64,000 nucleotides of DNA from Pelomyxa schiedti (Eukaryota; Protista; Evosea): the NCBI GenBank assembly GCA_020536535.1, contig JAHLWZ010000526.1, forward strand, positions 1 to 64,000, given 5' to 3'. Positions 1 to 64,000 of this stretch are shown here, one piece after another; position 1 is the stretch's first letter, and each line of letters opens with the position of its first letter. The position numbers and the translations under genes are program-made. A model generated the notes under the pieces. The model was not told where the DNA came from. It was given only the letters and a program-made list of their open reading frames with translations, and made no database searches.

Positions 1-147
1 GGTGGTGGTGGTGGGAGAACCCGGAGACGCCTGCGACTGCCGCGGAGGCAGCGGGGGCCCGGCGCTGGGCGAGGACTGTGGGCCACCGCTTGGGTCCGGG
101 ACGGAGGGGCTCGCGGCGGGGCTGTCTTCGCTGCTGGTGTCGCTCAT
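1..147 (-). CDS. 5' fragment of a hypothetical Ser/Pro-rich protein (runs off window start)
   Basis: ATG at 147 on minus strand opens MSDTSSEDSPAASPSVPDPSGGPQSSPSAGPPLPPRQSQASPGSPTTTT with no stop before base 1. GC-rich like other gene starts here and divergent from the PH gene. Confidence 0.4.
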   Translation of the reverse strand, partial: MSDTSSEDSPAASPSVPDPSGGPQSSPSAGPPLPPRQSQASPGSPTTTT

Positions 148-208
148 GGTCACTTACGACTCGATAGAGTTTTCGCGAAGGAAACCAAAGCAACGAAAAA
201 CAGTTGGG

Positions 209-1368
209 ATGATCAACCGTGATGAGCGTGATGGCGGCGAACCGACGCCGCTTCCTGCGCCCTCTCAGTCTCCTGCTCTGTCGTCGTCCCCCTCGCCGCG
301 GACCCTGAGGCACAACGTGACCCACCACCACAACAACGACTACTATAAATAGTAGCGGTACGGGCACTGGGACGGCGTCTTTGCCGCCGAGTTCTTCTTT
401 ACCTTTGTTGCTGAAACCTTCTCCACTGCTACTAAGAAGAACAGAAGCTAGCACAAAGCCTCCGGATTTACTCACACCTGAAGTGATGCAGGTTGCTTAT
501 TTTCATTCTGGGTTTTTAATAACATCCACCGGGAAAAACCAGGCAACAAAACTCCAACAAAAGCAGGAAGAAGTGGAAAAGCTAAAAAGGGACATAGAAG
601 CGGTAACAACATCCCTACTTTATGCACCACTTTTCACTTATGATACAATCAATATCCCTAGGCAAAACAGTCAATCGAGGAAGAGAAACGGCTTCTGCAA
701 GAGCGCCTACTCCAAAAGGTGTTTTTTGTTTTTGTTATGTGGTGTGTAGCCGCTCCTAGGTCACATTTAACCCAAATACTTGTAGACACCAGAATTTATT
801 CTGAAATCTGGTTTTCTCACCAAGGAGGGTGGTACATTTCCAGTTCGCAAAAACTGGTGCACCTTTTTTTTTTTTCTTTCCCCCTCAACTTTCGAATAGG
901 AAAATGCGGTGGTTCGTACTTAAACTTGATGGATTGTATTACTATGAAACCAAAGAGGACTTCCAGCCAAAAGGAATTGTACCTCTCGGCGCCGTTTTAG
1001 CCTCCTACCGGCTTCCCGATATGCCGCTTCAGAAGAATCACAACCTTTTCGTAGTAGAAACTCCACAACGCAACTACATGCTGATGAGCCCGTTTTCTGA
1101 TACCGACGCCACAGCCTGGGTTGAAGCCATCAACAACGCAAAGCTAAAGCAACCATCTATAACTCCACAGCCCCCCCTCACCCTTGTTTCTATTCAACAG
1201 CCTCCAGCTTCTAGCCCAACACCGATTCCATCTTCTTCAGCACACAGTTCAAATACAGAACTGGGTGCCTCACCCACTGCAGAATTAGGAACTACACCAA
1301 CTGGCAGGAGCAGAGCCAGGTCAGGAATGGTTCGTCTGGAACACCCTTCTTCACCAGAGAACCACTGA
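209..1368 (+). CDS. Coiled-coil plus PH-domain protein (multi-exon; 5' end uncertain)
   Basis: Splicing GT-AG introns gives ...ATKLQQKQEEVEKLKRDIEA|AKQSIEEEKRLLQERLLQK| followed by LKSGFLTKEGGTFPVRKNW|KMRWFVLKLDGLYYYETKED...NLFVVETPQRNYML...ATAWVEAINNA, a canonical PH signature. Stop at 1368. Confidence 0.8.
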
Positions 1369-1631
1369 TTCCTTCACCCTTTCTTTGTTGTGTATTTAAA
1401 AAATTTTGTGAGCTGTATGAGGAAAACAACCAAGGGATGAAATAACATTGAAAGGAACCACGTTTCTTGTTGGTGTTGTTGTTCATTATGGTGTGGACAG
1501 GGTGGGAAAAAAAAAAAAAAAGAAAGAACTGTGACAAACAAGTGGGGTGATAATAAGGCATTAATGTGATGATGGTGTCTTTGTCAATTTCGCCTGGGTT
1601 TGGAGTTAGAAAAACGTTTAATGGAGTAACG

Positions 1632-2588
1632 TCAACACACAGGTGCTAGTTCCTTTAGGCTTTTGACTCCGAAAGTGCCTGCCTCATAGACATGCCTTTC
1701 CTCACGCTCACGCCATCTTTCTGATGTGGATTCATCTCTTCCTCCACCTCTGGCATCTTGCTTTGTGTACTCCTGCTGCTTGATAATGTCTTGTACAGCT
1801 TTTGCAACAAGTGAACTTGGGTGTCTAACCCTGCCACTGCCACTGGCTTTGGACGGTTTCAAGCTTGGGGGCATGGTGTTGTTTGTGGATACAATGTGCC
1901 TTGGTTTTGTGTGAGGAGTGCAGCTGTTTTCCAGGGCAGAGTACAAGCGGGCTTGGGTTGATGGAGGTGGGGATGGAGGTGGAGAGGGAGATGCAGACGA
2001 GGAGGACGTGGATGAGGCTGTGTCAGTTGTGGATGTTGGTAGAGGTTTTAAAGTAGGGTTTAGACCAGTGATGCGTTGCCGCTTAGGAATGTAGGTATTG
2101 TCAAAGTGTGTGCTGGTGGTATTGTTTACGTCGGAGCGTTTCCTTGTCAAACCTGTAGGACAAATGTTATCATTGTAAACAGGGAAGACGTGATTGTACC
2201 TGAAAGGTCTATCTTCCTATTTGATGATGAAGGGACCTTGGTTGAACTGCAAGCACTAACCGTTGTGTCAGGGCTGGGGATGGAAAAGGATGATGTGTCA
2301 GTGATATCTGGCTGAGTAGTGTTGTTTGTGATGGTATTATTTTTAATGGGAAGAGGCAGTGGCGTGACAAGGGGGGGATCAGATAAGCCAAGTCCTTTTA
2401 TCACCTCCTAGGTGAAGTGAGAGGGAAAAAGTAATGGAAGAAGAGCTTGCCTCTCTTGAAAGCTCGTCTGCAAGTACCCTCACCTGAAGGTGGGGAAATA
2501 CTTCTTCTTCTTTCTCCTTTGTTTTCGCTTTGACTTCCTCGTTTTTTCTTGCCAAATTGTCACCACTATGCTCATCTAGTATTGACAT
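1632..2588 (-). CDS. Hypothetical low-complexity Ser/Thr/Pro-rich protein, multi-exon
   Basis: Three successive minus-strand ORFs (2379-2588, 2147-2404, 1632-2150). The last two are joinable by a GT-AG intron (gtacaatc...cctacag); the first junction is less certain. Contains a basic motif (TRKRS...PKRQR). No domain recognised. Confidence 0.5.
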
Positions 2589-2612
2589 AGGCTCCTTTGT
2601 AGGGTTTAATAA

Positions 2613-3320
2613 TCACGATATGAGAATGGAGGAACTAACTTGAGAATTCTGGCGCAGGGTACCAGGCTCAAAATCATGCGAGAATGGGCAATTGATTCCC
2701 TTCTTGCAGCCAAACGAATTGTAGAATACACAAGCCGGGATTTTGTTGTTCAGTGAAGAGTGAGGGTTCTTTGCAACCACAAGGGGAGTAGACGATCCCG
2801 ATTGCAGCGGCAGCGTGGTCGCGGTCGCGCTCGAAGTCCTCTGCGCCCCGCCACAACCAAAAGACGCGCCAGGTGGAGGGGGAACGGGGAGGCCAGCCGA
2901 CGGCGGCGGCGGGGCGGCGCCACCCCCGGGGCTCCCCATCATCGACGGCGGCGGCGGGGCGGCCATCAGCGGGCCACACGGCGGGGGAGGCGGGAGCGGC
3001 GGGTGGGCGTAGGTGCAGTACAGGTTGCGGCACAGCCCGCGGAGCCAGTACTTGCAGACGACGTAGACGGGGCCCTGCGGGTTGTGCCGGAACGTGCACG
3101 CCGAGCCGCGGGAGCACGAGCCCTGCGCGAAAAAGACGCAGTCCGCTAGCTTCTTCTGGGTCGCGGGCGGGGCGGCGCCCGAGGAGCTGGAGGAGGAGGC
3201 CGTGGCGGGCGAAGGCGGGGGCGGCCGCGAGGACGACGACGGCGCGCCGTGCATCCCCCACGACGACGTTGGAGTGCAAGTGGAGATGTCGTCCAACGTC
3301 ACCTCGAAGTCGTCGTTCAT
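2613..3320 (-). CDS. CCCH-type zinc finger protein (three C-x8/7-C-x5/4-C-x3-H fingers)
   Basis: CVFFAQGSCSRGSACTFRH, CKYWLRGLCRNLYCTYAH and CVFYNSFGCKKGINCPFSH within ORF 2613-3467. Likely ATG at 3320 (MNDDFEV). Confidence 0.85.
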   Translation of the reverse strand: MNDDFEVTLDDISTCTPTSSWGMHGAPSSSSRPPPPSPATASSSSSSGAAPPATQKKLADCVFFAQGSCSRGSACTFRHNPQGPVYVVCKYWLRGLCRNLYCTYAHPPLPPPPPCGPLMAAPPPPSMMGSPGGGAAPPPPSAGLPVPPPPGASFGCGGAQRTSSATATTLPLQSGSSTPLVVAKNPHSSLNNKIPACVFYNSFGCKKGINCPFSHDFEPGTLRQNSQVSSSILIS

Positions 3321-3414
3321 CGTAGCACTTCCTTGTTCCTTTATTTTTGGTTTTTTGGTTTGATTGGTTGGTGATGTATCGGAAGCAAAAAAAAAAAAAA
3401 TGCCGATAGAATTT

Positions 3415-4532
3415 CTAAAGGGAACAACAGATCCAGCCGTTGTTGGAAAATTCCGTTGGTGTGGCACACTGTTGGCGTTGGTACGCGTTGATTATCTCTT
3501 TGTTCCAACACGGAAACGAACAAGGACTTGTCATAGGACTGCTCTGTTTGGAAAAAGAGGGAGGAGCAGATAAGCTGAGATAGAACACCCAATGGCCAAA
3601 TAGTTGTAGCTGAAAAGGGAGAGGGGTCATACGCTCGTGCAACTGTGCCCTCAGCGTGTCAAACTCTTCTCTGTGCATCATTTCGTACTCCTCCCACCCC
3701 ATGTGAGAATATGCACATGCCTCGTCCCTGATTGCCTTTGCCCTTCCCGCGGCATTCTGCCATTCCTCAGGCGCCACAGCCACTGCCACAGCAGCTCCTC
3801 CGCCGCCGCCGCCGGGTCCGCGTGTCAGTGCCACTGCAATCATAAGCTCTCGTATGCAGCTGGCGACTACGCGGCTGCACCGCTGCATCTCTCCCTTCTC
3901 GCTCAGCATCTTTTGGGCGAACTTCCAGTCGCGGTCGCTCTCCTCTATGACGCTGTGTGCGATAGCGCGCGGGTCGTGCGGAAGGTGCAACCTTGGGTTT
4001 ATTGTCTCCCTCCAGATGCATTCGGGTGGTATGCACCTCGCAGTCAGTATCTAATATCACAACGTTATCTGAAACAAAAAAATAACACCGTAAACTAGTG
4101 ACATGCAATTCAGTAGCACCAATGACCAAACGCATTCCCCCGCCCAAACACAAGCACAGCAACACCATTTCACGCACCAGCCAACGTACGTACTTCGAGG
4201 AAGTGACCAGCCCTGAGCCTCGCAGAGTACTCGGAGGCGGACAGGACGGAGGCGTCCACGTCCCTGCAGTGCAGGTCCCTGTGGGCCGGCGGCGCGGGCT
4301 TGGACTCGTCCCTCACCACTACGACCAGGTCCCAGTCGCTGTCCCGCCTGGACGTGCCCCACATGCGCGAGCCCACGACGTAGGCGTTGGCCACGTCCGA
4401 GTCCTTGAGCTTGAGCAGGTCCAGTGCAATCTTGAGGCCCATTGACGTGGCAGGGGTCGTTGCATTAGAGGGGGGTGGTTCTCGGCTCGGGGGCGCCCGT
4501 GTTGCGGTGCCCCCTCCTCTGTTCTTCCTCAT
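3415..4532 (-). CDS. Pol-beta-superfamily (minimal-type) nucleotidyltransferase with a helical C-terminal domain
   Basis: Motif AYVVGSRMWGTSRRDSDWDLVVV (GS...DxD) and a third-aspartate region DVDASV. Splices into HLPHDPRAIAHSVIEESDRDWKFAQKML. 3' end approximate. Confidence 0.8.
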
Positions 4533-4690
4533 GGAAGTTCAAACGCTGTGTTCTCTAACGTTGATGTTGTTGATGGAACAAAGGAGAGGAAATCGTTCGA
4601 AACAAGTTGGGCACGTTGGCCAACGGCTTTCGAGCTTCAAGCTGTTTGTCCAGTTCCCCACAAATATCATTATAATCAATATTTATTGTC

Positions 4691-5865
4691 ATGTCAGGAG
4701 AAGAAGTGCGAGCAGTAGTTATTGACAATGGCTCAACAATGTGCAAGGCTGGCTTTGCTGGTGAGGATGCCCCCCGTGCTGTGTTCCCAGTGCGTTTCTT
4801 CCTTTCTTTTTATTGTTTCGTGCCTCACACATCTTACGAAACCTCTGGATCAAGGCAATCGTTGGCCAGCCCACAGGAATGGCGAGAGGAAACAAGTCTT
4901 ACGTTGGAGATTCAGCCTTCTCCAATAAGCACATCTCGTTGACGACAATCCACCCCATCGAGCGCGGCATCGTCACCAACTGGGTTGCCATGGAGACTCT
5001 GTTGGACCATACTTTTCAAAACGAGCTTCAAGTGCCCTCCGAAGATTACCCTGTTCTCATCACCGAGCCGCTGCTCAACCCCAAGGCCAACCGCGAGAAA
5101 ATGACCCAGATATTGTTCGACACATTCCACTGCCCCGGCATTTATGTCGCAGTCCCAGGCCTCTTATCCCTCTTCTGCTCAGCGAGGACAACAGGAGCAG
5201 CCGTGGACACTGGTGATAGTGCCACACAGACTGTGCTAGTATTCGAGGGCTACACTCTCCAAAGCAGCAACAAGCTGGATTTTGCCGGTGGCAATCTCAC
5301 GGAATACCTGGTGAGGAGCTTCAATGCCCGTGGGCACTCGTTCTCAACCAGAGCAGAGCGTGAGGTGGTGAATTGTATCAAGGAGAAGCTTGCCTACGTC
5401 GCGCTCGACTTCACCGCTGAGATGAACAAAGCCGCCTCTAGTTACGAGATTAGCTACGAGCTTCCGGATGGTGAGCACATCTCTGTTGGCAACGAGAGGT
5501 TCCGGTGCCCAGAGGCCCTGTTCCAGCCATAATTTCTTGATATGGGGGCTGCTGGTATCCACGAGACACTCAACAACTCCATCATGAGGTGCGACGCTGA
5601 AATCCGCCAGGATTTCTACAGGAACATCGTCCTTTCAGGAGGCACATCCATGTTTCCAGGGCTTTCCGAGAGGATGCATAAAGAGATGACAGCCCTAGCA
5701 CCCGCTAACGCAAAGATCAAAATCATAGCACCGCCTGAGCGCAAGTACTCTGCGTGGCTTGGAGGATCTATCCTTGGCTCACTAGGCTCGTTCCAAAAAA
5801 AGTGGATCAACGGGGCAGAGTACGATGAGTGTGGCCCGGCAATCGTCCACGACAGGTGCTTCTGA
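4691..5865 (+). pseudogene. Divergent actin/actin-related gene with in-frame TAA at 5530-5532 (pseudogene, null allele or sequence error)
   Basis: [26 protein letters not shown]|AIVG (intron 4790-4854), [72 protein letters not shown]. ORFs 4813-5532 and 5542-5865 are in the same frame. Confidence 0.7.
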
Positions 5866-5958
5866 AAGAGGCCTGTTGCTTATTTTATTGACCCATCTGT
5901 ACAGTAGGAGAAAAGTTTTTGTTCATCAATTTTTTTTGCTCTGCGACGAAAGATTATG

Positions 5959-7961
5959 TTAGTCGAGCCACAGCTCGTCAGAGTCTGAATCGTCCAACCC
6001 CATCCCTGTGTGACGTCACGTGTTGTTCGTGTTAGAGGTGTTACCTGTTCGCCGAGTTGCAAGGGCGAAGGAAAGAGACTGAGCAAGGGATGGTCCCATG
6101 ACAGAAGGGATACTAGGCGCTGTTCGAATCTTCTTCAGTGTTGTACCTCTCTCTATCTGTGCAGGGTTGGTAACACGTAAATCCGAGAAGCTCGAACCTC
6201 CTTTAGAAGTTGAGTGCGTGACACCGACCTGATACTGTGGGCTTCACTCCTCTTTGGTGGGAGCGGAGGCGGAGGAGGTGGTGGTGGCGAAAGAGTTGGG
6301 GGGATGGATGTGGAAACCGGAGGTATTGGAGGGGCGAAGTCAGGGGGCGGAAGATGTGAAGGAGGGGACTGATGTGGGGTCTCTGGGAAAGGAGATTCAT
6401 GGAGTTTAGGTGTTAATTGTTGGGTGGGTGGTGGGCTCGGTTTGTACAACACACATGACGGAGTAGATATAAGCCCTGGTGTTGAGATGACCATTGGTTT
6501 CTCACCAAGTTCTTGACCAAAGACTCGGTTTTCTGGGTGGGCACTATTCACTTGAGGAGTAGTGGAGAGAGTATCCCACTTTTGTAGGTTTGTAGTTTGG
6601 AAGATACTTCTCAGATCTTTTTTTTCCCCATCAGTACTACTAATGAATAGTATTTATACCTTGGGGGAATTCCGACATAAAACTATATCCTGATTCAGTG
6701 TCATACCCTTTTTTTTTTTAGACAATTTACTTAAGCGAGTTCTTACCAATGTGGCTTGTATGCTCAAATGAATTAGGGTAAGAAATGACCAACGGTTCCA
6801 GTTGCTTTTCTTGTTTGAACTTTGATAACCGGAAGAGTTTTCTCCTTGCTTTTCTATTTGAAGACACTTGTTGTGATTGCTGTTGGGTGGCATCTTTGAC
6901 TGTTGACCCTACTGCGAGATGCCCCTCGGGAAGTTGCTTTCCAACTCCCTGAAATTTTGGAGCCGATGTTGCCTTTGCTTTTACTACTGCTTGAGCTGCT
7001 GAAGCGAGTTCTGATGAGTGAAAAATGAATAGAGGCGTTGTTAATCGAGTATGTCCCTCTTCCAGTGATTCAATACTGCGAACATTGCGATGCTGTGTAC
7101 TGTCCTTTGAAACATGCTAAGTAGCTGACCATTTTGTACAGATACATACAGAACAGGATTTCTCTCCAACAAGACTCGTACTACGTATCTTTACGCTGTG
7201 GTTGCCATTACTGGGGCCAGTATTTTCGGACTCTTTCACAAGTAATGATATGCAGTCAAACAGCAGATCTGCCTCTCTGATATCTGCAAAAGATAATCCA
7301 ATGACCTGAGTGTCTGATTGAAAGCAATGCAGATACGGAGCCAACTTCTGTGGCCTCGGTATTAGGAGGACAGCTAAACACTCTTTGGGAAACAAACCAT
7401 ATAGCAAATACCGAGGTGCACTTCTTGTGAAAAAACAATAGCTTGGTCCACAGTATTGATTTCAGCAAAGTTGCTTTTTTTGTATGTATTGATCTCGTGA
7501 GTTACGGAAACAATTAATAAATAATAGGTAATAGGAAACGGAGGGTCTACATGACTGAATGACCAGCACGCGCCCGACACGCCACCAGAGTTCCTAGTTT
7601 CCCAGTGTACTTCCACTCTTTTATTTTCTGTCAGAGAGATGCCGCACATCACCCCGACCATTCCGTAAATAAGAAAGATAATAACACACGTACCGCCCAT
7701 GTTGTCTGCTACGTAAAGCTTCGCCACCGCACGTGCCAAGATCTCGTCAGCATTCCTGGCCGATAGAACTTCCATTTCGCGTGGCACTATTTCCCGGACA
7801 TTGTGATGTCAAATCACCTTTTCCACGGTGGACAAAAGCTGGAAAAAAAGGACACTGGACAAATTCTGTTGTTTTTCTGAAAATTGAGAACGAATGCCCA
7901 CGTGCATGGGATCTTCAGCTTCCTCAGTAGAATTCAAAACGGCTCTGTTGCGCATTTTCAT
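5959..7961 (-). CDS. WASP: WASP-family actin nucleation-promoting factor (WH1-CRIB-polyPro-WH2-C-A)
   Basis: After splicing: WH1 (ILARAVAKLYVA; YLHCFQSDTQVIGLSFADIREA), CRIB ISYPNSFEHTSHIG|YDTESGY (~6745-6786), poly-Pro, WH2 RTQLLKE|IERGTTLKK, then SLAQSLSFALATRRT|GMGLDDSDSDELWLD*. Stop at 5959-5961; start approximate. Confidence 0.88.
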
Positions 7962-8036
7962 GGTTTAATTACTCAGGCACACACAACCCTCTCACACTCT
8001 AGTTGTAAAGCGTGTTGTAGAGTGCGTTGCCGGTCC

Positions 8037-8640
8037 ATGCTGTCTTTCACACCAAGATCCTATTTGGGAATGTTGTGTGATGGTACACGTTACACCGCTC
8101 TAATGTCGGACGCGAGTCTCGACCACAAAGTGTGCGGGATGCATCGAAGTTAGTGCCGTCAACGTAAAAACAACAACAGTAACAGTCCGTCACTGTGTGC
8201 ACAACCCACTAACAAAAACTAAACTAAATAGACTTGGCAATTGCTGTGAGGGACGCTGGACCCACAGGCACGACAAGGTTACAGGGTCAGTCTCCAATTT
8301 CCGCCGGGTTGTTATAACTACCCCCAAAACAGAAATCGAGCAGGCTCTCATTAACAGGCTCAGGGATGTTGTTCACCACCCTCTTGTTGTCAGTGTTTCC
8401 ATTGGCACATTGTTCAGAGACTGGCATGGTAGCAAAACTGACTCTTCACATCCATTGGACGTCCATATCCAGGTACCCAACATCCACGCCACATCGCAGT
8501 GTACTAATGTGTATTATTAGCTCATATCTGATCCCCTCAACGTGGAGAGCAAGATGATGACGTTTGTGAGGCGTGGCTTGCCTGGCCCAGTCTCCGAGTC
8601 TGTGTATTCTTGTTTGTACAAATATGACCCAACAAGTTGA
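8037..8640 (+). CDS. Small hypothetical protein (~120-140 aa, three introns)
   Basis: Introns gttagt...aaatag, gtcagt...aaacag and gtaccc...tactaat...attag join to ...MHRNLAIAVRDAGPTGTTRLQEIEQALINRLRDVVHHPLVVSVSIGTLFRDW...LDVHIQLISDPLNVESKMM...YKYDPTS*. Confidence 0.5.
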
Positions 8641-8774
8641 ATGATTCACTTGAGGGTATATTCTTTACTTGTTGTTGCCACTTTTTTTGAATTCAATTTG
8701 GTGGTCAAAAAAGTGCATCAAGCGAGCTAAACCTAGCTGGGTTTTTGGTTAGCTAGCAGCAAGCTGGTTTGGAA

Positions 8775-8882
8775 GGCAACTAAGAGATGTAGTCCCAGCT
8801 GAACCAATGGATTAATCAATGGATCTAATCTCTTGAGCTGGTGTTTTAGATGGCAGCTAAGAGATTTAGTCCTAGCTGAACC
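8775..8882. repeat. Intergenic 31-bp imperfect direct repeat, two copies, 77-bp period
   Basis: ggcaactaagagatgtagtcccagctgaacc (8775-8805) versus ggcagctaagagatttagtcctagctgaacc (8852-8882); 28/31 identical. Confidence 0.85.
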
Positions 8883-8968
8883 TTCCCCCAGTCTTTGCTT
8901 TTCAGCTTCCCCTGTGATGGTTCCGGTAAACAGCAAAAGCACCCAACTAAAAGGAACCATCATCGAAG

Positions 8969-9753
8969 ATGCGGCTTAGACGGGCGCGGGCCGCATTGTT
9001 CGACATGGACGGGACCCTGTTGGACACCGAACCTCTGTCGACCCTGGCAATCAACAGAGTCATAGAGCCTTTTGGCCACACGTGCGACCCCGCCTTAAAA
9101 GTAAACTTACTTGACATGTGACGTGTGCCTGCCGTGTTATGTTGCCCGGAGCCTCTCTTTTTTTTCTCACCACCTGCTGAATTTTTCTGCCACTTCTGCT
9201 CCCACAGGCGAAATTGCTGGGCAAGCCCAAGGACGTGTGGTCTCATCTCGTGATCGACGAACTTTCTCTGCACGGCAAACTCGGTGCGGAAGAACTCGCC
9301 GAGCAATGGGAGGCCAATCTATGCTCCATGAGCGCGGAGGAGCTCCCCGGCGTCGACAGATTGACCGCCCACCTGCACGCCCACCGCGTGCCCATGGCCG
9401 TGTGCACCGGCAGCAGCAAGGTCCTCGTGGCCGCGAAGAAGGAGAGGCACCCGCTGCTGATGTCCCGCTTCTCCGTCGTGGTGACGCCCGAGTGCGTGAA
9501 GCGGGGGAAGCCGGCGCCCGACATGTACCTCTCGGCCGCCGAGCAGGTCGGGGTGCCGCCCGAGGAGTGCGTGGTGTTTGAGGACGCGATGTCTGGCGTG
9601 CAGTCGGCCAGGGCTGCCGGGTGCGTTGTTGTCGCGATCCCTGCACCTGATGCCAAACAAGAGATTGTGGAGGCATTCAAAGCAGCGGCCGATGTTGTAC
9701 TTCGTTCCATGGAAGACTTTGACCCTTCCTGGTGTGGGCTTCCTTCGTACTGA
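8969..9753 (+). CDS. HAD-superfamily hydrolase (subfamily IA; pseudouridine-5'-phosphatase/HDHD1-like)
   Basis: Exon 1 MRLRRARAALFDMDGTLLDTEP (motif I DxD), one intron, then VCTGS, KRGKPAPDMY and VVFEDAMSGV (motifs II-IV). Confidence 0.88.
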
Positions 9754-9812
9754 CGGAACAACAACGCTTTATCCACGGGAAAAAAAAAGAACATTTTTTC
9801 TTTCTATCTATT

Positions 9813-10737
9813 CTACAAATTTTGATCCCTGTTTTGAGTTGGAACCCACCTCTCAAAAATAAGTTTCTGTGGGCACATTAAAAGGGGAAAAAGGGCTAGG
9901 AGACAACCTTCACAGCAAAAGGAGGCATTGAAATTAGGCTTTCAATAGACTGGTCCTGACAAACCGGAAGAGGTTCCACAAAGCATACCATCAATTGCTT
10001 TGCAACAGTAACCATGTTTCGTGTTGAAGCCATAATGTTACGCCACATCAATGGGGGCATTGAGGCATTGGAGCAGAAAACAACTCGAACTCCATATGTT
10101 GCATGTGAATGGTCTTGGCCCTCTTTGTACAGGAGGAACTCAACACCATATTTCAGTCCCGACCTTGTTGGTGTTAGGCCAGTTAATTGGTGAAAGAGGG
10201 GTGTTACATGCTTGGGAACCCAGCCACACAACCGTAAATTTCTGTACACAGCATATATCTGGGGAAACCTTTGGTCTGTTTCACAGAATAGCTTCCAAAG
10301 TTGGTTGAGAGGTACACTGGGCCACATGTTAGAAATAGAAAGCTAATGTTATCAATGTCAGGATTCATACGTGGGAGAGTTTAGAGCATCGTCAACATGC
10401 ACTTCTAGACATTTCAACACATCACAAAGATATATAACTTCACAGGGTGCCAATTGAAGCTCTTCATCATTACCTTCTCCTTCCTCAGAATAGTTAGTAT
10501 TAGAATGCAAACTAAACAGGAACGAAAAAAAAAAAAAACAACTTTTGGTACAGATACCACGTTTACTGCGCCGCCCAACAAAAAATCAGGTCGAGATCTC
10601 GACATCGTGCCTTTGCCAAACTGCGGCCACTGCTCCCATAATAGCCGCGCAGTGTCTCGGTCCCTCACAACACAACACATCAACGCTCCACGGTTGCACA
10701 GAACCGCCCTTCCCTGCGTGCCAGTGGTAGTGGCCAT
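9813..10737 (-). CDS. SEN2: tRNA-splicing endonuclease catalytic subunit SEN2
   Basis: FGKGTMSRSRP, EELQLAPCEVIYL, YAVYRNLRLCGWVPK, GLKYGVEFLLYKEGQDHSHATY, spliced C-terminus LIFERWVPTQNR. Confidence 0.85.
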
Positions 10738-10919
10738 GGTACACAGTTTGTTGTCGTATGCTCAATTATGGGAACGGTGACAGTGCTTGGGGTGTTCGTG
10801 GGCTCGTCAGGGCACCCCAAAAAAAAAATCAAGCATCAAAAAAAACTGAGGGGAAAGAGAAAAAAACAAAAACAAATACATCGGAGGTGGTAGTGTATAC
10901 AACACGGTAGATAGATCTG

Positions 10920-13751
10920 ATGGAGCAGCTGTTGCCAGTCATAAACAAACTGCAGGATGTGTTCACGTTGGCTGGTGCCGAACCAATCGACTTGCCACAA
11001 ATTGTTGTCGTGGGAAGTCAATCCAGGTGCCTACGTTTTCCTTTCCTTTTTTTTCTTTTTGTATTTTTCTTCTCCGTAACTGTATGGTTCAGCGGGAAGA
11101 GTTCTGTTTTGGAACACATTGTAGGACGTGATTTCTTACCCCGTGGTTCAGGAATAGTGACAAGAAGGCCTCTTATTCTGCAACTATCTACAAGTACCAT
11201 TTAGTTTCATCCTTGAAAAAAAGCACTAACAAGTAAAACAAAGATAAATTGGATTCCAAAGAGTGGGGCGAGTTTTTGCACAAACCAAGTGTGTTGATCC
11301 CAACTGGATTCAAGCATTAATTTTCACCTCAAGATGTAAGATTTGCGGACTTTTCGGAAATTAGGGAAGAAATTAAAAGGGAAACTGATAGAGCTGCAGG
11401 TGTGTTCTTATGTTCAATTTCACATGCACTCATAGCTGTTAAGGCAGCAACAAGGGTGTCAACAATACACCAATCAAGTGCGTTCCCTTTTTTTAAAAAA
11501 GAAAAAACTTATGGCCAATAGCTTGAAGATCAGTTCCCCACATGTATTAAACCTCACCTTGGTTGACTTGCCTGGCATGACAAGAGTAAGTGCAGTTCTT
11601 GTTGGCCACACAGGGCATCCTAAAGCAATTACAGGTACCAGTAGGCGACCAACCAAGCAATATCGAAGACATTATTCGAAAAATGATAAAGGGTTACATA
11701 GCAAAACCCAATTCAATAATCCTGGCACTCACTGCTGCTAATACTGATTTATCTAACTCTGACGCCCTTCAGCTGGCCAGTGAAGTGGACCCTGAGGGTA
11801 TAAACTTCTTTCAACATTTTTCAGTCACTTACACTTTTGTTTTCTTCTAGGAAAAAGAACTCTTGGCGTTGTATGTGTCAAAACAATTTTTTTCCTATCA
11901 CTTATTCATTATTTATCTCCAGCTTACCAAATTGGACATTATGGACAGAGGTACATCTGCAATAGATGTTCTATATAACCGGGCAATACCTCTGGCACTG
12001 GGATATGTTGGTGTCGTCAATAGGAGTCAAGAAGATATCATGAGAGATAAGCCTATAAGCGAAGCACTGAAAACTGAAGCTCTCTTTTTTGAAAATCATC
12101 CAAATTATTCCGCTATCGCTTCACGGTGTGGCACACCATTTTTGGCACAGAGACTGAATGAGGTACAGAATTTCATTGTTTTTTTTTTTTTTTTAAAACA
12201 GCCATTAATAAGTAATCTCACCTATTGTTAGATCCTGCTAAACCACATCAAAGACGTGTTGCCATCTTTGAAGACAAAAATTGCCCAAAAGATTGCAGAA
12301 ACCGATGCCGAGCTTTCTACATATGGTGATGTTGGCTTGTTAGATTCAAAAAGTAGCCAGGTTGTTGTTCTACAATCAGCTATCTGAACTGAATAGTTGT
12401 TACAGGGAGCTTTGTTATTGAGAATAATTACAGCATTTTCTGATGACTTCAAGAATACAATCGATGGAAAATCCCCTGCCGTAATGAACAAAACTGAAAT
12501 GTAGTTTGTGTGATTATTGAAATGATTACTCAAACAATCCAATAAAAAAACAGATCAGGGGGTGCCAGAATCAACTATATATTTACGGACATGTACACAC
12601 CGGTTCTCCGGGAAATTGATCCCTTGCAAGGTCTCACTGTTGATGGTAGGCACATGAAAATCTTTTGCATCCCTTAATTCCAACCTGCATAGAAATTCGT
12701 ACTGCCCTTCGCAATGCCACTGGGCCTCATATTGGCATCTTTGTTCCCGAGTCATGCTTCGAGCAACTAGTGAGAGCGCAAATTTCGAGACTTGAAGATC
12801 CATCTATAAGATGTCTGGATTTGGTGTATGAGGAGCTTTTGAAGCTTGTGTCGAGCGTGGAATCTCGTATACCGGTATCTTGTCCCTTTTTGGAAATGGA
12901 ATTTAACTTTGAACCTCTACCCTGTGCAGGAATTACAACGGTTTCAAATACTACGCGAGAATCTAATTGAAGCTGTGACGGATCTACTGCGTGGTATGAG
13001 AAATCCAGCACGCCAAATGATTCTAAACATGATTGCACTGCATCTGGCTTATATAAGTTGTCTCCCCGAATACTCTCCTTTTCCTCACCAACTGAAAAGA
13101 CACAAGCCACTCCGATTTCATTGGAAGCAAGACGTTTTCGCTTCCACAACAGCAACCACCACAAGCAAGCGCAATAAACTCGACAACACCTCCAACTTCC
13201 ACCAAAGGAAACGCCAACACCCAACGTACAATTTCCCCACCAGTCAAGGTAAATTCCTACTTTGTGGGTAGCTCAAACACTTATCCATAGCAGATCGCCA
13301 GACGCGATTCAGATGAAGTTGAGGGACTGCGAATGGTTGCCCCCACACTCTGCCCCCCCTTTTTAACTGTATTTCTCACAGGTCCCATCAACAATCAAAA
13401 TCACAACTTCTGCCACCGAGAAAGAAAACAACGATACCGAACTCATCAGTTTGCCTCCTTTTTTTTCTGGTTCACAACTAACAGACAACAGAGACACTTC
13501 TTGAATCGTACTTCAATACCGTACGAAAGAACATCAACGACACCGTTCCCAAGGCCATCATGCACTTCCTTGTGAATACCGCCAAAGAAAACATGCACAA
13601 CGAGCTCGTCAACAGACTGTACCATGCCGAGAAATTCTCTGAGCTGCTTGAAGAGCAACACGGAATCGTTGAAAAGAGGAAAGCCTGCAAAGCCATGCTA
13701 GATGCTCTCCAGAAAGCCCAAAAAATTGTCAACCAAGTTCGCGGGATGTAA
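10920..13751 (+). CDS. Dynamin-related GTPase (Drp1/Vps1-like), multi-exon
   Basis: [26 protein letters not shown]|[43 protein letters not shown], middle domain, and GED (MHFLVN...RLY...KAQKIV*). Confidence 0.93.
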
Positions 13752-13881
13752 AAAAAAAAAAACAAGGAATTCGGCACTCTTCTCTTCTTTGGCTGAATGG
13801 AAAGGTTCTTTATCATAAGTTTCCCGTGTTTCTTTGTTGTACAGTGCCGAACGTGATGTTTTGGTGTCGTCAAGTGCGGTT

Positions 13882-15102
13882 TTATGACCAGGGAACTGCA
13901 AAACAAACAGCAAACCACTGGTTTGGCCGGAGTTGTGTTCTTTGAATCTCAGTCCCTGTCAGTGCATCGACAATGACCCACCAATTGCCTTGTCTGCCAT
14001 GTCTGTATGTATAACTCAGGAATCCACCTGCTCCAAAAACTGATGAATCGGAATAACTGTAATCGTGCATTCGCACGCGCTTCAGTGGAGTTGTTGGCTG
14101 GCTGTTGTGCACACACCGTGCCTCTATGTTGGAGCCTGGGCCATTTTTTGTTGTGTAAAACAAGTGCGTGGCATCAAGAAAATGAGGTTTGTTAAGGAGG
14201 CCGGTGACGTTCCCTGTGGGATCAACAATGCTGTAGAACCATTCCTCCAGTATCTTTGCATGCTCCGAAAGAAGAATGTAGCCCTTGGTTCCGAAGAATT
14301 GTAAATCGGGAGTGAAAGAATCCCCGAGCTCGAAACTGACTGTCTGTGTCCATACAAGGCTCCCAGATGATACTGATTTCTCAACACCGACATGCACCAC
14401 AGACCACCTCACTGTGCCAGTACCCTCCTTGTTTTCCAGCGCCATCATCAAGCAGTCGTCGCCACAAAATTCAATCGATTCGCAACAGTTCCAGCTCGAA
14501 TCATACGCCAAAACCGTGGGTTTCAACTTGCCACCGCCATCGCCACAACCATCCCTGCAACACGCAGCAGCCCTGACTGCGCCAATGCTCCACACCATCA
14601 CAGTGTGGTGTAACTTACTCAATGCAGCAACCCACTTCCTGCTGACCCCAACCACAACCTGCCCACACACACCCCCCTCAATGCAAGAAAAATCCAGCAC
14701 TCCCAGTTTCACAGGCCCATCCCCACTCCCACTCCCACTCCCACGTGCCGCAGTTGCACCAGCCAAAGACATGACGTCATAGCCCGAAAAGTCGCCCGAT
14801 ATCGCCAAGAAGGTGTCCCTGTCGAGCCAAGCAGAGACGGCGCCGGTGGAGACGACGACCCAGGGGCGCGACACGACGCCCAGGGTGGGGGACACGCCCA
14901 CCGCCACGACTTGCGACGAGCAGGAGGCCTCGGCCCACAGGAGGCGCACGGACTCCCTCACCACCCACTCGCGGCCGATCTCCGCCACGACCGCCGGGGA
15001 GAGCACGCGGGCGGGGCTCGCGGCTCCGCACCGCACGCTGTGGCAGCACAGCCCAAACGCCACGAACTGTGATCGTGCGTCGAGGTACTGTGAACGGTCC
15101 AT
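13882..15102 (-). CDS. Intronless 406-aa hypothetical protein of an apparently lineage-expanded family (ARxQF..RCGxxSPAR N-terminus)
   Basis: Single ORF starting MDRSQYLDARSQFVAFGLCCHSVRCGAASPARVLSPAVVAEIGREWVV. Beta-rich C-terminal region. GC-rich 5' half. Confidence 0.75.
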   Translation of the reverse strand: MDRSQYLDARSQFVAFGLCCHSVRCGAASPARVLSPAVVAEIGREWVVRESVRLLWAEASCSSQVVAVGVSPTLGVVSRPWVVVSTGAVSAWLDRDTFLAISGDFSGYDVMSLAGATAARGSGSGSGDGPVKLGVLDFSCIEGGVCGQVVVGVSRKWVAALSKLHHTVMVWSIGAVRAAACCRDGCGDGGGKLKPTVLAYDSSWNCCESIEFCGDDCLMMALENKEGTGTVRWSVVHVGVEKSVSSGSLVWTQTVSFELGDSFTPDLQFFGTKGYILLSEHAKILEEWFYSIVDPTGNVTGLLNKPHFLDATHLFYTTKNGPGSNIEARCVHNSQPTTPLKRVRMHDYSYSDSSVFGAGGFLSYTYRHGRQGNWWVIVDALTGTEIQRTQLRPNQWFAVCFAVPWS

Positions 15103-15271
15103 TCGTTGCGATCAAATCAGATAATTGCGGGGAAGTCTGGCACTATGCATACACTCCCTGAGAGTGGGGCACAGGGGCCGCTGAAGTAACTTGGTTACTT
15201 GTGGCACTCCAAAGAAGTCGGGATTCCAAAGTTACAAAACCAAAAAAAAAAAAAAAAAAAAACGTAGCGGC

Positions 15272-18200
15272 ATGAACATATTTCGTTCCTTTGGTTCGGC
15301 CGTCTACGAGACCTTCATTGGCTCCACGGTGGAGCCAACATACGGGACGCCTCTGAGACCCAACAGCAGCAACCTCAGGATCCCCATCGGCGGCCCCCCG
15401 CCGCTGCCCACCGCCCCTGTGCCCCCTCTCCCCTCTCTGCCGCCCCGCCTCGCAACGGCGGCCGTCCCGCCGCTCCCGAGGCCGCCGCCCCCGCGGGCGC
15501 CCGCCTCGCCCCCTTCCCGGGCCCCGCAGCGCGGCATTTCCGCCTCTGCCGTGGTCGAGAAGGGCACCCCGCCCGGCGGCCCAACTTCGTTTTTCATGCC
15601 GCCGCCCTCCGTCCTAAACCCCACGGGACCAGCTGCTGCGCCCCTGATGCCGAAGCCGACTGTGATCATGCCGCCGCCTGTGGTCATCAACGCGCCGCCG
15701 CAAGTGGTGATGCCAAAGCCCGTGGCGATTAACATTCCCTTGCCGACGAACCCACTGTCGCGGTCTGTCCCTGTGACGACATCGTCAAAGGGGGGCCCGT
15801 CGGCTTCCGCCAAGACCACGGCGCAGCCTTATACTGCCACGGCCGCGGCCACGGCGCGAGGTAAACAGGTTCAAGGAAACGCTAAACAAACTAGGGCAAC
15901 TGGTAATCAAGCGCCCAAGCAAACAAATGTGGCTCCCTCCTCTGTGCCAGGGAAAGCCAAGGTGACACCTGTTGGAAGAGGTGGAGGGGCCCCTGGAAGC
16001 CAACAACCCAAAACGCCTGGCTCAGTTGCACCAACTGAACAAGCTGCCACTCCACCACCAACTGCACCACCACCAGCCACTCCATCAATCACTCCACCAC
16101 CAACAACAACGCCAACCACCCCTCCGCCAACTCCAGTACCAACCACTCCTCCACCAAACCCTCTAGAGGAAGCAGCTGGTGCAACAAAGAGGAATGTCAC
16201 TTTGTTATGCAACTTCATTTCACGCATCCCGGAGAAGACATCTGACCCCACTTGGTCAACACAAAGAGAAAAGTTTGCCCAAGTGCTGTTTACAATTTTC
16301 AATAAATTTGATGACTGCAACACTGAATATGCCAACACTGAACGCCTCAAGGGATCATCATTCTGGAAAACTTTGTGGAGAGGGTCTGAAGCTATTCAAG
16401 GAGATCCCAATTTCGAAGAAAATGTCAAGCAGGTGGTGGAGAGCACAGTTACAACAATTTCAAATGTAAAGCAGAGTGTCCTACTTGAAGATTTCCCCAT
16501 GTTCATTTGCTTGTACCTTCGCCTTTTCAAGTTGAGTTTCTCACATCCTTCAATTTCTGACCTGACGATTTTTCTCTATCAGTGAAATTGGAGTCCTAAA
16601 GGACCAAGAAGCACTTGCACATAAGATGTTGGTAGCTGTCAAAATTGTGCACAATTCAGTGTTCACTGACATGACTGATCCTGTCACCCGTACTAATGAA
16701 ATAATAGCAGTAACAGAAGCATATACCTTGTGCACCACTAAGTCCCATTCACTTCCAGATTTTGAGGAGAATTCTTGTTCAAAATCAAAATTTGGTTTCC
16801 CTTCTAGAGACTCTGATCACAAGTAGATTGAAACTACCGGCAACAATGCTACACATTGATGTAAGCCTCCATCTATAGGCACATGAGCAAACTCTTTCCC
16901 TTTGCCAATGTTTTTAAAAGTGTATTCACGAATTTCATCTGCAAATGCTGCTCCTAGTAATGCATTCCCTAAAAGAAGTGAGATTAAATGACGACCAGGT
17001 CCTTCCCTTTTTTTTTCTTCCCCCAAATTCAACTTTTGCACCCTCTAGGTACTTAGGACTTGGGAAATTTTCTGCACAGAGAAATACCTTCCTTCTCTTT
17101 CCTTTGAGCAGCTGAGCAGAATTTTCAACAGGTCAAAAAAACTGAAAGCGTTCAAGACTGTCTCAAATTCTACTTTAGTCGGCCCACAATTTCCAATCAC
17201 GTTGCAAGTTCTTATCCAGCACAAGCATCTCTATGTGTACTGGAAGGAGCAAAACGAGGCATACTCTTAAACAAAACCTTGGGCACTCCTCAGCCCGATG
17301 TAACTGTCAAGGAAAATATTCCCTCACTTGTTTATTGGATATGCCCAGGGTCGTTTCCTCTGCCTGTAACAGACAGCTCTCTTAAAGTGTTATTTTTTAC
17401 CCTTTGATTTTTGTATTAATGCCTCCCAAGAAACTTACTGAACTTTTTTGTGGTCTGTCAAGATGGCTCAACATCTCCTTTTTCACTTAACTCTTCATTT
17501 ATTGCAGATTTCCTTTCTGTTACTTGTCCTATATGTTTGACACCAAATGACTCTGATGTGCAATGCCTTTCTAATTGGTGGTTTTACATCAAGTTTTGCG
17601 CTTCAAGGTTTTGTGCTTCTGACAAGTATGGCCCTTTGTTCATCTTCCAATCTGATTTTTTTTATAGCTTCATTTTTATGCTCACAGCTCCATTTTGTTC
17701 GGTAATATCCGAAGAAATAAACCTATTCTGATATCCTCACAGAGAACTATGCAATACGGAGTATCCAAAGTTCTTTCTAGAGTGAAAGAAGAGGCCAGAC
17801 AATTTACCTCGTCTACTCTCACTGGCTATCTTCATCTGGTGGGATCTTCCCTGAAGTTTGATGAATTCTATCAGTTGAGTAACACGACGTGATTTTTTCC
17901 CCTAATCCCCATATCAGAATTCCAGATACGTTTCTAGATTGTAAACTAATAATGCAATACGTGGCAACAAATTATACAACACTGTCGTTCATCAATATTG
18001 CTGGTCTCCTTGAGCGTTATGTCCATTTGTTGAAGTCTTTAGATGCTTCTCCTTCCAATGATCTTCCTACTGAAACTGGTTTTGCCGACCTGCCTAAACT
18101 GGTTTCACCCTTGGTGCCAGTTTTCAAAACCAGGAAGCTTCCACAGTGAGTACCTCTATTCTTCTATTATTTTCTGGTTTAAGGGTCTCCAGGTATGCAG

Positions 18201-21200
18201 ACTTGCTCACTCTTCCCTTATTATGTACTCAATACTCGAATTGTTTCATAGTCACAAACCCTGAGCACCTAAGTGCTATTAGAACCCTGTTATGTGATGT
18301 ATGCTGACCACTTTCTTTACTGAATTAATGACCAGCTGTAAAAAAAAAAAAGCTTGACCTCACAGAAATTGCAAGGAACTTCAAAACTATTTTGGCTGAC
18401 ATCACCAGGTAAGATGAGAATTAATTACGTTTAGACACTCATTTAACAATCTAGGAAGGAGCAAGACACAGCCAAAGACATTGTTTTGTCTTCTCCTTTG
18501 TATCATCTGGTTCTCCAATCGTTATGTGCGTTATTCTGTCTTTTCCGCAATAGCCATAAATTTCTATTTTTGTATGACTCTCCTCATTCAATCCCATAGG
18601 TGAGCTGATTGTCAGGTAGAAGAAAACCTCAGTCATCATCTATACTACCAATTCTAACATTCGCCTCCTCTCAGAAAGGAAGCACCACCAGGAGAACCAG
18701 TGTCAACCCAACTTCAGAAACTTGGAAGTTGGGTAGACACTCATGTACGCCCGATCCATCCCCAAGACCTGAACCAGTGCACATCTTTAGCGGAAATAGC
18801 TTTTTTCAGGCAGTGCATCTTCAGGTCTCTGGACATAACACGAGAGGATGCATTCAACATGTCACCCGCCTCCCTTCCACTCTTGGTCATGACTTCAGCA
18901 AGTGACTATAAAACCCACATTTTTTCAAGGGAGTATGATGAGTCACGTTGCAAGGTACCTACTACAAATACTCTTTTTCATCAGTTCAATGCAACAAGAT
19001 ACGTGCCACTTTAGAGAGTGTTTTTACAAGCATATGTGAAAAACAGATAACAAAGGCCCAACTCAACCATTTAAACCTATCAAGGTTTTTTGTACGGGAT
19101 GTTTTCCAGCTAATCCTCATAGATTTCGTGGGGAACCCATACAATTTGAGCTTCTGGGTCAAATCTGCAAATTATTGTTTCCTCAAAAACAGCTCCCCTC
19201 CCGGCAACATCTTCGAGAATTATTTGAGACCACTACGCAAGAACTAAAGGAACTGAGACTGTTGCGTATTTGGCTGAATGCAAAAGCGCGAGTCCGAATA
19301 CATAATGTATCACAGGAAGCATCTGTATGCTTGCTCCACTTGTACAATACGACTTTCCCTGAAATCTGGAAAAGATCGACGATGGAACATTAAGTGAGCT
19401 GATAAGTTGCTTGAATGAGCATAGAACTTCCCTGGGGTTGGCTCCAGAATCCTTAAAAGCTGTATGTGATTATCCTACCACTTTTCTGTACCACCCTAAC
19501 AATTTTAATTCAGCTGCTATTTTTTGTTGGTAATAAGAGTGCATTTTTTGAAGTGATACTCATTGATGAGACGAACCATATTTTGGTTTTATTTATTGTA
19601 CTTTCCTTAGCTTCTAATTGTGAAAGGGTGGCGTTGACTCCACAAGAGAGACACTCAGTGCTGTAATAAACTCTACAATTTCTATTATCACAGATTTTGT
19701 GCTGGGCAAAGTACAGCTACCTCGGGCATGATAGCATTGAAGATATTTCTTCCTTTTGACTGTTCCAACCCAGGTCAAGACTATTTTTGATAAACTCAGT
19801 GCAGTTGACTACTCAGCAGAGCTACAATTAATGTTGGTGCTTCCGTTTTTTTTCCTCCGTTTACCATTATAGAGAGAAATTCCTGCGTGCAAGTCACTGC
19901 ATCCCTGATAACCATCCACAGCTATACCTGGATGACGCCATTTCCCTATTACTTTACCTGAGCCATATTCCAGCCATATGTAACTGCTGTGAGCAGTACA
20001 AATTGTGTCTGCAATCTGCCCAAGAGTTGTCATCCTTTTCTCTAACATGCCAAACTGTATTTGCTGAATTTTGTTTCCCCTTTTTCACTTTTTCCAGATT
20101 AACTTAACACAATGCCCTTCATACTTGAGTAAAGTGAGAGAAATGGTAAAATTGTACTATCTAAATATAAACCAACCTTTATAAAAAAAAAAAAAAAGGT
20201 TGGAGGCATGCACCCTAGCAAGATGCCTTTTTTCGATTCACTTAGCATTGCAACTGATGTCCTTGACTGGTTTCAACAGTTTACCCCTACTGAATTTGAA
20301 GAAAAGTCTGCCTTTGTTCGTGGTTTAACCCAAGGGTATGCATGTTGTCCACTGTGCTACCTACTTAGTACTTTAGATGGGATTTTGGTTCTCGTCTTGA
20401 AATGTGTGTTTCCGCAGCGCATCGCTTTCTTGAGCCATTCCAACGAATCCGGAGTACTTCAATGACTGTTCCCACTACTACTGTGCATGATTTGTGCTTG
20501 TCACTCTCTGCTGTTCTTGGAAACTCTGATGCAGAAGTCCGGGATGCCATCCACAAGGTTGCCACAGTGCATGAGAACCTAGCACAAATAAAAGTAATGT
20601 TTTCGCAATCGGCTGGGCTCAGCCTTGAAGCCCTTCTCCCTTGTATGGTTCTTTGATTCCTTTGGAGTGTTTTGTTTTTGAACAAAACAAACTAAATTCC
20701 CTCAGATGTCACCCGTCTGAGACAACGAGGTTGTTATCGAAGCAGATTAGCACTTCATAATTTGGGTGTACCTTCACTTGTTCTTCTTGTTCATGTGGAT
20801 GGGAGTGGAAGTGAAAGTGGGAGTGGATTACAGGAGGAGTCTCAATCATATTTAATGAATCTCATACGTGCAATGAAGATCTTCATCAACAGCCAAGGTA
20901 GATGTAAAGTTCTGAAAAAGATTTCTAGCTTAACACTGAACAGAGGAACGAGATGAATTAAATGTCAGAGAGTTCGTAAAAATATTCCGATGGGCTGAGG
21001 TAAAGTTGTTTTTCTGAAATACATACACATTGTAAATGAGCAAAGAAAATGCATATGATGAGACTTACTTTAGAGAGCCTTGGACACCCAAATTATCAAG
21101 GTGGCGAGGCGCTTTTGAATCAACTTGGAGATTTAATGAATGCAGACAGAATAAAAAATTCATATCTTGAAGTAAGTTGTGTTGCGTCTGGGAAGTTTGT

Positions 21201-24200
21201 ATCCTTAATTTTTGTTAAAGATCAAAAAAATACTATCTAATTGGGCTGCTGCCCTGAGAGATGAATATAGACAGGTTACTTTTTCTCTCTAGATAAAGTT
21301 GTGACTGAACACTAATTAGGAACCACGACTCAATTTTCTTTCCGGAAGGCAACTAACTGCACTCAGCAAAAGGCTCACATCTCTTGCTATTCTTACTCCT
21401 GCAGCCATAACTTCGGCACCAGACTTAGACATAGAAGGCTTGATGCCCTATCTATGGGCATGCTTTCCCGACATTCCAACGGCCAGGACATTACCTGCTG
21501 CAAAGCAAGCGCTCATAAATGTTATCGAGCATCTTTCGAGCAACCCAAGTTCATGGGATCCGTTGTCATCACTAAAGCTGGTTCGCACTTTTGTTTCTCA
21601 TCTTCACCAGACGCTGTCTGAGAACTCTGACTGCAATCAAATCCTAAATGGTGAAATTGTTGTCATATTGGCAGAGTCATTTTCTCCAAGTAGTGTTACA
21701 TACCTGTTATATGAGCTCTTTTCCTTCATTCCGCCCCACCCGTCACAACTTCTTTATGGAAAGACTGCCACACAATCAGATTTAGACAGATTTCTTTTCT
21801 GTGTTTCATGCTTCCAACGCCTGCAGTTCGTGATTATTGGTGTGAATGAACTGCAGGAATCTTTGCGGCGTCAACTCTACAAGTGGACCTGTGATGTAAG
21901 CGCCAGTGAGAAGCCTACTTTTTCAAAGCTTCATCTCATTTTCACCAGCCGAGTTGGTGTTGATATGTTCTATTCACCAATTCCAAAGCAAGAGGAGATG
22001 GTGCTCACTGAATGTGTACCCCTGCTCCAAAAAAGCCCAGTTCTCAACCCACGAAACCTACTGCGGTCCGCTGGTATTGGAGTAGTACTGTTGTATACAG
22101 GCGGTCCTTGCTCGGGAAAAAGTACTGAAATACACTCCCGAATGCGTACTGAAGCTGTTGATGTGGTTTGTCTCAACTTCAGCATTACTGAAGGATTTTC
22201 TCTGGGGGATGTTGTTGAGGCTTTTTCCAAAATAATAGCTCGTTTAAAGGGAGGGCCTCGTATATCCTCTGTGGACATTCATGTTGAGATCTCTGCTTAT
22301 GCAGATATTCCTGTAGTTTCAGCACTATTGTACAATTTCGTTGTATGGAGACTTATTTGGGACTACAATACAGGAACTATGTTGTTCCTTCCAAGGGGTG
22401 TTGTATGGAATTTATATGTGGAGATAGCAACTGTGCCCGCTGAAGATGAGACTGATGGATTTGGCTTTTCAACTACCACCAAATTGTTAGAAAACATTCC
22501 CATTCTGCACCACCTGCGTGAAATTGCCGAAGTAAAAAATTCCACTATTGGGATGCAGGTGGATAACAATACTGCTATTGTTGCCAAGTTTTTGGAAGCC
22601 CGGGAGAAAAACATAATGGACACAGGAATTTCATTCATTTTTTTCTTACGAAAACCCTTTCCAACGGAAGTATACCAGGTCATCCAGAACTTTTTTGAAG
22701 CCTCCAACGACCCGTGCAAACTGACAATTTACCAACAACCCAAAAAGCTACGTCACTTTATTGCTTTACTTGCAGATCGATGCCATTGGCTGGCTAAACA
22801 TGCCGATCAGCGATATAAGCTCATGATGAGTGGCTTTGGCAACGTCGGGGAACAGATGGTTAAAATGTCCCTACTTTTCGACATGTTTCTATCTGAGAGT
22901 ATTTCTTTGTGCAATATGACATTAGATGCTGAGAAACAAATATACGTTGCTCGGCAGTGTGTAGAGAATATGAAGGAATCAAAAGATAGCCTCGCTGATA
23001 TACCTGTTCTCCCATGTGCTTTAGTTTTCTGTGAGGGGTACCCTCTTCCTAGTGAGCTGCACAAGTTGACCTTGCCTGAGGCACAATCAAATCCGGCAAT
23101 ACTCAGAGCAGAGGTTGCAACTGCATTTGGTGTTGAGAATCTGTACCACATCATACAATCGCAGGGCTATATTTTGACACCCGATTTTGCACTTAAGTTG
23201 CTTATTATAAATGATTACATGAAAGCAGGCCATAATATTACCTTATGTGGGGGTACAGGTACTACATATTACTTTTCATTGTAATACTAAACCCTAGTGA
23301 AGGTACTGGGAAAACAGAACTTCTGAATGTGTTCAGTGTAATTATCAATGCCAATGCTCGTGATCCAACCCGAAACAATAGAAAACTCATTCCGGACCTC
23401 ATCCAAAAAATTCAGCGCTTTTTGTTCACCAAAATGCTCAACAACCTTCCCATAACACCGGAACAGAAGGTGAAATTCCATGATTTTTGGAATAGGGCTA
23501 TGTCTGAAGAGGAGTTAGCAAAACATGTCAAAGAGTTGTGTGCACTACAAACCGTTGTTGAACCACCAGCAGTCCCTAACAGCATTTTTCCTTGGGTTGC
23601 CCACTTCTTCTGTGAGTGGGTTCACAGTAACCTATTGAAAAGACCCAATATTCTACGAACCAACTTCATGCTCCGTTTGTTTGACCCTGATCTTTCACAG
23701 CCACCAGAGTACAATGAAAGCAGTGCACCCAACCAGAAAGTAGTCACCCATGGAATTGATGACCTTGTACGACTCTTGACAGAGTTCAGGCAAGCAAAGT
23801 TTGATTCATTATTTCATCGGATCAGGATGCACCAGCGTATCACTGCTGACGAATTTCGAACAAGAATTAACAAGGTGAGGGCAGTTGTCAGTAGAATGCC
23901 CCCAAGTACAAAAGTTGTATGCTTCATAGATGAGTGTACATCAACAAGTTTATTGGGGATGGTGAAGGAAGTTATGTGTGATTCGCGGCTTGATGGTGTT
24001 AAGTTGCCAAACCAAATTTTCTTCGTTGCAGCACTGAATAAAAATGTTGCTCCTTCAACCCCAAACCTCACAGCCACCAGTGATTCTGCAATTCTTCAAA
24101 GCATCCATGACCGTGCAATTGATTATGTTGGAATCCCTTCACGCCTCACAAAGTCATTTGCTGTTCGCCCTCCACCACTTTCCTTGGAGAAGATAGTTGT

Positions 24201-27200
24201 GGATTTTGGCAAGCTCACACAACAACAAGAGGAGAATTTCACACGAGGCTTGGTAAGCACACGTCTGCCCAATGAAGATGACAGCTGGAGAATATCTTCC
24301 ATAACTGATACCATTCTAATGGCACAACGGTTCATCAATGAGGCTCGAATACACCGTGTATCAGCAAGTATTCGTGATATCATGCGAGCAATGGACCTGT
24401 ACTTATATTTTATGCATCACAGTGATTACCTTGTTGAAATACCCAAAGTTGACAGTGATGAAATGGTTCACTGGCAATCACTGGTAGACTTTTTAACATA
24501 TCATGCAACTTGATTAACATGCCCTCAGGCTTTGTCTGTGGCATTGACTTATTACTTCAGGCTTCCTTCACGAGAATTCATTGAGCAACAGGTTTGGATC
24601 CCAATTTTATTTTTTTTTCTCCCCTTTCCATTACTTCAGGCACGACTTGCAGCTCAAGACTCTAAGCACGAATTGTGTCTACCCGAAAATGCAGACACCC
24701 CTTGGACTCGCAAGGACTTTGAAAATCATTTCGTAGACCTTTTAAAAAGAATGGAGAATCCTCCTCCTCCTCTTCTGTATAAGTTCGTGGATATTGTCAA
24801 CGCTACCTTGGCCCAGCTCTGTGAACACACAAAGCTCCCTCCTGGTATTGCCAGAACAAGTGCATTCCTAGAGAATTTGTTCTGCTGTGTTGTTTGCTTA
24901 GATGCCAAAATTCCTTTAGTCATTGTCGGACCGCCGTATGAATAACTTCCATCAAATATGAAAGCTACTAAAACAAATATCGAACAGAGGATGCTCAAAG
25001 ACACTGAGCTTTAAGATAGCAGTGGACAACATGAAAGGCTCCAGCTCTCCAGAACCGTTTTACCGAAAATTGCACCATATACTCCCCTTCAGGTAAACAC
25101 AAAATCCCATGACTTAACATAGGTCAACCTCTGTAGATATCAATGTAGTGAACAATCAACCGATGTTGAAATTAAAGCCGTTTATAAATCGGCAATCTCG
25201 AGACAGAAGACTTTTGACAAATCGTCTCCTGAATTATGTGCTGTGATGCTGGATGAAGTTGGTCTCCCAGATGAAACTCAAAGTCCTCTTAAAGTCGTTT
25301 TTTTGTGAGTCTAGTCAAAACTCATATATGAAATCAGATTCTTCATTTCAAATTGGATCACCCAAAGGTCTCTTCTGTTCTCCTTTCCAATAGGATACTC
25401 GACGAAGCAAAAACCAACAGGTATATCAACAACCTTTTCCACGTGCTAATGCTGATTTAGAACCTTGATGCTTCTTCAAAGTGAACCGCCTTCCAAGGAC
25501 TTATTCACTCTTGCTGAAGGTTAACCAACTTACCCTTAACACATATAACTCAATGTTGTAAGGTTGCATTTATGGAAACGACACCCCTCCTTGCCATACA
25601 CGCGATATACTTGAAGCACTTTGTACAGGGTATCAGGAGGAGGTTATTAAGTTCAATGCATATGGGCATCCTTATCCATCACGCTTCTTCCATTTGCGTG
25701 ACTTTGTATACTTCCTTCGATATTTGGTATGCTGAGATATTTATCTTTTTTTTTGCCAACTTGGTGAAGGGCAAACACTGTGCCGAAGAAAGTGGCAATC
25801 CTATGTTTGAAATCAACTGCAAACAAGTTGTCCAAGGCTTGAGGCGCAATTTTGGCGGCATTCCTCAGCAACACTTTTCGTCACTGGTTGGTGTCTTCTT
25901 CAAACATATCAACGCTGCCTTGAGCAAGAACGGTGAACGGGCTTGGCTTCTCCCTGATTTACACAAGCACACATCTGAGATCCCTGTTCTGCGGGAGAGT
26001 TTACTTGAGAAGTTGCAGGAGAAAGATGATCCTAACACAGCCCCATTCCGTTATATCATGCTTGTGTGTCACTGCAATTGCCCTACTTAAATTCTTTTTT
26101 TATTTATTTATTTAAAAACCCTCCAGCTGGATCCCACAGAAAATGAAGTTGCTGTTTCATTACTCTTTGATCTCGGTCTATGTAACCGATCCTCAACACA
26201 AGTCTGCTATGTGGGTGATTTTTGTGATGACGTCGATCAAAGAGTGCGTTCTGCCGCTGTAGAGAAAGTAAAAACTGCTATGGAGAGAGGTACCATGATC
26301 ATCAGCCTCTTTTTCTCTTATGTTCCTTAGGTCATACAATATTACTGGTAAATTCCACAAGCATCCACAGGTAACCAACAACACTTCACCGTAAGTTGGG
26401 ATTTATATTTCTTTCAGTTCGTTCTATGACGTTTTCAACCGGCATTATACAGTAATGCCAGGAAATCGGGCTGGAGGACCTTCACGTTACTGTTATGCCA
26501 ACTTGGCAGCTGGTTCTTTCTCCCAGCCGTGTATCGTTCACGATGATTTCAAAGTCATTGTTCACGTACCAAAGTCCAAGTTGCAGCAAATCCCTACTCC
26601 TTTGCTCAATAGATTTGAGAAGTACAGCCTGGGCATTGAAGATGCACTGCATGAACGCTTATGCGAACTTGAGGTTAACAAGTTGATAGGCGTCCATCCA
26701 TATGATGCCCTCTGGGAGGGTACATTGCACATGGTTGGTGCCTTGCACACACAACAATCGAAGTCAAGATTGTTCTATGGCATGCTTCCATCTGAAACTG
26801 TCAGTTCCTTGGTTCTGAGTGTAGCAGACTTGTCTTTGACACAGGCCAAAAGGCTAAAAGGCGACGACGTCAAGTACAACCTGAATTCCATCATACCACA
26901 ATTTCCAGCAGCCATCACAGCGGACTTATCAAACCTTTCTCCTGTCTCTGAAGAAAATGTGTTTGCTGATTCCACACATTGGCAGCATAATATTCGTAAA
27001 TATGTAGTGGCACTTAATCTGCACTTGCTCCAGCTTGCCAAGCCGGAGTCCATTTATTTCTGCAAAGGGCTGCCAAAAAAGTATCTGGAAACCTACTTGT
27101 TGAAACAAGAACATTTCTCAATCGTCCGTTTCCTCTGCAATTTGATGGATAGCCATTCACAGTTATCTATTGATGAAATGAATTGCTCACCTCTTCCACG

Positions 27201-30200
27201 TAAATTCTGCATATTTACACGCACCAGTGGGGAGTTGTTAAAGTTTGCCAACGACAGAAAAATGCAAGAGCTTTTATTTGCACAATTGCATTTTAAATCT
27301 CCTGATGCTACTACATGTGCAGATACAATGGAGATTTTTTCACTTGCCGAGGTGACCTCCAGCCAGCAATGCACTACCAAAGTTCAAGCATTCTGTCAGA
27401 CACGCAAGCAACTCTTTATCTGTGTGGCCGATTTAGCTTCCAGCACAGCAAACCAAATCAACTACCTGCGCAATGAAATAAACAACCACTGGGCAGCAGG
27501 AGACACGGGACTTTTCCGTGCAGCAGTAATTGTATTGCATTTGTCTCCCGAGATAAGTCTCAGAACCGAGAGCTGCTATCATGCCATTTTCTTGAAAGGA
27601 TGGGACTTCCATTACATTGACTCCCTGGGTTTAAGTTCCAGCACTGCAAAACAAAACTCACATGTGGAAGTGGATCCCAAAACCTGGGTGGCCAAAGCTT
27701 TCAAACTGAATTTGGCCAAAGGTGCCAATACCCCAGTCAGACCACTGCAAAGAGGCAGAAGGGAAATGGTGGAAGCTTTCCAAAGTTTTTTCTTTGAGAT
27801 ATTACAACAGTGCTGTTGGAACATGGTTGGCACTGGTCTCACCCCATCATCTACACTGGAAACACCACGAGCACGTTCATTTTATTCCCAAGTACCTGGC
27901 TCTGAGAGATACACCATATTGAAATCTCTTTTCGAGCAGCAGCCACATCTGCATGAAGGCATTTTGGAGCAGTTCAGTCGGTCGTGGAGCACAGACCTGC
28001 TTGCATATTTGGTGCAGGAGGCAAGTGAGGCATTGTACCGTGGTGTTTGTGTATCAAGCTTTGTCAGTATTATTGCTTCTTCATTGCACATGTTCATGGG
28101 CCCACTTATCAGCTCCGTGTTGCGGATGATGCTTGCGTCATATGGCCTGGAATCAATCTTGAAGATCGGCGAGAGTAAATGTTCTGCTGACTTAATTGAG
28201 CTTATTCATCTTGTCTTTTCTACCATTCCCATTCCTACTGTGGGGAAGCAACTGTTGGAAGGCTCTCGCACGTCAACAGTTGTTGTAACTATTCCAAGGC
28301 TGTACACATTTCCTTCTGAATTGCCTTTCTTCGACACTATCTCTGCCTTACTCCTGCAAAAATTGAACCACGCTTCCTTTGAGTTACGAAATCAACAGCC
28401 AAATAAAATAGCCCTGCACAATAAAATGGAAGAATTGCTAAGTAACACCGCATTAAAGGCAGTTGTTGATCACATTACCTCGCACAGAGAGGTTTTCGAC
28501 ATGTTTAAACGAGATTTTCTCACCAGGACATTGAAACTTACTGACTTGCATTTCTCTCATTTTAAACAGCGCGGTTGTTCTGATAAATCTATTTTGGGTG
28601 TATTTGTGGATATTGTATTGAAATTGGTGAAATCGTTTGAAGGTGGGGGTGTGGAAGATATATCACACCTTTATGTGACCAAAAAATTCCATGAGAAAGA
28701 CATTTCCTACTTTGCAGCCTTAATTACTCCTCTTCAGTTGCTGAACCCCTTCCCCGAAAATGCCTCTCTCAGACTCGACACTCTGCCCATTTTCAAGACA
28801 GGCACAGACATGGAACAGTGGGTCACCAGATTTATTACTACAATTCTCTGGAAGCAGCTGTTTATAAGTGTTCTTCATGATGGTACTGCTGAAACATGTA
28901 AAACATGGGGTCAGGCATACCGAATGTTTTTCAGCAGGCTTAAACCGAGACCCTACTTGTGTGTCCTGTTCTCAACTGATCTGAGAACATTGGTGATGTT
29001 GGATACTTTACGGGTTGTATTTCTTTTCCTGCTCAATACATATGTACCCGGTTCTCCTCTTGGCGAACCTCTCCGATTGAAGAAAGACTTGGGTGAACAG
29101 CTGGAGAAGTTTGTAGAGGACACTTCCAGTTGCCTGCAGGAATATTCTGCAACAAGATTGAAGCGTGCACTTTTACTTTCCTTGAACTTTTTCAGTGAGC
29201 CTATTCTCATTGGTGAAAGGGAGGAAAATACACTCCAAGGTATTTTCGAGTACTTCTTGATGGACTCCCCTGAGAGAGAGACTGTCTCAGATGAGATGCT
29301 CGAAAATGTTAAAGTCTTTTTCAGGGTAATGCAAAACTTCTCTTCATTTATTTACTCATTCAAACACATACAAGATATGTGATGGAAGCTTGCCTGAATT
29401 TTCCTCAAATGCAAGCCTGCGAGAAATTTGTTTGAAAATCGCCTCCAATACTGGGTGGGTTACAAACTTTCTGTGGGGCTGGACCAACTCGAAACCACGT
29501 TCATGTGTGGCTGACATTTATCTTTTGATGGCGGAGGTTTGTTACCACTTTTGAAATAAAACCTGACGGGGAAAAAAGGTGATTGCAGAACGTGTTGATT
29601 CACAGTCATCTCTCTATTCTTTCAAACCTGATCTTTTTGCAACAACAAAGCCAAAGGGCATTTCAACACTGGAATTTTTACTGTTCCACATGCTACGGGA
29701 ATCAATGGAAACAGCACCTCGGGACAACATGACACACTCCAAACAAAACCTCGGACTTTGGTTTGCTAATCTCGAAGAGGCAGTGTCTCACTACAATTAC
29801 CTCCTTGTGGAAGAGAAAAATCCCACTAAATGTTCAAGTATATTGACCGCCACCCATACTTGGTGATATGACATCACTTCAGATTGGAAACGTATAGATA
29901 TTTTAATCAAGAAAGCTGCATGTGCGGCGACAGTACTAAAAATGGCTGCCCAGCAATTGAAGACTTCAAATATTCCTTTGTTTATTCCCAATGTTCTTAG
30001 CACTGTATCCCTGGTAAGAAATCGCTTGAAATTCTATGTGTTGATTTCAGGTAGATATTACGGTCTGCAGATTCTCCAGTTAACTGTAAAAACTTCTTCT
30101 TGAAACATATCCCTTTGGAGGAAGATGTTGTGTCTTTACTGCAAAACCAGCAAGCACTGCAACAACTTAGTTTAAATGATCTGTATCTACATTCTCTATT

Positions 30201-33200
30201 TTTTTTTCAAAGTTAAAAATCTTGCAAGGTACTCTCAGCAGGCTCTCACATTTAATAAAATGTATATCTTTGCGTTCATGACCACATCGTCTCCTCAATA
30301 CATCAAAAAACGTGGAGAAATGATACCAAGTGGGGCTATCAGTTTCACTGAGTTACAAATGATGTACTCCCGGGTTCTGATGAGTGTGAGTATGGGGGCT
30401 GCAGCAATTATTGGTCTTGCTGTTGAGACACTTTGTTCCAGAAAGCGTTGGCCACCATGTGTGTATCAGGATGAGGCAATGGGAGAATATTCTTTTAAAC
30501 AACACCCCAGATGAGTTCAAAATGTGCTTAATCCTGTGCTGCTATTATGAATACATGGCAAAGGGCCTTTCTTGCCCTAACATAATGGAAGCACTGCCTT
30601 ATCTTTCACAGCTCCTTTCCCTCCACAAACTCGAGGAGGCGGCATTTAAGTTTGTGGGCAACGGCCCCCTGGAAGTTTCAGATGACCGAGACCCACTTAA
30701 ATTCATGTTTTCCTCGCGGGCACAAAAGGACAAGAACTTTGATCAAACTTTTGCCCGTTGTGCCGAATTTCTCCCATTATTCGCTCCTGACTTCCTTTCC
30801 CTTCAAAGATTTGCTTGTAAATGTTCTCGCCGTTGGGCTTGGCTTACCTGCCAACAACCATATTCACATCCGAATGTTTGACATTGTTGCTTGCAGTGAT
30901 ACGTTATGTCCTGGTTCTGGTATGTACCGGCGATTCCTGTTTCTTTTCGAGTGATATCTCACTTTAAAAAAAAAACAGCATTCAATAATCGAATAAATTG
31001 GGATTGTGGCTTTCTGCTGCCTGAAAATGGGCAACTGCAAGATGCGAGCCCTGTCATCATGGGGAATTCTCGACGGTATGACGAGATACCTAAACTAAAT
31101 GCTAACCGTTGTAGATGTCGGCTTACACTTAATTCTATTACTTGGAGTGCATTTTGTTGGGCAATGCTATTGGATGAAGATGGCTACAATAAGGCCCTGA
31201 CTTCAGTCAATCATTTCCTGAACGCATTATGTAAAATTTTTTTCAACCTTCACTGTTTTCAAAATATCTCCAGGTGACGTGCACTCCAAGGAACCAACTA
31301 TTAGCACACAAGCCAGAGTTCACACATATATCCTTCATCGGGCACACGGTTTCTTCTCTGAATTACAACATGACCACAATATAATATCGCAGGTTGATAT
31401 GAGAGTTTTAATGAGTTCTTTTTTTTTTTCCTCATCGCACATAGCATGTGAGACCTGATTATTACATTACAGAGTGCCTCTTATTCATGTGGCAGGTCAG
31501 CGGTTTCTCCCAATACCACGGGACTGATAGGAGTTAACCTTTTTTTGTAGTTGATGAGAGGACAACCTGGGCATCCAAGTCTTCCCCCCAATGGAATATT
31601 TTTGGATTTGAATCAAGTGGTTTACTTTGAAGAGACACTCAAATTGTGTTGTCTTGACAATGTTTTTGACAACTACGAAATCCTGAGTGCGCCTTACTTA
31701 AAGGGCTCCCTGGTTTGTCGCACCCTCAGCCCTTGGTAATGTACCAACGTAATATACAGGAGAGTCCACCCAGTGCTGTGTGCGAAATGCGTTGCTTCCA
31801 GAATTCCCTTCTCGATTCACCTGTCGTACGTTGGGACACCTTTCTCGAAAGAGTCTCGTGCACGAGTGGCTGTCAGGCATTACAGGAATTCCTTTCTGCT
31901 TCCCCTCGACTCCCTGTTCTGTTGAATCTGCCTGTTTTTGTTCATTTCTATCAGATGCTAAATGAACTCTTTTCCTTGCACCTGACAGGTACTCTTCTCA
32001 AGTCTCCTTGTCCGTTCCTAAACCCACAACCCAAACAGAACAAGATTTATTCAAACCTCTGCAAGAATGCGTAGATCAAATCTGTCACGAAAATTCAGTA
32101 GCAACCACTGTGGTCTCCTCGGGTTATGAAAGGTTCATCACTGCTTGGAACTCTACACGAAATGTGATTGGGGAGATTCCAGGATGTCCTTTGCAAATGA
32201 ATGAAAGGTTACTGGTGTTTTTGAGTCAACACACCCAAACAAAACCTCCATCCAGGCGATTTGAGCTGACTGTGCCCTTTATTGATGGTGGTACTCCTTT
32301 TGTGGAGCTCATCAGTGTCCAAACAAGTGGACATGCTGACAGCCTTTATCAAATGATACGTGCCCTTTCTGATGAAATTCAGAACAAGCTTCTTAAACTG
32401 AGAGGATCCCACAACAATGGTTTCATTATTTTCAGTTTTTTGGAGGTCTAATAGTTTGTAGAGGAGATAAATCCCTTGGGGCTTGTTTTCGAGGAAACAG
32501 ACGTTAAGTATAATGTAGAATTCCTTCGCACATCTGACCAATGTATGTCTCCCTGTTGGTTGCTTTGCAATAGAACTCTTATAGGTCTCCTTATCACTTG
32601 TGATTCTTCACCACGTGACCTAGAATACTTTTTTATCAAGCACGTGATGCTTCCACCTGATGGAGCTCGTTCAAAACTGACTTTTTCGTCGACTCATTTA
32701 TTGCGAAATGTATGCCGTTACAGTTAGACAATATGTTTTCACGATTAAACAAGGTGATTGCGAAATACCTTGCTGGAAAATGCGTTCTCCAAACAACAGA
32801 ACTCCGTACGGTATTCCCACTTTTTGTTCCAGTTGAAAAAGAGCAACTTCCACCCCCTCCTCCACTCTGCTGTCCCAAGGGGCAGGATCCACTAATATGG
32901 GAACTCCAGTATGAACTAGATAGGTCGATTTACACTGTGTACAAATCTGATTTTTCTCAATTTCCTTTCAGGCTTGATGAAAATTTCCGACTTGCTTGTC
33001 CCCCTTCCGTTTTATCACAATTCGAGCGGTCACTGAAAAGTAAGTTCTTGGAGATTTGGATTGGACTCAAAAAGGAAAATAGGTGAAGAAGAAGAAACTA
33101 TCAGAGACCTCCTTTCTACTGTCACATCATTTTTCAGTGCTATGCAACGGTATATTAGGCACAATCCTGTTAATAGGGATGGTGTAGCACAGACACTCTT

Positions 33201-34897
33201 AGCGTCCGGGTGGTTGGAGTGGGTGCCTACATTGCCAATGCCGCCAGTACTAAATGCCATCCGTACATGCCGTTGTTGCTGGTACCCTACCTTCGATTAA
33301 GGAAAATCAAATAATCTTTGGCACAGCTTGCACGCAATTGGAAATTCCATTCTCGACAAGTACAAAGCCAAGCAATGGCTTTTTAAGGATATTCGCGATC
33401 TTTACAATAGGGCTCTTACAAACCAACTCCAGAACAGTTTGGACGAGAAAATTCAGAGAGTAAAATCCTCCTACTTTGTTTTTTTTTTTTTCATCAAGTT
33501 TAAGGTTTTGGGCGCACCATCAGAAGAAAAGAAACGCTTCTTAGCAGCAGTCACTGCAATTTGCGAATTTCTCGTTCCAAATAAGATACAGGGAAATCCT
33601 GATACTTCATTAGTGGGATACTTCGGTGATTTCTCTGTAATGGTTGCACATTTTAATGTTTGCGAACTACTAATTTTCCCCGCAGAGTGCAAAAAATGTA
33701 TGTAAAACGGACATTGAGTATTTTGTGCTGAACATCAAGAACTGCCACTATTGCTCATTCATGCGAAAAATGTACTCGTTGTGCAGTGATTTGCTCATCA
33801 AACTCTTCAATGTATGCCACTTCTTTGGGTTTTTTTTTTAGGAAAAGGCTTTAACTTCGAATATGCAGGAAGAAATGGAGGATCCCACTACAGATAAAGA
33901 CGAAGTACCTGTTTTTACACATATTTTGAAAACTTATCTTCCACCCAGTACATTGAAGTTGTCCCAATTCCTGTATCGGCATCGACAACCAGCGAGGATG
34001 ACCCTGGGCAAGAAGAAATACCAGAACCCTTTTCTGGTGATGCACTCTTACTGATAGAGGCCGAAGGTTGGCGTTTTGTCAAGTATCCCAATCTAATAAT
34101 TTTTCCTAGACTACAAGCCAGAGAAAATTATTGCCCCTATTAACTTGGAAGGTGTCGTTTTGACCGCTCAAACTGTATATGATGCAGCTTGTGAAGATTT
34201 CGCAAATGCCAAAAGAAACATGTCTCAAATGGAAAACGACTTCCAGTTCACCAACGAAACCTGTGGGTGGCTTTGCCAGACACTCAGTGCTCAGCCACAC
34301 CTAGCACCAAGTGGTGTTGTCATCCCAGATATTCAACGGCTTCAGGAAGTAGCGAAACAAATATACCAACGAGGTCAATGTACCCTAGAGGCGGCTTCTT
34401 CCCTCCACGAGCAACTCACCGTAGATTCCCAATCCATTCAAGCCTATGCCCGCGGCGGGGATGCCACAAATGCCTCACATGCCTGTGACAAAGTACGCAG
34501 CGATGCACACCAGCTTCATGAAGAAGTGATCGACCTAGCCAAAACAGCCGACTCCCTGTATGGTTGTGTTCTACAGGCCCACAGCACAGCACTATCAATT
34601 CCCGTTGCCAGCGAACCCAATGACAATCCCACAGAGCAACAACACCAACAAAATGAACAAGGCACAACACAACTACAAGCGGACTTGCCGGTTGAAGAAC
34701 CCTCAGCACAGTACACAGAGGAAGAACAAGGAAGAGTCCCTGATGCATCAGAACCAACGATGGACGAGGAGGGTTATTCTCTTGAAGCAGAAGCTGAGGC
34801 TCTGGCCGAGAATGGTGTCACCCCAGGAAGTGAATTGGGAGGGACCACAGAAGAACCGGCTGTTACTACAAATTCATCAACCAAGCAAAGTGACTAG
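15272..34897 (+). CDS. RNF213: RNF213/mysterin-like giant tandem AAA+ protein (~19.6 kb gene, many short introns)
   Basis: GPCSGKST (~22100), GYILTPDFALKLL...LCGGTG|TGKTELL, VCFIDECTSTSLLGMVKEVMCD, PLVIVGPP|GCSKTLSFKI, YQCSEQST, VMLDEVGLPDETQSPLK, PTPLLNRFEK: all in RNF213 order. Junctions checked near the 3' end splice in frame to the stop at 34897; not every internal junction was traced. Confidence 0.82.
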
Positions 34898-35024
34898 ATG
34901 GTTGTGTCGTGTTGTTCTGCTTTAGTTGTTTAAAGATCAAAGTCTATTCTACCTACTTGTTTTTTCTTTTTTTTTTTGAGCTCATACAATTTACACCAAA
35001 GTTTTGAGGTATGGCTGTTTGTCA

Positions 35025-36659
35025 CTACTCTTTGGCATCCACAAGGAAGTCATCCTCAAAGTCCAGGTCATTTGGGGTGGTGTTGGGGGAGATTTCCTCA
35101 CCATCAAATGTGAATTTGAGGGATTCGAGGGGTTTGTTCACGGCTTTGCTGAAACCAGTGAATAACTTGAGAAACTTGTCATCCTGTGTTTTATTAAGTA
35201 AACGTTGACTCTGGAAGGAGACAAACCTTGTTTATCTTGAACTTGTGAATTTTGTTTTGAAGCTGCACTTTGATCCTTAAAAGGTTTGGATCATTGGGAG
35301 CGGGTGCGGACGTGAGTGCTGATGTTAAGGATGCTGGTTGTGGCGATGGCGATAGGGAAGGTGGTGCAGTTGGTGTCTCTTTAGGGGGTGTTGTGGTCGT
35401 AGGAGTGGGCTTGGAGGTCTCCTTGGGAATGATCAGACATGGTACTGGCTTGGGTTTGGGAGGTACAACAAGTTTGAGTATTTGGTTGGGAGTGAGTGCA
35501 AGTGAAATCGGAGTATCTGTCGGCTTGACTTTAATTCCATCAGCCTTGAGAATGATTTCCCCATCAGTGGAGTTGTGTTGTCCGGCCAAAACGAGAAGGA
35601 GCTTCTTCATTGAGTCGTTCTCCAGAACATATCAGACAAGTATTGTGTGTAGTAGGTAGATTACTTTACTTTGTGCATTTTGTAACTTTGTCTACCCAAT
35701 ACGCTGTCCACTATTACTGTAATGCACGGGTCGTCTTCCTCCGATTGTTCAACTTGGCGTGCAAGAGCCTCATCAGTCGTGCGGCATTCCTCTATTAACT
35801 CCTTGTTATGCCTAATACGGGAACTAAAGTTAAAAAGCAATTCCGTGTTGAAGAGTAATAAAACTGTGCAGCTTTGAGAGCATCAAAGGCAGATACGGCG
35901 GTTCCCGCTTCAAATCCAGGTGAAACACTCACAATAGAACTCTTCTGTATCATGCGCCGAGTCTCTGGGTCAACAAAGTCAACATTACTGGAAGTCGTTT
36001 TGTGCCGTTGAGAGTGTTTTTGGTGCCTTTCACTTCGCGGAGGGGAAGCTGGTGCGGTAGGAGGCTGAGCAGGTACTTTCTCTTTCACACATATTATGCA
36101 CACGTCACTGTCATCGCCGTCATCAGGCACGCTCACAACCTCCGACCCAACCTGTGGAGGTTGTGAAGTCCGGCGGCTACGATGCACTGCTGCTGCAGCA
36201 GCTGATTGCACTCCTCCCTCAGAGCCAAAAGCAGGAACGGAAGGACTGGTAGAACTCTTTTCGTGGTTTCTTGGGCGTTTCGTGACCGGCGGGGGAGCGT
36301 GATTGCCGGCCTTGTGGTCGTGATGTTTCTTGTGTAGCTCTGACTTTTTGCGACGACAGGGCTTTCGTGGAGGAGAGGAGCTGTCGGCAGCGTCGTCATC
36401 CTCGTCACTTTCAATATTATGTTTGGCTTTCTTCTTCTTCTTCTTTTTGGTGTCACCGTCTTCGTTGTCGAAGTCGTCGGTTTTGTCAAGTTCGCCCTCT
36501 TTTTCAGCAACTAGGGAAGAAAAAAAAAATGGTCTTAGGCGTCAGCGTTACGAGCAAAAACCAAAAAGCCAGCAACAACAAAAAAACAACGTTGCGTTGT
36601 GCTCGCGTACGTAGTTTTGCCTCCTCAAATGACAGTGCGTCGCTCGGAACGAAGAACAT
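35025..36659 (-). CDS. Rad60/Esc2/NFATC2IP-like protein with tandem C-terminal SUMO-like domains
   Basis: Acidic/basic disordered N-terminus. SLD1-like MKKLL...IILKADGIKVKPTDTPISLAL. SLD2 IKVQLQNKIHKFKINK|DDKFLKLFTGFSKAVNKPLESLKFTFDGEEISPNTTPNDLDFEDDFLVDAKE* with no terminal GG. Confidence 0.72.
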
Positions 36660-36821
36660 TTTTTTTATTGCGTAATCGTGAGACGCTTGTTTGGCTAAGC
36701 TGATCGATTTCAGATGCAAATAGAAAAACAACGGGAAGACTGACTCTGAGATCCGCAGAAAGAGTTTCCGCGGAGCGAATGGTGATCAATCATACATCGT
36801 GATGGTGACAGAGTCCCTCAG

Positions 36822-39094
36822 ATGCTCTGGGACATGGGGAGATCTGATCTGCTAAATGAACGTGTAGGATGATCATTGATGCTTTCTGTCAAGCACAGAC
36901 AAGGAAAAAGTTGAAAATCCAACCGTTCAAAGAACCGCGGTGCACAAAGCGCCCTGGTTTTGCTGTTGTTGTATTTAATAGTTCCCTTTCTCTCAACGGA
37001 GAGAAAACTCTCAGATAGCCATAACATGAGGGCTTATGTAGTGTGCAAATGTATTTCCTCACACCTTGTGCACTTTTTTTTTCCCCCTATGTCTTTTGAA
37101 TGCCTCCCTCTTCTTACGTTGCATAGTGGAGAACACGTTGCGAGGATTCAAGGAAAAGAACCTGAATCCGTACACTCTAAAGTTCCGTGACTCAGCCACT
37201 GAGCTGGAGTACATTCACTTCGTTTTGGTTGATTGCTTTGCAGCACAACTGCTTTTCATGATTGTCACTGTGGTGTCAGCTGCCTTATTTGCTGCTGCCG
37301 ATGTAATTTTTTTCTGTGCCCATATTTACCTCAAATTTCCCAAACCTAGACTTATTCATTTTTACAAGGTATTATACTATGTGTCAAAGGAGGACCTCGG
37401 GGCGTTTATATATCTTATTTCCACGAGAGTTTGTTTTATATTTGCCCCTTCTTTGGTAAGCCACCCTATTTTTTTGCAGTCTTCTAAACCTCGCAAACAA
37501 CACAGGCCTTACTCATTGCCATTCTACTTTTCAGAAGATGGAAATCTAAAAGATATTGGATCCTTCTCTGGGGAAGTGTTATTACTACATCTTCAATAAT
37601 TGCTGGATTCATTTGGCATGATGTAATCCGCAGTGCCGGTGCCCTTGGTTAGTTTATTCCCCAAAGAATAGACAATATTTAACATTCAGTCTTATTTTAA
37701 TTCAGGGTTCAATACTCTACTCTTTTTTTTCGGTGTTGATGGACCTCTTACAGTTATCATTCCTCAAAGAATAGACATCATTTAACGTTTCCCCAAGGTT
37801 GTGGGTCTTCTCCCTTTTCTCCACGCAGTTGCAGTCAACATATTGGGTCTTGTCTTGTTTAATGCCATCGAGTCTTGGCAGAGTTATTCGAATACAGACT
37901 ATCTTTTTACGGCCAATTTGGTGTGGATTTCCACTATAGCAAATGGCTTCCTGGCTGTATATTTCGTCGACATGGAGATGAGATCAAAGTACTACCTTCT
38001 GAGAAAGCTAGTCGCAGATAGATGGCCAGGATTAAACAAGGCAGAGAGGTAAGAAGCTTTCGAGAGAAGGAGAAAACCAAAAAAAAAAAAAAGGATGAAC
38101 TCAAGTGCTGTTAAATCCTGTTGGGAAGATCAACCAATGACGCTTGATGAACCGGACTTCTATGACAAAGTCAAGAAATGCAAGTTTGTATGTTACCAAG
38201 GTCCTTTCCATTCTCTTACAACAAGAAGATATGGACCTCTGGTATTGAAAAGAGGAAAATAATTGGATGGTTTAGAGACCCAAAACTGGAACGGAACTTT
38301 CAAATTAGATGCAACATGGAATATTTATGTTGATTTTTTTCCTGCTGTTATACTCCTCACATGATTGCAGGGCCAATGAGATTATTCTGTATCATGGAAA
38401 TTATAATTCAATTGACAACAACCATTCAAGACTGGCTGCTGTACCCCAATAAAATTCTTATGCTTGTAGCTTCCAGGCTGGCTCTTGTTCTTGCCTGCAT
38501 TTCCTTTTTTTGTGTCACACTGAAAAAGATTCTCTGGCCTTACTATCATGTAAATCTCCTTATTCTCTCGTTTTTTTTGTAATTTTTTCAACAAAAACAG
38601 TTTTGTTCCATAATTTTCATTTTACTCTTTGCTGGTGCGGCGTTATTTGCCATAGTGATAATAGACGATATCGATCCCCTGAAACACAGGCCTTACTTCA
38701 CATCTCTACTGAGGTTAGTCGTTGGTGGTTTTTTATTTCGGCTCCAAAACTTGACACACAATGACAGACTTGTCATTTTTTCCTTCGGTGTCCTCCGGCT
38801 GCAAACTGTCTTCACAGCCTTGACCGTACTTGTCGTTTTGGTCGCTTCTTGTATCACACTGCTTCTATATGGCTATCCCGCATCCAAAATGACTTCGGAC
38901 CTTCTTTATGCCCTGACATTCTTCTTCGTGGGCCTTATTTTTAGTCAGTACAGGTATCCTCCCCATTTTCCGATTTTTCTGACCATCTTCACAGAGAGCA
39001 TGGAATGAGGGAGAAGTATTTGCTCTCTTTCACACTCGAGAATTCCGTAATCGAACTTGCTGCCGCCTCTCCTTCTCCCAACAGCCTCCCTTGA
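36822..39094 (+). CDS. Multi-pass membrane protein with two adenylyl-cyclase-type TM modules and no cyclase domain
   Basis: Two units, each opening with an LxFxDxxLExxY/F-like motif (NPYTLKFRDSATELEY; GWFRDPKLERNF) and closing with a YxxExxxRxxYL-like motif (YFVDMEMRSKYYLL; YREHGMREKYLL), with hydrophobic helices between. Start uncertain. Confidence 0.6.
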
Positions 39095-39243
39095 AATCAG
39101 GGGTGCTCTTGTATTTGTTGTACACTTAAATGGTGTAAATGGTACTGTTTGAGACAAACAACCAAACAAAAATTTTTGAGAAAAGACCTTTTTTTTTTTA
39201 AATTACTTCCATTCCTGTAAGTAGCACACACAGCCCAGTACTC

Positions 39244-42200
39244 TCACCATTTGCTTGCCGTGTCTCTGCGACGGTAGAAATAGAGGTATCCCATGTGCTT
39301 TGGTGGTTCCTCAGAGATAGCCACCTTGTTGTCATTGAATAGAACCCACTTCCTGCCATTGGCATCCTTTTTCAGAATGTGGGCAACATAGTGTCCGCTC
39401 TGAGTGGATGGTCCCATGTGACTAATAAAGCCAAACAGATCATATACCGCGGGGTCTTGGTTAGTGCGCCTGTGGACGGAGGATGAAGAGGATGGTGCTG
39501 CCTAATTTGTTTCGTTAGATGGGCTTGGTTGGTGTTTTCAAGGCTTACTGGGGATGTGGCACTTGGAGTTGGCACTACAAGGGAATCCAACATATCAGTA
39601 TGGGAAAACAGCCAGTCCGCTGCACGCTCAACAGAATTTCCAGTTTGGCTAAGAGCAAAGCTTGCTTGAGTCTTGGTGAAGCCCATTCCCACAAGCAGCT
39701 CTACATTTTCACCGTCAACTGCCATTGAAGAAGGCGCCCTGTGTTACACTTAAAAGAGAAATCTGAGAGAGTGGAGCTAACGCTGGGGCAGCGGGTAGAG
39801 GGGTGTCGATGTCAGGGTCATCAGAATGGGCAAACAGCCAATCCATAGCTTGGTCAATATTGCCAGACATCACAGAAGCACGTTCAGCCCTCACTTTTGG
39901 CACCCCCATGCTCTCAAGAGTTGCTACTGTTACTGGGTCTGGTCGCTTTTGTGTCGCAGCAGCAGGCTTGGTGGTGCCCTCTGGTATCAATTAAGATTAG
40001 AAGGGAACTTGGGAAAGAAATACTTGAAGGTGGGGAATCTGGCATTACTGTCTCGGTGGGCTGGAACCCCTTAGCTCTTAGGGGTTCTAAGTCAAGAACG
40101 TCTGGCATAGCAACGTCGGCCTCCAGCTTTCGGGGCGCGTACGTAGCTTCATCCATTATGAATCTACGTAACTGTAGAACCAGGACTTCAGGGAAGGAAG
40201 CAAGTCGTACAGTCTTGTTTGCTGCGGTGCGCGCATCGATAGCTTCAAATGGTGAAAAAGAAACTCAAATAGATAGATTGTAACACACCAGTACTGTAGA
40301 ATCCGTCAATCACCTCAGGTGCTACGAGCCTCTCTAAAACGGACTCAAACTTCACAATGGCGCGAACAGGTGTTGGTTGGGGAGGTAGAGGGATCTCGGT
40401 AGTAGCAGGGATGTTAACAGAGCCTGACGCAGCAGCTGCGTCCACAAGTGCTTTAAGGAGATTTTTCTGTTGCTCATAGAGTTGCTTGTCTTGCTTCCAT
40501 TGCTTTAATGCTTTCTCGTATTGACGGAACTGTGTGAAACGTGAATAGTGAGGAATTTGTGTAAAATATACCTCTTCCACATTTACAGCAGCCTCGACGG
40601 GAATTGAACAAGACAATACATTATCATTCCTGTAGGTATATCGAACCGTGTGGGATTGGCTGCATTCCAATCTCTCCTCGAAGTCAAACTGCAGGGCTTT
40701 CGAGGGATCACCCAATTTCTGCGAGTATTAGCCTTCTTCATCTAATGCAGTAAAGAGTCAACCTTGGGTCTGTCAGACCTCTCTACCATTTGCAGTAATA
40801 GTTGCATCAACTCCAAGGCATCTTGTTGGTGATTTGTGGAGAACTCGCGATTTTCGCGGCCAACAACAGCCTGTGGAAGAGTTAACAGGATAATATTGGA
40901 AACTTGTCGAAACCTTCAGTGAACGTGGAGGTATGCCGTCTTGTAGAGTTCCTGGTTTTGGAGCAGGTGAAGGGGCTGCTGCCGTAGTTCCAGACGTGGC
41001 AGACTTCGGCGGAAGAGAAGGAACGGAGTACCTTCCAGACAACATGGCGCGACCGAGTTTAGCCTGCACATTGTCAGTAAACAAAATCAGTGGAATCCAC
41101 CAACCATTTGACAGGCGAAGTCATTGGACGGGTCTGCTGGCGCTTCTTTCCAAATTCTGTCAGCAATGAGGGAATATCGATGCTGGAAATGTGGAATGGT
41201 AAACAGAATTTGCATCACCGAGGAAAGGTAGCAGCTATTTCCGAGATTTTTAAGTCCTAGAGGGGTTTGTTGGTTGCCTCACAGTGGGAAGGGATATGAG
41301 GGCATAAAACCTGTGAGACCAGGCCCAAATACTGGAACAAGTGGTTTGTCAGATTCCGTTATTTTGCTCCATTCAAATTTCTAGGGAGAAGTTAAACTGC
41401 AGCAAGTTTTTCTTTCTCGAACCTCATTTTGGTCTAACTCTAGTTCAGCTAATGTTTTATCAGTTTTGGTAAGGCTTCTTCTATCCAGTCCGAAGTGCTG
41501 CAGATGTTTGTCAAGCAAAGGATCTAAAACCATCGCTACATAAAAGGTAAGTAAGCATCATGGTGAGGAAGTTATTGTACTGTCTTCAGCATAGGAATAA
41601 ACTTCCGCAGACTCAGCTGTTAAAGTGCCAATTTTTACAGCAAGAGGGTAGTGCGTTGAAGAATAGTGATCAGCAGCGTGACCATTTCCAAGCCCAAGAT
41701 TATTGGATCTTCCACAGTGTATGCCACCATCACTCAGATTCAACCATAAGTTTGCTGGAGAACTTAGAGAAAAGAGGGGCACAAAGAAACGTACACGTGA
41801 ACGTGCAACCAGGGTGTTGGCACCTCCATCCTGTAGGAGGCACAACCACCCCATTGTTCAGTTGTGGGAGGTTAGCAGCAAATTTGCTTGGTTGAACTTG
41901 ATCATCTGCCACCCAAGCCTGTTGAATAGTTATTCCCTTGAGAAATGTTGCCTAGTCTAATAAAGCACCTTTATTTGCTCGTTCTTCTCAGCGGATTCAG
42001 CGGCAAGAATAGCAGCAATGGCAACTTGTAGCTTATCGGGCAACTCTAAGTTGGGAAGAGGCAGAGCTGATCCCGTTGGGAGACGGACTATAGCAGTTGT
42101 GGTATCAAATTCATACTGTTCGCCTTCAGTAGCAAACCCGCCATCAACACCTACGAATAGAATAAAATCTGGACTAAGATACGGAAAGACACACCTATTC

Positions 42201-42586
42201 CGAGAACCGTGGGTCGTGCGGCTGTGGAGGTTGCTTCAGTTGGTTTGAGTTTCTTCACCGTCTTGATATTGAGATACAAGGAGTGAGAAGTCTTTTCCCT
42301 AGGCAAATACAATTAGATTCCTTCCAGAATTTGTTTCACGATTACCAATGGAGGTCCATGTGATCTCTGCCAAAGCACAAACAGCACCTCAAGCACACGT
42401 ATATTCCCTCCAGCGAAAAAGGAGTATCAAAACTGTACATGCACTCTTCTTTGTGAACACTGGGACATGTCCCTTCGAAAAAAAAAAAAAAAAAACCCAA
42501 ATGTCAATCAATGAAAGGTAATCACGAGAATTAACCATACCGGAGAAGACGTTCTCTTCAATATCGGCATGCGAAAACCGGAGCAT
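39244..42586 (-). CDS. USP5: Ubiquitin C-terminal hydrolase 5/13 (isopeptidase T, Ubp14)
   Basis: N-terminal [13 protein letters not shown], Zn[18 protein letters not shown]...GNGHAADHY, Cys box GLTG|[15 protein letters not shown], two UBA domains (LESMG...AMDWLFAH; LVGMGF...AADWLFSH), His box GHYVAHI. Confidence 0.93.
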
Positions 42587-42818
42587 GTCGGCACACCTAA
42601 CCCAACTTCTTTTTAAATAAATTTCAAGGTAAGATGCTTTTTCGCCATCAAACTCCTGAACGGTCGCCTCTGGCACATTCCTCACTGCAGGGGACACCTT
42701 CTCAGCTTGGGAAACCACTTCCCCCTCATTCCAGAGAGCCAAGGAGTCCACAGCTCTCCAGCTGAGGGCCCCAAGTTGGTTCACTCAGAAACTATCAGAG
42801 CCAATCCCTGCTTTTCTG

Positions 42819-43061
42819 ATGACGGCGCAGTCGCTGCGTGGCGTGCTTGTGACGTGCAAGGACGCGGCCATGAAGCTGTACGTGAGGCAGCTGTGCGACC
42901 GCGGCGGGTTCACCAGCGAGCCCTTCGACGACACCCACACGTTCATATACACCAAGACCCCTGACCAGTCAGCCCAGGTCATCGCCTATCTGTCTCAAAA
43001 CATCGACGAAATGAGGGCCGACAACAGCGGCTCGAGCGGAGGCCAACTCGAGGGCGAATAG
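42819..43061 (+). CDS. TFB5: TFIIH p8 subunit (TFB5/GTF2H5)
   Basis: 80-aa intronless ORF with GVLVTCKDAAMKLYV and FDDTHTFI, matching the family pattern GVLxxCDxAMKxF...DDTHxF. Confidence 0.75.
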   Translation: MTAQSLRGVLVTCKDAAMKLYVRQLCDRGGFTSEPFDDTHTFIYTKTPDQSAQVIAYLSQNIDEMRADNSGSSGGQLEGE

Positions 43062-43305
43062 CACAAGGAGGCCACGGCACCTATTGACAATCCCACCAAA
43101 AAATCGCCACTAGTGGAAAAGTGCATTTGGCAGAAGATATGACGGGATGATTGACTGTTGGGTCATTCAGCTTTGTTGCCAGAGCCAAAGGCAGCTGTAA
43201 AGAAAAAAACAAAAGAAACTGGACATGTGATTTGAATGTGTCTTAGTGGCAATTAAGAGAAGGCTTGTTTCTCTTTTTGTTGGTAGTTGTGTGTTTGGTG
43301 CGGAG

Positions 43306-46300
43306 TTAGGAGTCTGTGCCATCGCAGTTGGCCATATCTATAGCAAATTGTTTATATAAGTTTGGTTGTGACAGTGTATTGTGCTGAAACATTTGTCTGT
43401 ATATAACCAGAGGAAGGAATTTTGCCTCTTCCAACTGGGCTACGTCCACCCCAGGCGCAGGGGGCAGAGTTAGAATGATGGAAGACGACGCGGCTGCTGT
43501 TACACCGTGTGATACCGCGGGAGCGGTATTACTTGTTGTGCCTCCAGTGGATTTAGATAGGTGGCCAGAAAGGGCCGCTTCTGGGAAGTTTACAAGGAAT
43601 TTGAATCTGTGTGCTGCATGACTGTAGTTCATTTGTTAGGGAAGGAAGAGAGATATGGGTCAACCATTTGGCCGAGGAATCGGGGACAATGAAACCGGGG
43701 ATCTTTGATAATATGCTATTGCGAAATCCAGGGCTTAAATGTTTGGCAGGTACTATGCACTCTTGTGCAAACTCCTTTGTTACAACAAACAGGCCGCGAT
43801 TAATGTATTGTAAGAAGACATGAGGAGGAAGACAACGGAAGCCAGTAGTGATGAACAAAGTATGGAACCCCTATCCACAGTAAGCTCTGGAGAAAGAATA
43901 CTAAGAAATACTTTTGGAAATGGGAAGCACAAATCTTCCATAGCAATGTAGAAGTGATGAAGGATCTGTTTCCAGATTTAATACAGACACGAATAACTTG
44001 CGATTTACTTGGAATAATGAAGGGTCAGTCATTAAACGAGATTGCACTAAGTTTTTGATAGTTTCAAACATTTCCGTTGTGAAGGAGATCTTGTTATTGT
44101 TAAATACAGTACATTTAAGATACGAAATACATTGTCTTCTCTAAAAGCGGTAATTATAGGATGTAAGCTTCTTTCACTATCTTTCACACCATATCCTACA
44201 AGGTGGCTGGTCATCTCACCTTTAAAAACTGTTGAAGGAAGTGCACAGCATTGATATTCTTCCTCAGAGGCACATGTAACCACAGGTTCCACTGCGAAGG
44301 GTGAGATAGAAATGGTGGTGGAGGACATACTTGTCTTTTTAGGAGGACCAAACAAAAATCGGAAAAAACTGACATCTTGGTCGGACTGTAAAGCAATGGT
44401 TGGCAGTGTAAACATTGACGCCGGGAATGAACTTGGGTTTTGTTTTAATCCAAACGTAACATGGTTCTGGAAAAAAAGTTATAGGATTCTGCAAAAGCAC
44501 AATTTTGACTCACTTCTTTAGAAAGTTTTGCTTTGTGAGGATCAAGGGATTGTACTGTGGCATTAAGGAGTGTCTTGTGCATCTAGGAAAGGGTTTATTT
44601 CAAGATAAATAATGCCAAGTTGCACACCTGAGAAGACTCCAGAAATTTTAGGGTACTTGCTGGAAAATATTGCAGTACTTGTGCTGATGCCGGTCCAGCA
44701 AGGACCTGTCTGAAGCACCTCCCTTTTGCAGAAACGATAAGATAACTAAAATTCTATTTTTCCCCAAACCTAGAAGATATTCCTTAAGCAAATCTGGTGT
44801 TAGTTTCCCAGCATTGCTGCTCAGGAGTCTGGTAATCAACTTTTGAGGGATCAGATGATAGATTGAAGTGAAGTGAGTTTACAGTTCGAGCAGTGCCCAT
44901 GTCGGCCTCTCCATTTTTTAGGTGCACACACACAAGGTGGAGTATTTGGCACATGAAAACCTCTGAGTCACTTTGTTCAAACATCTTGTTTGTTATGGGA
45001 ATTTGTTCTTTATTGTTAGAAAGGAACCTTTAGTAAGTGACCCTTATCCCAACTGAAATCATAAACAACTCCAGAGTTACAGTCCAAGAAGTAGGAATCA
45101 GCTGTGAACTCTATTACTTTTTTTGGATGTGTGATAATTGTACATTTGGTTCCCGGAATAATCAAATGCAACGGGACGATTATCTGTGGTTGTGTTGCTG
45201 AGGTCGACTTGCGAAGTGACATTCCAACATGCACTGGGCATGCATCTTCTCCAAATACGGAAGGGCCAGCACAGATGACATGTGTATCACTTAAGTCAAA
45301 TAAGTGGATCACATGGCCTGGTAGCCAAACCACGAGATATCCCTCAATAGAGGAAAATAAGACGTGGACTTCCTGTTGCATGATCAATGCATGCAGTTAG
45401 GCTATAAGGGTGATACCTCAGGTGTTATCGTTGAAGAAGGCCGGAGTGACGTGAGATTGATAGAAAAGTCCAGCCGCTTTTTTATCCCATTAAAGACAAT
45501 TATAGTGATTGGAAGGACAGGTGGGTCCTCTCTGACTTGATGCTGTATGCATAAACATGTGATGGGACGAGATCGTGCCTCAGATGCCTGCAGAGTTGCG
45601 AGTTAGACAAGGAGAAAGGGATTGGGGCTATTAGAACCACATAAGAAAAAAATGAAGGCACACCGGTAGAGAAACCACAGTTGCATGGGTAACAGCTTGT
45701 GGAATGGGCCTCCCCAACTCAAATGGAATAGGAAAAGTGAGCTGACAGGGAGACAATACAGTTGGTAAGTCTACTATGTGGTTCCATGCTTGACTCCATT
45801 GGCCTCTGCTAAAGACCCAGCACGAGAGAAGTTGAGCTTGCTGATACGGTAAATTACTTGAACTGGAGGAACTTACAACCCCTGGGGCATTTGAAGATTG
45901 CGTAGCTGCGCCGTTACTAGAGGCAGGACCATTGGACAGTACGCCAGTGGAGAGGGGAGGGCTAGTCGAAAGTGTGGGTCGTTCATCAGGCAGTGATGTT
46001 ACTGTATAAATACACTGGCGCTCTACGTCCAGTTGTGCCCATATGTAGTCTGGAGCAATTTGGTCAAGTTTTTCTGGTTTTTCTACCAGAATCTACGAAG
46101 TTTAATGCTGGGGAGGAGTAGTGATAGCTATACCATAGAACTTATGGTTTTATCTTGGTTATGTTGAACTTTGTATCGCACCCGATAAAATTTGATTGCT
46201 TCACTTTCTACAAAAAAGAGAAACGTTGAATCCACTTGATTTCTTGCTAACGGTTTATCAGCCACGAACTGCATTACGTTAGTCAAGAGCACATGGCAGA

Positions 46301-47498
46301 GTAAATTAAGAAACTGACTTGAACTTGAAGATAAAGGTCGTGAGCGAGAAGGGTGTGATGTTTCCCTAACGGGCAATTCTCATACAGAAAGGATGTCCAC
46401 TTTACACCTTATGGAAAGGTTTATTTAAAAAAGTTTTGAAGGAGCAAACCCTCTTTTCGTTGTTTTCTAACAGTGACAGCTGATAAGGAGTAAGAACTTG
46501 CCAAAAGTGGGAAAATACGGGAATACCAAAGAGTGAGTGAGAGTCATTGATTGAAGCGTTGACAATATCCATTTCTTCCTCCCACACAGCTAGCTTTGTG
46601 CATACGCGACTGCCCACTTTGTGCACATTCAGAAAGGTCCTTTTACTCATGCGACCAATGCCTGGCATTGGTCCTGTATTAGCAACCGGAGCCTCACTGG
46701 TACATAGCGGTGTCTTTAAAAAGAGTGTAAGTAATCACAAGGTACAAAAAATGATAGCACGAGAGTAAAAGCAGAAACCACCTGTGTCGGTGAGGCCTGC
46801 ACAACAGGCGTTTGCCCATCAGCGCCATTACTCGGCGGGTGAGGTGCTGGGGTTGTAGGCGGCCCAGAGAGCACAGCACCGCCCCCAATCAAGGAGCCTA
46901 AATGCGGGTGCTGGTACGCGTGAGAAGGGTGCGAGTGTGCCAGCATTCCAGAGCCCCCGAACGACAAGCCCAGCGACGACGCCACTTGCGGGGGCGATGT
47001 GTCCATCGCCCCGCCGCGATCTGCGTGCGCAACTCCGCGCCCGGGAACCGCCACCGGCGTAGATGACGACAAAGAAGAGGGCGTAGTCGCCGACGCGTGT
47101 CGCGTGTGGCACGCCGCCGGTTGCGGCTGAGATTGCTGCGGTTGAGATTGCTGCGGAATGACGGGTATGTTGAGATGTACAGCAAACAGTATGTCGCCAG
47201 ATTTCTCCTGCCCCACCAACGTTATTCTCATCATTTGTTTGTTGAACCCTCCCGTGCTCGCGTTGGCCGACGCGCTCGACGGCTGAATTGTGGCATTAGT
47301 TCCCGGTTGTTGTTGAGGTGGTTGTGGTGGCTGCGGTGGTTGCTGCGTTTGTTGCTGGGCCGGGCTCAGCAATTGTGGGAGCTGCGACGATGTCTGCTGT
47401 GCCCCCGGTTGTACACACAACATTGTGGGAGGCAACTGCTCCGGTGGCAGCAGAAGCGCCAACTTGTTCACATCAAACACTTCGCTTATGTTCAACAT
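43306..47498 (-). CDS. GSAP: Gamma-secretase-activating protein (GSAP/pigeon) homolog
   Basis: N-terminal ITLVGQEKSGDILF and WEEEMDIVNASINDSHSLF. C-terminal GFHTLFITTGFRCLPPHVFLQYINRGLFVVT matches the GSAP-16K motif. Likely start MLNISEVFD at 47498. Confidence 0.78.
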
Positions 47499-47670
47499 TT
47501 TTTGTTTTTTTTTTTGTTTTATGGACCGCTGTCTTCTTGTCCACCACCAGATTGACAAAAGGCGAAGTTTCGGAAAAAAAAAATAATAAAAAGATTCGGT
47601 GGTAGAAAAGGGAGATCTGGGGTGTTTGGGGATTAGCAACCAGGGGTCGTAAACCAGCGACGAGATATCA

Positions 47671-50600
47671 TCACGAACGTTTGTTTCCAATCTGGTCTTG
47701 GCCTTCTTCCTGGTCCTCCTCCTCTTCCTCCTCGTCATCATCTTCGCCCTGTTCCTCCTCCTCCTCTTCCTCATCCTCTTCTTCTCCATTGTCATTGCCG
47801 TTGCCGTTGCCATTGTCGTTGTCGTCTCCTTCATCTCCTTCATCATGGGTTTCCTGAGTCGTGGCTTGCTTGAGGGCCTGATTAAGGCCTTCAAGGATTG
47901 ACTGGGCATAGTCCTCAGACAGATGGTACTTGTCGGCAAACTCGTGTACTGTGTTGGCCATGGATCGCCCCTGTTGGTTGTAAAGGTGTGTGAGAGCAGA
48001 ACTATTATTATCTGCCAGGTAGTTTATATTTATATTTATTTATCGGGGCAATTCAGAGTGATGATTTTTTTTTTGCATACTTGGTATATTTTAAGGGATA
48101 CAGTTTGGCCAGTAGCAATATCAATATTAACTACCATCATCACATCTTCGCCGTTATCGGCTTCCTCTGTTGGTGGAAAACGTAAGTATTATTGTTGTGA
48201 GGGATAATAACAAAAATGACGCCAGAACCAATCATACTAATAAACATAACTATATAAAATCATCACATAAACATGTAACCCACAACAAACCTGAGGGTTT
48301 ATGTGGAACTGCTACTGCTGAGGACTCTGCTGTGGGTGTGACTGCGGTTGTTGTTGTGGACGTGGATGTGGATGTTGGTTCTGGTGTGGGTGTGGGTGCA
48401 GCTGTGGCTGCTGTGGATACTTGAGGTTGCTTTGATGCTACTGCTGCTGTATCCTGCTCCACACCAGCGTTTTGTTTCTTCGGTACTTCCGAACTTAGTT
48501 GAGGTTGGTCAGATTTTACTTGTTGCTCTGTTTGCGGTTGTGTTTGCGTTTGAGACTGTGCCTGCGGTTCTGGCTGTGTCTGTGCTAGTGCAGGTGTTTG
48601 GTCTCCCTGTTGTACTGCCTGGGGTTGGGTGTGTTGTTCCAGTTGTGGTGTGGAAGGAGTAGAAACTTGCTTGCGAGTTATTTGATAAGAGACCTTTGCA
48701 GAACTTCGGGTGGTGCTGGGTTTATTATCTTGTGCATTTGCTTGAATTGGAGCCTGGGTTTGTGAAGAACTTGGCTGAGATGCTTGTGAGAGCTGCTCTA
48801 AGTACGCCTCTGGTTGAAGTACAGCCCCACGGAATTTGTTCTTTGGTTCTCTGATAGCCGGAAGCGTGGAGGGACGAACAGTAGGTTCTACTCTTGTGGT
48901 ACTTGCTTGGGGAATTTCGGCCTTTGTTATTGATATCTTATGGACAGGTCCACTGCTGAAGTATGGTTGTGAAGAGACCTGTGGTACAGGGGAGGTTCGT
49001 TGCTTGCTACGAGGATTTTTTTGAGGGTATTGAAACTGCTGACCGTATATAGGTTGTGAGTACTGAACCTGTTGAGGTTGATACTGAGGAAAGGACTGAT
49101 CGGGATACTGAGGTATCATATAAGGATCATAGCTTTGATTCTGAGATGGATAGTAAGGAATTCGAAAGACTGTATTTACAAGAAAAACAAACTGGGTAGT
49201 TATTGTCTTGCTCCACTAAGATATCTTCTTCCTCAATTTCCTTTGTTGAAATGTCAACAGGAAGGCAAACATTTCAAAGCCATACCAAAATGATTCCTCC
49301 ATCATAGTGTTGTTGCCCTCGGCCTCTCTTTACAGGTCCTTGCTGCGCTGTTGGTTGCCCCTGGGTACGGCTGGATTGAGTACGGGCTGAATCATAGTCT
49401 TGTGACCTTGTAGGAATTTGTTCAGGTTGTTTCTTTGTGACTACCACAGAATAAGGCTGTTGAGCAACTTGTTGTTGGGTAACATAAGAACTTTGCTCTG
49501 GCTGCCTTGGAACTTGTTGGACTGCCTGAGGTTGGTATTGTTGGAACTGCTGGTGCTGGGAAACCTGCTGAGCTTCGTGCTGTTGTATATTCTGCTGATT
49601 GTGGTACTGTTGTCGTTGGTACGGTTGTCGTTGCTGTTGGACATATTGCTGCTGGTGGTACTGTCTCTGAAAGGCGGGCTGTTGTGTCATCCTTTGCTGC
49701 TGTTCGTACTGCTGCGGGTACTGTGCGTACTGCTGTGGGTATTGCTGCTGAGAATACTGCTGTTGCTGCAACTGTTGGTGTGGTTGTACCTGAGCCTGCA
49801 GCTGAGGCTGCGACTGTGCCTGCGTCTGCATTTGGGTCTGCGGCTGTGCTTGCACCTGCTGCTCCTGCGGCGGCAGGGAGTACTGCTGGCGCCCAGCCTG
49901 CGGTAGGCTGGCGCGAGTCTGCGCGGTAGGAAGCGGCCTCCTCCCCATAGGCCCGGCCTCGGCGGGGTCGTAGTCGCCGCCGTCCTCCTGGCCCTCCTCC
50001 TCCTCCCCCCCCTCCCCCTGCTCGGCGTCCTCCTCGTCGCCCTCCTGCTGGGTGCTGTACATCACCACAGACTCTGGCAGGTCGTTGGCGGGGACCATGC
50101 GCCTCACGCCGGCACCTCCCCGGGCGCCTAGGTAGCGCCTCCCCGCGCCCACTCTGGCGTCGTCGGAGCCTCCTCCCCCCACAGAGCCACTGCTAGCACC
50201 ACCACCACCACCACCGCTGCTGCCTCGGCCGTCGTCACGCGGGGCGCCTCTCCCGCTCCCGCCCCCTTGTAGGCCAGAGTAGTTCTGTCTCTGGTACTCC
50301 GGGTCAAAAGAGCGCCTCACCGAATGCGCCTGGCTCCGATAGGACAACGTCTCCCTCTCGAAGCTCGACTGCATTTGTTGTTGTTGTTGTTGCTGCTGCT
50401 GCTGCTGCTGAGGTTGTTGCATCTGCGTCTGCTGCTGCTGGCGCCTGTTGCCTCCAAATTGCTGCTTTCTCCTCGGGAGCCCGCGGCCCTCCATCATCGG
50501 GAACTCCTCGTGCTGCTGCTGCCTCTGCTGCTGGGGCTGCGTATGGTTCTGCTGCCTCTGCTGCTGGTGCGGCGGGGGGGCGGAGCGGCCGCCGTACTGC

Positions 50601-50917
50601 TGCTGGTGTTGGTTTTGCTGCTGTTGTTGCTGCTGCTGGTGGCGCTGGGGCGGGGCTTGGGGCGGGGGCTGCGGGTCGGCCTGGGCGTCGGCCTGGGGCT
50701 GGCGCCGCTGCTGCTGCTGTTGCTTGCGCTCCTGCTCCATCAGTTGCCTAAAGTCGGCCTTGGCTGGGGGCGGCCCGATCTGCGTCGGCGGCTGTCGCAG
50801 CAGCGATTGTTGTTGTTGCTGTTGCGGCTGCTGGGACGATCGTCCCCCCGCGTTGTTGTAGTTGTAGTCCGACTGTTGCTGGTGTCGGCCGTACGCGGAG
50901 TTGCCTCCTGTCGCCAT
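47671..50917 (-). CDS. Gln/Pro-rich low-complexity protein with a small folded C-terminal domain and acidic tail
   Basis: ORFs 49274-50917 and 48250-49119 lead via GT-AG introns to EEADNGEDVMMVVNIDIATGQTVSLKIYQ|GRSMANTVHEFADKYHLSEDYAQSILEGL and the Glu/Asp tail of ORF 47671-47961. Confidence 0.65.
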
Positions 50918-51118
50918 CGGTCTTCGTCACCTTTCCCCTCTGTTGTTTTTGCTTTTTTTTTTTTTGAACCCCTGATTTAGTTGCTCCCCATGTGCTTCTG
51001 TTGCTCTCTACCCTTTCCCCTGTTTCTCCCTCAGCTACATGCGCGCTTTTCTTTCATGGTGCACAGAGCCACAAGGGTAGAGGAGTCAACAGATCTCGCA
51101 TCGACTGTAATTTACAAA

Positions 51119-52428
51119 ATGACAGCGTGGCGTCCTCCTCCGCAGCACATTCCCATCGGCGCCCCCGTCCCCCAGCCCGGCCGATACGGCGCCCCTCCGC
51201 CCCATCCTGTTGGCCCGCCTCCGCCGGGGTACGGCCCGCCGCCGGGTCCCCCAGGAGGCCCCCCGATGCCCATGTACCCGCCGATGGGCCCGCAGCCGGG
51301 AGGGGGCGGCTCCCCCAGGGCGATGATGCAGGGGCCGCCCCCGCCGCCCCCGACGATGTACGTGGCACCGCCTGTGCAGGCACCGCCGATGATGGGGGGG
51401 AACCAGGGCATCGTGGCCAGCAACAGCGGAAGTCGTGGTGGTGGTCATTATCAGCAGGGTCCCCCGCCCTACAATGCACCTCCTATTTTGATGGTATTGC
51501 TTCTGTATCCTTTCAGTCTCCTCTATATCTAGTTTCTCTATCTAACTAAATCTTTTTATACCTCTCATTTTAAATTGTTGTGTTTGACGAGGTTTTTTTT
51601 TTTTTTTTTTTTTTGTGCCTTTATTTATACTGTATCTCACAGCCTGTTGATCCTCTCGTTGAAGCAGTAACAGCTGAGACACTGAGATCACATGTGTTTT
51701 TTGTACTCCACTTCCAACTTGCCGCAGCTACACAGTTTGTGTCAGCATGTGTGCCTATAGAATTGGCAATGGTGGCCTTCACAGCATACGAGGAACGCGG
51801 ATTTATTCACACTTTAATCAGTCCCGGGACAATTCCGCAAGAATTGATGGCCAGTGCCCTCTGGTTGACAAGAAGAGTCCACGGAATACACCACGCAGCA
51901 ACGAACATGGAGAGAAACTACAGCAATGCGTGGTCAGAAATCACCGCGTTTGTAACAGCCAACAAAGTGAAGACACCCAGACAGCAGCTTCCCCTTGTTT
52001 TTGCCAAATCACCCACTGTCCAGCAAAGCTGCCTCGAGTGGCTCGCGAAAATGGCCAACACGGAGGTCGCCTCCGTCTTCTCCTCCGTCTGCTCAGTAGA
52101 AAGCCTGATCGAGCAATCGCACAAGGTCCTGAGCACCACTCCAAACTCGCGGCTGTCAGTTCTCACCATCACGGACATGTTCTCACCCCTGCTTGACATC
52201 AACACGGACCAGCGGCCTGGTGACAGGTGCTCGCACCACGACCAGCTTGGAATGTCAAACTTCAGGTGCGCCCTCAGCGACTGCCGCAGAGTGGCCCGCG
52301 TGTGCATGCAGGTCATACAGCAAATGATGCAGCAGTCACAGTCATCGTCGCCGTCGGCAATGTCTCCTTCCACACAAACACCTTCTTCCCTCGGTGTAAA
52401 CAGAACCACATCTCCGTTCAAGACATGA
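51119..52428 (+). CDS. MAEL: Maelstrom-domain protein with Pro/Gly-rich N-terminus
   Basis: VPIELAMVAF...FIHTLISPGTIP...ALWLTRRVHGI, SCLEWL and CSHHDQLGMSNFRCALSDCRR carry the MAEL E-C-H-C zinc ligands. One intron after PPILM. Confidence 0.8.
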
Positions 52429-52858
52429 AGCTTTTCCCACCCTTTTAACACTTTTTTTCGTTCAAACTTTCATGGTGTGCCAATAATCATCACAATTGTT
52501 TTTTTTTGGTCTTCGGATCTTGCCATGCGCTCCTCAGAGGCTGGAGAGACCACGAAACGGAGACATTATGAAATGATACACAAACACAGGGCCAGGCCAG
52601 TACCTTTTCTGCCCCGTTGATGCACAATTCCATTCCGCAGATTGCAATCTGAGCGACTTGTGCGTTGATTATTCAGCCACCTGATGAAGGAGTTCGTCTC
52701 TGAGAATCTCTGACATTCTTTGCCTTAGATGTCTCAAATCAAACTCCGTGTTCTTGACCGAGAAAGACTTCCTCACAAGGAAGCAACAAGCAGTTGCGCC
52801 GGTCTGTGCACGATACAGTGCACCCTTTGGTTTTTCTCCAGATCGCACAAAGAAAACC

Positions 52859-54914
52859 ATGGCACAACCAGCCGGTGCTCCAGCAGAGAACGCTCCACAG
52901 CAGGCGAGTCCTTGCGGAATTGTAATAATTGGGGGTCCCAGTGATGGCGGGCAAGGTTGTTTCTTTTTTGTTGGTTTGAACTTGAGCTGACATCTAAAAC
53001 CGTGCCAAGATACGATTGGCGGCCCAGCAAAACAAATACTGACCGTAGACGGCTATGATGCTAGTGTTACCTTCTTAAGAGAGTACTTCACGAATGGGAG
53101 AGTACGCCCGTGTGTTTTAGCTTGTCTTCACTCACTCCATAAAGAATGCAGCGGCAGCAAACTTGAAGTGCGTCTCCAGGGGGTACCCGTCACTTGCAGC
53201 AGTTTATCTCAAGCAAAAACTGATACGCGAGCGTGGACTGGAGTCACACATTATTCACCAGTACGTGCCAGATACCATTCCAGAGTTCGAGCAGTATGTG
53301 CGCTCGTGCAAGATCATGCTTCTGAGTACCTCAATGATGTTTGGCCCTTTTGTGGATCGGGTTTGTGAGCACGCAAAGAGGATCAATCCCGCTATTACAA
53401 TCATCGCAGGAGGGCTCCTCATTTACAAGTAGTCCGAGAATCGCTGAACCTAAGGTGTTTGCTACCTAAAATGTAGGTCATACTTGATAAAGAAGCTAAT
53501 CGAAACTGGCAAACTTCCTGATCGTCTGTATGCACTGGCATGGCATCCGATGCTAAAGCCCCGTAAAGCTGATGTTGACTTCGTAGTAGTAAATCGCAAT
53601 GGTGAATTCACATTACTCAAGCTGCTTGACAGCCTGGCTAAGGTACGAAGTATCTTCCCACGTGGGAACTCACAATGCATAGGGAATGGAGGAATGGAGG
53701 ACAATGGACAATGTTTACTGGTACAATGCTGAAACAACTAGTTTCGTCACGAATCCGGTTGTAGAGGAGACAATTTCTGATGTAGAGGTTGATTGGTCAC
53801 AGGAGCCCTTCCCGCACCCTGAATGGTATCTGTTCCCGGTAAGATCTGGTCAAGGCTGCCCATACAGGTAGAATAGAAGACTCCGGACTCTATTCGATTT
53901 GATTAATCCCTTTGTTGTTAAGGTGCGGTTTCTGTGATCATTATGTTGTCGAGCCATCAATGTATCAATGCAGCATCGACTCGGTCATTCGTACCTTGAG
54001 AACTGTACCCCTTGTCAATGGGTACAGACATGTGAGCTGAAAAATTCAATGTTAAGTAATTCCTGATCGTCGTAAGGTATGGTTTACAAATGACAATATC
54101 TTGCTTGGCCGAACTCAATCAAAAAAATTGTTGCAAGCACTCATTGATGCAGATCTACACTTAAAGTGGAATTCTTTCATAAGGTCTCTGAGATCTTTCT
54201 TCTCTCGGGCTAAAACAGACATGGAATTTTAGGGTTGATGCCATTCAAGATGAAGATGTGGCTGACCTTGTAGCAGCATCCGGCTGTGAACGCCTCAACA
54301 TCGGGGTGGAGAGTGCAGACGCCACGATTCTCAATAACATTGATAAGCATTGCACTCCTGAGGCAAATTATCCCTTTCCAGACACTTGGTCTTCTCAATT
54401 GATTACCTTTGTAGATGGTACATCGCATATTCCAGTTGTTGATTCCACGTGGAATTGCAGTCGTTGTACTATTGCTTATTGGGTTCCCGGGAGAGACAAT
54501 GGTTCGTTCCCCTCTGTGATACCTGTTGCTGACTCACATTCCACAGGAGAGTTTCCATCGAACTATAGAAATGGTGAATGCTATTCCTGAAGGAGTTGTT
54601 CAACTGAAGGTTGTTAAAACAAATCCTCAAATTTAAAAACGTAACTTTGTTTCATGATGTGCCACCCCCAGGCATTCCCTTTGGGTGTATTGGCTCTGGC
54701 TCCCATCTCCCAGCAAAGAGCCAAATGGAACCTGGTTGGTGTTGGCTTAGACTGGAAGCACTCGACCATGGATAGTATCACGGCAATAAAATTGTGCAAT
54801 GATGCTCTGGACTTGGTTCGGCCATCAGTTACTCAGCTGCATGTACACGATGGCGAGTGTACCTGGGACCACACGAAGATGGCAAAATTCCTAACAGCCA
54901 GAAACATTGTATGA
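52859..54914 (+). CDS. Cobalamin-binding radical SAM protein (class B methylase-like; resembles PhpK-type proteins), multi-exon
   Basis: PSLAAVYLKQKL, LLSTSMM...HAKRINPAITIIAGG (B12-binding-domain-like), DFVVVNRNGEFTLLKLL, RSGQGCPYR|CGFCD (CxxxCxxC), LNIGVESADATILNNIDK, C-terminal VGVGLDWKHSTMDS. Confidence 0.85.
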
Positions 54915-55230
54915 AACCCAATCACCGCCACGTCTCACTCGTGCACAGTTGAGAATGAGGCAGAAGGGAGCACACGAGAACCCCCCAGACCCCCGAACTG
55001 ACGCGGAACTCTGGTGTTGCATCGAAGAGAATATCAACTAAAACCGTTTTGGCCAACTCAAGTGGTGAGTTGGGACAATAAAAAACTCCAGTCCCGATCC
55101 TGGGTGATGACGATGGTAACGGAAATATTATTTTCTCCAGTTATGCCATCTCAGAAACTACAAGCTGTTGGTCCCTGGAGAACACTGACCACTGTTTTAT
55201 TTACACTATGGTTGGCAATAGGGGAAGGGG

Positions 55231-56558
55231 CTATGTGTGGTCCCCAGTTGGTGCTGGAATGGGAAACTTGTGCGAGAGCCAGAGGGAGGTGACTTGGTTG
55301 CCTGATTTCTGGCAGTGCTGAACCCAGTCAGGTGCGTTGTCCCGGTGAATGACGTTGTGCTCAGTGAGCCAGCACACCATTGGGAGCCGTGTCATCTTAT
55401 GGTTATCCTTTTCCACTCCAAGGTTGCCTCGGTAGAGTGACCCGAGCGGCCCACAACGGCAGGTGTGTTGATGTGTGCAGGGTTCAAGTGCACAAGGGCC
55501 AAAGCACTTCAGAATCCACTCAGCAACCTTGTTTTGATGTGAGTGAGCGGAGAACGTGTGCGGAAAGACAGAAACACACCTGCCAGTTTCCACGGCCAAC
55601 AGCAAGCATCATGTAGTGGTGAGACTCAGTGACTTCGATCACGCCAAATTGCTTCTGCAACCACTTGGCAACAGCAACGTGACCATTTCTGCAGGCATGG
55701 TAAAAAGCGTAGTTGTCCTTTGTGCACACATCCTCACGCGTGAGCCCGAACTCTCTCACCAGGAGAATCAGGGTTTCGAGTTCTCCAGCGGCACATGTTG
55801 AAAGCAGAGTCATGTTGTTGTCACTTCGAACTTGTTCTGTTGTTGGAGAGAACTGGGAAATGATGTGCTCCGCCAACCTTGCTTTCCCCTCCACACAGCT
55901 CCGCCTCAGACAATATGATGGGTTTGGAGGGAACCACTCCGCGTTGTTCTCCACCACCATTGAGTAAACTATATCCAAGCTACCCCCCATGAAAAGGGAA
56001 TCAGCACCAACCTGAAGTTCTGGCTTGGCCAAAGTATCGGGATACTGAGAAGCCATCCAGTTGGCAAGCGTAAAATGTCCATTTCTTTGGCACTCACACC
56101 AGGCGATTTCAATGTTGGAGGCTTCGAAGGGGAAGTTTCTGCAATAGTACTGCACAACAGGGAGGTTGCCGTCAGAACAGTTCCACTTCAGTGCATAGAA
56201 ATCTGGCCTGACGGAAAATGTCTCCACCAGCCAAATCACAACTTCATATGGCCCACGTGCACTAGAAAGCACATCTCGCTTACTGCGGAAGTTCTCCTTG
56301 CCGAACTTCAGCAACACCCACTTTGCAAGAGGCAAGTGCCCGTGTGAGCAACTTTTCATAAACACTTCATCAACGTTCTTATTGCCATTGCACTCCAAGA
56401 GCCATTCCACAACATCGATGTGGCCCTCACCACTTGCCTGCAGAAGGGCGTTTTCGGACTTCTCAGCAGGAATTGAGCCCATCGCGGCAATTGACCTGAC
56501 AAAGAAATCACATGAGTCCAGTCAAGACACATTTGGTTCGAGGTAGGGAGCACAGCAA

Positions 56559-56590
<32 letters not shown>

Positions 56591-57232
56591 ACAGCAACAA
56601 AAACAGCAACAGAAACAAAAACAACAACAACAAAAACAACAACAGCAACAACAACAACAACAGACCTTGAAAGTGACAAATGGCCTCTTTGGCAGCTTTT
56701 CACGAATGCCGATCCCAGAGTGCACTCAAGGAGCTGTGGTGACATTTGTTGTGCAACAAAGTTGAACGCTTGAGGTGTGCCCGCTGCCGCTGAACATTCC
56801 AGAACGAAACATATGTCGTGCGTGGCACTGATTGCGAGCTTTGAAACAGGCTTCAGAATCAACGGAATGCTCTCTGCCACCGTCATCACAATTTCTACAT
56901 TTCTGGAAGGGAAAAAAAAAATGTGAGCTACGCCAACACAAGAGAGAAAGATAGCGCGCAGCTTAACACACGCACAGTGGGATGAGAGATCTCCTCTTGC
57001 AATGTTTCAACAAATACGGTACGACTGAACCCCACAGAACCCCAATCACCTCGGTGAGGCTCAATCTCTTGTTATCTACAACAACAATAGCGTCTCCGCG
57101 TCCGTCATCGCCATCTGCCTCGCCATGTCTACTGTCACTCGCCGTCGTAGCAGGTGTTTCTGCGCTCGCTTCTTCCTTTACTTCGGCTGCCGACGGTGCC
57201 GGTGCTCTCGCAGAGCTCCGCCAGTTACCCAT
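55231..57232 (-). CDS. Ankyrin-repeat protein (multi-exon; 3' end uncertain)
   Basis: Repeats ALLQASGEGHIDVVEWLL, FMKSCSHGHLPLAKWV, WNCSDGNLPVVQY, AFYHACRNGHVAVAKWL. Upstream exons start at MGNWRSS (57232). Confidence 0.8.
56553..56663. repeat. Degenerate CAA/CAG-rich microsatellite inside an intron of the ankyrin gene
   Basis: Run of caa/cag/caaaaa units lying within minus-strand intron 56496-56665 (SLSR|SIAAMG). Confidence 0.85.
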
Positions 57233-57302
57233 GACCAACTTGTATCCCACAACAAACCACACAATTGTTTCAAGATCACAACCTCAACACCCAGAAGAAG
57301 AA

Positions 57303-60300
57303 ATGAAGCAACCAATGAGGGCCGTTTTGGGCGTTGTGCGGCGGCTCTGCCTTCTCGTCTCGGCTCTGTCGCTAGCCACGTGCGCGGCTACGTGGGCGCC
57401 GGGCTGGGGGGCGGCGGGGGCGGCGGCGCAGGGAGCGGGGGCCGCCTGCACGAGCCTGCCCGCGAGCGGGGCGGGCCCGCTGGTGGTCACGTCGACGGTG
57501 CGGGTGTGCCCAGGGGCGTACGACCGCGACGACGCGGGGGAGCAGGGCGTGGTGCGGGTGGAGGCGGACGGCGTGGCCGTGTACCTGCTGGGGGTGCAGC
57601 TGCGCTCGTCGCTGTACGTGGGCTACGGCGTGCTCGCAGACGGCGTGGACCGCGTCTCGGTGCGCTCTTGTGATTTGTGATTGTGGGATTCGGTTGTGCC
57701 TTTTGGGGTTGTTGCCCTGTGATACGGAGATATTGGATAGATAATAGACAACAAGAAACTAATGGCTGGGTTTGAGGTAGGTAATAGGGGGTGATATTAG
57801 TGGGTACAGAGCAGGCGTGCTGCTGCAAAATGGTGAGGGGCATTTGGTGGATGGGGCTGTTTTATCTAACAACAGGGTGCGCCCGGTTTATAACAGTGAG
57901 GCTGACTTTCTGGATGGTGTGGCTCTTCTGCTTTTCCTTTTGCAAGCTTCTCATTGCACGCAGTTTGGCCTGATTTTGAGGAACAGTTGGATTTGGACCA
58001 AGTACCTCTCCTTCAGAGCCTAATTTGAAGCGTTTACAAGTGCAGGTTGGGGATGGTGTTGTATTTGTCAATGTATCCAACTCTGTGATATCGAACAATA
58101 AGATGACCAACCAGCAAAACGGAATTGGTCTCTTTTCAGTTAACCTTACAACTCATCTTTCTTTCACTGACATTCCCAAGTCCAACTATAATTCTGTTTA
58201 TAGCAACAACTGTTCCAATAATGAGGGCTGGGGGCTTCACGTTGTTGGGTCGAGCCATAACACAATTCAAAACAATGCAGCTGACAACTGTTATCCAAAG
58301 GTCAACTATCTTGTTCTCCTACTTGATTTGACCTGCCCAAAGTCTTCAACTTACTGCCACGATGTTCAACAAGATGGTTGTGACTCAGCAGCATTCCTCA
58401 TCCTCAAGGGATCAAACTACAACACAGTAACAGACAATTCATTTAGAAACAGTGGCGATGGTATCTTTGCTGCAGGGCAACAGAGTGACATTCATTGGCA
58501 TCAACCTTTTGCTTTTACTTATCCATAACTCATGTGCAGGGGCTGTGATCACAATGAGTATACGTGGAATGACTGCAGTTTCTCTAAGCACATTGTACGG
58601 GATTTTTTTTTCTGAATTATTTACTTAACAAATGACAGGCACTCGAATCCACTTTCGCAGATGCCAACTATTTTGCTTATAACGAAGCTTCTTTTTGTGG
58701 GCGGTATGGTGCTTGGCTAGGGTTTTCAACCAACAACATACTGGAAAAAAATAATATCAAGAACAATTCAGAGGTAGTCTGGCTTTTTTGTTTTTACACT
58801 TACCCAAAGAACAAATGCAAAGGCAGGAATTGCCAACGAAAGTGCCCAAAATTTGCGAGTCAGTGGGAATATACTCACGGGTAATTACGAAGGAGTAATG
58901 CTATGGAAAGGGGATACCAGTATCATTGACCAAGAATCGATGAACTATTATTTTGACCATAATGTGATTGCCTACAGTACAGTGCATGGATTCAGTCTCG
59001 TTGATACCCACAATATAACACTCGTAAGTAACGGTATGCTCGCCATACTCTGACGGCTATGCTCATCTTAGTTTTACAGACATAATTGACAACTTTGGAG
59101 GTAATATCTTCTTTTCAACTTCTGTCGAAACAGAACTTAGAAGCCCTTTGCTCGTGAACCAAAACAGTCTGAATGAAATATTGGTTCCATAAAGAGCTCA
59201 TTTTCCTTCAGACATTATCTTGGGTAATGCACCCTATAATCTTATGAACAATCAACCAACACTCGTGGATGCAACAATGAATTTTTGGGGGACATCTGAC
59301 CCTTCTCTGGTGCGCTGTGAAAAATAACACAGCTTTTTCTAACAGGCTCACAGATTTCAGATTCTATACTAGATGCTGAATCGATGGGAGAATTGCCTCC
59401 TAATAGGTTGCCTTTCCTAGAACTTGTCTATGACCTTGCTGGCAACAACATTACTCTACGTCGAGTTGTGAATGAGCGTGCAGATGATGCCACAGATGGA
59501 GTTGGTCTCTCTGTTGCTCAAAAGGGGAATAGCCAAACAAGGCTAACATTTGGAAACCTGGTATGCGGAAGCTTTGCCTGTTATCGGACTGAATAATTCC
59601 AGAAAGGCATACCATTTACTGCTGGCTTTCGCTTCCGCGATCTCTACATCACTGCAGATACCATTGTCTACTCGGCCAGAATTGGTTTTCCAACTGACGC
59701 TTCCTCATCCACTCTTTCACTCAGCATGTAAGTAACTAAGAAGATACATTGATTGCTCACTCCTCATCAGCTATGGTGAGGCTGCAGCGAATCCAGTCCC
59801 CTTTGAGCAAGGACTGTTACCTTCCACACGTAAACTCACTAAAGCCTCAGTCAAGTGGATCGTTGGGGCAGATGAAGCTTGGAGTGACAGTGGTATAGCA
59901 TACAGTCCTGATGTCTCCGATATTTTGGAGGAAATACTGGGGCAGAGCGGATGGGTTTCTGGGAATGCAATTTCCTTCATCATAACAGACAACGGCTCCA
60001 GTGGAACTCGAGCAGTTTGGGCATTTGACCAAGTGATTTCTTCCATTTGCCGTAACGGCGAACCTAATTCATTCCTTAAGGATGGATATGTGGAATACTC
60101 AAATACAACTTCGGAGTTCCGCCATTTCCGAATGTTCAGATTTGCAAAATTCCAGGCAGACTACACAACTTCTGATTCTACCATGTGTGTTGAACGGGAA
60201 CTTCGTACCATGTACGACAATGCAGACGTCACATACTATACCTACAACGTGGACTTTGGCTGTCAGACAAAACACTTATTCGACACACATTAATCTGGTA

Positions 60301-60522
60301 AATAGATATTGGCGGCGTGGAGTACATTGGGGGGTGGAGATTTGAGGACATCTGCATTCCACTTGATGAAACCACAGAAATAGACTCCGCTTACATGGTA
60401 TTGCCCATCGATGGACCATACACCACTCCTTTATCACTTGCCTTGTATGTAGAAGCCTATCCCTGGCCTCTTCCCTACACTGATTGTAAGTATCACCTTT
60501 CCTATCAATGAATTAATTAATT

Positions 60523-60560
<38 letters not shown>

Positions 60561-60925
60561 CTCGCCCACAATGCCAAAACTGAACTCGCTCCTTCCTCCC
60601 AATATATTAATACACAATCGCAGATAATGTGCCCTGCAACCGCACTCGGCTGGAAACGTCGGTGCCGTGGCCTGTGGACTCAACCTGGGAAGCGGGGGAC
60701 TGGCTTCTCACGCCACCCATAACTGCACTGCTAGAGGCGGTGCGGGGCGTGGAGGGGTGGAACCAGGGCACAGCGGTGGCATTTGACGTTGTGCCACTGG
60801 CTGAGGCCCAAAGCCAGACCCCGAGGAGGGTGTGGGCTTTCTACCGTGACCAGAGGCTTTCTCCTCATGACTTTCCTAATTGTGGGTTGGCTCCTTATGT
60901 GCCGTACAGCACGGGCCCCAATTGA
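57303..60925 (+). CDS. Secreted right-handed parallel beta-helix (NosD/pectin-lyase-like) protein with two C-terminal beta-sandwich-like domains
   Basis: Signal-peptide-like RRLCLLVSALSLATCAA. Repeats SNSVISNNKMTNQQNGIGL, YNSVYSNNCSNNEGWGLHV, HNTIQNNAADN, YNTVTDNSFRNSGDGI. Two GFRF/GWRF...GW(V/N)(S/Q)G(N/T)A(I/V) units. Confidence 0.75.
60511..60558. repeat. Intronic (AATT)3(AATC)9 microsatellite
   Basis: Read directly from the sequence, between donor gtaagt (~60486) and acceptor ...atcgcag. Confidence 0.9.
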
Positions 60926-61050
60926 AAGAAGAAGATTTGTTGAGGCCTCAACAAACGAAAATATTTTCCCGTAACACCATCTTTTCGTTTAAAAAACTCA
61001 GGTTTTCATTGAGTGATCAGGTAAAAAGGAAAAAAAAACAGGAGTTGGCC

Positions 61051-64000
61051 ATGGACACAGCAGAAAAAGTATTCACAAACATTTTTTGTTGGTTGTGTTC
61101 GTCTTTTGTGAGGGAGGGGACTTTCATTTGATTGCTCATTTTTTTTTTTTAAATAACAAGGAGAATTCGCGGTCACCTGTATACCTCTCCTAAAAAACCT
61201 TAATATTAACTCAAAGTATTATTCAGAAACCAATGGATTCAAGTCCCAAAGAAACTGGGTAGGTCATTGTTGTTCCCCTACAGCTTACATATAAATGTTA
61301 AAGTGCCATTTTTCACAAGGGACTCCTGTGATGCACGGTGCCCTCCAAATAGCACTTCATCTTTACCAACACAAGAACAAAAACGACAAGACAAACCCCC
61401 ACACAGTGCTGCACAAAAACCAACAACAACCAAAACATTCTCCACGCCGATCAGTTACGCACCTTCCTGGAAGCGAGGTGGTAATACTCCCTCCGGAGGA
61501 GCAAAGAACGCAACACCCAAACCAAAGGGAGCAGTTGGTGGTGGCAAAGACCTATGGGGATCATTGCAAATGCAAGCGCCATCGACGCAACCAGGGGTGA
61601 GTAACACCCAACAGCCTGCCACTCAAGAACCAACTATTCAGCATGATAACACAAAGGAAATTACACCTGAACCTCCAACTGGAGCCCCAGAAACTCAAAA
61701 TCCACCAACAATCCCCGCCACACAAACTCAAAGCGCACATGACCAAGTAGACATTACATGTTCTGTCCCACAGAATAATGCTTCACCTGTCACGACGTCG
61801 ACATCCACGCAAGTTGCACTCGCTCGGTCCCCGAGTCCGCCAGAAAGCTCTGAACCCAAAGGCGATCCCATCAAACTCCACAAGAATGATTGGAAGGGTA
61901 ATGTATCCAAGGCTCCTTCCCAAAGTGGAACAGAATCCTCTATAATCCCTTCAACGGCACCCCGTAACCATGAAAAGCCTGTCCCTTCCAGTAAACCCAA
62001 ATTTTCACCCTCTAATGTTTCTGGACAACCATCACCAAAGTCAACAACCCATAACACCTCTGCATCATTACAAAAGGTATCAATAAAACCAAGAGCAAAA
62101 AATACTCCACCATCCACAGGTCTATGGTCTCAACTTCAGTCCGGAACACCGACCGCCGCACCAGTGGAAAAACCAGCAACTGTACTAAGTACTTCAAACA
62201 TATGGTCTCATCTTCAGGTTTCTACACCATCATCAGCACCAGAACCAACCCCAAGTCCGACTCCAGCACCAGCGCCAAAGCCGACGCCAAAGCCGACGCC
62301 AACGCCGACACCTACACCGACTCCAACACCAACACCAACTTCCACTCCAACTCCAACTCCGACACAACCATCACATCGGAAACACAAAGGGGAAAAAGCT
62401 ACCGAATCACGGAAGTCAACACAAGATAACACTGTGACAACACAGAACTCTCCAAATCTGTGGTCCCAGCTACAGTTTACACCTTCTGTGTCACCAACAC
62501 CTTCTGCGTCTCCAACACCTTCAGTGACACCAACACATGCTGTGGCACCAACTCCAAGTATGTGGTCCCAACTTCAAGTGTCCCCTCAAACAGCAGACAA
62601 GTCATCCACAGCACCACAGAATACTTTATCATCTGAAGAGCCACCAAAATTGTCCGTACAACCAGCTGTCCCTACAGCCTGTTCTACTGAACCGAGTATG
62701 TTTTCTATTTCCGGCCTCTTACTGACACTATAGCAGAGCCTCTTCCAAAGGTTGTTGCCGGTGTTAGTATACAGGGCCCTCATCCGGCCCAGGAGGACCG
62801 ATTTGTTATAATCAGTCCCTTTCCTTCCTCCTCAAAGCCTGTATGTCCCCCTCAGAAATAAAAAAATTGAGTTGAGATAAGAGTAGTTGTTCGCCTTATT
62901 GCCATTTCAGCTCACCATACTGTAGTTGCCGAATGGCTGGACAGAGGACAGAACACCAGCAGGAAAGCCCTATTGGCGGGACTCAGTCAGTAAACTCACT
63001 CACTGGTCTCTCCCCCCAGCATTAGAAGTGGTACTTCAACAAGTTGAATTTTTACCACTCAATCAAGCAAGGAGACACACCTTTTTGCTATTTTTGATGG
63101 CCATGGTGGTTGTTCTGCAGCCGAATTTAGCATAAGACAACTTCCAACTATCTTGGCCAACAACCCAAATTTTGAATCTGACAAGAAGGAGGCCTTAATT
63201 CAGTCTTTTATCAGTACTGATGCTGCCTTCAGAGCGGTATTGCCAAATGCAATCAACCAACTACTATCTCACTACCACAAGAAATCAGCCAGTTGCGGAT
63301 GCACGGCACTTGTAGTACTTTTATCGGAAAATAAACTCTGGGTTGCCAATGCAGGTACTTACCATACAAATATATTTCTTTATGTTCACCACTCACCCAA
63401 AAAAAAAAAAACAAAGGTGATTGCCGGTGTGTGCTCGGGAAGAAGGATCGTACAGCTGTACCGTTATCATTTGACCATAAACCCTCTGACCCACAGGAGG
63501 AAGCCCGGATAAAAAAAGCAGGTTGTGTACCTCTTAAACACCACATACCATTGACTGTTGAACTAGGCTGTGAAGTTGTTGCCGAGATACTAAGTATGGG
63601 TAGCGATGGTCCCGTCTATCATCATCGTGTAAATGGAAGGTTCTTTCATCAACTAACTATCGCACCGAAATTTATTTTACTCTAGACTTGGGGTTGCCCG
63701 AGCTATTGGGGACGATGATTTCAAACAGTCAAACCTGCCACCTATTGAAAATGCTGTGTCATGTGTTCCTGATGTTTTAGAACATTCCATTACTCCTGAT
63801 GTGTGTTCATTGCCTCACTCTGAATGTTCCCCCACAAATAGTAGGATCATTTTCTTGTAATGGGCTGTGATGGGCTATGGGACACCATTTCAAATGAAGG
63901 GGTTGTTGCTAGAATATCCACAATGCTATCTACAAAGCCAAACCTCTCTGTTGGCCAGGTAACGTCCCGCTACATCAAATATTTCCCTAAAGAACTCAGT
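61051..64000 (+). CDS. PP2C/PPM phosphatase with WW domain and long Pro/Thr/Ser-rich N-terminus (3' end beyond window)
   Basis: WW: LPNGWTEDRTPAGKPYWRDSVSKLTHWSLPP. PP2C: FAIFDGHGG, GCTALV, WVANAG|DCR, LSFDHKP, RVNG|RLGVARAIGDDDFK, FLVMGCDGLWD. Start approximate. Confidence 0.9.

Follow-up and report, generated by a model that had tools for sequence, protein, structure and literature searches.

Cobalamin-dependent (class B) radical SAM enzymes catalyse methylations that rank among the most difficult in biology, and one of them, PhpK, is the phosphinothricin P-methylase. The solved class B enzymes TsrM (6wte), TokK (7kdx), OxsB (5ul4), CysS (9n1b) and MgmA (9ccb) have a two-domain fold, in which a Rossmann-like domain is followed by a partial TIM barrel, and the radical SAM diol dehydratase AprD4 (6fd2) shares this fold, but its B12-like domain contains no cobalamin and the enzyme is not a methylase. 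PhpK requires methylcobalamin and an electron donor (PMC9204698), and two recent reviews of the cobalamin-dependent class do not mention eukaryotes (PMC9204698; PMC12931638); discussion of such enzymes has otherwise been confined to bacteria and archaea. Here we describe a PhpK-like gene of Pelomyxa schiedti, which is, as an earlier note on this DNA had supposed of its host, an anaerobic amoeba with methanogen endosymbionts (PMC10579272). Our literature search found no paper on a PhpK-like eukaryotic family, and the P. schiedti papers discuss neither the family nor cobalamin exchange.

The stretch of DNA that we analysed (the window) spans 64,000 nucleotides of a 160-kb contig, and the gene occupies positions 52859-55041 of its forward strand, where 12 exons and 11 introns specify a 549-residue protein, P0001 (Table 1). 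Exact spliced alignment of the window DNA reproduced P0001 residue for residue, and the spliced product is identical to the GenBank/NCBI entry "radical SAM protein [Pelomyxa schiedti]", so the protein is already on record there, under a generic name. The introns measure 40-62 nt, ten of them being GT-AG and one GC-AG. This agrees with the genome as a whole, where 98.4% of P. schiedti introns are GT-AG and 1.59% (about 1.6%) GC-AG, at 7.43 introns per gene (PMC8887013). The earlier note had read the cluster motif CPYR/CGFC as split by a 55-nt GT-AG intron and had proposed several others; the spliced alignment placed the former at exactly the same nucleotides and revealed ten more. The range given there for the gene, 52859-54914, starts correctly and yields an open frame of 520 aa when spliced by hand, but its final triplet lies inside intron 11, and the last exon with the true stop codon had been missed. 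That exon encodes a segment (...LRMRQKGAHENPPDPRTDAELW...) that is conserved in the paralogue P0004 and forms a helix in the AlphaFold (AF2) model. Chance is excluded as the origin of this structure by the intact gene model, its match to an independent annotation and the existence of homologues with the same exon structure.

Table 1. Features of the PhpK-like gene and its predicted product, in window positions
Feature	Position	Strand	Remarks
Exons 1-4	52859-52955, 53010-53101, 53145-53428, 53477-53642	+	spliced alignment to P0001
Exons 5-8	53683-53867, 53923-54031, 54077-54183, 54233-54362	+	spliced alignment to P0001
Exons 9-12	54415-54501, 54547-54609, 54672-54908, 54949-55041	+	spliced alignment to P0001
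Intron 5	53868-53922	+	55 nt, GT-AG, phase 2; splits cluster motif CPYR/CGFC
Intron 8	54363-54414	+	52 nt; sole GC-AG intron of the gene
Intron 11	54909-54948	+	40 nt; holds TGA 54912-54914, the stop of the earlier note
Exon 12	54949-55041	+	C-terminal 30 residues and stop codon 55039-55041; missed in the earlier note
N-terminal Rossmann-like, B12-binding-type domain	52907-53685	+	about residues 17-215; exons 1-4 and start of exon 5
S124-T125	53325-53330	+	nearly invariant in 51-sequence alignment
Rossmann G152-G153	53409-53414	+	invariant in 51-sequence alignment
Radical SAM core	53845-54573	+	residues 268-428, exons 5-10; Pfam PF04055
CxxxCxxC [4Fe-4S] motif CPYR/CGFC	53857-53935	+	C272, C276, C279; invariant in 51 sequences
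C272 / C276 / C279 codons	53857-53859 / 53924-53926 / 53933-53935	+	exon map
WKHSTMDS (family signature W-x-H-x-T-M)	54753-54776	+	C-terminal domain

The intron-exon structure had been taken in the earlier note as a sign of residence in a nuclear genome, and the surroundings of the gene agree: the window also holds an actin fragment, an ankyrin gene and a Q-rich gene, the introns are short and canonical, and their positions are shared with paralogues. An origin in contaminating prokaryotic DNA from endosymbionts or prey, or in an assembly chimera, might be suspected, since the assembly was made from single cells, in which three prokaryotic symbionts live (PMC10579272), and all the more for a gene whose nearest non-eukaryotic relatives are bacterial. 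However, the unspliced frame is closed by stops and becomes one open reading frame only when the eleven GT/GC-AG introns are removed, the paralogues lie on four other contigs, where their neighbours are IF-2B, Ras/Roc, PH/C1 and peptidase genes, and no bacterial protein exceeds about 29% identity. The intron evidence refutes contamination, to which we assign a negligible probability.

We next consider the protein itself. P0001 matched the Pfam Radical_SAM profile at 68.8 bits, well above the cut-off of 29.5, which makes it a member of the superfamily. Besides the motifs listed in Table 1, the alignment of 51 eukaryotic and bacterial family members contains the invariant elements G371-x-E373-S374 and G413-x-P415-G416-E417; F414 and T418 are nearly invariant, as are W468, H470, T472 and M473 of the C-terminal signature, of which W468 and T472 are fully invariant in a nine-sequence alignment of the eukaryotic proteins and one bacterial relative, P0013. 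In the AF2 model (pLDDT 89, pTM 0.89), strands and helices alternate in the N-terminal domain, and Foldseek returned TsrM, AprD4, MgmA, OxsB, CysS and TokK as the best PDB folds, in matches covering both domains. The solved class B enzymes aligned with E-values of 4e-19 to 7e-13 and TM-scores of about 0.5-0.55, at an identity of just 13-16% and with a different C-terminal domain. The class B assignment of the earlier note therefore holds for architecture and fold, the radical SAM barrel being preceded by a Rossmann-like domain of B12-binding type, with cobalamin use as a prediction from the fold and from Pfam matches at the level of the family.

The N-terminal domain might alternatively, like that of AprD4, be no more than a structural relic, in which case P0001 would use no cobalamin and would perform non-methylating chemistry (dehydration, rearrangement or cyclisation) through the 5'-deoxyadenosyl radical alone. 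AprD4, second among the folds, comes first when the PDB is searched by sequence (E = 2.8e-28, in the radical SAM core); P0001 scores 19.1 bits against the Pfam B12-binding profile PF02310, under its cut-off of 32.1, P0004 has no match to it at E<=0.01, and a profile of the N-terminal domain searched against solved structures recovered no cobalamin-binding domain by sequence. On the other hand, 46 of the 51 aligned members reach the B12-binding profile at E<=0.001, the Rossmann glycine pair is conserved throughout, with a nearly invariant S-T motif and pattern of strands, the top fold match, TsrM, is cobalamin-bound, and the closest curated family by far is that of the methylcobalamin-dependent methylase PhpK, with 196 bits compared to 57 for the AprD4 family model. 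We regard a cobalamin-free enzyme as unlikely, though serious enough to be kept in view, and take cobalamin use as the working reading.

The family has expanded within P. schiedti, where it comprises five paralogue lineages; elsewhere in the window there is neither a tandem copy nor a family pseudogene. The paralogues are 38-44% identical to P0001, seven intron positions are common to all four paralogue genes that were mapped, and an intron at the column and phase of intron 5 occurs in P0004, P0011 and P0006. The same position is an exon break in an environmental eukaryote locus (L169), whose other breaks match too and whose contig carries RRM and Rgp1 genes adjoining the family copy. Members were also detected in Mastigella eilhardi, as a transcript, and in two uncultured eukaryotes. 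A search of 1.84 billion representative proteins with exon 3 recovered the product of the gene and, beyond that, no more than seven real relatives: P. schiedti contributed a further three, Mastigella one, and environmental sequences the remaining three (P0003, P0005 and P0008). The other two of its ten matches, P0002 and P0009, were spurious hits to repeat proteins.

Some features could be read as signs of a decaying transfer relic, that is, of a pseudogene or an unexpressed, functionless paralogue: P0001 differs from the paralogues in a handful of well-conserved columns (Q267R, F281H, M383I, P448A and S450A), and in P0007, a related copy, the C-terminus has diverged. Yet the 549-codon frame is intact over 12 exons and retains every column that is invariant in the 51 sequences, P0001 keeps 62 of 130 columns conserved in the bacterial family, much like its paralogues (60-66), the AF2 model is confident, and several lineages have retained the family. 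Decay is thus quite unlikely, whereas the presence of about a dozen gained introns and five paralogue lineages points to a function that was maintained and diversified in an anaerobic eukaryote.

To place the family, we built a maximum-likelihood tree with other bacterial class B proteins as the outgroup and with true PhpK sequences left out. Every eukaryotic copy falls into a single clade (100/99), which lies among PhpK-like proteins of bacteria. Its nearest single relative in this tree (99/91) is P0013, a metagenomic bacterial protein (JGI 3300027690, locus L001) encoded in an NRPS cluster, with an MFS transporter and NRPS modules (A-T and C-A) as flanking neighbours; this sister position is not significant, as the AU test does not reject a topology in which P0013 joins the bacterial family (p = 0.107). 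P0013 is just 25-29% identical to P0001, its branch is long and compositionally odd, and a metagenome scan with P0013 as the query returned P0013 only. Sister or near-sister to the eukaryotic clade is an uncharacterised bacterial family of about 530 aa with at least 562 proteins, for example from Dissulfurispiraceae (L003/P0051), Desulfobacca (P0064) and Desulfobacterales (P0154). These proteins equal P0001 in length and architecture, are 29% identical to it over residues 28-478 and share with it an N-terminal 'TVDG..AS' stretch and WKHxTM, but their genes are intronless, single-copy and solitary, and they give clear Pfam B12-binding matches. Their neighbourhoods contain no conserved partner gene that hints at the substrate. 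Further searches added little: a contig scan with the generic cluster-motif pattern alone gave one good relative (L003), a profile search of a 5.8-billion-protein set with the eukaryotic alignment retrieved mostly generic class B proteins owing to its word index, and a plasmid search for true PhpK yielded an ApyD-like Streptomyces protein and a pTi protein instead.

Transfer of genes from anaerobic bacteria into Archamoebae is common, and a single eukaryotic clade of narrow distribution among prokaryotic homologues fits a single old bacterial transfer followed by expansion. Of the horizontally acquired methylase proposed in the earlier note, the tree supports the acquisition from bacteria, which is old to judge from the five lineages, shared introns and Mastigella copy; methyl transfer would follow from membership in the class.

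A resemblance to PhpK had also been suspected from short motifs in the earlier note. Against NCBIfam models, P0001 scored best with TIGR04479 (PhpK/BcpD; 196.3 bits, E = 6e-58, profile positions 67-468 of 504), ahead of a runner-up at 71 bits. Exon-by-exon Pfam and NCBIfam searches gave weak yet collinear matches, with five separate exons hitting TIGR04479 and exon 11, which contains the W-x-H-x-T-M region, matching positions 424-469 by itself (E = 2e-9). P0001 and PhpK/BcpD also agree in domain order and in the position of CxxxCxxC. A true orthologue, whose role would be P-methylation of a phosphinate intermediate on a phosphinothricin-like route in the amoeba, could further be argued from the NRPS cluster around P0013, for phosphinothricin tripeptide genes are likewise NRPS-linked. 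The score, however, reaches only a third of the 600 bits set as the curated cut-off, indicating that P0001 is PhpK-like rather than PhpK; other tested eukaryotic members reach 167-211 bits and bacterial relatives 159-262 bits, including the abundant solitary proteins, which score 240-260 bits and have no phosphonate genes nearby. Another PhpK-like member is located in a cytokinin/isoprenoid cluster, indicating that the wider clade is not confined to P-methylation. In contrast to PhpK/BcpD, the gene studied here is eukaryotic, intron-bearing and multi-copy, and neither the window nor the surroundings of four paralogues contain a PEP mutase or other phosphonate gene, although eukaryotic pathway genes need not cluster. 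A phosphinothricin pathway has no support in these findings, and we consider PhpK orthology very improbable.

We conclude that the locus is probably a functional nuclear gene of P. schiedti, and that its family, which is of class B type, specific to Pelomyxidae and represented here by five paralogue lineages, probably goes back to one ancient acquisition of a PhpK-like gene from bacteria. By analogy with the class, C272, C276 and C279 would hold a [4Fe-4S] cluster at which SAM is reductively cleaved to a 5'-deoxyadenosyl radical, while the N-terminal Rossmann-like domain would hold a corrinoid that is methylated by a second SAM and then gives its methyl group to a substrate radical or to a nucleophilic P or C centre. 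The product may be a small molecule with a new methyl group on a C or P atom that would otherwise not react, with electrons supplied from the ferredoxin/flavodoxin pool of the amoeba and the corrinoid from prey or endosymbionts. The dependency on symbiont cofactor that the earlier note had called undescribed is weakened by the B12-dependent methionine synthase already reported for P. schiedti (PMC8887013), so a B12 requirement of this amoeba is not new. A far-reaching and doubtful extension of this reading is that pelomyxids run a eukaryotic corrinoid-dependent radical methylation with several diversified enzymes, making methylated small molecules (lipid, amino-acid-derived or C-P compounds) not known from eukaryotes with corrinoid from methanogen or Syntrophus endosymbionts; if true, the consortium would gain a further link through a cofactor, and these would be the first class B radical SAM enzymes to operate in a eukaryotic cytosol. 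The family offers a handle on chemistry that archamoebae gained from bacteria, on whether the corrinoid demand of the host exceeds that of methionine synthase, tying host to endosymbionts, and on the role of the large bacterial PhpK-like family.

One environmental member bears on the route of transfer. P0005 is intronless and lies on a gene-dense 14.7-kb contig that encodes a C962R-type primase (PF23162) along with numerous ORFs that have no Pfam match, as might be expected if the family had reached pelomyxids, or spread among them, by way of a giant virus and not directly from bacteria. We judge this route highly unlikely, given that IMG/VR and BFVD contained no close relative and that P0005 is nested within the Pelomyxa paralogues (99/95) and is not basal to them, a position that fits capture from the host better than donation to it.

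Across 52800-55000, open segments in the three forward frames form a chain linked by short GT...AG stretches, and when eleven exons between 52859 and 54914 are spliced together the frame stays unbroken for 520 codons. A query with exon 3 only against 1.84 billion representative proteins retrieved P0001, a 549-residue protein with 100% identity across this exon, which GenBank lists under 'radical SAM protein [Pelomyxa schiedti]' on a contig of 160,842 nt. With a spliced-alignment script, P0001 was rebuilt exactly from the window as a single frame spread over 12 exons; the 11 introns measure 40-62 nt, ten of them being GT-AG and one (54363-54414) GC-AG. The intron that the earlier note had placed inside the cluster motif agrees with the spliced alignment to the nucleotide. 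Its gene end at 54914 needs correction, since that TGA falls within the last intron and the twelfth exon had been missed (see table). This intron make-up is typical of the P. schiedti genome, for which 7.43 introns per gene are reported, 98.41% of them GT-AG and 1.59% GC-AG (PMC8887013).

Features of the P0001 gene and of the surrounding window
Feature	Position	Strand	Remarks
Actin fragment, exon-sized ORF	4813-5532	–	Pfam Actin, E = 9e-58; actin gene in window
Long ORF, divergent pair	13882-15102	minus	406 aa; GC-rich block (0.59); no Pfam match
Long ORF, divergent pair	15191-16585	plus	464 aa; GC-rich block (0.59); no Pfam match
Long ORF	21440-23284	–	614 aa; no Pfam match
Long ORF	23245-24513	–	422 aa; no Pfam match
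Long ORF	26455-29382	–	975 aa; no Pfam match
Glutamine-rich low-complexity protein ORF	49274-50917	minus	stretch with strong AT skew
Intron in cluster motif CPYR/CGFC	53868-53922	plus	55 nt
Last intron of P0001	54909-54948	plus	40 nt; contains TGA at 54912-54914
Twelfth exon of P0001	54949-55041	plus	30 further residues, conserved in a paralogue
Ankyrin-repeat gene	55520-56482	minus	

The P0001 gene has long been nuclear. Stops close the raw reading frame unless the introns are taken out, and P. schiedti carries further copies (P0004, P0011, P0006 and the pair P0045/P0007) with 38-44% identity to P0001. P0004, P0011, P0006 and P0045 were located, on four other contigs; the neighbours of the first three are ordinary eukaryotic genes (IF-2B, Ras/Roc, PH/C1, peptidase M20). 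When the exon structure of four paralogues was mapped exactly, seven intron positions, including that in the cluster motif, proved common to all four in alignment column and phase, and several more to three of the four, so that most introns predate the divergence of the paralogues. A family copy that neighbours RRM and Rgp1 genes on the environmental eukaryotic contig L169 (283 kb) has exon breaks at five P0001 intron positions, and the family further includes a Mastigella eilhardi transcript (P0010, EukProt). Introns, eukaryotic neighbours, shared intron positions, the L169 copy and the Mastigella transcript exclude prokaryotic contamination, and the nuclear placement made in the earlier note stands on the 11 introns, the eukaryotic genes of the window and the paralogues.

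P0007 and P0045 are 95.6% identical over 436 residues and lie on separate contigs (97,550 and 49,252 nt), with the C-terminus of P0007 shorter and divergent; the gene may have duplicated recently, the two may be haplotypes, or one copy may be decaying or wrongly annotated. Another member, P0012 (Logan ERR13493907, 2,414 nt), is full-length without introns, has a convergent RasGAP-like ORF 133 nt away and shares about 60% identity with the intron-split L169 copy; its contig is either transcript-derived or from an intron-poor relative.

Among NCBIfam models, P0001 is matched best by the PhpK model TIGR04479 (196 bits, E = 6e-58, profile positions 67-468 of 504), to which five separate exons align collinearly, the second-best family reaching 71 bits. 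The PhpK resemblance noticed earlier thus holds at the level of best family and fails at that of subfamily, the score lying far under the curated cut-off of 600 bits: by sequence, P0001 is a PhpK relative outside the PhpK subfamily, and it is very improbable that it is a true P-methylase. An uncharacterised bacterial family of about 530 residues (at least 562 proteins, from Dissulfurispiraceae, Desulfobacca, Desulfobacterales, Cyclobacteriaceae and others) shares 29% identity with P0001 over nearly its full length and likewise scores below the cut-off (240-260 bits); its genes stand alone, and neither conserved neighbours nor phosphonate genes were found in their neighbourhoods.

Two other bacterial contexts are richer. 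On a metagenomic contig (JGI 3300027690, Ga0209164_1000353, 10001-17650), P0013, the nearest bacterial relative of the eukaryotic clade, has a SAM methyltransferase gene upstream; after it come genes for an MFS transporter, an adenylation-carrier protein and a condensation-adenylation NRPS module, which make up an uncharacterised NRPS cluster of an AT-rich anaerobe. On the Rhizobium rhizogenes pTi plasmid (NZ_CP118250.1, 5467-7092), a PhpK-like protein scoring 159 bits on TIGR04479 is encoded between an isopentenyl transferase gene and idi with a LOG-like TIGR00730 gene; relatives occur on plasmids of R. tumorigenes, Rhodococcus fascians and Pseudomonas savastanoi, and the protein is a candidate enzyme for making methylated cytokinins or isoprenoids in bacteria that form galls. 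These two contexts, the only hints at substrate class, both suggest small molecules; the wider clade extends beyond P-methylation.

In a maximum-likelihood tree (LG+C20+F+G4 PMSF, 44 sequences, none of them a true PhpK, 541 columns), a single clade (100/99) unites all eight sequences of eukaryote type: five P. schiedti copies, one each from Mastigella and an environmental eukaryote, and P0005, from a virus-like contig. P0013 is sister to this clade (99/91) and the bacterial 530-residue family branches next (100/100), which leaves the pTi protein and other class B (cobalamin-dependent) radical SAM proteins outside. The P0013 branch is long and compositionally odd, and joining it to the bacterial family instead was not rejected (AU p = 0.107), so the tree does not single out a bacterial donor. 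This topology agrees with the horizontal acquisition proposed earlier and suggests a picture of one transfer from bacteria to pelomyxids before the Pelomyxa/Mastigella split, followed by duplication in Pelomyxa. Gene transfer from anaerobic bacteria to Archamoebae is commonplace. The intronless P0005 gene (6159-7925 of a 14,759-nt contig, Logan SRR22387900) nests among the Pelomyxa paralogues, which suggests capture from a pelomyxid host; its contig is densely packed with genes, among them one for a C962R-type archaeo-eukaryotic primase (PF23162), and many of the ORFs lack a Pfam match, so that it looks like giant-virus DNA.

Against Pfam, P0001 matches Radical_SAM (68.8 bits) and, weakly, B12-binding (19.1 bits, cut-off 32.1), the latter being matched at E<=0.001 by 46 of 51 aligned family members and bacterial relatives. 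In this alignment the Rossmann G-G (G152, G153) is invariant, as are the cysteines of the cluster, G-x-E-S and G-x-P-G-E, three cysteines being involved; near-invariance is seen for the S-T motif and for W-x-H-x-T-M. The AlphaFold2 model built from it is confident (pLDDT 89.1, pTM 0.89) and best matches whole class B enzymes in the PDB (TsrM, AprD4, MgmA, OxsB, CysS and TokK; E = 4e-19 to 7e-13), so that the model does show the cobalamin-binding fold whose absence the earlier note had named as refuting its reading. However, AprD4 has this fold without cobalamin and is the top PDB sequence match of P0001, and a profile of the family's N-terminal domain alone found no solved cobalamin domains; cobalamin use is therefore something that we infer by class analogy. 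On that analogy, the [4Fe-4S]-type cluster probably cleaves SAM and a corrinoid held in the Rossmann domain would relay a methyl group to a substrate radical or nucleophile, whereas the main rival, a cobalamin-free radical enzyme, seems possible but clearly less likely.

PhpK requires methylcobalamin and an electron donor (PMC9204698). As an obligate anaerobe whose metabolism is of the PFOR/ferredoxin kind (PMC10579272), P. schiedti could plausibly accommodate an oxygen-sensitive enzyme in its cytosol. Cobalamin and corrinoid are absent from that consortium paper, where 'B12' occurs in the reference list only; a B12-dependent methionine synthase has already been reported for P. schiedti (PMC8887013), which tempers the undescribed cofactor dependency suggested earlier. 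The searched literature on Pelomyxa or Mastigamoeba makes no mention of the family, and eukaryotes do not appear in two reviews devoted to cobalamin-dependent radical SAM enzymes. The family is a new, eukaryotic and expanded addition to a known enzyme class, P0001 itself being already in GenBank under a generic name.

Elsewhere in the window, 16000-34000 is a low-GC plateau (0.41-0.42) with unusually long stop-free ORFs, which are unexpected where a gene has about 7 introns; no relatives of the 975-residue ORF were found in IMG/VR, and inserted mobile or viral DNA, or lineage-specific genes, may account for the region. The glutamine-rich ORF lies within 48000-52000, and an (ACA)n/(ACAGCAACAACAACA)n microsatellite occupies 56552-56662, immediately upstream of where the ankyrin gene begins.
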